In this document: in pieces, positions 1 to 64,000 of the stretch
How positions within the stretch are numbered: position 1 is the first letter of the stretch
Layout: every line of letters begins with the position of its first letter
Assembly: GCA_016699385.1 (NCBI GenBank)
Contig: CP064974.1
Location: 3,242 to 67,241, forward strand
Reading direction: 5' to 3'
Length of the DNA: 64,000 bases
Source: Candidatus Moraniibacteriota bacterium
GTDB lineage: Bacteria; Patescibacteriota; Minisyncoccia; Moranbacterales; UBA1568
Translations under genes and position numbers: made by a program
The notes under the pieces: generated by a model
Databases searched by the model: none
The model's input: the letters and a program-made list of their open reading frames with translations, nothing else
What the model was told of the DNA's origin: nothing

Positions 1-674
1 ACCGTGCCGGTATTTCGGAGGAAGAGGGTGAAGGCGACGGGCGGCGTCCAGAAGAACCAGGGCGCCGAGAATTCTTCGACGCGCATTTCCTCGCGAATGT
101 CGCCCGGGATGCGCACAAGGAGGAGGCTCCCTGACCATGGTGGAGAGGGCGACCTGCGCCTCTTGGTCTTTGTCTTCGGGAGGTTTGGTGCCGAGGAAGC
201 GACGCCGTAGTGACCGCCCGGCTCGGCGTCGTCCGGCACCTTGATGCGGAAGCGGAATTCGACGACCTGTTCGGGGAGTGCGACTTTGGGGTATAGGAAG
301 GGAGACCCAGTTGGCGATCGAGAAGCGCGAGCTGCTCTCGGCGCCGTCGTCCCGATTTCATACTTGGGTTCGCCACCATCACCGGAAGAAGGTGTGAAGT
401 TTCCCGCGGAGGATAGAGCTCGATCAGGGTTCTTGGTGGGATTGGTAATCTGGATGGTATGCGCCGTTTCTTCGCCAGGCTTCAATGTCATTTCAAATGA
501 TGGCGGCGAAAGCGTGAGTCCTTCAGCCGCCACCTCAAACGGAGTCGTTTGAGCCAGTGATATTTTGGCGAAAAAGTAAAATGCTTGCCAAAAAATATGA
601 TGATGGCGAATTTTTAAATGATAAATTTCAAATTTCAAAAGAAATTTGAATGATTGAATTTCAAAATTTGTCAT
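1..674 (-). CDS. partial CDS leaving the left window edge; secreted surface protein with CARDB/DUF11-like beta-sandwich sequence patterns
   Basis: The minus-strand frame is open from position 3 up to ATG codons at 491..489 and 674..672, with no in-window stop, which is why it is absent from the ORF track. The translation includes SFEMTLKPGEETAHTIQITNPTKNP and IKVPDDAEPGGHYGV. These are KPGE..T..I.I.N and VP.DA.PG.Y patterns typical of bacterial surface beta-sandwich domains. A hydrophobic IFWQAFYFFAKISLA stretch upstream of Met-491 would serve as a signal peptide if the 674 start is used. The start codon is uncertain. Confidence 0.35.
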   Translation of the reverse strand, partial: MTNFEIQSFKFLLKFEIYHLKIRHHHIFWQAFYFFAKISLAQTTPFEVAAEGLTLSPPSFEMTLKPGEETAHTIQITNPTKNPDRALSSAGNFTPSSGDGGEPKYEIGTTAPRAARASRSPTGSPFLYPKVALPEQVVEFRFRIKVPDDAEPGGHYGVASSAPNLPKTKTKRRRSPSPPWSGSLLLVRIPGDIREEMRVEEFSAPWFFWTPPVAFTLFLRNTGT

Positions 675-741
675 TAAAACATATTTTGTAATTTAGATTT
701 TTTCATTTGAAATTATTTTAGAGCAAATACTAAAAAAAGGC

Positions 742-1657
742 TTACGCCCCTCTTTTTGAAAGTAGCGGAGAATATATTCGGCTAAAAGTTCCCGTGCAAA
801 TATACGTGATCGTGGTTGAGTAGGCGCCGGCTTGGGTGGTGGCGGCGACGTTTACGATATAGGACACGGTGAAGGTGGTGGAGGCGGTGGCGGCGTTTGC
901 TGTCGCCAGGTTGGTGGTGGTATCAGCGATGAAACGATACTCGTCGGCAGTGTTGTAATCGGAAGCGGGGGCGCCTGTGCCGCCAGAGGGCTCGGCGCCG
1001 GTATTGGGGTTGCGTTGTCTTTGAGGTTGATACCCGAACTGCTCGGTGCCGGTCGAGGAAGTGGTCTTGGTTCCCATGGCGTCAATCGTATTTGCGCCGC
1101 TCGTCAAGGTGGCGCCGTAGTAGGTGATGGTGTAGCCGCTTGTTGCATTGGTGGCGGCGGCAAGGGTATTGGCGGTGCCGTTATTGAAACCGGTGTTGGA
1201 AGAATCGGGATTCAAGACACCACCGGAACAGGTGAGAGACGGTATTTTGCGAGAGCGTGAAGGTGAGATAGGGATCAATGGTGGTTGAAACCACCACCTG
1301 ATCGTCATCGACGATTGCAGTTGCGATTTGTCCCGTGTCGCCGAAAGTACCGGTAATGGCAATGACATAGTTTGCGGCGGTTGTCGGATTGTCGATTTGA
1401 GATCGCCGCCCGGAGGCGTTGGTGCCGATTTCGACGACAACTTTCCATCCGGCGGTGATCGCGGTGCCACCGCTACTCGGATAGGTGAGGGTGAGGACGC
1501 GATTCTCGGTGCCAGAAAAGGCGGCGCCCCAGGTTGCGGCACCGGCCGATCCGGCGAGTGTTGCTTCGTTTTCATAGCCGGTCGAGGCGCCGTAGGAGAG
1601 AATCGACATCGCCAAAATCAAGACCGGTTGCATCAAAATCCGACGGGAAGGTGACAA
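742..1657 (-). CDS. secreted hypothetical protein, apparently frameshifted (two overlapping ORFs 1181..1657 and 742..1575)
   Basis: The N-terminal ORF starts with a signal-peptide-like MQPVLILAMSILSYGAS segment. The 3' part continues in another frame with a T/S/N/G-rich low-complexity sequence ending ...TITYICTGTF. One frameshift near 1200-1260 would join the two ORFs. I recognise no protein family. Confidence 0.4.
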
Positions 1658-1670
1658 TAATAGTATCCCG

Positions 1671-1898
1671 TCACTTCCGCGGCGCCGGTCGGCGATGTGA
1701 ATCCGGATCGGTGATTGGAAAACTCGTCTTTTTGACGCGACTCTGAGTGTCGGAGAGCGCGGTAAGAGAGGCGGCCTTGGCTTGATTTACGAATACGCCA
1801 AGAGAGATAACAAAAACAAGGACGACTGAGAACGCTCCGCCTAGAGCATTTTTCATTTGCGCCCAAACGGGTTTTCGCCTGCGTCTTTTGGAAGGCAT
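1671..1898 (-). CDS. small predicted signal-peptide/membrane protein upstream of the secreted protein
   Basis: 75-aa ORF with MKNALGGAFSVVLVFVISLGVFVNQAKA (hydrophobic core followed by AKA-A). It ends 14 nt before the next minus-strand ORF. It could also be a 5' remnant of that gene. Confidence 0.25.
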   Translation of the reverse strand: MPSKRRRRKPVWAQMKNALGGAFSVVLVFVISLGVFVNQAKAASLTALSDTQSRVKKTSFPITDPDSHRRPAPRK

Positions 1899-2061
1899 AA
1901 TTTTGTTTTCCAGTGAGACTCTTTTTTTGAATTCTCTATCTCAGAATCCCTTCTATGGGAAATAGTTAAAGTATTTTTGTTTTTTACGAAGGAGTCGAGA
2001 GAATTAATGTCAAATACTTAGAGCTCTTCACTTTTCTCATGCTCTCCGCTAGGATGGAAAT

Positions 2062-3697
2062 ATGAAAGAACTCTTGCAATCAGCACTCAAAGACGCATTC
2101 CAATCACTTTTCGATGAAGGAGGGAAGACTCTTTCGTGTGAAGGGGAACCTTCTTTCGATGTGACATTCCCAAAAGATGACTCGCATGGAGACTATACAT
2201 CGAACATTGCTCTTTTCGCTTGCGAGGCATTTGAAGCAATCGCCACTTGATATAGCTCACCGTCTTGAAGAGCAGTTGTCCAAGGATAATCGCTTGAGAC
2301 AATTTACTATTGAAGTTATTTGCTCGGGGTATATCAATTTTTCGGCCACTCCGGAGATGCTTGCGGAATTGTAGCGGAAATATGCGCCAAGAAGAATGAA
2401 TATGGCGCACAAGAGCTCAATGATCATGGCAAGATTCTTCTGGAATTCATCTCTGCCAACCCGACCGGACCGCTCCATATGGGGAATGCTCGCGGAGGAT
2501 TCTTTTGGTGATACGCTCTCGCGAATTCTGAAGAAGTGCGGCTATGACGTTTCAACTGAATATTATGTGAATGATGCCGGGGAGCAGGTTGCGAAGCTTG
2601 GGCATAGTGTCCTTAAAGATACTGAAGCGGTATATGGTGGTGAGTATATCGATGATCTTGGGAAGAGATGGGCGCGACAGTCGGAACTTCGAGTAGACCG
2701 ATCCGCGAGTTGTTGGAGCGTGGGCAGGGCGGATTGTTCTGGAAGAATACATTCAGAAAACCGTTTCGGAGCGAATGGGAATATCGTTTGACGATTTTAT
2801 CTCTGAAAAAAACGATATCGTCGAGGCAGGATATGTCGATCGGGCAATCTCGTTTCTCAAAGAGGAGGGACTGACCCATGAAGAGCAAGGCGCTCTTTGG
2901 CTTCGGACGACGGTATGGTGATGATAAAGACCGAGTACTCATAAAAGCAAATGGAGAAAGGACCTATTTTGCGTCGGACTGTGGGTATCTTCTCCACAAA
3001 AAGGAACGTGGCTTTGACCGAATCAGCGAGGTCTGGGGTGCTGATCACCATGGGTATGTGGCGAGGTTTCACGCGGCGGCGGAGGCACTTGGCTTTGCCG
3101 GGATCGAGTGACGTTTACACTGGTTCAATTGGTACCGCTTGGTAAAGAATGGTCAGAAGTCCGCATGTCCAAGCGCGCTGGGAATATCGTGACGGTAGAT
3201 GAATTGCTCAATCGGATTGATGTTGATGTGGTGCGATTCTTCTTTCTCATGTATTCCCTGATACACATGAATTTCGATATGGGACTTGCCGAAGAGCGAA
3301 GTCAGAAGAACCCGGTCTTCTATGTACAGTATGCTCATGCGCGTATGGCGAGTATTTTCCGGAAAGCCGAAGAAGAACTTGGTATGAATATGCAAGAATT
3401 CTCTGTCAATCAAGAAGAAATACACCTTCAGAATTCGAAAGAGATTCTTTTGGTGCGACACTTGGCGAGATTTTCAGAAGTGCTTTGCTCTGCCGTTGGA
3501 AACGTCTACTGTGCACCAGCTTCCTCAGTATGCGATTCGTCTCGCCGATCTTTTCCACTCGTTTTACAACGAATGTACGGTTCTTGATTCCGGGAATATG
3601 CCCGTGACACGATCACGTCTCGCGCTTGTCGGTGCGACCAAGAATGTGTACTCGCGGAGACGCTTCGATTGATTGGTGTCTCTGTGCCAGAGAGGAT
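2062..3697 (+). pseudogene. argS: arginyl-tRNA synthetase gene broken into at least 6 frames
   Basis: Consecutive ORF pieces carry ArgRS hallmarks: [17 protein letters not shown] (HIGH region), the YVNDAGEQV segment, GADHHGY, the anticodon-binding region RFFFLMY...VQYAHARM, and the C-terminus ...LRLIGVSVPERM* ending at 3697. At least six frame changes are needed to read through. One maps to a T-run (ctcttttcg near 2215). Confidence 0.8.
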
Positions 3698-3781
3698 GTG
3701 AGGCAATTTTCTTGTGGCGCGTTCTTTGACAGTGCTTGGCGCTTTGTTATGCTGACCAAAGTGTCAGTTTTTCTTTTCTTT

Positions 3782-5614
3782 CTATGTCCACCCCGCTTCA
3801 TATTTTGAAAACGCAGGTTTAGGTTTGATCCGTTTCGCTCTCATCAGGAGGCGATTATCGAAGCAGTGCTCGCTGGGAGAGATGCCTTTGTGCTCATGCC
3901 GACGGGCGGTGGGAAGTCGCTTTGCTATCAGATTCCAGCGCTCCTTTTGCCAAATGTCACTGTGGTTATTTCGCCACTCATCGCGCTGATGAAGGATCAG
4001 TGGATGCACTTCCGGGTGGCTGGTGTTGCGGCGGAATATCTCAATTCGTCGCTCTCGCCCGAAGAGCAGGATCGGGTGCTCGCCTCTCTTGTGCGCAGGA
4101 AGACGAAGCTCTTGCATATTGCGCCCGAGCGACTTTTGGCGCGTCATCCCTTGTTCCGTTCTTGCAAGAAGTGGGCGTGTCACTTTTTGCGGTTGATGAG
4201 GCGCACTGTATCTCGGCATGGGGACATGATTTTCGTCCGGAGTATCGCTTCCTTTCCGACCTCAAGAAATTCTTCTCTGCGACGCCGACGGTCGCGCTCA
4301 CGGCAACGGCGGACGATTTGACGAGTCAGGATATTGTCGAACGACTCGCGCTCCACTCACCGCTCTTTTTCAAATCGAGCTTTGACCGTCAAATATCCAC
4401 TATACTATCAACCGAAAGCAAAGATTTTGAGCGATTGATTCGCTATCTTGCAACGCGCCGCAATGATTCCGGTATTGTCTATACGCTGTCACGGAAATCT
4501 GCTGACAGTGTGGCAAGGCGACTTACTGAAGCAGGATTCTCGGCGCTATCCTATCATGCAGGGCTCGATGCGAGTGTACGAGACAAACATCAGGGTCGAT
4601 TTCTCCGCGATGAGACCAAGATTATTGTTGCGACGATTGCTTTTGGTATGGGAATCAACAAGTCCAATGTGCGATTTGTTGTCCATATGGATCTCCCCAA
4701 GAATATCGAGCTACTATCAGGAGACGGGGCGTGCTGGCCGGGATGGTCTTCAGAGTGAAGCGCTCCTCTTCTATTCGCCGGCAGATGTGCAGAAGCTCGC
4801 ACGGTTTGCACTCGTTGATGGGAATGAAGAGCAATCGGTCGTTATGCTCCGCAAGCTCAAACAGCTGGCAGACCTCTGCGAGGCAAATGTGTGCCGACGA
4901 CATCTCATCTTGCGCTATTTCGGTGAAGTTTTTCCAGAATCATGCGATGCCTGTGATGTGTGTCTCTCCGAACGGACGACATTTGATGGCACGCTTATTG
5001 CGCAGAAATTGCTTTCGGCAGTCTTTCGTCTCCATGAGCGAGTTGGTCTTGGCTATACTATAGGACGTGCTTCGCGGATCGAAATCCGAGAAGATCTGCC
5101 CTGAGCATCGTGCCATAAAAACTTTGGCGCGGGCACAGACACTTCTCGGGAAGCGTGGTTTCGCTATGCCAAGGATCTCATCGCATTGGGATTCCTGAAG
5201 CAAGTGGGCGAACCATACCCGACACTTTCACTGACAGAGAAGAGCGCTGCTGTACTTCGTGGTGAGACACGGGTAATGCTGACCGCTTCAGTGGAAGTCA
5301 AAAAGGAAGTAGAGGTAGTCATTCCTGCTCACGAAGCGACACTTCTCGATCAACTCAAAGCGCTTCGTACGGACTATGCGCAGAAAGAAAACGTGCCGCC
5401 CTACATTATCTTCTCCGATGCGACACTTCTCGAGCTTGCCACATTTCTTCCATCGGACATATCCGAGCTTGCGAATCTCTGGCTTCGGAGAAGTGAAGAC
5501 GCGGCGATATGGCAAAGCCTTCCTCAGTGTTGTCGCTACCTATTGTCGAGAACACGGACTGTCATCAAAATGTCGGAGAAAATTTCGGTTCGGTTCTCGC
5601 GAAAGATAAGGTGA
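3782..5614 (+). pseudogene. recQ: RecQ-family ATP-dependent DNA helicase, multiply frameshifted
   Basis: Pieces carry RecQ motifs: AFVLMPTGGGKSLCYQIPAL (Walker A), AVDEAHCISAWGHDFRPEY (motif II), YYQETGRAGRDG (motif VI), a Cys-rich RecQ-Ct zinc region (CDACDVC) and a C-terminal HRDC-like segment (5186..5614). The start MSTPLHILKTQV at 3782 is followed immediately by a frame change. The helicase core is spread over at least four reading-frame segments (3782, 3866, 3922, 4448). Confidence 0.8.
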
Positions 5615-5822
5615 CGCAGAAGTCTGTTTGCCGAGAGACAGGGGTCTCAGCGCGATAGAGACGCACTTTTGGAAAGTTGAGATTTCTCAACTTCGCTCGG
5701 AAATGGCTATGGCTTCCGCTCTATCGTTTCAAGCAAAGTATTTTCTCTCGTATTCTGCGGAGGGCGAGTTGTTTCAGAAGATGCGCGTGTGATGATACAA
5801 TGGTGATATCAAAACCCCCTCT

Positions 5823-7321
5823 ATGAAACTCTCCCTCACATTTCCTCCAGTGGGGCGGCATCGCCGCCGTGCTGCTTGTTGTCGTCGGACTCAAACTACG
5901 ATTTCGAATCCAAAGCCAGCATGCAGCTCAATGGTTCTGTCGAGAGCTCGCTCTCCCAATCCCTCCGCGGCTACTGGAAACTCGATGACGGCTCCGGCAC
6001 CAACGCGACCGACAGTAGCGGAAACACGAACACCCTCGCCATGACCGGCTCCCCCGAGTTGGACGACGGGGAATATCGGTCCATACGCTCTCGACTTCTC
6101 CGGCTCCGGACAATACCTCTCCGTCGCCGATCCCGCAAGCGGTGTCCTCGACTTTGCCGATGGCGCCGACTTCTCCATCACCGGCTGGTTCAACCGAGAC
6201 TTTTCACCGCCGATCACGATCGTCGCCAAGAAAACAGATCTAACGACCAATGCCGGCTATGTGCTATGGATAGATAACAATGGAGGAACCGATTACCTCA
6301 ACTTCGAGATCGCCGATGGAACCGATACCTACAGCGTCGCTTCCTCTACCGACTTCAGCGCGACCGGTTGGCACAACTTTGCCGCCGTCTGGGATGACTC
6401 GAACGGCATGTATCTCTATATAGATGGCGGTCTCAACAGTAGCACGACCACATCAACCGCAAGTATCGGCAGTCTCGCCAATACCAATGCCTTCCGTATC
6501 GGCGCGGAATCAGATGCGGGCGTTCCCTTTGACGGGAAGCTCCGACGATATTCGCGTCTATGGCTCCGCCCTGAGCGCAAGCGATGTCTTGAAGCTCTAC
6601 CAAACGACCGCGCCGGCACAGCCGGTCGACACAGGGCTCGTCGGGCACTGGACCTTTGACGGACCGGATATTGCGGGGACGACCGCGATCGATCGGTCAA
6701 GTTTGGGAATAATGGAACGATAACGGGAGCGGTACCGACGATCGGGAAATTGGGCCAGGGGATGGGGTTTGATGGGACGGCGTCTACCTCAATCGATGCC
6801 GGGTCGGGGAGTTCTCTCGATAATCTGCCTGCCATGACCATAGCTTTCTGGGTGCGCATTGAATCCTTCCCGACCTTAAAGAACTATGTCCTCTCGAAAG
6901 ATTTGAATTGTTGCGGCGCGTCGGTCGGATGGATAACATCATTCCATTCGTACTACAAAATGTTTGCCCTCGAAGTACAATACGATGGCGGAACGAATTT
7001 GAACGCGAGTACACCGGACAATAGTTTCACTAGCAGTGACTTCGGAGTATGGACGCATGTGGCAGTCACTTGGACAGGAGCCAGTCAACATCGGGTATGA
7101 CCTTCTACAAAAAACGGAGTCAGCTTTGACAACAAGCAATTGGGATGACGGAATAGGGGAGCCGTGCTGATGATAGCGGCTATCCGGTTACAAATTGGCG
7201 CCGCCCCAAACTACGAAGGGGAAATGGAATTGACGGCTCCCTCGACGATATACGCCTCTATACCCGCGTCCTCTCGGCGACGGAAGTAGTGAACCTCTAT
7301 ACTCTCCAGGCGGTAGGGTGA
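5823..7321 (+). pseudogene. degraded paralogue (copy A) of the 3xLamG surface protein
   Basis: Fragmented frames reproduce blocks of the intact 38066..40228 protein (SQSLRGYWKLDDGSGTNATDSSGN..., WIDNNGGTDYLNFEIADGTDTY..., DDIRVYGSALSASDV...). There are several frame changes, plus a TM-like WGGIAAVLLVVVGL segment that is out of frame with the ATG. Confidence 0.65.
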
Positions 7322-7437
7322 TAGATGGAACGAGAAGCTTAGATACCTCATTCAATCCATTCAAGCGTGTTCATTTGTAAAAAATAATTTTCTAGCCGTC
7401 ATCCATACTGCCCCTCAAAATATCGGTCAAGAAGAGA

Positions 7438-10400
7438 ATGTTTCCATCAGTTTTCTTTTCGGTCACTGCCCTTTTTCTGTTCGTCGGTATTTCTTCAAGC
7501 GCCGAAGCAACCAAACAAATATGTGCGCCAGGTGCTTCTGGGAGTGGGAGCGATTGGGCGAACGCGTATGCGACATTGCCGAGCGATCTGACCCGCGGCG
7601 ATACCTACTACATCGCGGATGGGAGTTACGGCAGCTACACCTTCGACGACAACGCCAGCGGTACAACGCCGATCACTATCAAGAAATGCACTGCGAGCGA
7701 TCAAGGACGGAGACGGGGTACAGTTCGGCTTATTGCGACGGGCAGGCGGTATTTGGGTCATTTATTTTTGCGAGTGACTACTGGATTATTGATGGTGCAA
7801 CGCGGAATGAAAGTAATTGGGCTGATGGTGGTGCGTACGGTTTCCGCGTATCAACGTTCTCGGCGAACACGTCATTCTCGCCGGGAGTGTGCGCATCTAA
7901 TCTGACAATGCAGTATGTGAACGCAGGGGGCACGCCCACGGAAACCCGCCGACAGGCGGCGTGGACGCAGCATTTTTATATAGGCGGTTTTGATGAATAT
8001 TGTCAGAATTGGACGATGTCTCACAACTATGTGCACGACACAATCACAACCTATCATATGAATGGAGTACGGGGCGGGTTGATCGAGTACAGCTATATCG
8101 TAAATGGATGGTCAAAAGGAAGCGATCCGCGGTCAAATTTGTATGAGCAATTTTCCATTCGGCATAATATCTTCAAGGATTCCTGTCAGGGGAATCCTGC
8201 CGATCCCACAGCTGGTGCTTGTACTGGGACAATTGCCCTTTTTGATGGTTTTACGAAAACTCGGCATACGGGCTAATTCGAAAATCTACGGAAATGTTTT
8301 ATGGGTAATCAATAGTGCATCTATGCAAGATGCTATCATTGTTATCGGTGGATCAAACGACAATGTTCCGGGAGTGGAAATCTACAATAATACCCTGGCG
8401 GGTTTTAAGGAAGGGAATCTCGCTGGCTTGGTCCGAGGTTCGGGTAGCGTATGCCGAAACAATCTGTCATACGATACTGCCGCATCGGTTGCCTATAGTT
8501 GCTCGTCATCGTCAAATAACATTCACAGTAATATTTCCCCGTTCGTCAACTACTCAGGAGGAGATTTCCGCCTGTCTGGAGCTACGGCGGCGGGTTATTC
8601 TGGGTTCCTACAACGCGGATTTATTGAGCAATACCCGCGGGGCCGACGGGCACCTGGGACATCGGCGCCTACGAGTACACCTCCGGCTCTAGTACCCCGA
8701 CACCACTTCTCCCACTTCTCCCACCGGCCTCGCCGCAAACGCCACGAGCCAATCGAGCATCACCGTCTCCTGACCGCCTCGACCGATCCGATAGTCGCGG
8801 GACAGACCACCTCAGGTATTTCCAATTACATCGTCGAGCGCTGCCAAGGCTCCGGTTGTTCCACCTTCACCCAAGTCGGCACTCCGACCACCTCTCCCTT
8901 CGTCGACTCCGGCCTCACGCCAAACACCTTTTACAACTACTCACGTCCGCGCTGACCGATGCCCGGGAATCTCTCCGGCTGGTCCAATGTGGTCGGTGCC
9001 ACCACGCAGTCGGGCGGAGTCAATTATTACATCCGTGACGGAGGCACATCCTCAACCTGTACCGACTGGACGAATGCCTGTGGATTCGCTTCCCGTCGAC
9101 TCTGGTGCGCGGGGCAACCTACTATATCGCGGATGGGAGTTACGGCAGCTACACCTTCGACGACGACGCGAGCGGTACGACACCGATTACAATCAAGAAA
9201 TGCATTGCGAGCGATCACGGGACGGGGACGGGATACAGTGCGGACTATTGCGACGGGCAGGCGGTATTTGGCGGTCTGTATTTGCTCTCGCCCTTACTAT
9301 GTCATCGACGGCGCCACGCGAAAATGAAAGTAACTGGAAGGACGCCGGGGCTTATGGCATTAGAGCGACTGAAGTTCGGGCGTCTCGGCTCGATGGAGGA
9401 CATTTCCCATCAGGTGAATGCTCGGCGGATAATCTGTCGTTCAGCTATTTGCACGTCGGCAATACGGGACTACTTATGCCACATACACCGGGTCGAGATC
9501 TTTTTATCTAGGCGGGTTTGGGGCGGTGCGCTAGCCTGCCAAAAATTGGTCGATCTCTCGGGTACTTATTCAGAACACGCTGGAGTTGCAGTGCGCTGGC
9601 GGCGAAGGGCTTCTTGTTGAGAAAAGCTGTTTTACAAAGGTTGGTCCAAGGAAGCAATAGGGGGCAAGTGCATTGCAAGGATGCGATTGTTCGATGGAAT
9701 ATTTTTGAGGATTCATGTCACAATCCGCAAGAGGGCTATGCTTGTACTGGTGAAATTGCTGCTTGGGATGGAAATGCCAACTCAATGGATGCGTGGCAAT
9801 CTATGGTAATGTCTTCTACAAGACAGGGCAAGACACTTATCTCAATACAGACGCTGTTGTGATGATTGGAGATACGGTTGGTCCTGGGCCGACATTAATA
9901 ATTCCGTTGCATACGACAATACTATTGCAGGAATTAAGGTTGGTTATAATTCGAGCATCCACTAAACGGTGGCACAGGCAATGTCTGTCGCAATAATCTC
10001 TGGTATGATACCAAGACCAGTGGTTGTTCCGCGAATACTTCTAGCAATAATATCCTAGCTACTAGCAATCCGTTTGTTAATTATCCGGGCGGCGATTTGC
10101 GATTGTCCGGTACCACGGCGGCGGGTTATTCTCTGGGTTCACCCTACAACGCGGATTTATTGGGCAGCACCCGCGGTGCCGACGGCACCTGGGACATCGG
10201 CGCCTACGAGTACACCTCCGGCTCTAGTACCCCTGACACCACTTCTCCCACGTCTCCCATTTTACAACTATCATGTCCGCGCAACCGATGCCGCCGGGAA
10301 TCTCTCCGGCTGGAGCAATGTGGTCGGCGCCACCACACAAGCTCCTGATACGCAAGCGCCCACAGCTCCGAGTAATCTCCAAACCTCCGTCGTCTCATCC

Positions 10401-11736
10401 TCCAGCATCAACCTCGCCTGGACGGCAAGCACAGACAATGTCGCCGTCACCAATTACACCGTCGAACGCTGCTCCGGAACTTCCTGCACCACCTTCACCC
10501 AAATCGCCACTCCAACGACCAACTCCTACTCCGACGCCGGTCTTACGGGAACGACGACCTACCGCTACCGAGTCCTCGCAACCGATGCCGCCAACAACAC
10601 TTCCCCCTACTCAAATATTGCTTCCGCCACGACCCCCGAGACACCTCCCGTCTCCCAGTATCTCCAGGCGGGCTACAACTTTGCCGAAGGCACCGGCACC
10701 ACGACCCAAGACATCTCCGGTCACAATCACACCGGTACTCTCTCCAATACCACCTGGTCGACGAGCGGCAAATACGGAAACGCTCTCGACTTTAACGGAA
10801 CGAGCAGCTCTGTCGGTATTGGAAACTGGAACATTCCCGGAAGCGCCATCACCCTAAGCGCCTGGGTACGGGCGGACGACTGGAAGACGGACGATGTCCG
10901 CATCCTCTCCAAAGCAACCGACAGTACCGAACAGGGACATACCTGGATGCTCTCCGATTCCAATAGTCTCCTCCGCTTCCGCCTCAAAACCGGTGGCACA
11001 ACCACAACCCTCGTTGCAACGAGCGGCACTCTCCAAACAAATGTCTGGACTCATGTCGCCGCGGTCTATGACGGAAGCACGATGACACTCTACAAAGACG
11101 GACTCGAAGTCGGAAGCCAAGCCAAAACCGGCACCATCGATCAAAACACCGCCAACATTTCAATCGGAGCAAACCCGAAGGCTCCAACTCCTTTGACGGT
11201 ACGATAGACGATGTCCGCATCTACAACAAGGCGCTCACGCAACAAGAAATCCAAACCGATATGAATACCCCGCTCACCCAAGGAGGAAGCGGAACCCAAG
11301 TTTGCAACACCGTGACGACCGCGAACTTCTCCGATGCCGCTTACAACAGTTACGGCGCGCCTTTCGATGCGTTTCAAACGAGTACGAATCTGATGAATGC
11401 ACTGTGCACCAGCGCCGACACGCATACCATCACGTTCACGACCGGAGTAACGGAGACACCGCGAGAATCGTCTACACCAAAGGCTACTGGTACGATGCAA
11501 TAGGAAGCGCCTGGCGACAATACACCGGCACCTGCACGGGAGCGCTCAATGGCGAGTGGTGCCAAGGCTCCGTCTCCGCGACGATCACGGATGCCAATGT
11601 CTCCACTTCCGGGACGGGCTCACCCACCTACCTGGTCGGGATGACCTGCAGTGTGCAGGGAGGTGGGTGGAAGTGTGGGTGTAGAGATACGACGTGCGCG
11701 AATTTTTCGTGGCAGATACAGGGAGCGGGGATGTAG
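7438..11736 (+). pseudogene. degraded paralogue (copy A) of the large beta-helix/FN3/LamG surface protein
   Basis: The signal peptide MFPSVFFSVTALFLFVGISSSAEA is followed by more than 10 ORF fragments. Together these recapitulate the domain order of the 40316..44951 protein: beta-helix, FN3, second beta-helix, FN3x2, LamG, then the Cys-rich C-terminal domain ending GAGM* at 11736. Confidence 0.7.
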
Positions 11737-11773
11737 AAACGAAGATTTTGCGTCCCAATTATCTTTCCAACCT

Positions 11774-13967
11774 ATGTTTTCTATCCGACTCTTTCTTGGA
11801 CAATCATTGCGCTTTTTCTTGCTGTGGGGGCGGGGTTCTACTGGAAACACCAAGGGCAGAATGAATCAAAAGCCGGGACGACGGTGAATGCGCCCGAAAC
11901 AACAATCAATACGCTCACGACCGGACTCGTCGGGCATTGGACATTTGATGCCCTCGATATCTCCGGGACGACGGTAACGGATCGGGGAACCGGAGGAAAT
12001 GACGGGACGATCACGGGAGCAGTGCCAGCCTTGGGGAAACTGGGTCAGGGGATGGGGTTTGATGGGGGTGGGGATTATGTTTGCATGGGCGATGTCCTTG
12101 CATTCGAACGTACCGACCCATTTTCGCTTTCGGCATGGGTTCATCTCGCGACAGACTCGGATGTAGACGGTTCAATAATCGGAAAGATGGGTCCTACCCC
12201 TGATCAGCGAGGATACGACATCTATGCTTCGACCGCTTCATGGAAAGCGAATATTCGAAACAGCGATTCCGGTTCCAATGGCATCACCGTGAATGGACTT
12301 TCCGATATCGCCGATGAAACATGGCACCATATCGCTGTGACGTATGACGGTTCCTCGAGCGCTTCGGGGGTCACTCTGTACGTCGATGGCGCGGATGATA
12401 CGGGCACGACTGACATGGATACGCTTTCCGCTACCATTGTCTCGAGTGCGGATTTTTCGATGGGCACACGAAACTGCACCCCTTCGCCCATCTTTGATGT
12501 TAAGGGGGTGATCTGACGATGTTCGCATCTACTCCCGCGCGCTCACCCAAGCGGAAGTCTACCAGCTCTCCACTGCCGGCGTGGCGACGGTGAACGCTCC
12601 TGTCGAAGACCCCTCTCCCAATCCCTCCGCGGCTACTGGAAACTCGATGACGGCTCCGGCACCAATGCGACCGACAGTAGTGGAAATGCAAACACCCTCG
12701 CCATGACTGGCTCTCCCGGTTGGGTGACCGGAAACATCGGTCCCTCTGCCCTCGACTTCTCCGGAAGCGGACAATACCTCTCCGTCGCCGATCCCGCAAG
12801 CGGTGTCCTCGACTTTGCCAATGGAGCCGACTTCTCCCTCACAGGCTGGTTCAATCGAGACACTTTCACCGCCGACCACACCATCGTCGCCAAGAAAACC
12901 GACCAAGCTACCAATGCCGGCTATGTCGTCTGGATAGATGCCTCTACCGATACGGTCAACTTCGAAATTTCTGATGGTACCTATACCTACGAAGCAGACT
13001 CTACCACAACATTCACATCAACCGGTTGGCATCACTTCACTGCCGTCTGGGATGATAGTCGTGGTGCCTCTGTCTATATCGACGGAGGACTCAATGGAAG
13101 CACAGAAACCTCTACCAGTAGTATAGGAGACCTCTCGAACGCCAATGCCTTCCGTATCGGAGCCGAATCCGACGCCGGAGTTCCTTTTGATGGCAAGCTC
13201 GATGATATCCGCGTCTATGGCTACGCTCTCTGCTGACGAAGTAAAGAAGCTCTACAATACCACGAGCCCCGCCCAACCCGTCGACACCTCCTTGGTTGGG
13301 CACTGGACGTTTGATGGTCCGGATATTCAGGGAGTACCGCAATAGACAGGAGTAGCTTCGGGAACAATGGGACGATAACGGGAGCGGTACCGGTGAAGGG
13401 GAAATTGGGCCAGGGGATGAGTTTTGATGGGGATGGGGATTATGTGTATGCCGGGTCGGGGTCGTCGCTTGCCAATTTGAGCGCTCTCACGATTTCATTT
13501 GGATGAATTTGGATTCGTTTGGCCAGAATAGCCAGGGAAATGTTATCAACAAAGGTTCCGATTGTTGCACGCCTTTGGAAGGATTTCTCGTGAGAGTGGA
13601 CGGAATATATAATTTTGTCGTATTTGGTGTTGATTATGATGGAGCGACAGATCTTGCAATGCAGTCCCTTGATAATTCTCTGACGAGTTCAGATTTCGGT
13701 ATCTGGAATCATATCGCGGTGACATGGACCGGATCATCCGCAGCGACGAGCGTCGTCATATACAAGAACGGACAAAATGTCACTCAGTCATCCGGCGACA
13801 ATGGCATCGGAAGTCGGAGAGACGATTCCGGATCGGGTTTCCATATTGGAGTTGATGCAGGATGGCCCATTGCGCGTGCTTTTGATGGGAAACTCGACGA
13901 TGTCCGCCTCTACAATCGTGTCCTCTCGGCAACGGAAGTAATGAATCTCTATACTCTCGGGCGGTAG
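11774..13967 (+). pseudogene. degraded paralogue (copy B) of the 3xLamG surface protein
   Basis: The ATG at 11774 is out of frame with the TM/LamG reading frame, and there are at least 5 further frame changes. The 3' part (12596..13967) is identical to 38853..40228 except for single-base homopolymer/dinucleotide deletions (cccc->ccc, ctctct->ctct, gggg->ggg, tttt->ttt). Confidence 0.7.
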
Positions 13968-14350
13968 GGCGATAGATGGAACGAGAAGCATAGATACCTC
14001 ATTCAATCCATTCAAGCGTTCATTTGTAAAAAATAATTTTCTAGCCGTCATCCTATGCTACCCCTCAAAATATCGGTCAAGAAGAGAATGCTCCGATCAG
14101 TCTTCTTTTCGGTCACTGCCCTTTTTTTGTTCATCGGTATTTCTTCAAGCGCCGAAGCGGCAAACAAATATGTGCGCCAGGGTGCTTCTGGGAACGGGAG
14201 CGATTGGACGAACGCGTATGCGACATTGCCGAGCGATCTGACCCGCGGCGATACCTACTATATCGCGGATGGGAGTTACGGCAGCTACACCTTCGACGAC
14301 AACGCCAGCGGCACAACGCCGATCACGATTAAGAAATGCACTGCGAGCGA
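12596..14350 (+). repeat. dispersed duplication: about 1.76-kb block essentially identical to 38853..40635 (26 kb away)
   Basis: Minus- and plus-strand ORF-track peptides 12633..12914, 12720..12974, 12938..13126, 13546..13737 and 13788..14051 are letter-for-letter identical to 38890..39171, 38977..39231, 39195..39383, 39807..39998 and 40049..40312. The offset drifts from 26257 to 26261 because of 4-5 single-base indels. Confidence 0.9.
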
Positions 14351-17063
14351 TCATGGGACGGAGACTGGGTACAGTTCGGCTTATTGCGACGGGCAGGCGG
14401 TATTTGGGTCATTTATTTTTGCGAGTGACTACTGGATTATTGATGGTGCAACGCGGAATGAAAGTAATTGGGCTGATGGTGGTGCGTACGGTTTCCGCGT
14501 ATCAACGTTCTCGGCGAACACGTCATTCTCGCCGGGAGTGTGCGCATCTAATCTGACAATGCAGTATGTGAACGCAGGGGGCACGCCCACGGGAAACCCG
14601 CCGACAGGCGGCGTGGACGCAGCATTTTATATAGGCGGTTTTGATGAATATTGTCAGAATTGGACGATGTCTCACAACTATGTGCACGACACAATCACAA
14701 CCTATCATATGAATGGAGTACGGGGCGGGTTGATCGAGTACAGCTATATCGTAAATGGATGGTCAAAGGAAGCGATCCGCGGTCAAATTTGTATGAGCAA
14801 TTTTTCCATTCGGCATAATATCTTCAAGGATTCCTGTCAGGGGAATCCTGCTGATCCCACAGCTGGTGCTTGTACTGGGACAATTGCCCTTTTTGATGGT
14901 TACGAAAACTCGGCATGCTGGGCTAATTCGAAAATCTACGGAAATGTTTTATGGGTAACCAATAGTGCATCTATGCAAGATGCTATCATTGTTATCGGTG
15001 GATCAAACGACAATGTTCCGGGAGTGGAAATCTACAATAATACCCTGGCGGGTTTTAAGGAAGGGAATCTCGCTGTCTTGGTCCGAGGTTCGGGTAGCGT
15101 ATGCCGAAACAATCTGTCATACGATACTGCCAGATCGGTTGCCTATAGTTGCTCGTCATCGTCAAATAACATTCACAGTAATATTTCTCCGTTCGTCAAC
15201 TACTCAGGAGGAGATTTCCGCCTGTCTGGAGCTACGGCGGCGGGTTATTCTCTGGGTTCACCCTACAACGCGGATTTATTGAGCAATACCCGCGGTGCCG
15301 ACGGCACCTGGGACATCGGCGCCTACGAGTACACCTCCGGCTCTAGTACCCCCGACACCACGTCTCCCACTTCTCCCACCGGCCTCGCCGCAAACGCCAC
15401 GAGCCAATCGAGCATCACCGTCTCCTGGACCGCCTCGACCGATCCGACAGTCGCAGGACAAACCACGTCAGGTATTTCCAATTACGTCGTCGAACGCTGC
15501 CAAGGAACAGGCTGTTCCACCTTCACCCAAGTCGGCACTCCGACCACCTCTCCCTTCGTCGACTCCGGCCTCACGCCAAACACCTTTTACAACTATCACG
15601 TCCGCGCGACCGATGCCGCCGGGAATCTCTCCGGCTGGTCCAATGTGGTCGGCGCCACCACACAAGCTCCTGATACGCAAGCGCCCACAGCTCCGAGTAA
15701 TCTCCAAACCTCCGTCGTCTCATCCTCCAGCATCAACCTCGCCTGGACGGCAAGCACAGACAATGTCGCCGTCACCAATTACACCGTCGAACGCTGCTCC
15801 GGAACTTCCTGCACCACCTTCACCCAAATCGCCACTCCAACGACCAACTCCTACTCCGACGCCGGTCTTACGGGAACGACGACCTACCGTTACCGAGTCC
15901 TCGCAACCGACGCCGCCAACAACCTCTCCCCCTATTCGAATATTGCTTCCGCGACCACGCCCGTTGCGCCTCCCGTCTCCCAGTATCTCCAGGCGGGCTA
16001 CAACTTTGCCGAAGGTACCGGCACCACCACCCAAGACATCTCCGGTCACAACCACGCCGGTACTCTCTCCAATACAACTTGGTCGACGAGCGGCAAATAC
16101 GGAAACGCTCTCGACTTTAACGGAACGAGCAGCTCTGTCGGTATTGGAAACTGGAACATTCCCGGAAGCGCCATCACCCTAAGCGCCTGGGTACGGGCGG
16201 ACGACTGGAAGACGGACGATGTCCGCATCCTCTCCAAAGCAACCGACAGTACCGAACAGGGTCATACCTGGATGCTCTCCGATTCCAATAGTCTCCTCCG
16301 CTTCCGCCTCAAAACCGGTGGCACAACCACAACCCTCGTTGCAACGAGCGGCACTCTCCAAACAAATGTCTGGACTCATGTCGCCGCGGTCTATGACGGA
16401 AGCACGATGACACTCTACAAAGACGGACTCGAAGTCGGAAGCCAAGCCAAAACCGGCACCATCGATCAAAACACCGCCAACATTTCAATCGGAGCAAATC
16501 CCGAAGGCTCCAACTCCTTTGACGGTACGATAGACGATGTCCGCATCTACAACAAGGCGCTCACGCAATCAGAAATCCAAACCGATATGAATACGGCGCT
16601 TACTTCGGGAGGAGGCGGTACGGTCGCCTGCAACACGGTGACGACCGCGAACTTTTCCGATGCCGCTTACAACAGTTACGGCGCGCCTTTCGATCCCTTC
16701 ACGAGTAACACCCCGCTTGTCAATGTGACCTGTAACAGCGCCGATACCGACACGATCACTCTCACGACCGGCATAACCGGCGACACGACCCGCATCGTCT
16801 ACACCAAAGGCTACTGGTACGATGCAATAGGAAGCGCCTGGCGACAATACACCGGCACCTGCACGGGAGCGCTCAATGGCGAGTGGTGCCAAGGCTCCGT
16901 CTCCGCGACGATCACGGATGCCAATGTCTCCACTTCCGGGACGGGCTCACCCACCTACCTGGTCGGGATGACCTGCAGTGTGCAGGGAGGTGGGTGGAAA
17001 TGCGGATGTCGGGACACGAGTTGTACGAATTTCTCGTGGCAGATTCAAGGGGCGGGACAGTGA
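14055..17063 (+). CDS. large secreted surface protein (copy B, intact): signal peptide, right-handed beta-helix (pectate-lyase-like) domain, 2 FN3 domains, LamG_3 domain and an about 150-aa Cys-rich C-terminal domain
   Basis: 1002-aa ORF. The likely true start is the second ATG at 14088 (MLRSVFFSVTALFLFIGISSSAEA), which has a GAAGAGA RBS. A beta-helix cap motif (RGADGTWDIGAYEY) and two FN3-like units (ITVSWTASTD...YNYHVRATDAAGNLSGWSN; INLAWTASTDNVAVTNYTVERC...YRYRVLATDAANN) are present. A LamG_3 signature (GNALDFNGTSSS...ITLSAWVRADDW...FDGTIDDVRIYNKALTQSEIQ) follows, then a C-terminus with 8 Cys (...GGGWKCGCRDTSCTNFSWQIQGAGQ*). Confidence 0.8.
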   Translation: MLPLKISVKKRMLRSVFFSVTALFLFIGISSSAEAANKYVRQGASGNGSDWTNAYATLPSDLTRGDTYYIADGSYGSYTFDDNASGTTPITIKKCTASDHGTETGYSSAYCDGQAVFGSFIFASDYWIIDGATRNESNWADGGAYGFRVSTFSANTSFSPGVCASNLTMQYVNAGGTPTGNPPTGGVDAAFYIGGFDEYCQNWTMSHNYVHDTITTYHMNGVRGGLIEYSYIVNGWSKEAIRGQICMSNFSIRHNIFKDSCQGNPADPTAGACTGTIALFDGYENSACWANSKIYGNVLWVTNSASMQDAIIVIGGSNDNVPGVEIYNNTLAGFKEGNLAVLVRGSGSVCRNNLSYDTARSVAYSCSSSSNNIHSNISPFVNYSGGDFRLSGATAAGYSLGSPYNADLLSNTRGADGTWDIGAYEYTSGSSTPDTTSPTSPTGLAANATSQSSITVSWTASTDPTVAGQTTSGISNYVVERCQGTGCSTFTQVGTPTTSPFVDSGLTPNTFYNYHVRATDAAGNLSGWSNVVGATTQAPDTQAPTAPSNLQTSVVSSSSINLAWTASTDNVAVTNYTVERCSGTSCTTFTQIATPTTNSYSDAGLTGTTTYRYRVLATDAANNLSPYSNIASATTPVAPPVSQYLQAGYNFAEGTGTTTQDISGHNHAGTLSNTTWSTSGKYGNALDFNGTSSSVGIGNWNIPGSAITLSAWVRADDWKTDDVRILSKATDSTEQGHTWMLSDSNSLLRFRLKTGGTTTTLVATSGTLQTNVWTHVAAVYDGSTMTLYKDGLEVGSQAKTGTIDQNTANISIGANPEGSNSFDGTIDDVRIYNKALTQSEIQTDMNTALTSGGGGTVACNTVTTANFSDAAYNSYGAPFDPFTSNTPLVNVTCNSADTDTITLTTGITGDTTRIVYTKGYWYDAIGSAWRQYTGTCTGALNGEWCQGSVSATITDANVSTSGTGSPTYLVGMTCSVQGGGWKCGCRDTSCTNFSWQIQGAGQ

Positions 17064-17097
17064 GAGTTCAAAGTTAAAAGTGAAAAATTCAAAGTTG

Positions 17098-17390
17098 AGG
17101 GAATTGCGTACGGGCGATTCCGGGTAATCGCCCTGTTCCCGTATTGTATTCCCATTTGCGCATTTGTATCCGCGCCCATTCCCGTTTTTCGTTCCCGCAT
17201 ACGGGTACGGGTACGGGGCGATTACGAAGAATCGCCCCTACCAAACGGGAACAGATACGCATCCGGGAACGGAAACGAGCCTGCATTCGGGTGCCGGCCT
17301 TGAATCATGATTTGCTTGATTAAAGGATGGAGAGGATTGCGTACGGGCGATTCCGGGTAATCGCCCCATGTTTTTGTTTTTGTCTGTTAC
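17098..17390. repeat. nested inverted-repeat element with three GGGCGATT-N6-AATCGCCC hairpins and a 31-nt direct repeat
   Basis: The 31-nt string attgcgtacgggcgattccgggtaatcgccc occurs at 17103..17133 and 17336..17366. The hairpins lie at 17112..17133, 17215..17238 (ggggcgatt-acgaag-aatcgcccc) and 17345..17366. Between the first and second hairpins are GTTCCC(G) repeats, and between the second and third the complementary CGGGAAC repeats. The third hairpin is followed by a T-rich tract (atgtttttgttttt). Confidence 0.6.
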
Positions 17391-17467
17391 GAAGCACGTC
17401 TTCTTCGCAATACGAATATGGGAATAAAGAAATTGACCGTTTGCTCGTTTTTTGTTATGATTCGCTT

Positions 17468-17671
17468 ATGACCACACGATCCATACTTGCCACATTCAGG
17501 ATTTTTCAAAAATCTCCGACTAAGAGTGCACTCCGTCGGAGCTATTTTGGCGCGTTTGAAAAGAAAATGGTCTATCGAACTACGAAGAGTGAAAACCCAG
17601 AACTCTCAATGAAAACGGTCAATGCGGTTTTCCGGAAATTGAGAACCAAAACGCATGCGTCATCTCGGTGA
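17468..17671 (+). CDS. candidate Fic antitoxin (small ORF with the [ST]xxxE[GN] inhibitory-helix motif)
   Basis: A 67-aa ORF (MTTRSILATF...MVYRTTKSENPELSMK...) contains TTKSEN, which matches the (S/T)xxxE(G/N) alpha-inh motif of class I Fic antitoxins. It overlaps the Fic start by 17 nt. It lies inside the longer, repeat-overlapping ORF 17327..17671, so the start is uncertain. Confidence 0.3.
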   Translation: MTTRSILATFRIFQKSPTKSALRRSYFGAFEKKMVYRTTKSENPELSMKTVNAVFRKLRTKTHASSR

Positions 17672-18284
17672 AACCAGCTACAAGCAAACGGCCTTTGGCA
17701 TTCTCCCGCGTTCCAAACTGATTCCCCTCGAAGTGGAAGGAATCAAACGGGCGTGGGATTTTGTTGTGAAGAAAAGCGAGGAGGGAGCGGATATGCTCAC
17801 GCTTCAATTCTTACAAGAAGCGCACCGCGAAGGTTTCGGATGGATATTCCCCGACATGGGTGGCAAATTTCGAACAATCGATGTCTCTGTTTCTCACCAT
17901 ACGCCCCCGAAATTTTACCTCGTTCCCGGACTCATGGATGATTTCCTGAAAGATGTTCACGTGAGGATGGAGAGTTTGTTGAAAGTTGAGAACGATACTT
18001 TTATAGACGAGCTTGTCACCCTTCTCGCGTGGGCGCATCACCGATTTCTCTGGATCCATCCGTTCTTGGATTACAACGGACGCATCGGTCGATTGCTTAA
18101 CAATATCATTCTCCTCTCGCTCGATTTTCCGCCAATCGAACTTAAGGTGGAGACAAAATCAGGGAGAAAGGCATATGTTGAGGCGCTTCAAGCGGCGGAT
18201 TCCGGCAACCTCTCCGCGCTGGAAGAAATGGTAAAAGCTGCTTTTACCGAAGCGGCGGAAAAAATGAAGGAGTTGCCCGAATAG
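17655..18284 (+). CDS. fic: Fic/Fido-domain protein with a degenerate active-site motif (HPFLDYNGRIGR)
   Basis: 209-aa ORF. AWAHHRFLWIHPFLDYNGRIGRLL matches the Fic core motif HxFx(D/E)GNGRxxR, except that the first Gly is replaced by Tyr. Confidence 0.75.
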   Translation: MRHLGETSYKQTAFGILPRSKLIPLEVEGIKRAWDFVVKKSEEGADMLTLQFLQEAHREGFGWIFPDMGGKFRTIDVSVSHHTPPKFYLVPGLMDDFLKDVHVRMESLLKVENDTFIDELVTLLAWAHHRFLWIHPFLDYNGRIGRLLNNIILLSLDFPPIELKVETKSGRKAYVEALQAADSGNLSALEEMVKAAFTEAAEKMKELPE

Positions 18285-18289
18285 CAACG

Positions 18290-18591
18290 ATCAGTAGTAT
18301 CGGCGACACCACCCGAATCGTCTACACCAAAGGCTACTACTATGATCCCGGTATTGCTGACTGGCATCAGTTTACCGGCACCTGTACAGGTGCCCTCAAT
18401 GGAGAATGGTGCCAAGGAAGTATCACTGCTTCCATTACCGATACCGATATCTCGACTGCGAGTGCCATAGACCCTGCCTACTTTGTCGGGATGACCTGCA
18501 GTATCCAAGGTGGTGGATGGAAGTGTGGGTGTCGGGATACAACGTGTTCAAACTTCTATTGGCAGGTGCAGGGGGCGGGGTTGTAGAGTGA
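18290..18591 (+). pseudogene. orphan 3' fragment encoding only the Cys-rich C-terminal domain of the large surface-protein family
   Basis: In-frame translation gives ISSIGDTTRIVYTKGYYYDPGIADWHQFTGTCTGALNGEWCQGSITASITDTDISTASAIDPAYFVGMTCSIQGGGWKCGCRDTTCSNFYWQVQGAGL*. This is about 75% identical to the C-termini of the 14055 and 40316 proteins. There is no start codon and no upstream domains. It begins 6 nt after the Fic stop. Confidence 0.7.
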
Positions 18592-18624
18592 GGGGTGATG
18601 GATTACTTACATCACATATCACAT

Positions 18625-18652
18625 TGACTTTCTTCTTGTTTTCGAAGATACT
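18625..18652 (+). promoter_or_regulatory. possible sigma70-like promoter for the atp operon (TTGACT-17-GATACT)
   Basis: TTGACT at 18625..18630 and GATACT at 18647..18652 lie immediately upstream of the atpB ORF. This is sequence pattern only. Confidence 0.25.
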
Positions 18653-19459
18653 GTGAGTAAGGGAAAGGTTTTTATTTCATCTGCTTTTTGGCAGAGGGTT
18701 TTTGTTTGTGTTATGAATATCTCCATTGCAGCGGAAACGCTCTTCCATCTTTGGGGGTTTCCAGTGACCAATACCATTGTACTGACACTCATTATCAGCG
18801 GTGCGCTCATCATTTTCTCAGTGCTTTTCTTTAAGAAACTCACGCTTGTGCCGGGGAAATTGCAGTCAGGTGTCGAGGCGGTGTTTGAGATGCTCTGGAG
18901 TCTTGTGGTAGATGTTGCCGGAAATGATCGTTTGGCACGGAAGTTCTTTCCAATTGTGGCGACGATTTTCCTTTTTGTGCTGTTCTCAAATTGGATTGAG
19001 TTGGTACCAGGACTTGGCACGGTGGGACTTCGCGCGGGACACGAGACGATTCCGTTTTTGCGAAGCGCTTCTGCGGATCTTAATATGACACTTGCTCTTT
19101 CTCTGGTAGTGGTATTCTTGGTGCAGTTTATCGGTATTGCGACGATTGGTGTTGCAAAATATGCGAGCAAGTTCCTCGTGAGTCCTTTTCAGAAGCCTTA
19201 TGGTGTTGGGACTTTCATGGGACTTTTGGAATTGATGGGGGAGGCGACGCGTGTTATTTCGTTCTCATTTCGTCTCTTTGGAAATATTTTTGCCGGGGAA
19301 GTACTTCTCATCGTTGTGCTCAATCTTGTGCCGTATTTTGTGCCGCTTCCGTTTCTTTTCCTGGAGCTCTTTGTGGGTGTGGTGCAGGCGGCGGTGTTCT
19401 CCATTCTGACGCTCGTATTTCTCAAGATGGCGACACTTGAGCCAGAGCACGCGCATTAG
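18653..19459 (+). CDS. atpB: F0F1 ATP synthase subunit a
   Basis: Multi-TM protein with the conserved subunit-a C-terminal region (FRLFGNIFAGEVLL...). It is the first gene of the atpBEFHAGDC cluster. The likely real start is the ATG at 18713 (MNISIAAETLF). Confidence 0.85.
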   Translation: MSKGKVFISSAFWQRVFVCVMNISIAAETLFHLWGFPVTNTIVLTLIISGALIIFSVLFFKKLTLVPGKLQSGVEAVFEMLWSLVVDVAGNDRLARKFFPIVATIFLFVLFSNWIELVPGLGTVGLRAGHETIPFLRSASADLNMTLALSLVVVFLVQFIGIATIGVAKYASKFLVSPFQKPYGVGTFMGLLELMGEATRVISFSFRLFGNIFAGEVLLIVVLNLVPYFVPLPFLFLELFVGVVQAAVFSILTLVFLKMATLEPEHAH

Positions 19460-19548
19460 GTTTGTCCAGTTGTATTTCGAATAGTCATGGGAGCAGTTCA
19501 AATATTTTAGTTTTTCAGGGGTTTTCTTTTATTGTCTTAAATAGGTAA

Positions 19549-19824
<276 letters not shown>

Positions 19825-19845
19825 GGAATTGAGAGCAGGGGAACA

Positions 19846-20358
19846 GTGGAATTTTTTGATGCATCTATGAGTGTGCTTGCAAAACTTGGCGTTGACTGGA
19901 AATTGCTTATCGCGCAGGCGGTAAATTTTCTCATTCTTTTGTGGGTGCTCCGGCGATTTGCTTATCGTCCTATGCTCGAATTTCTCGAGAAGCGAACGAA
20001 GAAAATAGAGTCTGGGCTTCGAGATGCAAAACGTGCAGCAGAAAAGCTCTCTGAAATCGAAGCGAAAGAGCGCGAAGTACTCGATGAAGCGCGCAAAGAA
20101 TCGATGGCGATTGTCGCGCACGCCCGGGAATCCGCAGAGAAAACAGCTGACAAAATCATGATTGAATCGCGCAAAGAATCAGAGCGCATTCTTGCTGAGA
20201 CGCGCAAAAAGATAGAAGCTGAGCAAGAGAGTATGCGCACGGATATGAAGCGCGAGCTTGCCGGGCTCGTGATGCTCGCGACCGAGAAAGTGCTCGATGA
20301 AAAGCTCAAAGGCATGAGTGACGATGAGCTGGTTCGCAAAGCCGTGGAGAAACTTTGA
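19846..20358 (+). CDS. atpF: F0F1 ATP synthase subunit b
   Basis: N-terminal TM helix followed by a long charged coiled-coil. Its position is between atpE and atpH. Confidence 0.8.
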   Translation: MEFFDASMSVLAKLGVDWKLLIAQAVNFLILLWVLRRFAYRPMLEFLEKRTKKIESGLRDAKRAAEKLSEIEAKEREVLDEARKESMAIVAHARESAEKTADKIMIESRKESERILAETRKKIEAEQESMRTDMKRELAGLVMLATEKVLDEKLKGMSDDELVRKAVEKL

Positions 20359-20361
20359 TCT

Positions 20362-20769
20362 ATGCGTATAACGGCGAGACAATATGCGGAGGGGTTGTAT
20401 GAGGCGGTGAAGCACGCCGAGTCGGCGAATCGCCCGAGTATGATTGATCGATTTCTCGCGTTCCTCGTGCGTGATCGGCGTCGGCGTGATATACCGCTTG
20501 TCCTTCGACATATCGAGCGGATTGCTGAGCGAGAGACGGGAGTGAAGCGGGTCGAGGTTGTGTCTGCGGTACCCCTTTCCGAAACATCGGAAACATCTCT
20601 GAAAGCGGCGGGAAAGAAAGTGTTTGGTGGAGAGAAAATGCTCCTGCAACAGAAAATAAGCAGAGCACTTCTCGGTGGCGCAGTACTTCGAACAGAAAAC
20701 GAAACATTCGATGCAAGTATCGGCGGACGACTTGGACAACTTAAGCAATTTCTCGAGAAGAGCCTATGA
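20362..20769 (+). CDS. atpH: F0F1 ATP synthase subunit delta (short form)
   Basis: 135-aa ORF between atpF and atpA, with a 4-nt overlap with atpA. It shows weak OSCP-like similarity. Confidence 0.6.
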
Positions 20770-22268
20770 CCCAAAATTCAATCGTGGAGGAGATTCGGAA
20801 ACGGATCGAACAATTTGAATCGACGGCGAAGCGCGAGGAGACGGGCGCGGTGCTTGAGGTAGGAGATGGTGTTGCGCGTGTCTCTGGACTTGCAAATGTG
20901 GCGGCGGGAGAGATGGTTGAATTTGAGAATGGTGTCTTGGGTATGGCGCTCAATCTCGAAGAAGATATGGCGGGAATCATTCTCTTGGGCGAGGCGGGTG
21001 ACCTCCGAGAAGGAAGCAGTGTCAAATCGACGGGGAAAATCCTCTCGGTTCCAGTTGGGAAAAACATTGTCGGGCGAGTAGTGAATGCGCTTGGGAACCC
21101 AATTGATGGCAGAGGGGAGATCGTGCCCGATGCCTTTCGATCGGTTGAGCGAGTGGCGCCCGGTGTAATGGCTCGCGAATCGGTAAAGCAGCCACTTCAG
21201 ACGGGTATCAAGGCGATTGACGCGCTTATCCCTGTTGGGCGCGGTCAGCGCGAACTCATTATTGGCGATCGACAGACGGGGAAAACCGCGGTAGCGATTG
21301 ATACTATTTTGAATCAAAAGGGTCAGGATGTTCTTTGTTTCTACATTGCCATTGGGCAGAAGGAGTCCAAAGTGGCTCGTATTGTTTCCGAGCTCGAGAA
21401 GGGTGGCGCTATGGAATATACGACAGTCGTTGTTGCGGGTGTGTCGGAGCCGGCAGCGCTTTCGTTTCTCTCTCCCTATTCGGGGTGTGCGATGGCGGAG
21501 TACTTTATGGAGCAGGGGAAGGATGTGCTTATTGTGTACGATGATCTCTCGAAGCATGCGACGGCTTATCGGCAGATATCGCTTATTCTTCGTCGTCCAC
21601 CGGGGCGCGAGGCATATCCGGGCGATGTGTTCTATCTTCATTCGCGACTTCTCGAGCGAAGTGCGAAGCTTTCTAAGGATTTGGATGGTGGGTCGCTCAC
21701 AGCACTCCCAATTATCGAGACACAGGCAGGCGATGTGTCGGCATATATTCCAACGAATGTTATCTCTATTACGGATGGGCAGATTTATCTCGAGTCGGAC
21801 TTGTTCTATAAGGGTATTCGTCCAGCTCTCAATGTAGGGCTTTCTGTTTCGCGTGTGGGGAGTTCGGCGCAAATCAAAGCGATGAAGCAGGTTGCCGGGA
21901 CGCTCCGCTTGGATCTTGCGCAGTTCCGCGAACTCGAAGCCTTTGCGCAGTTTGGGTCGGATCTCGACGAGAAGACGAAAGAGCAGATTGAGCGCGGGAA
22001 GCGAGGTGTTGAAGTTTTGAAACAAAAACAATACGCGCCGCTCTCGGTCGAACAGGAAGTCGCCGTGCTCTATGCGCTCACACGCGGACATCTCGACGAT
22101 GTGGCGGTTGAGAAAGTGAATGAGTGGGAAGAGAAATTCTTCGAATATCTTGATACAGACGGTGAAGATTTTTTCACAGTGCTCGGGAACAAGAAAGCGC
22201 TTGATGAAGAAGTAGAGGGGGTTTTGAAGAAGCATATCGAGACATTCAAGAAGAGTTTTGTCGTTTAG
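20766..22268 (+). CDS. atpA: F0F1 ATP synthase subunit alpha
   Basis: 500 aa, with GDRQTGKT Walker A and a DDLSKHA-containing core. Confidence 0.95.
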
Positions 22269-22271
22269 AGT

Positions 22272-24595
<2,324 letters not shown>

Positions 24596-24669
24596 TATCG
24601 ACGCATTTTAATTTCTGCTATCTTGGAAGCTGTTGAGACCGCAGGAAAAGATTTCAGCCTATAATTGCT

Positions 24670-25116
24670 ATGAAATCCATAAAATTTTCATTGGTGACGC
24701 CGGAGCGGAAGCTTCTTGAAGAAGAGGTGCTCCAAGTGACACTCCCGACAGAAGCGGGCGAGGTGACGATATTGCCGGACCATATTCCGTATATCGCGAC
24801 GCTCAAGTCTGGCGAGGCTCGCGTCGAGACTGTGCGTGGCGAGTCGCAGCACTTTGTTGTGTTGGGTGGCTTTGTCGAATTTCACGACAATGCGCTCTCC
24901 GTCTTGGCAGACGCGGCGGAGCGTGCCGATGAGATAGACCTCGAACGCGCACGAGTTGCAGAGGAAAGAGCGCGCGAAATTCGCGAGAAGAAAATCGACG
25001 TTTCTGCCGAAGAGCAGGAAGTGGCAGTTGCAGCACTTGAGCGTGCCTGGGCACGGCTTCATGTTGCCAAGAAACATCGTAGTCACCGCAGCGTGAATCC
25101 AGAAACGAGCGTGTAG
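24670..25116 (+). CDS. atpC: F0F1 ATP synthase subunit epsilon
   Basis: 148 aa, with an N-terminal beta-sandwich-like region and a C-terminal helical hairpin. It is the last gene of the cluster. Confidence 0.8.
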   Translation: MKSIKFSLVTPERKLLEEEVLQVTLPTEAGEVTILPDHIPYIATLKSGEARVETVRGESQHFVVLGGFVEFHDNALSVLADAAERADEIDLERARVAEERAREIREKKIDVSAEEQEVAVAALERAWARLHVAKKHRSHRSVNPETSV

Positions 25117-25393
25117 ACATTCTCTTTCAAAGTGAAAGCAACGTGAAAATCGCTCTACCGATGAAGGAGTTTTAGTTGAATCAATGGGAATTCTTCTTGC
25201 AGCGTTGAGATTTCTCGGTGTTGATTGAAGTGACAGCTTTTTTGTTTGGTTGCTCAAGAAAGAAGGATTGTTGTTATTTCATATACAGTGGGTTAGGAAA
25301 ACCTCCTTGATTTCCTGCTCGCGTGATACTTGTTGGAATTTTCTTTATAAATTTTCCGGTGTATACTAAAGATACAATTTGTAAACAATTCCT

Positions 25394-26509
25394 ATGAATC
25401 AAGAATTTTTTGTAAAAATGACACGATGGGTAGCATATGCTGCGGTCGGAGTGTTGTTGATAGCGATATTTCTCGTTTTCTTTGGTAGGGGAGGTTTTCG
25501 TGGGGCGCAGTATCAGCGAGGCATTGGTTCCGGTGGAGGTGTTTCCAAAGGAGCATTGTCTTGGCAGGGGATGGGAGACATGATGAGAGACGATGTTGCT
25601 GATGAAAGTGTTCCTCCTAACAGAGTGACTGCTCCTATGATGGCGGTTGACAATCTGTCTGGAACGGAGCCATCAGGAAAGATGATGGCGGAGAATCAAT
25701 CTGTATCGACTGTTGCACTAGACGTTGCGAGTCCGTCACCTCTTGATGGAGAGAAACGAGTAGTGCGAAGTGGTGCGCTTTCGATTCGCGTCGAAGACGC
25801 TGAGTGGTCGGCGGATGAGATTGATCGTATCGCGACGCGTCTCGGTGGATTTACCGCTTCTCGATCATTGAGCAGTGATGTGCCAGGGTATCCGATGCCG
25901 ATGATGCAGGATGAGTCCTTGGGATATAGCGTGTCAAAGCGCGCGTCGAATTCGGCGCAGACCGGTTTTGTGACTATCAATGTTCCATCAGAGAAATTTT
26001 CCGAGGCGAACGCGGCTATTCGAGGCATTGCGAGTGTCGTTCTGAGCGAGTCGTCGTCGGCGAGTGATGTGACGGCGCAATTTGCTGATCTCGAAGCGCG
26101 TATCAAGAATAAGTATGCCGAAGAAGAAGCTTTTACAAAAATTCTCAATACGACATCGGGGAAGGTGTCGGATGTGCTTGAAGTGACGCGTGAGCTCTCG
26201 CGTGTTCGCGGTGAAATTGAACAGCTCGAAACGCAGAAAAAGTACATGGCATCGCAAACCGACATGGCATCAATCACTATTTCTTTGAGTGAGGATGCGC
26301 AAGTGGGCACGACCACAAATACCTGGCGACCATGGCAGACGGTGAAGGCGGCAACGAACGCGCTCATATCGCAGTTTCGAAATTTCATCGATGGAGCTAT
26401 CTACTTCGTAGTCTCAGTGGTGCCAGTATTCCTTTTGTACCTTCTCGGTGTGTATGTGTTGTATCGGATCGGGAAGAGTGTATACCAGAAGATGAGGACA
26501 TCGAATTAG
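25394..26509 (+). CDS. membrane-anchored DUF4349-like protein
   Basis: N-terminal TM helix, a central coiled-coil region (RVRGEIEQLETQKKYMASQTDMASITISL) and a C-terminal TM helix. This architecture is typical of DUF4349. Confidence 0.5.
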   Translation: MNQEFFVKMTRWVAYAAVGVLLIAIFLVFFGRGGFRGAQYQRGIGSGGGVSKGALSWQGMGDMMRDDVADESVPPNRVTAPMMAVDNLSGTEPSGKMMAENQSVSTVALDVASPSPLDGEKRVVRSGALSIRVEDAEWSADEIDRIATRLGGFTASRSLSSDVPGYPMPMMQDESLGYSVSKRASNSAQTGFVTINVPSEKFSEANAAIRGIASVVLSESSSASDVTAQFADLEARIKNKYAEEEAFTKILNTTSGKVSDVLEVTRELSRVRGEIEQLETQKKYMASQTDMASITISLSEDAQVGTTTNTWRPWQTVKAATNALISQFRNFIDGAIYFVVSVVPVFLLYLLGVYVLYRIGKSVYQKMRTSN

Positions 26510-26561
26510 TTCTTGATTTCCGTGTTGACAGTGGTTCTTTTGAATAGAGAAGGAGATTGCA

Positions 26562-27017
26562 ATGAAGCGGTATGTATGGGTAGTGCCATTTCCACAGAGA
26601 TCTGACGACTGCGGTAAGCATAGTGATGAATACTGGAAGTTGTGGACGTATATCCAGGAGATTTATGGCGGAGGGGCTTGTGCTGCTGCGTATGCTCCAG
26701 AGAAAGGCTCTCGATGGACTTTAGTGGTCGAATATCTCAACAAGATATTTTTGGAGCAAAGGAATGATCCTTTCGCATTGAATTTCTTGGCTCGTTGTTA
26801 TGCTGAAGGAGAGGGTGTTGAGCGTGACATGAAAAAAGCGCGGCAGGGCTTTTTGGATGCTGGAAACCTTTTGCTCCCAGTGGCATGGTTTAATCTCGGA
26901 ATACTCCATTCTTTAGAATGCAACCCGAATTTTATTGAAGTGGTTAATTGTTTTACCATGGGGAAGCGATTGGGATGTTCTTTTTGTGCAAATAAGATAT
27001 CTGCTCTCGGAGCATAG
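26562..27017 (+). CDS. Sel1/TPR-like repeat protein
   Basis: 151-aa ORF with ALNFLARCYAEGEGVERDMKKARQGF, which resembles a Sel1-type repeat. Confidence 0.35.
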   Translation: MKRYVWVVPFPQRSDDCGKHSDEYWKLWTYIQEIYGGGACAAAYAPEKGSRWTLVVEYLNKIFLEQRNDPFALNFLARCYAEGEGVERDMKKARQGFLDAGNLLLPVAWFNLGILHSLECNPNFIEVVNCFTMGKRLGCSFCANKISALGA

Positions 27018-27113
27018 TTTGAGGGGCTCGTGAAGTAATACGAGCCCTGTTTTCATATTTGTCAACATTGAAAACTTTGCTCTGACGCGATAGGATGGGG
27101 GTATTCTTGTGAA

Positions 27114-30077
27114 ATGTCTATGAATGCAAAATACGATCCGAAAGAAGTTGAGTTTAAGTGGCAAAAACTTTGGGAAGAGGAAGAATTTTTCCATGCGAAG
27201 ACAGGTGCGGAGAAGCAGAAATTCTATGCACTCGTTGAGTTTCCGTATCCGTCGGGCGAGGGGTTGCACGTGGGGCATGTCCGACCGTATGTGGCACTCG
27301 ATGCGGTAGCACGGAAGCGTCGGATGGAGGGGTATGAAGTGATTTATCCATTTGGGTGGGATGCCTTTGGGCTTCCGACGGAGAATTACGCCGTAAAACA
27401 CAGTATTCATCCGGAGGTGGTGACGAAAAGGAATACGGATAATTTTCGCAGACAGGTTAAAAATATCGGGATATCTTTCGACTGGTTTCGGGAAATCAAT
27501 ACGACGGATCCGGCATACTACAAATGGACGCAGTGGATTTTCCTTCAGCTTTTTAAACATGACTTGGCGTACAAAACAAAGATGGATATCAACTGGTGTC
27601 CGTCGTGTCGGATTGGACTTGCCAATGAAGAGGCGATTGGCGGCGTGTGCGAGCGGTGTGGTGGATCGACGGAGAGACGCGAAAAGGAACAATGGATGCT
27701 GGCGATTACCAAGTATGCCGACCGACTCGATCGCGATCTCGATACGGTGGATTATCTTGACCGCGTGAAAACACAACAGCGCAATTGGATTGGACGGAGC
27801 GAGGGAGTGATTGTGAAATTTTACATCAGGGATATAGAAAAGGGTGTTCCCTTCTCTCACTCTGAAGTACCGGAGAGCTCCCCTCAGGCAGGGGAGCAGG
27901 AGAAATGTATCGAAGTTTTTACTACGAGAGTGGATACGATTTTCGGTTGCACGTATGTGGTTGTGGCGCCGGAGCACCCGCTTCTTAAAGAGAAAGAAAT
28001 CGGAATCGAAAATTTGGCAGAGGTTCGGGAATATGCGGACACCGTGAAGAAGAAAACCGAACAAGATCGCCTGGATGCAACGAAAGAAAAGACTGGCGTG
28101 AAGCTTGAGGGAGTAGAAGCAGTGAACCCCTTTACCGGTGAAGGCGTGCCGGTCTTTGTCGCGGATTATGTCCTCGGGAATTATGGCACGGGTGCGGTGA
28201 TGGCAGTGCCAGCGCATGATGAGCGGGACTTCGAATTTGCAAAGAAGCATGGATTACCGATTCGACAGTCAGTTGCACCGTTCTTTTCGAATACTGAAGG
28301 AAAGGATGCAATACAATCGGATAAACCGACCGTGAGGAGAAAAACAGCATTTTCTTTCGTGAGACACTGGAAGGAGGATAAGTACCTTTGTCTTAATTGG
28401 GAGAAATTCGGTTGGCATTCGGGGGTTATCGGTGGCATTGAAGAAGGGGAGTCTCCTGTTGAGGCGGCGATACGAGAAATTATTGAGGAGACAGGATATA
28501 AGCATCCGAGATTTGAGAAATTTGTCGGAGGGGAAGTGCACACGAATTTCTACGCGGCACATAAGGATGTGAATAGATATGCAGAAGGCGTTGGCATGTT
28601 GTTTATGCTTGAAAATGATGCATGGGAAAAGCCAAAAGACGAAGAGACGATACATCATGAAGCGATATGGATTGACCGAAAAGAAATGGATTCATTTTTG
28701 AATCTTCGAAACTTTCAATATATGTGGGAGATTTTGAAGACAGGGAAAGATTGTTTTATTGATGAAGGCATCCTTATCAATTCTGGTGAATTTTCTGGGC
28801 TGAAATCCGAAGAGGCGCGGGAGAAAATGACGGCGTGGCTCACGAAGGAAAAACTCGGAAAGAAACAGGTGAATTACAAATTGCGCGATTGGGTGTTCTC
28901 GCGGCAACGATATTGGGGGGAGCCGATTCCGCTGGTGTTTTGTCCTGCCTGTGCCAAAGCTACAGCGGGCAAGAAAAACTCCGGATGGATACCACTTCCC
29001 GAAGAAGAGTTGCCTCTAAAATTGCCACAAGTAAAGTCATATGTGCCGACGGAAACAGGAGAATCGCCTCTGGCGGCAATGGAAGACTGGGTGAAGACGA
29101 CATGTCCCATCTGCGGCGGTCCCGCGCGGCGTGAGACGGACACGATGCCGAATTGGGCGGGATCGAGTTGGTACTATTTGCGCTATACAGATCCGGGGAA
29201 TGTGGAGGCGCTTGCAGGCAAAGAGGCACTCGCGTATTGGACGCCAGTTGATTGGTACAATGGCGGGATGGAACATACGACATTGCATTTGCTCTACTCA
29301 CGATTTTGGCACAAATTTCTCTACGATATTGGTGTTGTGCCGACATCGGAGCCGTATATGAAGCGCACGTCACATGGACTTATTCTTGCCGAGGGCGGAG
29401 TCAAGATGAGTAAGTCCAAGGGGAATGTGGTAAATCCGGACGATATTGTCCGGCGCTTTGGTGCAGACACTCTGCGCGCCTATGAAATGTTTATGGGACC
29501 GTTTGATCAGGCGGTTGCGTGGAGTGAAGAGAGTATCGCCGGGTCGCGGCGGTTCTTGGAGAAGGTGTGGAAGATGCAATTCAACGTTAATCATAAAAAG
29601 GCACCTGTTGAAGATAAAGATCTCAACGCTTTGCTTCATAAGACGATTAAGAAAGTATCGGAAGATATCGAAGAAATGCGGTTCAATACGGCGGTGTCGG
29701 CGCTGATGATTCTGGCGAATGAGATGGAAAAACAAGAAAGCGTTTCTCTCGATGTCTATTCTACATTTTTGCTTCTCCTCTCGCCTTTTGCGCCGCATAT
29801 TGCGGAAGAACTCTGGCACTTGCTGGGAAACAAGAAATCGCTTATGTTGGGATGTTGGCCTAAAGCCGACCCTCGCTTTCTTGTTGCTGAGGCGGTTGAG
29901 GTGGTGGTGCAGGTAAACGGCAAGCTTCGCGCGAGGCTTCGGATTTCAGCAGGTACTTCGCGAGAAGATGTTGAGCGTTTGGCTCGTGAGGAAAGGACGG
30001 TCCAGCAGTACCTCGAAAACGCAACTGTTCGAAACGTAGTTTTCGTTCCGAATCGGCTGGTGAACTTTGTGATTTGA
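27114..30077 (+). CDS. leuS: leucyl-tRNA synthetase with an inserted Nudix hydrolase domain
   Basis: 987 aa, with the HIGH region (PYPSGEGLHVGHVRPY), a CP1 editing domain and KMSKSKGN. Between the editing domain and the leucyl-specific region (about nt 28270..28760) lies an insert of about 165 aa. The insert contains a perfect Nudix box, GGIEEGESPVEAAIREIIEETGY (G-x5-E-x7-REUxEExGU). Confidence 0.9.
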   Translation: MSMNAKYDPKEVEFKWQKLWEEEEFFHAKTGAEKQKFYALVEFPYPSGEGLHVGHVRPYVALDAVARKRRMEGYEVIYPFGWDAFGLPTENYAVKHSIHPEVVTKRNTDNFRRQVKNIGISFDWFREINTTDPAYYKWTQWIFLQLFKHDLAYKTKMDINWCPSCRIGLANEEAIGGVCERCGGSTERREKEQWMLAITKYADRLDRDLDTVDYLDRVKTQQRNWIGRSEGVIVKFYIRDIEKGVPFSHSEVPESSPQAGEQEKCIEVFTTRVDTIFGCTYVVVAPEHPLLKEKEIGIENLAEVREYADTVKKKTEQDRLDATKEKTGVKLEGVEAVNPFTGEGVPVFVADYVLGNYGTGAVMAVPAHDERDFEFAKKHGLPIRQSVAPFFSNTEGKDAIQSDKPTVRRKTAFSFVRHWKEDKYLCLNWEKFGWHSGVIGGIEEGESPVEAAIREIIEETGYKHPRFEKFVGGEVHTNFYAAHKDVNRYAEGVGMLFMLENDAWEKPKDEETIHHEAIWIDRKEMDSFLNLRNFQYMWEILKTGKDCFIDEGILINSGEFSGLKSEEAREKMTAWLTKEKLGKKQVNYKLRDWVFSRQRYWGEPIPLVFCPACAKATAGKKNSGWIPLPEEELPLKLPQVKSYVPTETGESPLAAMEDWVKTTCPICGGPARRETDTMPNWAGSSWYYLRYTDPGNVEALAGKEALAYWTPVDWYNGGMEHTTLHLLYSRFWHKFLYDIGVVPTSEPYMKRTSHGLILAEGGVKMSKSKGNVVNPDDIVRRFGADTLRAYEMFMGPFDQAVAWSEESIAGSRRFLEKVWKMQFNVNHKKAPVEDKDLNALLHKTIKKVSEDIEEMRFNTAVSALMILANEMEKQESVSLDVYSTFLLLLSPFAPHIAEELWHLLGNKKSLMLGCWPKADPRFLVAEAVEVVVQVNGKLRARLRISAGTSREDVERLAREERTVQQYLENATVRNVVFVPNRLVNFVI

Positions 30078-30092
30078 TCTGGAGGATGTTGC

Positions 30093-30776
30093 ATGACAAC
30101 TAAAGTAAGTAAGCAATGCGGTAAATATTGTCTTCCCAGAAAGAGTGAACTCAAATCGTTGCTTCGGAATAAGCGCTTGATTGGATTGATTCTGAGTATT
30201 GTTCTGACGGCGTATCTTGATCAAGAATCGCCAGGAAATCGTGAGTCGATGGCTTTTGCGCGAGAGTGGCTTGAAAGTCTTGCGCGTGAACAGATATGGC
30301 TCCTGCTCCTCTTGGTGAAAAGTTCGAGGCGATCAGAAAGGCTGAAACCGGGAAAAGTACAGGAAGCATTACGGGCTGATATGGTGAGTCGACCAGCGTC
30401 TCTTGCTATTTCCATTCGCAGTCCCAAAGATCATGGCAGCACAGATTTGACACTTATCGACGTCCTTCCGGAAGGAGAAGACTCAACGGACCGTATCCAG
30501 TGTGAGTATGATTGCTCCTTGCTTCGAAGGAAGATTTGGAAACGTGTTGCTGAAGCGAATCTTTCCGGTGATGAGTGTCGTCTTCTCAAAATGCTCCTCG
30601 AAGAAAATTTTGATATTCGTGATGTGAAACGAGAAGGATTCTTTGTGGAAAAGAAGGGAAAGAATGGGATAATGAAAAGAAAGAAATTTGTTTCTACTGA
30701 GGTTGATAAAATGTATCGAAGAATACTTCGGAAACTCAGGTGTCAGGAGCTTCGGGACTTTGTGGGTGAACTCTGA
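30093..30776 (+). CDS. hypothetical protein (possible C-terminal HTH, sigma region-4-like)
   Basis: 227-aa ORF directly after leuS. ANLSGDECRLLKMLLEENFDIRDV...MYRRILRKLR weakly resembles a sigma-70 region-4 HTH. Otherwise unrecognised. Confidence 0.4.
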   Translation: MTTKVSKQCGKYCLPRKSELKSLLRNKRLIGLILSIVLTAYLDQESPGNRESMAFAREWLESLAREQIWLLLLLVKSSRRSERLKPGKVQEALRADMVSRPASLAISIRSPKDHGSTDLTLIDVLPEGEDSTDRIQCEYDCSLLRRKIWKRVAEANLSGDECRLLKMLLEENFDIRDVKREGFFVEKKGKNGIMKRKKFVSTEVDKMYRRILRKLRCQELRDFVGEL

Positions 30777-30788
30777 AATATTTCGCCA

Positions 30789-30815
30789 GGCGCTTCTAGT
30801 GGAAGCGCTTTTTTC
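30789..30815 (+). terminator. rho-independent terminator
   Basis: ggcgcttc-tagtg-gaagcgc hairpin followed by tttttt, 13 nt after the 30776 stop. Confidence 0.7.
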
Positions 30816-30835
30816 TTTGGATTCTATCGCTAATA

Positions 30836-30865
30836 TTGACATCTGTACCCTGGTATCGGTAGGAT
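30836..30865 (+). promoter_or_regulatory. candidate promoter (TTGACA-18-TAGGAT) preceding a roughly 250-nt structured leader of pyrE
   Basis: TTGACA at 30836..30841. Downstream hairpins include ccccag-gaacct-ctgggg and a GAGAGGUU element. No tRNA-like fold was found in the leader. Confidence 0.3.
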
Positions 30866-31076
30866 GAAAGCGAACCCCAGGAACCTCTGGGGTGGAACTT
30901 TACCAATACAAGATGAGAGGTTGCACGGTGGGAATTGCCAGTCGTTATTGTGTGGATTGCGGGCGTTCGATTTCCGCTTGCATGAGATTTGTCTTGGCAG
31001 TAGACTTTGTTATTTTTGCTGAGTCAATGAGGAACTGAGGAAATTTTCTTGGTAGCGTTCGTGAACGATGTGACCG

Positions 31077-31775
31077 ATGTGTCGAAAAAATTCTTCAAGA
31101 AGAGGTGTTGTTCTCATGAAAGAGTATGCAAAGAAGTTCCTTGAAGTAGCGTTTGAGTACGACGCTCTTCAGCTTGGGCAATTTGAATTGAAGTCAGGGA
31201 GAATAAGCCCCTACTTCTTCAATGTAGGCATGCTTCGGAGCGGGGACGCTCTCAGGCGTATGGGAGATTGCTATGCGCAGGTTCTTTGCGCTGAGGAATT
31301 CTTTACGGAAGAGGATGCTCCGATACTCTTCGGTCCTGCCTATAAGGGACTATTGATTGCTGTGGCGACGGCGATTTCTCTCACTGAATATGGCGAAAAC
31401 GCTCTTTTCTCATCTTTACGGAAAGAGAAAAAAGAACATGGGGAGGGAGGTATCTGTATTGGACAACCTATCGACAACCGTCACGTGGTTGTTCTGGAGG
31501 ATGTTGTATCCGGAGGCGAAACGATCCGCAACGTACTGCGATACATTCGAAGTCTCCGTGGCTTTCCGGTGGGCACTGTGATTGGTTTTGATCGTCAGGA
31601 ACGCGATATGGTGGGCGGTCAACCAGTCATACAGGTTCTTCGTCGGGAGTTGGGAGTGCGAATTGAAAGTATCGCTACATTGTCGGATATGTGTGAATTT
31701 GTTCGTAATCACAGGAAGTACCGACTTTTTTTTGAACCTCTAAATGCCTATCGGGAAGAGTTCTGTGTTTCCTAG
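31077..31775 (+). CDS. pyrE: orotate phosphoribosyltransferase
   Basis: FELKSGRISPYFFN and the PRPP-binding VVVLEDVVSGGETI motif. The likely start is the ATG at 31116 (MKEYAKKF), which is preceded by a GAGGTG RBS. Confidence 0.85.
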   Translation: MCRKNSSRRGVVLMKEYAKKFLEVAFEYDALQLGQFELKSGRISPYFFNVGMLRSGDALRRMGDCYAQVLCAEEFFTEEDAPILFGPAYKGLLIAVATAISLTEYGENALFSSLRKEKKEHGEGGICIGQPIDNRHVVVLEDVVSGGETIRNVLRYIRSLRGFPVGTVIGFDRQERDMVGGQPVIQVLRRELGVRIESIATLSDMCEFVRNHRKYRLFFEPLNAYREEFCVS

Positions 31776-31798
31776 CCGAAAAGCTTTTGTGTTTTTCA

Positions 31799-31840
31799 GA
31801 CTGGACATCTTATTTATTAGGAATCCAGTCTTCTTTTTTT
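31799..31840 (+). terminator. rho-independent terminator
   Basis: gactgga ... tccagtc is a 7-bp perfect inverted repeat (17-nt loop), followed by ttcttttttt. Confidence 0.55.
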
Positions 31841-31901
31841 GAGCATGACAAGAGTTGCTTGGTCTGCTATCATGGAGGAATATTTTTGAAACTTTTGGTA
31901 T

Positions 31902-32558
31902 ATGCATTCTATTCTTCCGACGCTGATTCCATTTGAACGACCGCTTGTGGTATTTGACCTTGAAACAACGGGACTCTCAGCGGGGGAGGATAGGACGGTG
32001 GAGATTGCCTATCAGAAAATCATGCCGAGTGGGCAAGTGATTGCGGCGGTACAGCGGATTAATCCCTTGCGACCGATACCCAAGGATGCGACGGCGGTGC
32101 ATGGGATTACCGATGAGGACGTTGCGAACTCGCCTTCCTTTGCCAAACTTTGCTATGAACTCTGGAGTATTTTTGAAGGGGTGGATGTCGGTGGGTTCAA
32201 TGTGTATGGATACGATCTACCCTTCTTACGTGCTGAGTTTGCGACGGTAGGGAAGAATTTCGATTATTCGAATCGGAAAATCCTCGATGCGAAGTTTATC
32301 TTTCATAAGTTTGCTCCACGCGACATGGTGTCTCGGCGGGATTTGTCGGCGGCGACCAAAGAGTATTGTGGCGAGGTTCATACGAGTGCGCATACGGCCG
32401 AAGGGGATGTCGCTGTGACAGTCAAAGTGCTCGAAAAACAATTGGAGCGACATCCGGAATTCCGCAATTGGGATGCCGTGATGAATCTCTTGGGACGGCG
32501 GAAGTCAGTAGAAGTGGAGATGCCAGCTCCTCAGGCATCACGCGGAACGTTATTTTAG
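31902..32558 (+). CDS. DEDDh 3'-5' exonuclease (DnaQ/epsilon-like)
   Basis: The three Exo motifs are present: VFDLETTGL, YGYDLPFL and HTAEGDVAV. Confidence 0.8.
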   Translation: MHSILPTLIPFERPLVVFDLETTGLSAGEDRTVEIAYQKIMPSGQVIAAVQRINPLRPIPKDATAVHGITDEDVANSPSFAKLCYELWSIFEGVDVGGFNVYGYDLPFLRAEFATVGKNFDYSNRKILDAKFIFHKFAPRDMVSRRDLSAATKEYCGEVHTSAHTAEGDVAVTVKVLEKQLERHPEFRNWDAVMNLLGRRKSVEVEMPAPQASRGTLF

Positions 32559-32669
32559 ATAATCTTTGAAAGACCTATTTTTCTGACAAAGTTAGTTTTT
32601 TGTGGGTTTCGGATGAAGAGTGTTTATGTGGTATACTGGATGCGACAGTCTTTTTTGTAAGCGTTTTCC

Positions 32670-33815
32670 ATGACTTCGTCTTTGCATCATATTTCGGGTG
32701 ATTTTTCTAACAAAGACCGATGGATGATTGAGGCGTTTGCATCGGTGAGTGATGCAATTTTTGTGACGGATATTCATGGGGCGATATCTTTTATTAATCC
32801 GAAAGCAAGTGCTCTTTCTGGATGGAGCGTTGAAGAGGCAATTGGGCAACCAGTTGGGTTGGTCGTGAAATTTTCCATCGATGATGATTTGCAGACCGTT
32901 CTTTCCTCATCGCCCTACGCGCCTTCGGATTCGCCTCAGGAATTTACCGGCAGAATATCTCTTGTGAAGAAGGATGGTTCGTCGAGAAGTCCCGTAAAAG
33001 GGCGAGCGGTACCATTTTCCGATAAAGAAGGGACTCGTCTTGGAACAATCATTCTCTTGGGAGATGCGACAATTGAGCATCGGCTTATTCAGGCAAAGGA
33101 CCACTTTCTCTCTATCGTAGCGCATCAGTTGCGGACGCCGCTTGGAAGCGCTCGCTGGTGTATGGATATGCTCCTTTCTGGTGATCTTGGGACGCTGTCG
33201 GATGAGGCGCGACGGGCGATTATCAGTCTCCATGCAAGCAATCAACAAATGATTGAGTTGGTAAACGACCTCCTCGACATGGCGAAGTTCAATCGAACGA
33301 ATGGTGTCGAAGAATCAGTATCAGTTGATGTGGCTGAAGTGGTAGAAAGTATTTTCCGTTTCTTGGAGCTCGATGCTCAGCGACGTCGCGTAGTATTTGG
33401 TTTGAAGTCTGGCGCGGATATTCCGAAGCTTCTTGTTCCTAGGCGGCGATTTTACGAGGTAGTGCGCAATCTTGTGTCAAATGCGGTGAAATACAGCAAG
33501 CCCGGCGGACACGTGATTGTGGAAATTACAAATGTGAATGATGCATGCCGTCTCTCAGTGAAAGATGATGGAATCGGGATTCCTCTAGATGAACAGCAGA
33601 ATATATTTGCAAAATTTTTTCGTGCGAGTAATGCGGTTCACTCCCAGACTGAAGGATCGGGACTTGGACTTGCGGTGGTAAAGATATTTGTTGAATCGTG
33701 GGGCGGAAAAGTTTCTTTCGAAAGCGTCGAAGGGAAAGGAACAACGTTTTTCATCGAACTCCCCCTAAGCCGATTGTCAGCAAAAGTCTTGGAGAAGGAT
33801 CCAGGGAAGAAATAA
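32670..33815 (+). CDS. cytoplasmic PAS-domain sensor histidine kinase
   Basis: PAS-like N-terminal half, an H-box (IVAHQLRTPLGSARW) and a HATPase_c region (N, G1, G2 boxes: VSNAVKYS, DDGIGIP, GSGLGLAVV). No TM helices. Confidence 0.85.
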   Translation: MTSSLHHISGDFSNKDRWMIEAFASVSDAIFVTDIHGAISFINPKASALSGWSVEEAIGQPVGLVVKFSIDDDLQTVLSSSPYAPSDSPQEFTGRISLVKKDGSSRSPVKGRAVPFSDKEGTRLGTIILLGDATIEHRLIQAKDHFLSIVAHQLRTPLGSARWCMDMLLSGDLGTLSDEARRAIISLHASNQQMIELVNDLLDMAKFNRTNGVEESVSVDVAEVVESIFRFLELDAQRRRVVFGLKSGADIPKLLVPRRRFYEVVRNLVSNAVKYSKPGGHVIVEITNVNDACRLSVKDDGIGIPLDEQQNIFAKFFRASNAVHSQTEGSGLGLAVVKIFVESWGGKVSFESVEGKGTTFFIELPLSRLSAKVLEKDPGKK

Positions 33816-33834
33816 CTTTTTAACACGTACGCGT

Positions 33835-34284
33835 ATGACGGAAGATATGACAGGAGTCGCACCACAAGGAAATGGTATGGCAGGAGATGCGAAGAGGACG
33901 GCACTTCTCTTGGTGGCAGAAGATGACCAATTCTACGCAAACTTGTATCGGACGAAACTCGAGAAAGAAGGATTTGGCGTGGTAACGGCGGCAAATGGAA
34001 AGGAAACTCTGGAGCTTTTGAAACAACATAGTCCCAATTTGATTATTCTCGACCTTGTCATGCCGGAAATGGATGGGTTTGAAGTGTTGAAGAAAATCAA
34101 AGAAGAAAAGAATCTGCGCGATGTGCCGGTTATTATCCTGTCAAATCTCGGTCAGCAGGAAGATATCGATCGCGCTCAGGCACTTGGTGTCTTTAAGTAC
34201 ATTGTCAAGTCCAATGTTTCTATTCATCAGATGGTAGAAAGCGTCGAAGAAGCGCTCACTTCTGCCGCTGAGCATGCTCGGTAA
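33835..34284 (+). CDS. single-domain (CheY-like) response regulator
   Basis: LLLVAEDD...ILDLVMPEMDG...KS are the conserved receiver residues. There is no output domain. Confidence 0.85.
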   Translation: MTEDMTGVAPQGNGMAGDAKRTALLLVAEDDQFYANLYRTKLEKEGFGVVTAANGKETLELLKQHSPNLIILDLVMPEMDGFEVLKKIKEEKNLRDVPVIILSNLGQQEDIDRAQALGVFKYIVKSNVSIHQMVESVEEALTSAAEHAR

Positions 34285-34334
34285 ACATTGGAGTAACTCT
34301 GCGTGAGGGATTCTCGCGCATTCTTTGGTCTTCT

Positions 34335-36047
34335 ATGATTATTGATGAAGCTGCCCTTATTCATCTGATTGCAGAAATGCATTTGGTTTCAGATGAAGTA
34401 TTGAGCGGCGCACAAAAATCTGCAGCGAAAAATAAGACACCACTCCTCCCGCTCTTGGTTTCCGAGGGACATATGAGTGAGCGAGAGGCGGCGGAAATTA
34501 TCGGGGATATCCTCGGAGTGTCTGTTGTTCGTATTTCAGATATTTCAATTTCCGATTATGTGCTTCGAATGATCCCCCTTGTGGTGGCTCGTGCTCAGCG
34601 AGTCATTGCGATTTCATGTGATGAACGTGGACTTGCAGTTGCAATGGAGGACCCGACCAATCTCCAAGTATGCGATTTCCTTGTCAAGAAGACAGGTATG
34701 CCACTTCGGGTATTTCTCGCAACGGCATCTGATATCGACTTGGGACTCAGTCTCTATACCAAAGATATTGGCAAAACATTTGACGAGATGATGGCATCGC
34801 ATGTCGAGATGGCTGAGCGACGTGCAGAGAAAGGTGAAGAAACATCAGATGCACCAATCATTCGCATTGTGGATGCACTTTTTCTTTATGGATATCAGAA
34901 TAAGTCATCTGATATCCACATTGAACCCCGCGAGGAAGCGGCAATCGTTCGTTTTCGCATTGACGGCATTCTCTACGATATTCTCTCATTCTCGCGGAAA
35001 ATACATGAGCAGGTGGTAGCTCGGCTCAAGGTGCTTTCGAGACTGCGCACGGATGAGCATCAAGTACCTCAGGATGGGAAAATCCGCGCATCAATCGAAG
35101 GGAATGAAAAACCAGTGGACATGCGTCTCTCCGTTGTGCCAACGACGGATGGTGAGAAGATTGTCTTGCGACTCCTTGCTGAGCATGTGCGACAGTTTTC
35201 TCTCTCGACACTTGGGTTTGCTTCGCAAGATCTTGAGAAAATGGCGATTGCGTATCGGAAGCCCCATGGCATGATTCTTTCGACAGGTCCTACGGGGAGC
35301 GGGAAGACCACGACGCTCTATGCGATACTGAAGATTCTTAACAAACCGAATATTAATATCATGACGATTGAAGATCCAGTCGAATATGATATGGCAGGCA
35401 TCAATCAGATTCAGGTGAATCAGCGTGCCAACCTCACCTTTGCGACGGGACTTCGCAGTATATTGCGCCAAGATCCGAATATTATTCTCGTTGGTGAAAT
35501 TCGCGATGAGGAAACTTCCGGTATTGCGATTAATCTCGCCATGACGGGACATCTCGTACTTTCGACACTGCATGCCAATGATGCTGCTACTACGATTCCT
35601 CGCCTTCTTGATCTTGGGGTTGAACCATTTCTGATTGCTTCGACGGTATCGGTTATCGTCGCACAACGATTAGTGCGAAAGATTCATGAGCCATGTCGTG
35701 TGAGTGAGGAGATTTCTTTGGAATTGCTTCGGAAGGAATTGAGCGAGGAGCTTGTGCAGAAAACTTTTCCAAAGAAGTCATCAATTCAAAAGGGGACGAC
35801 CCGTGTCTATCGAGGTAAGGGATGTCCGCTTTGTCACGGAAGCGGATATATGGGTCGTGTTGGTATTTTCGAAGTACTTTCGATGGATGAAGAGCTTCGC
35901 CATGCTATCATGGAGCGAGCAACAGCAAGTGAGATTCAAGCTATTGCAAAACGAAGTGGCATGCGCACGATGATTGAAGATGGCATTGAGAAAGTTCGAC
36001 AGGGAATAACAACACTCGATGAAGTGATTCGGGTTGCCAGAGAATGA
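34335..36047 (+). CDS. pilB: type IV pilus assembly ATPase (GspE/PilB family)
   Basis: 570 aa, with GPTGSGKTTT Walker A, an Asp box, Walker B and His box (LVGEIRD...TGHLVLSTLHAN), and CPLCHGSGY. Confidence 0.9.
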   Translation: MIIDEAALIHLIAEMHLVSDEVLSGAQKSAAKNKTPLLPLLVSEGHMSEREAAEIIGDILGVSVVRISDISISDYVLRMIPLVVARAQRVIAISCDERGLAVAMEDPTNLQVCDFLVKKTGMPLRVFLATASDIDLGLSLYTKDIGKTFDEMMASHVEMAERRAEKGEETSDAPIIRIVDALFLYGYQNKSSDIHIEPREEAAIVRFRIDGILYDILSFSRKIHEQVVARLKVLSRLRTDEHQVPQDGKIRASIEGNEKPVDMRLSVVPTTDGEKIVLRLLAEHVRQFSLSTLGFASQDLEKMAIAYRKPHGMILSTGPTGSGKTTTLYAILKILNKPNINIMTIEDPVEYDMAGINQIQVNQRANLTFATGLRSILRQDPNIILVGEIRDEETSGIAINLAMTGHLVLSTLHANDAATTIPRLLDLGVEPFLIASTVSVIVAQRLVRKIHEPCRVSEEISLELLRKELSEELVQKTFPKKSSIQKGTTRVYRGKGCPLCHGSGYMGRVGIFEVLSMDEELRHAIMERATASEIQAIAKRSGMRTMIEDGIEKVRQGITTLDEVIRVARE

Positions 36048-36176
36048 CATATACGAAAAACAGTGCGAGATGTATGGTTTTTTTGATGCCTTTTCAACTG
36101 ACTCTTAAAAAAGTTTCAAATCTCAAATTTCTGAAATCGTTTTCTCATTTCAGGTCTGGATTTTGAATTTTTTCCT

Positions 36177-37232
36177 ATGTTTTCCTCTCACATTCGACTG
36201 TCTGATCGGGCGATGTTTGCGAAGCATCTTTCTATGATGTTGAAGAGCGGGATATCTCTTCCGGAAGCGCTTCGCGTGCTCGAAATGGAGACGAAGCTCC
36301 CGATATTTCAGCGAGTGCTCCAATCAGTATGTACTGATGTTGAGCGTGGCAAGAAACTTGCGGAAGCGCTTCGGATTCATCAGAAGGATTTCGACCCGTT
36401 TTTCGTGAGTGTTGTTGAAGTGAGTGAAGAGTCGGGCACACTCTCGGAAAATCTGGAATTTCTTGCGAAACAACTTTCAAAAGAAGATGCCTTGCACAAA
36501 AAGATTCAGGGTATATTACTCTATCCGGCGCTTATCCTTGTGGTTGCGGCAATTATGGGGAGTTTCATTAGTATATTCATCTTGCCGAAGCTCATCGATC
36601 TCTTTGATTCGCTCGACGTGACACTTCCGTGGTCAACGCGTGCGCTCTTGTGGTTTGCGGCACTCATGAAGGCGCATGGATTTCTCATTATCACATCATG
36701 TATTGGTTTTTTTGCTATGCTTCGTTTCGCAGTGCATACCCGACTGGTCGAGGCAAGGTGGCATATGTTTCTTCTTTCACTTCCAATAATCGGAACATTC
36801 CTCTCGGCAGTTTCCCTCGGGCGACTCTTCCGCGGACTTGGCATTATGATGCGAAGCGGGCTTCCGCTTGTGCATGCTCTTGGCGTTGAGGAACAGAGTC
36901 TTACAAACCGCGTCTTTCAGCGCTATACTCGGGAACTCAAAGAAGGCGTCTCAACCGGTACAGAACTTTCTGTCCTCCTTGAGCGTTCAGGATTCCGGCA
37001 TGTGCCGCCGCTCGCAACCAAGATGGTCGCGGTTGGTGAGAGAACGGGGAAGCTCGATGAAAGTTTCTTCTTCTTGAGCCGATTTTTTGATGAAGAGGTG
37101 GACACCGTTGCGAAACGATTTTCGACACTCCTCGAGCCAACGCTTCTTTTTGCGATTGCTGGCATCGTGCTTTTCATCGCACTGTCTATTATCACCCCGA
37201 TTTATTCGCTGACAGGGTCGCTACAGAGATAA
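36177..37232 (+). CDS. pilC: type IV pilus platform protein (GspF/PilC family)
   Basis: 351 aa, polytopic, with duplicated GspF-type cytoplasmic domains (LSMMLKSGISLPEAL...; LGIMMRSGLPLVHAL...). Confidence 0.85.
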   Translation: MFSSHIRLSDRAMFAKHLSMMLKSGISLPEALRVLEMETKLPIFQRVLQSVCTDVERGKKLAEALRIHQKDFDPFFVSVVEVSEESGTLSENLEFLAKQLSKEDALHKKIQGILLYPALILVVAAIMGSFISIFILPKLIDLFDSLDVTLPWSTRALLWFAALMKAHGFLIITSCIGFFAMLRFAVHTRLVEARWHMFLLSLPIIGTFLSAVSLGRLFRGLGIMMRSGLPLVHALGVEEQSLTNRVFQRYTRELKEGVSTGTELSVLLERSGFRHVPPLATKMVAVGERTGKLDESFFFLSRFFDEEVDTVAKRFSTLLEPTLLFAIAGIVLFIALSIITPIYSLTGSLQR

Positions 37233-37279
37233 GCAGAGGTATAGAGTTTGTAATTCCCATTTTTTATTCCTGCTCTTCC

Positions 37280-37717
37280 ATGATTTCTCGAGGATTTACT
37301 GTTATTGAGCTTCTTCTTGTTGTGGCAATTTTCTTTGTGATCGCTGGATTTGCACCGGCTTTCTATAGTCGATTTTTGTCGCAGGATGCTGTTGCCGAGA
37401 CGGCCGATCGTCTTGCTGGCTCACTTCGAAATGCGCAGGGATATTCACTTGCAGGGAAGGGGAGTCTTCCGTGGGGGGTGGCTCTTAGTAATAGTTCCCT
37501 CGTGCTTTTTCAAGGTGCTTCATTTGCGACTCGGAATATATCGCTCGATCGGCGAGTTGCTATACCTTCGTCTGTTTCGGTAAGTGGCTTGAGTGAGACT
37601 GTCTTTGCTCGCGTTTCGGGAATACCGACAGCTCCTCTCACGGTTTCCCTCACTGCCTCGGGTGGCGCTTCACAAACGCTTGTCATGAATGCGCTTGGCG
37701 TTGTGAATCGGGAGTGA
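37280..37717 (+). CDS. type IV pilin / pseudopilin with a prepilin-type N-terminal cleavage-methylation motif
   Basis: MISRGFTVIELLLVVAIFFVIAG has G-F at the cleavage site and Glu at +5. Confidence 0.75.
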   Translation: MISRGFTVIELLLVVAIFFVIAGFAPAFYSRFLSQDAVAETADRLAGSLRNAQGYSLAGKGSLPWGVALSNSSLVLFQGASFATRNISLDRRVAIPSSVSVSGLSETVFARVSGIPTAPLTVSLTASGGASQTLVMNALGVVNRE

Positions 37718-38031
37718 GAGTCGTTTTTGCCAACGACTCTCACAAAGAAAATGCCCACCATACGCGTGGTTATTTTTTTGTAAAATCATTTTTTCTATCC
37801 CTACACCCCTCCCCCTTGCACCTGCCAGTTGAAACTCGCACACGCCGTATCCCGACACCCGCACTTACACCCGCCACCCTGCACAGAGCCCGTCATCCCC
37901 ACAAGGTAGGCAGGGTCTGTGGCGCTTGCGGTACGAGTATCAATATCTACAGTATACCACTTCTCTCTCATTTTTTTCACCGGTTGTTTTACGAGTCACT
38001 TCTCATATTTTCGTTCAAGAATTCGGGACCA

Positions 38032-38059
38032 TTGGATGCGAATTCGAGCATGGTATAAT
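38032..38059 (+). promoter_or_regulatory. sigma70-type promoter TTGGAT-16-TG-n-TATAAT, giving a leaderless transcript for the 3xLamG gene
   Basis: TTGGAT at 38032..38037 and extended -10 TGGTATAAT at 38051..38059. The ATG at 38066 is only 6 nt downstream of the -10 hexamer. Confidence 0.45.
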
Positions 38060-38065
38060 GCCCTC

Positions 38066-40228
38066 ATGCATCGGAAAACGAAACGCGCGTATTTGTTTCA
38101 ATGGATTATCATTTCCCTCTTCCTCCTCGCGGGGACAGGAGGATATTTTTGGTATCAGTCGAAGGCGGGCGTGACGGTCAGTTCGCCAGGGACCAGTGAC
38201 AATGCTCTCACGAGCGGGCTCGTGGCACACTGGACTTTCGATCAGAATCATATCGTGTGGAGCGATACGACGACGGAAATTAAGGACTCGACTGCCGGCG
38301 CACAACATGGCAATGCCGTTGGCTCTCTATCAGAGGCAAGTGTCGTCCCTGGCAAGCAGGGGCAGGCGCTCAAGTTTAATGGGACGAGCGATCAGATAGA
38401 GACTCCCTACAACACGACACTCACTTCCTACTCTTTTGCCTTTTGGTTCAAGACGGGGGACGTGCATGTGGATGATTATGATACGATTATCGCAAAGTTT
38501 TATTATGACCGTTGCGAAATACGAGGGTACGCCAATGAACTCCTCGCTTGTACAATTGATAATTCAAGTAATCTTGTGTACTCCCGCTCCTCCGTTATTG
38601 ATGATACATGGCATCACGGAGTCTTCACAGTAACAAATGGCAGTCAGAAGCTCTATGTAGATGGTATACTCAATGATTCACGGACTGATGCATTCACCTC
38701 AGCTCCTGATACAATATCCATTGGCGTTGACTATGACTTGTCGAGTGCATCTCGCTTCCCTGGCTCCATCGACGATGTCCGTGTCTACAACCGCGTCCTC
38801 TCCGCTTCCGAAGTCTACCAGCTCTACACGGCTGGCACCGCAACAGTAAATGCTCCTGTCGAAGACCCCCTCTCCCAATCCCTCCGCGGCTACTGGAAAC
38901 TCGATGACGGCTCCGGCACCAATGCGACCGACAGTAGTGGAAATGCAAACACCCTCGCCATGACTGGCTCTCCCGGTTGGGTGACCGGAAACATCGGTCC
39001 CTCTGCCCTCGACTTCTCCGGAAGCGGACAATACCTCTCCGTCGCCGATCCCGCAAGCGGTGTCCTCGACTTTGCCAATGGAGCCGACTTCTCCCTCACA
39101 GGCTGGTTCAATCGAGACACTTTCACCGCCGACCACACCATCGTCGCCAAGAAAACCGACCAAGCTACCAATGCCGGCTATGTCGTCTGGATAGATGCCT
39201 CTACCGATACGGTCAACTTCGAAATTTCTGATGGTACCTATACCTACGAAGCAGACTCTACCACAACATTCACATCAACCGGTTGGCATCACTTCACTGC
39301 CGTCTGGGATGATAGTCGTGGTGCCTCTGTCTATATCGACGGAGGACTCAATGGAAGCACAGAAACCTCTACCAGTAGTATAGGAGACCTCTCGAATGCC
39401 AATGCCTTCCGTATCGGAGCCGAATCCGACGCCGGAGTTCCTTTTGATGGCAAGCTCGATGATATCCGCGTCTATGGCTACGCTCTCTCTGCTGACGAAG
39501 TAAAGAAGCTCTACAATACCACGAGCCCCGCCCAACCCGTCGACACCTCCTTGGTTGGGCACTGGACGTTTGATGGTCCGGATATTCAGGGGAGTACCGC
39601 AATAGACAGGAGTAGCTTCGGGAACAATGGGACGATAACGGGAGCGGTACCGGTGAAGGGGAAATTGGGCCAGGGGATGAGTTTTGATGGGGATGGGGAT
39701 TATGTGTATGCCGGGTCGGGGTCGTCGCTTGCCAATTTGAGCGCTCTCACGATTTCATTTTGGATGAATTTGGATTCGTTTGGCCAGAATAGCCAGGGAA
39801 ATGTTATCAACAAAGGTTCCGATTGTTGCACGCCTTTGGAAGGATTTCTCGTGAGAGTGGACGGAATATATAATTTTGTCGTATTTGGTGTTGATTATGA
39901 TGGAGCGACAGATCTTGCAATGCAGTCCCTTGATAATTCTCTGACGAGTTCAGATTTCGGTATCTGGAATCATATCGCGGTGACATGGACCGGATCATCC
40001 GCAGCGACGAGCGTCGTCATATACAAGAACGGACAAAATGTCACTCAGTCATCCGGCGACAATGGCATCGGAAGTCGGAGAGACGATTCCGGATCGGGTT
40101 TCCATATTGGAGTTGATGCAGGATGGCCCATTGCGCGTGCTTTTGATGGGAAACTCGACGATGTCCGCCTCTACAATCGTGTCCTCTCGGCAACGGAAGT
40201 AATGAATCTCTATACTCTCGGGCGGTAG
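38066..40228 (+). CDS. membrane-anchored 3xLamG (concanavalin A-like lectin) surface protein (copy C, intact)
   Basis: The ORF track starts at 37919, but the TM anchor begins after Met-50 (MHRKTKRAYLFQWIIISLFLLAGTGGYFW) at 38066. Three LamG_3-type units each end with a DD(I/V)R(V/L)Y(N/G)xxLSA(D/S/T)E(V)...LY motif. Confidence 0.8.
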   Translation: MHRKTKRAYLFQWIIISLFLLAGTGGYFWYQSKAGVTVSSPGTSDNALTSGLVAHWTFDQNHIVWSDTTTEIKDSTAGAQHGNAVGSLSEASVVPGKQGQALKFNGTSDQIETPYNTTLTSYSFAFWFKTGDVHVDDYDTIIAKFYYDRCEIRGYANELLACTIDNSSNLVYSRSSVIDDTWHHGVFTVTNGSQKLYVDGILNDSRTDAFTSAPDTISIGVDYDLSSASRFPGSIDDVRVYNRVLSASEVYQLYTAGTATVNAPVEDPLSQSLRGYWKLDDGSGTNATDSSGNANTLAMTGSPGWVTGNIGPSALDFSGSGQYLSVADPASGVLDFANGADFSLTGWFNRDTFTADHTIVAKKTDQATNAGYVVWIDASTDTVNFEISDGTYTYEADSTTTFTSTGWHHFTAVWDDSRGASVYIDGGLNGSTETSTSSIGDLSNANAFRIGAESDAGVPFDGKLDDIRVYGYALSADEVKKLYNTTSPAQPVDTSLVGHWTFDGPDIQGSTAIDRSSFGNNGTITGAVPVKGKLGQGMSFDGDGDYVYAGSGSSLANLSALTISFWMNLDSFGQNSQGNVINKGSDCCTPLEGFLVRVDGIYNFVVFGVDYDGATDLAMQSLDNSLTSSDFGIWNHIAVTWTGSSAATSVVIYKNGQNVTQSSGDNGIGSRRDDSGSGFHIGVDAGWPIARAFDGKLDDVRLYNRVLSATEVMNLYTLGR

Positions 40229-40315
40229 GGCGATAGATGGAACGAGAAGCATAGATACCTCATTCAATCCATTCAAGCGTTCATTTGTAAAAAATAATTT
40301 TCTAGCCGTCATCCT

Positions 40316-43300
40316 ATGCTACCCCTCAAAATATCGGTCAAGAAGAGAATGCTCCGATCAGTCTTCTTTTCGGTCACTGCCCTTTTTTTGTTCATCGGTA
40401 TTTCTTCAAGCGCCGAAGCGGCAAACAAATATGTGCGCCAGGGTGCTTCTGGGAACGGGAGCGATTGGACGAACGCGTATGCGACATTGCCGAGCCGATC
40501 TGACCCGCGGCGATACCTACTATATCGCGGATGGGAGTTACGGCAGCTACACCTTCGACGACAACGCCAGCGGCACAACGCCGATCACGATTAAGAAATG
40601 CACTGCGAGCGATCATGGGACGGAGACTGGGTACGGCGCGGGGTATTGCGATGGGCAGGCGGTATTTGGTGGTCTGACTTTTAAGCGCCCCTACTATGTG
40701 TTTGATGGTGCAAAACGAAATGAAGACAATTGGCAAGAGACGCTAGCCTATGGCTTTAAGACGTCCGAAATTTACGCAAACACAGGTGATGGCGCAAATG
40801 CTCCGAACATAATAATACGCTATGTGGATATCGGCGGTCCGAACGGAGAAATATGTACCGGGAGTACGCCAGGAAGTGGTATATATGCCGTGTATGGAAG
40901 CATGCACAACTGGACCATTTCCCGAAGCCATATACATAACGTGGAAATCAGTATTCGGACTGTTAATGTAAATAATTGGACTATTGAACATACCCATCTT
41001 GGTCCGAGTTGGGCAAAAGAAAGCATTTCAAACAATGAAGCGAGCGGGTGGATTCTTCGACACAATAAATTCATCGACAATCTCATCTATCCTCCAACCG
41101 CTTGCCAACACGGTGGCGACGGCGCGACGGCAGATATGTGGACTCGTGTAACCAACGGATCGAATGATAATTGGTCAGTCTATGGAAATGTTTTCGGAGA
41201 TAGTGGCACGTACAACAACATCATGCGCACCAATGCGGTCGTATTGGGAAGTTATTGGAGCGGTCCGTCGGACGGTGTTAGTGGGTGGAAAGTGTACAAC
41301 AATGTGTTTTACAACATTCAAGGAGGACAAAATCTCGTCAAACTGGGGAACGGAAGCGGCAATGTCGTCGCGAATAATCTATGGTATAAATCGCGGGAAG
41401 CCGGTCAAAATATCGGTATCGTTACCAATGGAACAGCTTATACCTCATGGTGCAATTCTACACCCTATTCCCTCTGCCCCTCTTCGCCCGGGACGTGGCT
41501 GCAAGGAAGCGACAATCCTTTCGTCAATGTAACTGGTTTTAATTTTAATCTTAAATCTTCGATTTCTGGCGCATCTCCCATTAATGCTGGAACGGCGCTT
41601 GGCGAAGGCTTTGACTCAATTGACGGAAACGGAAATACCCGCGGTGCCGACGGCACCTGGGACATCGGCGCCTACGAGTACACCTCCGGCTCTAGTACCC
41701 CCGACACCACTTCCCCCACTTCTCCCACCGGCCTCGCCGCAAACGCCACGAGCCAATCGAGCATCACCGTCTCCTGGACCGCCTCGACCGATCCGATAGT
41801 CGCGGGACAGACCACCTCAGGTATTTCCAATTACATCGTCGAGCGCTGCCAAGGCTCCGGTTGTTCCACCTTCACCCAAGTCGGCACTCCGACCACCTCT
41901 CCCTTCGTCGACTCCGGCCTCACGCCAAACACCTTTTACAACTATCACGTCCGCGCGACCGATGCCGCCGGGAATCTCTCCGGCTGGTCCAATGTGGTCG
42001 GTGCCACCACGCAGTCGGGCGGAGTCAATTATTATATCCGTGACGGAGGCACATCCTCAACCTGTACCGACTGGACGAATGCCTGTGATTCGCTTCCGTC
42101 GACTCTGGTGCGCGGGGCAACCTACTATATCGCGGATGGGAGTTACGGCAGCTACACCTTCGACGACGACGCGAGCGGTACGACACCGATTACAATCAAG
42201 AAATGCATTGCGAGCGATCACGGGACGGGGACGGGATACAGTGCGGACTATTGCGACGGGCAGGCGGTATTTGGCGGTCTGTATTTCACTCGTCCTTATT
42301 ATGTCATCGACGGCGCCACGCGAAATGAAAGTAACTGGAAGGACGCCGGGGCTTATGGCATTAGAGCGACTGAAGTTCGGGCGTCTCGGCTCGATGGAGG
42401 ACATTCCCCATCAGGTGAATGCTCGGCGGATAATCTGTCGTTCAGCTATTTGCACGTCGGCAATACGGGGACTACTTATGCCACATACACCGGGTCGAGA
42501 TCTTTTTATCTAGGCGGGTTTGGGGGCGGTGCGCTAGCCTGCCAAAATTGGTCGATCTCTCGGGTACTTATTCAGAACACGCTGGAGTTGCAGTGCGCTG
42601 GCGGCGAAGGGCTTCTTGTTGAGAAAAGCTATTTTTACAAAGGTTGGTCCAAGGAAGCAATAAGGGGGCAAGTGCATTGCAAGGATGCGATTGTTCGATG
42701 GAATATTTTTGAGGATTCATGTCACAATCCGCAAGAGGGCTATGCTTGTACTGGTGAAATTGCTGCTTGGGATGGAAATGCCAACTCAATGGATGCGTGG
42801 CAAATCTATGGTAATGTCTTCTACAAGACAGGGCAAGACACTTATCTCAATACAGACGCTGTTGTGATGATTGGAGATACGGTTGGTCCTGGGCCGATTA
42901 CTAATAATTCCGTTGCATACGACAATACTATTGCAGGAATTAAGGTTGGTTATAATTCGAGCATCCACTTAAACGGTGGCACAGGCAATGTCTGTCGCAA
43001 TAATCTCTGGTATGATACCAAGACCAGTGGTTGTTCCGCGAATACTTCTAGCAATAATATCCTAGCTACTAGCAATCCGTTTGTTAATTATCCGGGTGGC
43101 GATTTGCGATTGTCCGGTACCACGGCGGCGGGTTATTCTCTGGGTTCACCCTACAACGCGGATTTATTGGGCAGCACCCGCGGTGCCGACGGCACCTGGG
43201 ACATCGGCGCCTACGAGTACACCTCCGGCTCTAGTACCCCCGACACCACGTCTCCCACTTCTCCCACCAACCTCGCCGCTACTGCTCCTTCATCCTCCAG

Positions 43301-44951
43301 CATCACCGTCTCCTGGACCGCCTCGACCGATCCGACAGTCGCAGGACAAACCACGTCAGGTATTTCCAATTACGTCGTCGAACGCTGCCAAGGAACAGGC
43401 TGTTCCACCTTCACCCAAGTCGGCACTCCGACCACCTCTCCCTTCGTCGACTCCGGCCTCACGCCAAACACCTTTTACAACTATCACGTCCGCGCGACCG
43501 ATGCCGCCGGGAATCTCTCCGGCTGGTCCAATGTGGTCGGTGCGACGACCCAAGCTCCTGATACGCAAGCGCCCACAGCTCCGAGCAATCTCCAAACCTC
43601 CGTCGTCTCATCCTCCAGCATCAACCTCGCCTGGACGGCAAGCACAGACAATGTCGCCGTCACCAATTACACCGTCGAACGCTGCTCCGGAACTTCCTGC
43701 ACCACCTTCACCCAAATCGCCACTCCAACGACCAACTCCTACTCCGACGCCGGTCTTACGGGAACGACGACCTACCGCTACCGAGTCCTCGCAACCGATG
43801 CCGCCAACAACACTTCCCCCTACTCGAATATTTCTTCCGCCACGACCCCCGAGACACCTCCCGTCTCCCAGTATCTCCAGGCGGGCTACAACTTTGCCGA
43901 AGGCACCGGCACCACCACCCAAGACATCTCCGGTCACAACCACACCGGTACTCTCTCCAATACCACCTGGTCGACGAGCGGCAAATACGGAAACGCTCTC
44001 GACTTTAACGGAACGAGCAGCTCTGTCGGTATTGGAAACTGGAACATTCCCGGAAGCGCCATCACCCTAAGCGCCTGGGTACGGGCGGACGACTGGAAGA
44101 CGGACGATGTCCGCATCCTCTCCAAAGCAACCGACAGTACCGAACAGGGTCATACCTGGATGCTCTCCGATTCCAATAGTCTCCTCCGCTTCCGCCTCAA
44201 AACCGGTGGCACAACCACAACCCTCGTTGCAACGAGCGGCACTCTCCAAACAAATGTCTGGACTCATGTCGCCGCGGTCTATGACGGAAGCACGATGACA
44301 CTCTACAAAGACGGACTCGAAGTCGGAAGCCAAGCCAAAACCGGCACCATCGATCAAAACACCGCCAACATTTCAATCGGAGCAAATCCCGAAGGCTCCA
44401 ACTCCTTTGACGGTACGATAGACGATGTCCGCATCTACAACAAGGCGCTCACGCAATCAGAAATCCAAACCGATATGAATACGGCGCTTACTTCGGGAGG
44501 AGGCGGTACGGTCGCCTGCAACACCGTGACGACCGCGAACTTCTCCGATGCCGCTTACAACAGTTACGGCGCGCCTTTCGATGCGTTTCAAACGAGTACG
44601 AATCTGATGAATGCACTGTGCACCAGCGCCGACACGCATACCATCACGCTCACGACCGGAGTAACGGGAGACACCGCGAGAATCGTCTACACCAAAGGCT
44701 ACTGGTACGATGCAATAGGAAGCGCCTGGCGACAATACACCGGCACCTGCACGGGAGCGCTCAATGGCGAGTGGTGCCAAGGCTCCGTCTCCGCGACGAT
44801 CACGGATGCCAATGTCTCCACTTCCGGGACGGGCTCACCCACCTACCTGGTCGGGATGACCTGCAGTGTGCAGGGAGGGAGTTGGAAGTGCGGGTGTCGG
44901 GATACGGCGTGTGCGAGTTTCAACTGGCAGGTGCAAGGGGGAGGGATGTAG
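40316..44951 (+). CDS. large secreted surface protein (copy C, long form; one frameshift near 40495): signal peptide, 2 beta-helix domains, 3 FN3 domains, LamG_3 domain, Cys-rich C-terminal domain
   Basis: The ORFs 40316..40594 and 40431..44951 overlap. The N-terminus is identical to the 14055 gene up to a one-base insertion (gagccgatc versus gagcgatc). The likely start is the ATG at 40349. The domain architecture was read from motifs as for copy B, plus a second beta-helix (GGVNYYIRDGGTSSTCTDWTNAC...). Confidence 0.75.
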
Positions 44952-45017
44952 GTGGATGGAGAATGTGGAAATTCAGAAGTGTGATACAATGGGGGCATAT
45001 ATTTTTGTGATGCGTGT

Positions 45018-46175
45018 ATGCCGCAGCCACATGGTCTTGGAAGAGGGTTGTCTTCGTTGATTCCTCAGAACCAGAAAAAGCAAGATGCGACTCCTCCGGA
45101 GAATGCTCAATCTTTTTCATCCTCAGCTTCTACTCAGAAGACGAGTCCTTTTGGCGTGAAAATGGCACCTCTTCAGAAAATGCCCACAGCGCCTCCTGTT
45201 TCCATAAAGAAAGAAGGTGAGTCCGACTCATCCGTTCAATCAAGATCTTCAGATGCGCCTCGTGAACCTCGGGAGATTTCTTCGCCAGTGTTTGATATTC
45301 CCGTGAAGACTATGCAGGAGACAGCGCCACCACTCACGAAAGATTCTGTTGCAGTGACTGCTCCAGCAGTGTCTACAGGGGAAGGTGCGGCGCTTTCGGT
45401 ACCGATAGGGAATGTGGTACCAAATCCGCATCAGCCACGCATCCAATTTAGCGAAGAAAAGCTCATGGAGCTCGCGCAGTCAATCAAGGAGCATGGTATC
45501 CTTCAACCACTCATTGTGACGCGTGTCGGGAGTAATTTTGAGCTTATTGCGGGGGAGCGTCGACTGCAGGCAGCGAAAATCGTCGGACTTACGGAAGTGC
45601 CTGTCATGATACGTGAAGCGGAAGATCAGGAAAAATTCGAGCTTGCTATTATCGAGAATATTCAGCGGCATGATCTCAATCCCATTGAGGAATCTCGCGC
45701 GTATGAACGACTTTCGAAGGAATTTCAGCTCTCTCAGGAAGCGATAGCGAAGAAGATGGGGCGAAGTCGGAGCGCTATAGCCAATACGATGCGACTCTTG
45801 CAATTGCCCATTGATATACAACGTGCGGTTGCCGATGAAACAATTTCCGAAGGACACGCTAAGGCGCTTCTCTCTATCGATAATCCTGAGAAGCAGCGAG
45901 CGCTTTTCGATTTGATTGTCCAACAGGGTCTCACGGTGCGCGAGGCGGAAATGAAGTCGCGAAACGTCTCGACTCGACCGCCAAGAAAATCCGCATCGAA
46001 AGACCCGGAAATCGAAGCTCGCGAGAGTGCTTTGTCAGAAATATTTGGCACAAAAGTGCGTATCGCAAAAACCAATGCCGGAGGCATGATTCGCATCGAT
46101 TATTTTTCCGATGAGGAATTCAGAAATATCTTCTCGAAACTCGCCAGCAAAGGCGAAGAAAATATACAAAGATAA
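45018..46175 (+). CDS. parB: ParB/Spo0J-family partition protein with a roughly 100-aa low-complexity N-terminal insertion
   Basis: The N-terminus has GLGRGLSSLI. The ParB box is GERRLQAAKIVGLTEVPVMIRE and the HTH is LSQEAIAKKMGRSRSAIANTMRLLQLP. An S/P/A-rich segment lies between them. No parA is adjacent. Confidence 0.85.
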   Translation: MPQPHGLGRGLSSLIPQNQKKQDATPPENAQSFSSSASTQKTSPFGVKMAPLQKMPTAPPVSIKKEGESDSSVQSRSSDAPREPREISSPVFDIPVKTMQETAPPLTKDSVAVTAPAVSTGEGAALSVPIGNVVPNPHQPRIQFSEEKLMELAQSIKEHGILQPLIVTRVGSNFELIAGERRLQAAKIVGLTEVPVMIREAEDQEKFELAIIENIQRHDLNPIEESRAYERLSKEFQLSQEAIAKKMGRSRSAIANTMRLLQLPIDIQRAVADETISEGHAKALLSIDNPEKQRALFDLIVQQGLTVREAEMKSRNVSTRPPRKSASKDPEIEARESALSEIFGTKVRIAKTNAGGMIRIDYFSDEEFRNIFSKLASKGEENIQR

Positions 46176-46372
46176 GTGATTCTTTAATTCACCTTGCGAG
46201 AAATGAGGTGTCACTTTCGTCGTGTCCCAAACGAAACAATCCCGCCAAGTCGAGAAGCGAGGTAGATTTTGGTTTATACAGATGTGCAGCGCTTCCGGAA
46301 AGTTGAGATTCTTTGACTCCGCTCGGAATGACATAGATTTTGTCCTGCGCGCAGCAAGTTTCTTAACAAGCG

Positions 46373-47491
46373 CTAGAGATATTCCTCGCCCTTTTCTTGT
46401 TTTATTTTTTCCAAGAGTGCTTTGATATCGGAAACTTTATCCTTGCTTGCAACGAGGATGCAGTCATTGGTTTCGACGACGACGATGTTTTCCAGACCGA
46501 TAGTGGCGATGAGTTTTTTGTCGGAAAGGATGAGGCATTTCTTGCTTCCGACATCGACATGATTGCCGCGCGCGATGATAGAAACCTCGTGTTGTTTCTC
46601 GAGGAGGTCGAATATCGCTGACCAATTGCCAACATCGCTCCACTCGAGTGGCGCGGGGATGACGGCGCGTTCTTCTGGGGGGAGTTTCTCGATAATGGCG
46701 GGTTCTATCGGGTCATTCGGGAGGCTTTCGAAGAGCGCTTGTCGTGCCTTCGGATTTTCTCGTTCTTTTTCCATATGTTCGAGGGTTTCGAACAGTGTGG
46801 GCGTAAGGGATTTCACTCGATTGAGGAGCGTTTGCACAGAAAAGATAAAGTAGCCGGCATTCCAGAGATACTCCCAATTCTTGAGATATTCTTCGGCGGT
46901 TTCTCTATCGGGTTTTTCTTTGAAAGCTTCAATCGAGAAAACACGATGATCTCGAATCGTGCCGAGATCATCACCCATTTTTATATACCCAAAACCGGTG
47001 TCGGGAGTGGTCGGATTAATACCGAGTGTCACTATTTTGTCTGGAAATGTTGACGCTGTTTCGAAGGCAGAAAGGAGTGCCGATGAAAACGCTTCGCTAT
47101 TGGCGATTACGTGGTCGGAAGCAATGGTCGCGAGGATAGCTTCTGGGTCGCGATGGAATATTTCTTGTGCCGCGAGAGCGATGGCGGCGGCAGTGCCGCG
47201 AGGGGCTGGCTCGATGATGAGGTGGTCAGAATCAATATCCGGGAGGAGACTGAGAATTTTATTACGGTAGCGGTCACTTGTTCCCACAAAGATATTCTGC
47301 ACGTTTGGAATGGTGTGGCGCACTCGTTCCCACGTGTCTTCGAGGAGCGTTGATCCGCTTTCGGAAACAAAGTTGTGGAACTGCTTCGGCAGAGACTTCC
47401 TCGAAAGTGGCCAGAGGCGGGTGCCACTTCCGCCAGCCATGATGACGGCGTAGAAATGCTTTGAATTCTTGACAAGATATTCTTCGGACAT
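46373..47491 (-). CDS. mannose-1-phosphate guanylyltransferase (GDP-mannose pyrophosphorylase) family nucleotidyltransferase
   Basis: YAVIMAGGSGTRLWPLSRKSLPKQF at the N-terminus, and 372-aa length. Confidence 0.8.
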   Translation of the reverse strand: MSEEYLVKNSKHFYAVIMAGGSGTRLWPLSRKSLPKQFHNFVSESGSTLLEDTWERVRHTIPNVQNIFVGTSDRYRNKILSLLPDIDSDHLIIEPAPRGTAAAIALAAQEIFHRDPEAILATIASDHVIANSEAFSSALLSAFETASTFPDKIVTLGINPTTPDTGFGYIKMGDDLGTIRDHRVFSIEAFKEKPDRETAEEYLKNWEYLWNAGYFIFSVQTLLNRVKSLTPTLFETLEHMEKERENPKARQALFESLPNDPIEPAIIEKLPPEERAVIPAPLEWSDVGNWSAIFDLLEKQHEVSIIARGNHVDVGSKKCLILSDKKLIATIGLENIVVVETNDCILVASKDKVSDIKALLEKIKQEKGEEYL

Positions 47492-47863
47492 AGGGGTTTA
47501 AAAATTACCAAGTAATGTCGCAATCTGAATGTTAGAAAATAATGACAAACTGGAAGTTTGAGATCCTTACCTTGCGTGGAATGAATTTTTTCTCAGTACA
47601 AGTTAAAACCTCTAACACAGCATATTCGCAAAGATAGGCATTTAGGTTTCATGAGCTTTCAGAGGGTGAACTCGTTCGTAGATGGGCTATCTTTAGCGAA
47701 TGGTACCTGGATTCTTCCTGCTAGATGGATGGGAATGACGGAAAAAATCTTTTCATTTCGTGCAAGGAAGCTAAATTTTCAAAGGATCTTTTAGGTGGGG
47801 AGCCGTTCGAACTTCTTCCAAGTACTCGCACCATAGCGCGTTTTCTGTTTTTTGCAAGGGTTT

Positions 47864-47872
47864 TGCTATAAT
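47864..47872 (+). promoter_or_regulatory. extended -10 element TGCTATAAT, 6 nt upstream of the ATG at 47879 (leaderless-type)
   Basis: tgc-tataat at 47864..47872. The ATG at 47879 begins MIEKLKAPW. Confidence 0.35.
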
Positions 47873-47878
47873 GCAAAC

Positions 47879-48640
47879 ATGATTGAGAAGTTGAAGGCGC
47901 CGTGGCGCCGGAAAGACGAGCGGTGGAATGATAATCGGGATATTCCCTCGAAATCAAAGGGAATATTTCATCGTGTCGCAATCGGCATGGCAAAGCTTTT
48001 CGCTGTTGCGGTGCTCGTGGGTTCTGTGGGCGTCTGGTTAAATGCATGGTTTGTGAATCGGTCGGAAGAGGCAAAGCTCGCGGCACTCGAACGTGAAAAA
48101 GCGCAGGAACAATCGACGAGTGCGGCACAAAGTGCGGAAACGAAATCATCTCCACCAGCCGAAGTGCTTGGTGAGAATGATTTGGGTGGTGTCGGCGTTC
48201 TCTCAAGTGAAAACTATCGCGTCGGGCAAATCGTCTTGGGCGGCGATGTCGGACTGCTCTCGCAGGGTGATGAGTTGACCGAGCTTGCTGTCGATGATAT
48301 TCGAGGTGAGACACTGGGGAGTAAGAATCAAAACGAGGGGCGAGCGCTCATTACGTGGAGAACGAGCAAAGCGGCAAAATCGACACTGAAATATAGCAAA
48401 ACTGCAGGAGGGAGCGAAAAGTCTCTTGACGAAGATGGATTTGGAATGTCACATAGTGCCGTTCTTTCGAATCTCGATCTTTCCTCGACGTATCTCTACA
48501 CCGTGACGGTTCGTGATCGTTATGGCAACGAAATTACGAGTGATCCGCATGCGGTGTATACAGGGACGCGAGTGGTGTCACTCTTTGAGCTTATCACCAA
48601 TGCTTTGCAAGAGGTCTTCGGTTGGGCAGTGAAGAAATAA
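47879..48640 (+). CDS. membrane-anchored hypothetical protein with a C-terminal beta-sandwich (FN3-like) domain
   Basis: The ORF track starts at 47852. After Met-10 there is a TM helix (GMAKLFAVAVLVGSVGVWL). A C-terminal ...ALITWRTSKAAKSTLKYSKTAGG...YLYTVTVRDRYGNEITSDP region resembles an FN3/PAP-N-type sandwich. Confidence 0.5.
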   Translation: MIEKLKAPWRRKDERWNDNRDIPSKSKGIFHRVAIGMAKLFAVAVLVGSVGVWLNAWFVNRSEEAKLAALEREKAQEQSTSAAQSAETKSSPPAEVLGENDLGGVGVLSSENYRVGQIVLGGDVGLLSQGDELTELAVDDIRGETLGSKNQNEGRALITWRTSKAAKSTLKYSKTAGGSEKSLDEDGFGMSHSAVLSNLDLSSTYLYTVTVRDRYGNEITSDPHAVYTGTRVVSLFELITNALQEVFGWAVKK

Positions 48641-48903
48641 CGGCTTGAACGAAGGGTGGATCTCAAATGAAAAATGACGAATCTTGTGAGAGTGCTTGCA
48701 GGAGAGTGAGTTTCAAATGCCGAGATATTTGAGGATTGAGAAGGTGTCTTGAATTTTTATGTGAAATTTGGAAGTGCAGCTTTGTATTTTGTTGAATAAT
48801 CGGGCATATTGATGTACTTGACAGAGTTCGAAAGAGCTTTGTTTTTTTGTGGATTTTGTAGTACTATTATGACTAGACACATGGGTGTATTTTCTTAATT
48901 TCG

Positions 48904-51900
48904 ATGCTCTCGACTGAAGTGACGAGGAGGATACGCTTTCATCCTCTCGGATTACTTCGATCCCGAATGCATTTCTTCAATCAAAACAAAAAAGTGAGTC
49001 TGCTCACAATGCTTCGCAATGTGATACAGACAGAAAAGCATTTCATCGCACTTCTTTCGGTAGGTATACTGGCAGGGGTTTGTATCTGGGGAGTAGCTTC
49101 TCCGGCTGTTTTTGCGCAGGCGATTCCGGGAACAACGCCAACACTTGGGAATGAAAAGCAAGTGAGTGCTTCGGCAATATTGCTTGACGGCAAAGGGTCG
49201 CCAGTGCCGAATGGCGAATATGAAGTCCGGTTTAGCATTTATCGCGCCGATCGTGCGACGAGCGATCCCTACCCGTCGGACACGGATGCTACGCTTCGCG
49301 TGTGGGAGGAAACACAGCAAGTGACCGTGAAGAACGGCATCATGAATGCCTACCTCGGTGTGACGACGCCATTTCCGGGGACGCTCACCTTTGAGGGTGG
49401 GGAGTATTTCCTCGGGGTCCGCGTTGGGACGGATTCGGAAATGGTGCCACGGAAAAAGTTTGGCACATTTACGAATGCGATTAATTCACAATTTTTGCGA
49501 GGGAAAACGATTGGCACGAATGCCGGTGATATCGTGACCTATGGCACGAGCGGGAAGATAGATATAAAGCAGCTCCCGACTGGGACGAGCGGAAGTAAAT
49601 TACTCCTCGCAAACAACAAAGATTTTACGGGCGTACTAAACGATGTATCCGGGCTTCTTGGGGATGTCTCCGGACTTCTCGGCGATGTCTCAAATCTTCA
49701 GGGTGACAGTCACGCGCAAAACACGGATACCGGTACGGATTCACTCACGTTTAATATTGGGTCTGGAACAGCTGTAGGGTCGAACAATTTCGACCTGACG
49801 GTCTCGAACGCGACCAATGCGCCCACACTTCGCTATAGCGGGTCGGCAGGGGAATGGCAGTTCTCGGATGATGGTACGACCTTTGCATCGCTCGGAGCAG
49901 GATCGGGCAGTGGCATAACCGGAACAGGAACGAATGGCTTTGTTTCCTACTGGACGGGAGCAAGTACGCTTGGGTCGGAAGCATACCTAGCGACATCTCG
50001 TGGTGGGACCGGACTCGACACCTCGAGCTCGACGGGTATTCCGGTGATTGCTTCTGGTACGTGGAGCGTTGCCTCTTCGCTTGGCGTTTCACAGGGAGGT
50101 ACCGGACTCACGTCTACCCCTTTGAATGGACAGCTCCTCATCGGAAATGGAAGTGATTTCTCTTTGGCAACATTGTCCGTTGGGAATGGTCTCTCGGTGA
50201 CGAATGGATCGGGGTCGGTGTCACTTGCGCTCGATGTGACGACGACGGGCACGACATCGACGACACAGTCGAATTCCGGACTCGAGCTCGTTGCATCTGG
50301 ACTCCGGTTGCTTGGTGGTTGTTCGGATGGGGAAATACTCAAGTGGGATAGTGGGAGTTCAGTATGGACATGCTCCAGCGATCTCGGTGCTACAACATCA
50401 ATTATCAACGTGAATGAAGGAGCAACAGCGTATACAGGTATTGATACGCTCACATTTGATGCCAATGACTTCAGTATCACTCAGCTCGGGAGTGAAGCAA
50501 CGGTGGCAATCGATTATGCGAATTCCGGAATCGCTCGCCTTGGTCAGGATGAGACCGTGACCGGCGCCTGGACATTTAGCGGTAACGCAACTTTTGGTAC
50601 GATTGCAGGTGGTGTCTGGAATGGCACCGCGATTGGCGCCACCTATGGCGGTACCGGTATCAATACGAGTGGCTCGACCGGCGTGCCCTATATCACAGGT
50701 GGTACGTGGAGTGTCGATACAACGGCACTGGCGGTCTCGCATGGCGGTACGGGTGCGACGAGTTTGAATAATCTCATCACTCTTGGGACGCATACTACGG
50801 GCAACTACGTCGCTGCCATCACTGCCGGAGATGGTATCTCTGGATCTGCCGGAAGCGAAGGCGCTACTCCAACCCTCTCCGTCAACCTCCTCACCTCTGC
50901 CGATGGCACCGGAAGCACTTCCTCCAACTCCGGCCTCGAATTCCAAGGCACGAGCTCCAATGAACTCTCCCTCATCCAAGGCTGTGCTGACAATGAAGTC
51001 CTCTCTTGGAATGATGGAACGAGTGTCTGGCAGTGCGCCTCTGTCTCTGGTGTTGGCGGCGTGACGGGAAGTGCAACGAGTGGGCAAGTCGCCTATTGGT
51101 CTGGCACCTCTACCATTTCCGGAGAAAACCAACTCGCGGTCTCAAGAGGAGGAACAAATATCGGTTCGTATGCCATTGGTGATATTCTCTACGCAAGCGG
51201 TGCTACCACACTTGCCAAACTTGCTGACATTGCTACGGGAAATGTCCTCCTTTCCGGTGGGGTAGGCGTGGCACCGAGCTGGGGGAAGGTGGCGCTTGGG
51301 ACGCATACCACGGGAAACTATGTCGCCAATGCGAGCACCTCGACACTCACGGGTCTCACGGGCGGATCAGGCGGATCAGCGGGCGCATCACTCTCTCTCG
51401 CACTCGACTATTCTACGGCGCTTGCGGGTGACCCGGCGCTTTCGGCGAACAATGCTATTTTCGGAACAAATGGACTTATCTTCGAAGGAGCGACAGCAGA
51501 TACTTTCGAGACATTCATCACTCTTGCTGATCCAAGTGCTGATCGAACATTTACCTTCCCGGATCTTTCGGGGACGATAGCGACGATCAATGGGGCACAG
51601 ACATTTACCAATGCCATTTGGAATGCGACAGCTATTGGCGCAACTTATGGTGGGACAGGTATCAATACTGCGAGCTCAACAGGCGTACCATATATTTCCT
51701 CCGGCACGTGGAGTGTCGACGCAACTTCGCTTGCGGTGGCACATGGAGGAACGGGTGTTGCAACTTTCGGCGGGACCAACACGCTCCTCTATACAACTTC
51801 TGCCAATACACTCGCGTCTCTGGCAACAGCGAATAGCTCCATACTTGTCACCAATGGTTCGGGTGTCCCTTCACTCGCAACAGATATCCCGACCGCCGTC

Positions 51901-54900
51901 ACTATCGGTGGCGCCTATGTCTATCGAGTGGGCGGGACAGATGTATCACTTGCCGATGGCGGCACCGGCGCCTCTCTCTCTGACCCCAATGCCGACAACA
52001 TCCTCTTCTGGGACGACTCTGCCGGAGCAAGCACTTGGCTCGCCCTCTCCTCCAACCTCTCCATCACTGCCACCACCCTCGACCTCGCCTCCTCCGTCAA
52101 CATCAACACCCTCCAACTCGGCGCAAACGGCACCGACGGTTCTTTCATTCTTTACTCCGAACAGGGCGCGACCGACTACACCACGACTTTCCAGCCCGGC
52201 ACCCAAACACAAAACATCACCTATACACTTCCAAACGATGATGGGACAAGTGGGCAGGTACTTCTCACCGATGGAAGTGGCACACTTTCTTGGTCGAGCG
52301 TCTCCGGTGCTGGCGGAGTGAGTGGAACTGGAACAAGCGGCTACGCAACATATTGGGATAGCACGAACTCTATTGCTGCCGAACAATATCTCTCCCTTAC
52401 CCGAGGAGGCACCGGTACCACACTCTCCAATCCCGGAGCCGATCGCGTTCTCTTCTGGGATAACTCTGGTGGTGCACTGACCTGGCTCGCTCCTTCTTCC
52501 AACCTCTCCATCACTGCCACCACCCTCGACCTCGCCTCCTCCGTCAACATCAACACCCTCCAACTCGGCGCAAACGGTACCGACGGTTCTTTCATTCTTT
52601 ACTCCGAACAGGGCGCGACCGACTACACTACGACTTTCCAGCCCGGCACCCAAACACAAGACATCACCTATACACTTCCGAATGATGATGGGACAAGTGG
52701 GCAGGTACTTCTCACCGATGGAAGTGGCACACTTTCTTGGTCGAGCGTCTCCGGTGCTGGCGGAGTGAGTGGAACTGGAACAAGCGGCTACGCAACATAT
52801 TGGGATAGCACGAACTCTATTGCTGCCGAACAATATCTCTCCCTTACCCGAGGAGGCACCGGTACCACACTCTCCAATCCCGGAGCCGATCGCATTCTCT
52901 TCTGGGATAACTCTGGTGGTGCACTGACCTGGCTCGCTCCTTCTTCCAACCTCTCCATCACTGCCACCACCCTCGACCTCGCCTCCTCCGTCAACATCAA
53001 CACCCTCCAACTCGGCGCAAACGGTACCGACGGCTCTTTCATTCTCTACTCCGAACAGGGCGCGACCGACTACACTACGACTTTCCAGCCCGGCACCCAA
53101 ACACAAGACATCACCTATACACTTCCAAACGATGACGGGACAAGTGGGCAGGTCTTAATTACCGATGGATCAGGAGTACTTTCTTGGACTTCAGCCGGAT
53201 CGGGAGGTATCGGAGATATCACCGCTATCGGAGATGTGACGAGCGGAGATGCTTTCACCTCAAGCGGCATCCAAGGAACCAGCTTGTATTTCTACGATGT
53301 TGATGGGAGGGGTCAACTGACCAGCGCTGATCTTTCCGCTGTTCGCACCTATACCTTGCCAGACGCAACGGGTACTATTATTACAACGGGCAATCTCACT
53401 GGCATCACAGCGACCGGCACTATAGCAAGCGGTACCTGGAACGGCACCGCAATTGGCGCCACCTATGGCGGTACCGGACTCAATACTTCTGCCTCCACTG
53501 GTGTCCCTACTATTAATAGTGGTACTTGGAGTGTGGCGAGTTCGCTTGGAGTGGCGCTTGGAGGGACTGGAACAACGGCACTCGCAAGTGGGGGCATTCT
53601 CTATGGGAATGGCACGAGTGCGATTGGTGTCTTGGGAGTGATGACAAATGGACAATTGCTCATTGGTGATGGCACCGGTGCGCCAACACTTGCGGCGCTT
53701 TCCGAAGGGAACGGTGTCACAGTGACAAACGGCGCCGGATCTATTAGCCTCTCCGTCAACCTCCTCACCTCTGCCGATGGCACCGGAAGCACTTCCTCCA
53801 ACTCCGGCCTCGAATTCCAAGGCACGAGCTCCAATGAACTCTCCCTCATCCAAGGCTGTGCTGACAATGAAGTCCTCTCTTGGAATGATGGAACGAGTGT
53901 CTGGCAGTGCGCCTCTGTCTCTGGTGTTGGCGGCGTGACGGGAAGTGCAACGAGTGGGCAAGTCGCCTATTGGTCTGGCACCTCTACCATTTCCGGAGAA
54001 AACCAACTCGCGGTCTCAAGAGGAGGAACAAATATCGGTTCGTATGCCATTGGTGATATTCTCTACGCAAGCGGTGCTACCACACTTGCCAAACTTGCTG
54101 ACATTGCTACGGGAAATGTCCTCCTTTCCGGTGGGGTAGGCGTGGCACCGAGCTGGGGGAAGGTGGCGCTTGGGACGAGTGTCTCTGGAACGCTGCCGGT
54201 TGCAAATGGAGGAACGGGAGCAACGAGTCTCAATGATCTTATCGCACTTACGACGAACACGACGGGGAATTATGTAGCGAGTATCAGTAATGGAAATGGC
54301 ATTTCTGGAGGGGATGGTGGTGGGGAAGGCTCTTCTCTCACACTCGCGTTGAGCGCGCTTACGGGTGATTGGAATCAGACAGGTGCCTATGACATCGTAC
54401 TCAACAATGCTTCATCGGAACTCAAGATTCTCGAATCAAGTGGCGCGACATTCTTCGGTATATTCGATGTTGGCGACCTGTCAAGTAATGACAAGACCTA
54501 CACTTTTCCAAATGCGACCGGCACAGTAGCGCTTGGTACGGGAGCGGCGAATGCAGTTGCCTATTGGAGTGGAGCAAACACTCTGACATCGGAAGCGCAA
54601 TTGTCCAATACGCGCGGTGGCACGGGGCAAGATAGTTCAGGATGGACTGGTGTGCCGTATGTGACCGCTGGTGCGTGGAATGTTTCGAGTACGCTCTCCC
54701 TGGCACTTGGCGGCACCGGTACCACACTCTCCAATCCCGGAGCCGATCGCGTTCTCTTCTGGGATAACTCTGGTGGTGCACTGACCTGGCTCGCTCCTTC
54801 TTCCAACCTCTCCATCACTGCCACCACCCTCGACCTCGCCTCCTCCGTCAACATCAACACCCTCCAACTCGGCGCAAACGGCACCGACGGTTCTTTCATT

Positions 54901-57900
54901 CTTTACTCCGAACAGGGCGCGACCGACTACACCACGACTTTCCAGCCCGGCACCCAAACACAAAACATCACCTATACACTTCCAAACGATGATGGGACAA
55001 GTGGGCAGGTACTTCTCACCGATGGAAGTGGCACACTTTCTTGGTCGAGCGTCTCCGGTGCTGGCGGAGTGAGTGGAACTGGAACAAGCGGCTACGCAAC
55101 ATATTGGGATAGCACGAACTCTATTGCTGCCGAACAATATCTCTCCCTTACCCGAGGAGGCACCGGTACCACACTCTCCAATCCCGGAGCCGATCGCGTT
55201 CTCTTCTGGGATAACTCTGGTGGTGCACTGACCTGGCTCGCTCCTTCTTCCAACCTCTCCATCACTGCCACCACCCCTCGACCTCGCCTCCTCCGTCAAC
55301 ATCAACACCCTCCAACTCGGCGCAAACGGCACCGACGGTTCTTTCATTCTTTACTCCGAACAGGGCGCGACCGACTACACCACGACTTTCCAGCCCGGCA
55401 CCCAAACACAAGACATCACCTATACACTTCCGAATGATGATGGGACAAGTGGGCAGGTCTTAATTACCGATGGATCAGGAGTACTTTCTTGGACTTCAGC
55501 CGGATCGGGAGGTATCGGAGATATCACCGCTATCGGAGATGTGACGAGCGGAGATGCCTTCACCTCAAGCGGCATCCAAGGAACCAGCTTGTATTTCTAC
55601 GATGTTGATGGGAGGGGTCAACTGACCAGCGCTGATCTTTCCGCTGTCCGCACCTGGACTTTGCCAAATGAAACCGGCACCATCTGTACCACCGGCAGTG
55701 TCTGTTCTGGCTACCAAGCCTCTCTCGGCTACACGGCTGCCAACGCCGCTCTCTCCAACCTCGCCTCCGTCGCCATCAATACGAGCCTCGTCTCCGACAC
55801 CGACAATACCGATGACCTTGGTTCCGCTGCGATTGCTTGGAAGGATGTATATACCCGCACTATCAAATTTGATGGAAGCACTTCTGGTACCATCACCCTC
55901 AATGCAACCGCTATCGCCGGTACCAATACCATTACGCTCCCAGCGAGTACGGGAACCGTCGCCCTCACCAGTGACCTTCATAACGCTGTCACCCTTTCCG
56001 GATCCTATGACTACATCACCCTTTCCGGTCAAGACATTGTTCGCGGACAAGTTGACCTCACAACCGATGTGACGGGGACACTGCCAGTAGGGAATGGAGG
56101 AACGGGCGCGACCACTCTCAACAATCTCATCACCCTCGGGACGCACACCACCGGAAACTACGTCGCCTCCGCAACCGCAAGCGGTGGTCTCGCTCTGACC
56201 GGCACCGAAGGCGGGAGTCTCGGCATTCTCCTCCAACCTTCAACGGATGCGCTTTCAAGTACCACGAGCTCCGGCTCTGGTATGGAACTCCTCGCAACCG
56301 GACTCACCCTCCTTCAAGGATGTACCAGTGGGGAAGTACTTGCTTGGAACGAAGCAACCGATGTCTGGGAATGTGCGAGCGTCAGTGGTATTGGTGGTGC
56401 CAACGCCGCTCTCTCCAACCTCGCCTCCGTCGCCATCAATACGAGCCTCGTCTCCGACACCGACAATACCGATGACCTTGGTTCCGCTGCGATTGCTTGG
56501 AAGGATGTATATACCCGCACTATCAAATTTGATGGAAGCACTTCTGGTACCATCACCCTCAATGCAACCGCTATCGCCGGTACCAATACCATTACGCTCC
56601 CAGCGAGTACGGGAACCGTCGCGCTCACCAGTGACCTTCATAACGCTGTCACCCTTTCCGGATCCTATGACTACATCACCCTTTCCGGTCAAGACATTGT
56701 TCGCGGACAAGTTGACCTCACAACCGATGTGACGGGGACACTGCCAGTAGGGAATGGAGGAACGGGCGCGACCACTCTCAACAATCTCATCACCCTCGGG
56801 ACGCACACCACCGGAAACTACGTCGCCTCCGCAACCGCAAGCGGTGGTCTCGCTCTGACCGGCACCGAAGGCGGGAGTCTCGGCATTCTCCTCCAACCTT
56901 CAACGGATGCGCTTTCAAGTACCACGAGCTCCGGCTCTGGTATGGAACTCCTCGCAACCGGACTCACCCTCCTTCAAGGATGTACCAGTGGGGAAGTACT
57001 TGCTTGGAACGAAGCAACCGATGTCTGGGAATGTGCGAGCGTCAGTGGTATTGGTGGTGCCAACGCCGCTCTCTCCAACCTCGCCTCCGTCGCCATCAAT
57101 ACGAGCCTCGTCTCCGACACCGACAATACCGATGACCTTGGTTCCGCTGCGATTGCTTGGAAGGATGTATATACCCGCACTATCAAATTTGATGGAAGCA
57201 CTTCTGGTACCATCACCCTCAATGCAACCGCTATCGCCGGTACCAATACCATTACGCTCCCAGCGAGTACGGGAACCGTCGCCCTCACCAGTGACCTTCA
57301 TAACGCTGTCACCCTTTCCGGATCCTATGACTACATCACCCTTTCCGGTCAAGACATTGTTCGCGGACAAGTTGACCTCACAACCGATGTGACGGGGACA
57401 CTGCCAGTAGGGAATGGAGGAACGGGCGCGACCACTCTCAACAATCTCATCACCCTCGGGACGCACACCACCGGAAACTACGTCGCCTCCGCAACCGCAA
57501 GCGGTGGTCTCGCTCTGACCGGCACCGAAGGCGGGAGTCTCGGCATTCTTCTCCAGCCTTCAACGGATGCGCTTTCAAGTACCACGAGCTCCGGCTCTGG
57601 TATGGAACTCCTCGCAACCGGACTCACCCTCCTTCAAGGATGTACCAGTGGGGAAGTACTTGCTTGGAACGAAGCAACCGATGTCTGGGAATGTGCGAGC
57701 GTCAGTGGTATTGGTGGTGCCAACGCCGCTCTCTCCAACCTCGCCTCCGTCGCCATCAATACGAGCCTCGTCTCCGACACCGACAATACCGATGACCTCG
57801 GTTCCGCTGCGATTGCTTGGAAGGATGTATATACCCGCACTATCAAATTTGATGGAAGCACTTCTGGTACCATCACCCTCAATGCAACCGCTATCGCCGG

Positions 57901-60900
57901 TACCAATACCATTACGCTCCCAGCGAGTACGGGAACCGTCGCCCTCACCAGTGACCTTCATAACGCTGTCACCCTTTCCGGATCCTATGACTACATCACC
58001 CTTTCCGGTCAAGACATTGTTCGCGGACAAGTTGACCTCACAACCGATGTGACGGGGACACTGCCAGTAGGGAATGGAGGAACGGGCGCGACCACTCTCA
58101 ACAATCTCATCACCCTCGGGACGCACACCACCGGAAACTACGTCGCCTCCGCAACCGCAAGCGGTGGTCTCGCTCTGACCGGCACCGAAGGCGGGAGTCT
58201 CGGCATTCTTCTCCAGCCTTCAACGGATGCGCTTTCAAGTACCACGAGCTCCGGCTCTGGTATGGAACTCCTCGCAACCGGACTCACCCTCCTTCAAGGA
58301 TGTACCAGTGGGGAAGTACTTGCTTGGAACGAAGCAACCGATGTCTGGGAATGTGCGAGCGTCAGTGGTATTGGTGGTGCCAACGCCGCTCTCTCCAACC
58401 TCGCCTCCGTCGCCATCAATACGAGCCTCGTCTCCGACACCGACAATACCGATGACCTCGGTTCCGCTGCGATTGCTTGGAAGGATGTATATACCCGCAC
58501 TATCAAATTTGATGGAAGCACTTCTGGTACCATCACCCTCAATGCAACCGCTATCGCCGGTACCAATACCATTACGCTCCCAGCGAGTACGGGAACCGTC
58601 GCCCTCACCAGTGACCTTCATAACGCTGTCACCCTTTCCGGATCCTATGACTACATCACCCTTTCCGGTCAAGACATTGTTCGCGGACAAGTTGACCTCA
58701 CAACCGATGTGACGGGGACACTGCCAGTAGGGAATGGAGGAACGGGCGCGACCACTCTCAACAATCTCATCACCCTCGGGACGCACACCACCGGAAACTA
58801 CGTCGCCTCCGCAACCGCAAGCGGTGGTCTCGCTCTGACCGGCACCGAAGGCGGGAGTCTCGGCATTCTTCTCCAGCCTTCAACGGATGCGCTTTCAAGT
58901 ACCACGAGCTCCGGCTCTGGTATGGAACTCCTCGCAACCGGACTCACCCTCCTTCAAGGATGTACCAGTGGGGAAGTACTTGCTTGGAACGAAGCAACCG
59001 ATGTCTGGGAATGTGCGAGCGTCAGTGGTATTGGTGGTGCCAACGCCGCTCTCTCCAACCTCGCCTCCGTCGCCATCAATACGAGCCTCGTCTCCGACAC
59101 CGACAATACCGATGACCTCGGTTCCGCTGCGATTGCTTGGAAGGATGTATATACCCGCACTATCAAATTTGATGGAAGCACTTCTGGTACCATCACCCTC
59201 AATGCAACCGCTATCGCCGGTACCAATACCATTACGCTCCCAGCGAGTACGGGAACCGTCGCCCTCACCAGTGACCTTCATAACGCTGTCACCCTTTCCG
59301 GATCCTATGACTACATCACCCTTTCCGGTCAAGACATTGTTCGCGGACAAGTTGACCTCACAACCGATGTGACGGGGACACTGCCAGTAGGGAATGGAGG
59401 AACGGGCGCGACCACTCTCAACAATCTCATCACCCTCGGGACGCACACCACCGGAAACTACGTCGCCTCCGCAACCGCAAGCGGTGGTCTCGCTCTGACC
59501 GGCACCGAAGGCGGGAGTCTCGGCATTCTTCTCCAGCCTTCAACGGATGCGCTTTCAAGTACCACGAGCTCCGGCTCTGGTATGGAACTCCTCGCAACCG
59601 GACTCACCCTCCTTCAAGGATGTACCAGTGGGGAAGTACTTGCTTGGAACGAAGCAACCGATGTCTGGGAATGTGCGAGCGTCAGTGGTATTGGTGGTGC
59701 CAACGCCGCTCTCTCCAACCTCGCCTCCGTCGCCATCAATACGAGCCTCGTCTCCGACACCGACAATACCGATGACCTCGGTTCCGCTGCGATTGCTTGG
59801 AAGGATGTATATACCCGCACTATCAAATTTGATGGAAGCACTTCTGGTACCATCACCCTCAATGCAACCGCTATCGCCGGTACCAATACCATTACGCTCC
59901 CAGCGAGTACGGGAACCGTCGCCCTCACCAGTGACCTTCATAACGCTGTCACCCTTTCCGGATCCTATGACTACATCACCCTTTCCGGTCAAGACATTGT
60001 TCGCGGACAAGTTGACCTCACAACCGATGTGACGGGGACACTGCCAGTAGGGAATGGAGGAACGGGCGCGACCACTCTCAACAATCTCATCACCCTCGGG
60101 ACGCACACCACCGGAAACTACGTCGCCTCCGCAACCGCAAGCGGTGGTCTCGCTCTGACCGGCACCGAAGGCGGGAGTCTCGGCATTCTTCTCCAGCCTT
60201 CAACGGATGCGCTTTCAAGTACCACGAGCTCCGGCTCTGGTATGGAACTCCTCGCAACCGGACTCACCCTCCTTCAAGGATGTACCAGTGGGGAAGTACT
60301 TGCTTGGAACGAAGCAACCGATGTCTGGGAATGTGCGAGCGTCAGTGGTATTGGTGGTGCCAACGCCGCTCTCTCCAACCTCGCCTCCGTCGCCATCAAT
60401 ACGAGCCTCGTCTCCGACACCGACAATACCGATGACCTCGGTTCCGCTGCGATTGCTTGGAAGGATGTATATACCCGCACTATCAAATTTGATGGAAGCA
60501 CTTCTGGTACCATCACCCTCAATGCAACCGCTATCGCCGGTACCAATACCATTACGCTCCCAGCGAGTACGGGAACCGTCGCCCTCACCAGTGACCTTCA
60601 TAACGCTGTCACCCTTTCCGGATCCTATGACTACATCACCCTTTCCGGTCAAGACATTGTTCGCGGACAAGTTGACCTCACAACCGATGTGACGGGGACA
60701 CTGCCAGTAGGGAATGGAGGAACGGGCGCGACCACTCTCAACAATCTCATCACCCTCGGGACGCACACCACCGGAAACTACGTCGCCTCCGCAACCGCAA
60801 GCGGTGGTCTCGCTCTGACCGGCACCGAAGGCGGGAGTCTCGGCATTCTTCTCCAGCCTTCAACGGATGCGCTTTCAAGTACCACGAGCTCCGGCTCTGG

Positions 60901-63900
60901 TATGGAACTCCTCGCAACCGGACTCACCCTCCTTCAAGGATGTACCAGTGGGGAAGTACTTGCTTGGAACGAAGCAACCGATGTCTGGGAATGTGCGAGC
61001 GTCAGTGGTATTGGTGGTGCCAACGCCGCTCTCTCCAACCTCGCCTCCGTCGCCATCAATACGAGCCTCGTCTCCGACACCGACAATACCGATGACCTCG
61101 GTTCCGCTGCGATTGCTTGGAAGGATGTATATACCCGCACTATCAAATTTGATGGAAGCACTTCTGGTACCATCACCCTCAATGCAACCGCTATCGCCGG
61201 TACCAATACCATTACGCTCCCAGCGAGTACGGGAACCGTCGCCCTCACCAGTGACCTTCATAACGCTGTCACCCTTTCCGGATCCTATGACTACATCACC
61301 CTTTCCGGTCAAGACATTGTTCGCGGACAAGTTGACCTCACAACCGATGTGACGGGGACACTGCCAGTAGGGAATGGAGGAACGGGGGTGGCGACTTTCG
61401 GCGGGACCAATACGCTCCTCTATACTACTTCTGCCAATACACTCGCTTCTCTGGCAACGGCGAATAGCTCCATACTTGTCACCAATGGTTCAGGTGTCCC
61501 TTCACTCGCAACAGATATCCCGACCGCCGTCACTATCGGTGGCGCCTATGTCTATCGAGTGGGTGGGACAGATGTATCCGTCGCCGATGGGGGAACAGGT
61601 TTGAGTTCATATACCGCTGGCGACATTCTCTATGCCTCTGGAACAACGACACTTGCGGGACTGAGTGATGTCGCTACTGGAAATGTTCTCCTTTCTGGCG
61701 GGATAGGCTCCTCACCGAGTTGGGGCAAGGTGGCACTTGGGACACATACGACCGGAGACTATATCGCCTCAGCAACCGCGAGTGGCGGACTCGTAATGAC
61801 GGGAACGGCTGGCGGGAGTCTCGGCATTCTTCTCCAGCCTTCAACGGATGCGCTTTCAAGTACCACGAGCTCCGGCTCTGGTATGGAACTCCTCGCAACC
61901 GGACTCACCCTCCTTCAAGGATGTACCAGTGGGGAAGTACTTGCTTGGAACGAAGCAACCGATGTCTGGGAATGTGCGAGCGTCAGTGGTATTGGTGGTG
62001 CCAACGCCGCTCTCTCCAACCTCGCCTCCGTCGCCATCAATACGAGCCTCGTCTCCGACACCGACAATACCGATGACCTCGGTTCCGCTGCGATTGCTTG
62101 GAAGGATGTATATACCCGCACTATCAAATTTGATGGAAGCACTTCTGGTACCATCACCCTCAATGCAACCGCTATCGCCGGTACCAATACCATTACGCTC
62201 CCAGCGAGTACGGGAACCGTTGCCCTTATTGATGGAGGACAGACGTTTACCTCTGCTACTTGGAATGGCACTGCAATTGGCTCCATCTATGGAGGCACTG
62301 GACTCAATACCTCTGCCTCTACTGGTGTTCCTACTATTAGTAGTGGTACCTGGAGTGTGGCGAGTTCGCTTGGAGTGGCACTTGGAGGAACGGGCACGAC
62401 CACTCAATTCACCCAAGGCTCTATCGTTTTTGCCGGTGCAAGCGGTGTGTATACACAAGACAATGCCAATTTCTTCTGGGATAATACGAATAAGAGATTG
62501 GGGATTGGGGACGCTACTCCCGACAGTGCTCTTGATATTTTGGCAGCCGATGCATCAAATACCTATCTCACTATCGGCAACACCAATGCCGGAAGTTACA
62601 ATGCAGGTATTCGCTTTGAGCTCACCGAGAACAGCGCTCTCTATTCTCTCGGTGTTGATGATACGGATTCTGATAAATTCAAAATATATGCTGGTTCAGA
62701 CTTCAGTGGCACAAGTCAATTTTCCATAGATACGACTGGTGTTACCACCATCAGTCAGCTTCAGGTTGGCGCACAGAAATTTGAAACCGATGGCGGAGTG
62801 CTCTCCTGGGTGGATATGGATGTGACGAGTAGCGCGACGGACAACACGGTGGAGAGTTATAGCGCGCAGGTTGATGGGCAGAATCTCCTGACGATCTATG
62901 CCCTCTCTGATGGGGCGGGGAGTATTGACAACAAGAAGGTACAAATTGGTTTGGGAACCGATACGACACTTCCAGTATTGTTTGGTCTTGATGTAAGGAA
63001 CACCACCAGTGATCCGAGCGAAGGCTTCGAAGGCGCCATGTACTACAATACCTTCGACAACAAATTCCGCTGTTACCAAAACACTGGTTGGACTGACTGT
63101 ATTGGTGCAGGCTCTTCCTACACCGCCGGAAACGGTCTCACTCTTTCTTCTACAACATTCAAGCTCGGTGGCACTCTTTCTGAAAACACGACCATTGCTC
63201 AGACGACCTATACTTACAATCAGACATTCACCGGGACGACTACAACCGGTCTCACTTATACCGCCAATTCACTTACTACAGGCACAGCACTCAATGTTTC
63301 TTCTACTTCAACGGTTGGAGATGGCTCCAAGCTCTTGAATCTCAGCCGTTCGGGTGCTAATAGCACGAGTGGCAAAACGAACTATGGACTCTATTCTGCT
63401 ATTACGAATACAGGGACAACATCGACAAATATCGCCGGATATTTCAGTGCAACTGGAGCGACAACAAACTTTGGTTTGCAAGTAGCTGCGCTTACGGGGG
63501 CAACATCGACGGGCGTTGATATTGGCAATCTTTCTGGATCTACGGCGAACAAGGGAATAAATATCGGAACGATTTCTGGTACCGGTACTGGCGCTGGAGT
63601 GACCGTCGGAAATATCTCAAGTACTGGTGCAAATAATTACGGCATTAACCTCGGAACATTGACCGGAGGAACGGCATCAAATTCGCAGATTACCGCTGGT
63701 GTCGTAACGGCAGTAGCGAGCGCAACGAACTATGGCATCAATCTCGGCGGTATAACGGGTACAGCCGCATCCTCTACGAACTACGGTGTATTTGTCGGGA
63801 CGATGAGTGCAACAGGGACAGCGACATACGGCGCAAAGATTACGGGTCCGACCGGAGCGGCGACATCCAATTACGGTGTCAATATAACGGATGTCTCAGG

Positions 63901-64000
63901 AGCGACGCATAATGCCAACTTGGTACTCGGTACCGTCGCGACGACGGCAGGGAGCTGGTCACTGTATTCATCGAGTACGAATCAATCGTATTTTGCGGGC
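48904..64000 (+). CDS. giant secreted repeat protein (over 5000 aa, continues beyond the window) with tail-fibre-like Gly/Thr/Ser-rich repeats; one frameshift at a C-run near 55274
   Basis: A signal peptide follows internal Met (…MLRNVIQTEKHFIALLSVGILAGVCIWGVASPAVFAQA). The ORF is continuous from 48904 to 55437. A one-base difference from the sister repeat (ccacccctcg versus ccaccctcg) changes the frame at about 55274. The shifted frame is then open to position 64000 with no stop. Only out-of-frame P/S-rich ORFs appear in the track for 55.6-62.7 kb. Confidence 0.75.
51960..55602 (+). repeat. 447-bp (149-aa) repeats inside the giant gene: three tandem copies at about 51960..53301 and two more at about 54708..55602
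   Basis: ctccaacctctccatcactgccaccaccctcgacctcgcc recurs at 52052, 52499, 52946, 54800 and 55247. A separate roughly 440-bp block (50860..51300) is repeated at 53740..54180 (offset 2874 bp). Confidence 0.85.
55737..62222 (+). repeat. 660-bp (220-aa) near-perfect tandem repeat array, about 8.5 contiguous copies, plus one further partial copy after a 420-bp divergent spacer
   Basis: The anchor string gccaacgccgctctctccaacctcgcctccgtcgccatc recurs at 55740, 56400, 57060, 57720, 58380, 59040, 59700, 60360, 61020 and 62001. Units differ by only 1-3 SNPs (gaccttgg/gacctcgg, ctcctccaacctt/cttctccagcctt). The encoded unit is ...ANAALSNLASVAINTSLVSDTDNTDDLGSAAIAWKDVYTRTIKFDGSTSGTITLNATAIAGTNTITLPASTGTVALTSDLHNAVTLSGSYDYITLSGQDIVRGQVDLTTDVTGTLPVGNGGTGATTLNNLITLGTHTTGNYVASATASGGLALTGTEGGSLGILLQPSTDALSSTTSSGSGMELLATGLTLLQGCTSGEVLAWNEATDVWECASVSGIGG. 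Confidence 0.9.

Follow-up and report, generated by a model that had tools for sequence, protein, structure and literature searches.

We consider it fairly probable that the near-identical 660-bp tandem array found in contig CP064974.1 belongs to the shaft of a giant, probably trimeric, fibre, that this segment expanded recently and can vary in length, and that it is a real, translated part of one chromosomal gene. The source (1,111,322 bp; proteins QQR77572–QQR77580) is a bacterium of Candidatus Moraniibacteriota (Patescibacteria/CPR), probably tiny and host-dependent. The surface-protein gene in question exceeds 15 kb and is assembled from phage-tail-fibre-like pieces; its product's trimeric state and surface display, the length-tuning role of the array and the exact copy number are what we infer. 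The features of the locus are given below, with positions referring to the whole stretch of 64,000 nucleotides that was analysed (the window).

47879–48640, plus strand: p253, a conserved 253-aa gene directly upstream of the giant gene, part of the ParB–ManC–p253–giant gene arrangement
48904–55437, plus strand: first ORF of the giant gene in the present assembly, 2177 aa long, the last ~55 codons being out-of-frame read-through past the frameshift
48904–49116, plus strand: N-terminal leader, with hydrophobic aa 47–70, ending in AVFA followed by QA (read by eye from the translation)
49084–49773, plus strand: conserved N-terminal domain (aa 61–290) with a beta-sandwich core, family-defining and N-terminal in relatives too
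50874–51173, plus strand: first copy of a dispersed duplication, with an exact match at 53748–54047
51943–53269, plus strand: three tandem copies of a 447-bp (149-aa) repeat, 86–100% identical
54694–55574, plus strand: two further copies of the 447-bp repeat, with the frameshift in the second
55232–64000, plus strand: open frame without a stop, which holds the array and runs past the window end
55274–55277, plus strand: CCCC run, CCC in the other four 447-bp repeat copies (1-nt insertion), splitting the two ORFs
55738–61386, plus strand: 660-bp tandem array, 8.56 copies at 99.4–100% identity, 220 aa and three modules per unit
61387–61810, plus strand: interrupting stretch, a different module (VATFGGTNTLLYTT...) directly after the GGTG motif, then the diverged start of the last copy
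61736–62226, plus strand: terminal partial copy of the unit, 95.7% identical overall, with 61811–62226 differing at a single site
62432–64000, plus strand: C-terminal region, largely free of repeats and truncated at the window end

Self-comparison of the window at a lag of 660 bp revealed that the periodicity starts at 55735–55738 and is perfect up to 61386. The near-perfect array of about 8.5 copies proposed by an earlier, sequence-only reading is thus real, and its start, which had been placed at 55737, holds; the end proposed at 62222 does not, since perfect periodicity stops at 61386 and is followed by another module and a partial copy. Copies 4–8 are 100% identical, while copies 1, 2 and 3 deviate at 3, 4 and 1 positions (99.55, 99.39 and 99.85% identity, respectively). 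The variants are nested: by unit offset, T81 is found in copies 1–3, C492 and A498 in copies 1–2, and G225 in copy 2 alone, which matches the identity of 99.5–100% and the gradient of 2–3 SNPs noted previously. All eight inter-copy nucleotide differences are synonymous and fall on third codon positions, which indicates selection on the reading frame, and not a single indel was observed across the 5.6 kb. A self-identity above 99.9% over this length cannot have originated by chance. Tandem Repeats Finder missed the array because its longest period was 500, the only reason why the array went unreported. The interrupting module (350–420 bp) is ~93% identical at the DNA level to 51743–51968, and 91–97% identical at the protein level to aa 911–1040. 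The terminal partial copy carries, at 61811–62226, the alleles of copies 4–9, and its diverged start is synonymous in 14 out of 19 changed codons.

The expansion had been described as very recent, and this is supported by the high identity of the copies, by the exclusively synonymous differences and by the state of the orthologue. In the syntenic locus of CP064989.1 (~75% DNA identity), only two copies of the first half of the unit are found, 92% identical and 1086 bp apart; because of this, the expansion is taken as lineage-specific, CP064989.1 being the sole full-length comparison and a different species. Near-identical arrays as such are a recurrent trait of the family: exact internal repeats are present in 88 of 115 relatives (at least 600 aa), an independent contig harbors a 936-bp array (5.3 copies, 99.55%), and a HiFi MAG contains 753-bp tandem copies at 97.5–99.4%. 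Other repeats within the giant gene behave similarly. Residues 641–800 are duplicated at aa 1601–1760, and the 447-bp repeats undergo concerted evolution, with an identity of 96–100% within the window and 99.3% within CP064989.1, as opposed to ~77% between both genomes. Judging from this and from the known behaviour of high-identity repeats (PMC8201768), the array may vary in copy number.

As assembled, the array is not in the frame of the upstream ORF, whose end is frameshifted by an additional C at 55274–55277. When one C is deleted at this position, the two parts join into a single stop-free ORF, which covers at least 5032 aa up to the window end, with the predicted peptide ...SITATTLDLASS... 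across the repaired junction. Consequently, the claim that the array lies inside the giant surface-protein gene fails for the assembly as it stands and holds once one C is removed, whereas its being in frame (660 bp equal 220 codons) is borne out by the stop-free downstream frame. The extra C is most likely a leftover indel of long-read assembly, located in a repeat beyond the reach of short-read polishing. Orthologous ORFs in short-read MAGs are unbroken (>4034, >4724 and 4131 aa), and in short-read contigs the gene caller places the start of the giant gene at 48967. The CP064989.1 orthologue is split into three ORFs, and there, too, the last 447-bp copy has a +1 insertion, within the same stretch of eight codons; if real, these insertions might act as a conserved switch that selects either a short product or the full-length one, which is a weaker possibility. 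If the extra C is real, the array is not translated within a secreted protein, and the translation shows no internal start and leader from which a separate downstream product could be made. RecQ and several LamG genes within the window are likewise split.

The same observations bear on whether the assembly itself can be trusted. It is conceivable, although distinctly less probable than a genuine array, that the repeat exists with a copy number and a perfect interior identity that were created by long-read assembly and polishing, i.e., that it was collapsed, inflated or homogenised. CP064974.1 and its sibling CP064989.1 look like closed MAGs of a nanopore-plus-Illumina project. The assembly pipeline of this type is described in PMC8012365. 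Frameshifts occur within repeats in both genomes, the split RecQ and LamG genes point in the same direction, and short-read contigs of the same or a nearly identical strain all stop at the first internal repeat (50874–51173), before the array. The caution expressed earlier about copy number is therefore justified; the figure of 8.56 is provisional, and the exact identity of copies 4–8, which also suits an artefact, could partly result from consensus polishing with multiply mapped reads. On the other hand, the distinct, nested and exclusively synonymous variants of copies 1–3 do not resemble random error or stutter, indels are absent, similar arrays exist in other assemblies, including the HiFi MAG and the contig with the 936-bp array, and an independent short-read contig matches the window at 100% over the 6 kb just upstream.

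An improbable explanation is that the locus is a decaying pseudogene. In that case, the +1 frameshift would be genuine, synthesis would be limited to the 2177-aa N-terminal product, and the array would be a leftover that is no longer translated. The extra C, the parallel split of the CP064989.1 orthologue with its insertion in the same 8-codon stretch, and the broken RecQ would suit this explanation, but the downstream frame is stop-free for 8.7 kb, the array variants are all synonymous and the orthologues are intact over >4000 aa in accurate short-read assemblies. Moreover, the reading frame is unbroken across the homologous modules of a HiFi relative, the locus is kept in at least 25 MAGs, and a separate downstream product has no internal start with a leader. 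A translated array within one gene is the preferred interpretation.

The giant gene is a chromosomal core gene. The order ParB–ManC–p253–giant gene is retained in at least 25 related MAGs, and it is also present in the closed genome CP064989.1. No virion genes were met beside the giant gene, its neighbours being ParB, ManC, the ATP synthase operon, LeuRS and type IV pilus genes; a phage or prophage location was rejected on account of these housekeeping neighbours and of the conserved order. The label "Bdellovibrionales" carried by MAGs of the relatives appears to be wrong, as synteny points to Moraniibacteriota. In 26 out of 32 orthologous loci, the contig ends inside the gene; short-read MAGs therefore break the family systematically. 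Long-read MAGs, for their part, have it annotated either as split ORFs or as a pseudogene, and, taken together, these two circumstances make the fibre family largely invisible in current catalogues.

The N-terminal leader of the predicted protein is likely a Sec signal peptide, as judged from its residues, and it belongs to the same ORF as the array only on condition that the extra C is erroneous. No anchor can be seen, the C-terminus lying beyond the window. The N-terminal domain shares 40–90% identity with the N-termini of relatives, and its model has a beta-sandwich core with a pLDDT of 70–90. At the other end, the last 254 aa within the window align to the homologue P0282, ~180 aa ahead of its Peptidase_S74 domain, which is also present in the last ORF of the CP064989.1 orthologue. 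The C-terminal region has homologues with Peptidase_S74, collagen triple helix or YadA stalk. No Peptidase_S74 was found in 61388–63997, the gene's own C-terminus being located beyond 64000, and no Pfam family matches the giant protein anywhere within the window.

Each 220-aa unit consists of a tailspike-stalk-like module 1, a module 2 with the GGTG motif, and a module 3 forming a Cys-pair hairpin. The paired-Cys peptide quoted previously (QGCTSGEVLAWNEATDVWECAS) is present in every unit, and both Cys of module 3 are invariant in 28 out of 28 aligned homologues. Residues 1–72 of the unit are 54% identical to protein P0004, which matches PF12219 (31 bits, cut-off 25) at its residues 162–190, the part aligned to unit residues ~14–42; through P0004, module 1 is tied to the stalk motif of endosialidase tailspikes. 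At least 141 IMG/VR contigs share modules 1 and 2, with identity of up to 91%. The tail fiber family phrog_31660 matches aa 375–460 of the giant protein (E-value, 4 × 10−10), and homologues of this protein match several tail-fibre PHROGs. Together with Peptidase_S74 in relatives, these matches support, indirectly, the earlier description of the repeats as tail-fibre-like. Peptidase_S74 is an intramolecular-chaperone domain and a hallmark of trimeric fibres.

The AlphaFold monomer model of one unit has a pLDDT of 64.7 and a pTM of 0.34; ~160 of its 220 residues lack regular structure, and residues 181–214 (the Cys-pair module) are the sole part predicted as regular beta-hairpins (pLDDT, 73–84). 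The model is a weak test of a globular fold because a trimeric fibre would look alike. No structural match was found for it, and no PDB chain, deposited MAT fragments included, matched the unit, the three module profiles, the N-terminal third or the C-terminal region at E ≤ 0.01. That the units instead fold independently as a monomeric beads-on-a-string stalk or multivalent binding array, with the Cys-pair module as a lectin-like knob and expansion raising avidity rather than trimer length, is the least probable alternative, for although the predicted hairpins, the invariant Cys pair and the monomeric domain rods of known Periscope Proteins would agree with it, the extensive coil of the monomer model is typical of chains that fold only as intertwined trimers, and all recognisable kin belong to trimeric-fibre classes (tail fibre, tailspike stalk, S74, collagen, YadA stalk).

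Under the trimeric-fibre interpretation, the Sec-type leader would be followed by the beta-sandwich domain of ~200 aa, probably the cell-proximal end, then by a shaft built as a very long mosaic of 40–80-aa modules also found in phage tail fibres and tailspikes, and, by analogy to relatives, by a distal end with a Peptidase_S74 chaperone domain. Within the shaft, the three-module composite has very recently grown to 8.5 tandem copies, probably by unequal homologous recombination or replication slippage among identical 660-bp units; the same processes, along with gene conversion, would keep the copies identical. The array would add ~1900 residues of shaft, and a change in copy number would therefore lengthen or shorten the fibre and shift the reach of its distal binding end. 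From a very small cell, altered reach would tune contact with host or partner cells.

In ultra-small CPR bacteria, recognition of and attachment to the host are little understood, and work so far has centred on type IV pili (e.g., PMC12206443). The giant fibre locus offers a concrete candidate for a host-contact structure with quickly changeable reach. More tentatively, and with the odds rather against it, a core locus of Moraniibacteriota, and probably of many other Patescibacteria, may encode a tail-fibre-derived, S74-matured trimeric fibre of 4500–5500+ residues, which would serve as the main device for finding and holding the host, its length and module order being reshuffled by concerted evolution of near-identical arrays. 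If true, this fibre would be the giant cellular equivalent of the Bdellovibrio MAT fibres, and a "periscope" of variable length on a trimeric, not monomeric, scaffold.

By itself, the array is an ordinary feature, i.e., high-identity repeats in a surface protein, and repeat-driven change of fibre length is a familiar bacterial strategy, found here in an uncharacterised protein family. In Periscope Proteins (SasG/Aap, Rib, Sgo_0707 SHIRT, CdrA), high-identity repeats give rise to stalks of variable length (Whelan et al. 2021, PMC8201768). Long in-frame high-identity tandem repeats in a bacterial surface protein, a putative one in the present case, are common to both, as is the expected outcome, namely that intragenic recombination changes repeat number and thereby stalk length. 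However, the repeated element of Periscope Proteins is a single globular Ig-like, G5-E or Rib domain, in contrast to 220 aa of three tail-fibre-type modules, and their folded rod domains, with termini ~180 degrees apart, have no equivalent in the monomer model, which is mostly coil and, as mentioned above, a weak test. In addition, the kinship of the array suggests a trimeric fibre, and its carrier is an uncultured CPR bacterium.

The mosaic adhesive trimer (MAT) proteins are phage-like trimeric fibres on the bacterial surface of Bdellovibrio (Caulton et al. 2024, PMC10769870). Like them, the giant protein is chromosomally encoded, phage-tail-fibre-like and probably displayed by a bacterium that presumably lives on other bacteria, and it has a long mosaic shaft. 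It may also share with the S74 and non-S74 subfamilies an invariant N-terminal domain and a variable C-terminal end, in which Peptidase_S74 is either present, as in the CP064989.1 orthologue, or absent. MAT proteins, however, are ~1000 aa long, compared with >5000 aa here, and no sequence match to any solved MAT chain was found. Phage tail fibres and tailspikes (endosialidase K1F type; Pfam End_tail_spike, Peptidase_S74) share the stalk motif N-x-SL-x-DN-x-x-LGS-x-x-x-W-x-x-x-Y, the LP-x-x-GGTG motif and ...AAGAR-x-x-LG variants, apart from the PHROG matches and the S74 domain of relatives, whereas the giant gene is located between housekeeping genes, and its product has a Sec-type leader and five to ten times the length of a typical tail fibre. 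Lastly, the giant genes of Omnitrophota (bioRxiv 10.1101/2023.11.21.568195) and Giant1-5 of Apilactobacillus (PMC12863079) also encode very large extracellular proteins in small genomes, with repeats that break short-read assemblies and a proposed role in cell–cell contact, but these are built of HEAT/TPR/dockerin or Ig-like domains, unlike the Pfam-unmatched fibre described here.

The 660-bp array in the shaft of the giant surface-protein gene is of recent origin and has been kept homogeneous. A direct-repeat search of the window returned a single family of ten in-register members whose starts lie 660 bp apart. Self-identity at a lag of 660 bp begins at 55735 and remains high up to the last full unit, and, when set in codon phase, the unit starts at 55739. 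Copies 4–8 are identical, and copies 1, 2 and 3 differ from these at three, four and one positions, respectively. The variants are nested: offset 81 is affected in copies 1–3, offsets 492 and 498 in copies 1 and 2, and offset 225 in copy 2 only. The ninth copy breaks off at 61386 after 368 identical nt, giving 8.56 copies in total. All eight between-copy differences are found at third codon positions, with no amino acid changes; the array is coding, and purifying selection acts in the plus-strand frame. With its longest period limited to 500, Tandem Repeats Finder did not detect the array. The start coordinate, period, copy number, 99.5–100% identity and SNP gradient proposed by a sequence-only reading were all confirmed by self-comparison, and the paired-cysteine peptide quoted there is correct.

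Past 61386, exactly behind a conserved GGTG motif, the sequence switches to a different module, which is 91–97% identical to aa 911–1040 of the same protein. Downstream of this interrupting module lies a terminal partial copy of the unit (61736–62226). The array had been thought to extend to 62222, which holds as the end of this detached last copy, whereas the uninterrupted array stops at 61386. In the terminal copy, 18 out of 19 changed codons are located within the first 75 bp and in 14 of the 19 the amino acid is kept, while over the remaining 415 bp one site differs from the array and the alleles are those of copies 4–9. The overall interpretation as a recently expanded surface-fibre array is thus essentially right and the finding is real; the 8.56 copies and the continuous reading frame are those of the present assembly, and are provisional pending long-read confirmation.

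The protein that carries the array is a secreted-type giant mosaic protein. The array-bearing plus-strand frame is stop-free from 55232 up to the window end, and the leader-peptide ORF runs in a different frame from 48904 to a stop at 55437. The two frames meet inside the fifth copy of a separate 447-bp (149-aa) repeat, which reads CCACCACCCCTCGAC there versus CCACCACCCTCGAC in the other four copies. Deletion of one C results in a single stop-free ORF of 5032 codons, still open at 64000, with ...SITATTLDLASS... as the peptide at the junction. Windowed self-comparison revealed that modules of 40–80 aa are reused throughout this protein at 25–100% identity.

Features of the giant protein (plus strand), from windowed self-comparison.
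Five 149-aa repeats, in two clusters
aa 641–800 = aa 1601–1760 (nt 50874–51173 and 53748–54047): exact dispersed 160-aa duplicate, ~480 bp at the protein level
aa ~2280–4160: 220-aa array
From about aa 4520: mostly unique region

No part of the giant protein had a meaningful match in Pfam or NCBIfam. Exact-protein look-ups returned no protein record for either half of the giant gene, which fits a pseudogene annotation, nor for the ORF at 742–1575.

The window is cellular DNA. It contains an ATP synthase operon, genes for leucyl-tRNA synthetase, type IV pilus ATPase and platform protein, and ParB, and several Laminin_G_3/fn3 giant proteins; ParB, ManC and the pilus ATPase have exact protein matches in a Candidatus Moraniibacteriota MAG (records QQR77572, QQR77579 and QQR77580). 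The tRNA and Rfam scans of the whole window gave no match, and no reverse transcriptase or DGR was found among the window ORFs scanned. A prophage origin of the giant gene was rejected in view of the conserved housekeeping synteny.

Other genes of the window.
3809–5300 (+): RecQ-type helicase, split over at least three frames (3809–4318, 3829–4755 and 4439–5101, then a stop)
10074–13967 (+): four successive Laminin_G_3 ORF fragments (10074–11207, 11824–12516, 12703–13236 and 13503–13967)
14055–17063, 37919–40228 and 40431–44951: intact LamG/fn3 paralogues
27114–30077 (+): leucyl-tRNA synthetase, with a NUDIX-domain match at aa 433–527 (E = 1.4e-8) after the editing domain
34335–37232 (+): type IV pilus assembly ATPase (T2SSE) and platform protein (T2SSF)

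The RecQ orthologue in the closed Moraniibacteriota genome CP064989.1 is called as a single gene of at least 614 aa, and the RecQ gene of the window is either a pseudogene or affected by assembly indels. The four LamG fragments look as though frame changes had interrupted one or two larger LamG/fn3 genes, and the 3' ends of three LamG regions (11462–11736, 16794–17052 and 44677–44950) are mutually ~90% identical. The T2SSE/T2SSF genes adjoin two large LamG/fn3 surface proteins downstream and are themselves ~12 kb upstream of the giant fibre gene; several cell-surface systems are clustered in this part of the window.

The giant protein is encoded on the chromosome, by a gene that is conserved in this lineage. 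Directly upstream of it is the gene for a conserved 253-aa protein, p253 (47879–48640, plus strand), and translated searches found ParB, ManC, p253 and the giant gene in this order at no fewer than 25 MAG loci (window 45018–48640; L010–L043 from other relatives; L159, the locus extracted from CP064989.1). Some MAG records with this order are titled 'uncultured Bdellovibrionales' or 'Gammaproteobacteria'. Since these loci carry Moraniibacteriota synteny, the labels are probably wrong, and a link to Bdellovibrionales based on the titles was dismissed. The first 230 residues past the leader are 40–90% identical to the N-termini of many relatives; the model of this domain has a beta-sandwich core (pLDDT 70–90), with generic Ig-like matches only in the PDB. 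In Illumina MAGs, the orthologous ORF is unbroken for >4034, >4724 and 4131 aa, and 26 out of 32 orthologous loci stop at a contig end within the gene.

The closest full-length comparison is CP064989.1 (closed, 1.09 Mb), which has the same synteny at ~75% DNA identity. Its orthologue spans 13.7 kb and is called as three ORFs, the last of which bears Peptidase_S74. The segment that corresponds by homology to the initial ~370 bp of the unit occurs there just twice, in copies with 92% mutual identity, a spacing of 1086 bp, and 78–80% identity to the copies in the window. Thus, the 8.5-fold array is a lineage-specific expansion. The copies of the 447-bp repeat are 96–100% identical in the window and 99.3% identical in CP064989.1, compared with ~77% between the genomes, which is the hallmark of concerted evolution through ongoing recombination.

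Both closed genomes have a +1 insertion in the last 447-bp repeat copy, and in each it falls in the same stretch of eight codons (SSNLSI-x-x-TTLDL). The inserted bases and their exact positions differ: a C at 55274–55277 in the window, and a T near ~17545 of L159 (17540–17550; ~751893) in CP064989.1, where an additional 1-nt deletion is found inside another repeat. The RecQ and LamG genes of the window are split too. The accession series presumably consists of closed MAGs from Danish activated sludge. The closed-MAG pipeline combined nanopore assembly with polishing by Racon, medaka and Illumina Racon (PMC8012365). Window positions 44922–50903 are 100% identical to short-read contigs of other runs (Logan SRR11674038, ENA ERZ15185891), and these contigs of the same strain end exactly at the first copy of the exact internal duplicate (50874–51173); this shows that the window is accurate in its upstream part and that short reads are unable to cross the giant gene. 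The simplest explanation for the +1 insertions is that indels of the long-read assembly were left behind in repeats out of reach of short-read polishing, and their shared position in two genomes may reflect such indels or something real. Programmed +1 frameshifting was rejected for now, since neither insertion site has a slippery re-pairing codon and the frame is intact across the homologous modules of accurate assemblies.

In an exhaustive search, 2359 cluster representatives matched the 220-aa unit at E ≤ 1e-3, many of which are very large (up to 7185 aa) and match it in as many as 20 stretches. The whole unit was absent from the genome, metagenome and viral collections scanned, where partial matches reach up to 80–91% identity over 30–110 residues. 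Thus, the unit is a lineage-specific composite of three widespread modules.

Modules of the 220-aa unit.
m1, residues 1–80: motif NLASVAINTSL-SDTDNTDDLGS---W-D-Y
m2, residues 80–160: motif DLTTDVTGTLPV-NGGTG
m3, residues 155–220: motif QGC-x5-L-W-N-E-x2-D-x-W-x-C, both cysteines invariant

Homologues switch after GGTG among at least four alternative modules (alignment A4), and the array end in the window (61386/61387) falls exactly behind the conserved LPV-NGGTG, which suggests that modules are repeatedly shuffled by recombination at GGTG. Many members of this family of giant genes contain near-identical internal repeats. Exact internal repeats were found in 88 out of 115 relatives of at least 600 aa; a HiFi Moraniibacteriota contig carries 753-bp tandem copies, as well as a 1317-bp duplicate at 99.4%. 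In locus L157 of another relative (ENA ERZ25039459 contig_141348, a name that suggests a long-read assembly), a 936-bp (312-aa) array at 9946–14920 comprises at least 5.3 copies at 99.55% identity, and this gene and the window unit have the junction motif ...TGT.A.TSDLHNAVTL... in common.

Kinship with tail fibres is indicated by several matches. PHROG tail-fibre families match the giant protein and its homologues. P0004, a homologue of the unit, is 54% identical over residues 149–220 to unit residues 1–72, and Pfam End_tail_spike matches its residues 162–190 above the cut-off, inside the unit-aligned stretch. The same m1-region motif gave a weak match to a PDB tailspike (6eu4; E = 0.1), the sole suggestive one, and homologues of the C-terminal region of the giant protein bear Peptidase_S74, collagen or YadA-stalk domains. 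No PDB sequence reached E ≤ 0.01 when the unit, a double unit, the N-terminal third, the C-terminal region or any of the three module profiles served as query. The AlphaFold monomer of one unit (57-sequence alignment; pLDDT 64.7) is mostly coil except for the Cys-pair hairpins, and Foldseek found no match for it in the PDB. Such a poor, coil-rich monomer model would be expected for a protein that folds only as a trimer, yet it is not evidence for a trimer.

S74-type tail fibres and tailspikes are intertwined trimers. The MAT fibres of Bdellovibrio are intertwined trimers as well (PMC10769870). From these families, we infer that the giant protein is a trimeric fibre, which would be anchored by the conserved N-terminal domain and bind at its distal end. 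By analogy with the behaviour of Periscope Proteins (PMC8201768), unequal recombination between the 660-bp units would alter the shaft length. High-identity tandem repeats are a type of feature already known from bacterial surface proteins; it is more unusual that they are carried here by a tail-fibre-like giant gene of CPR bacteria, which is conserved and uncharacterised.
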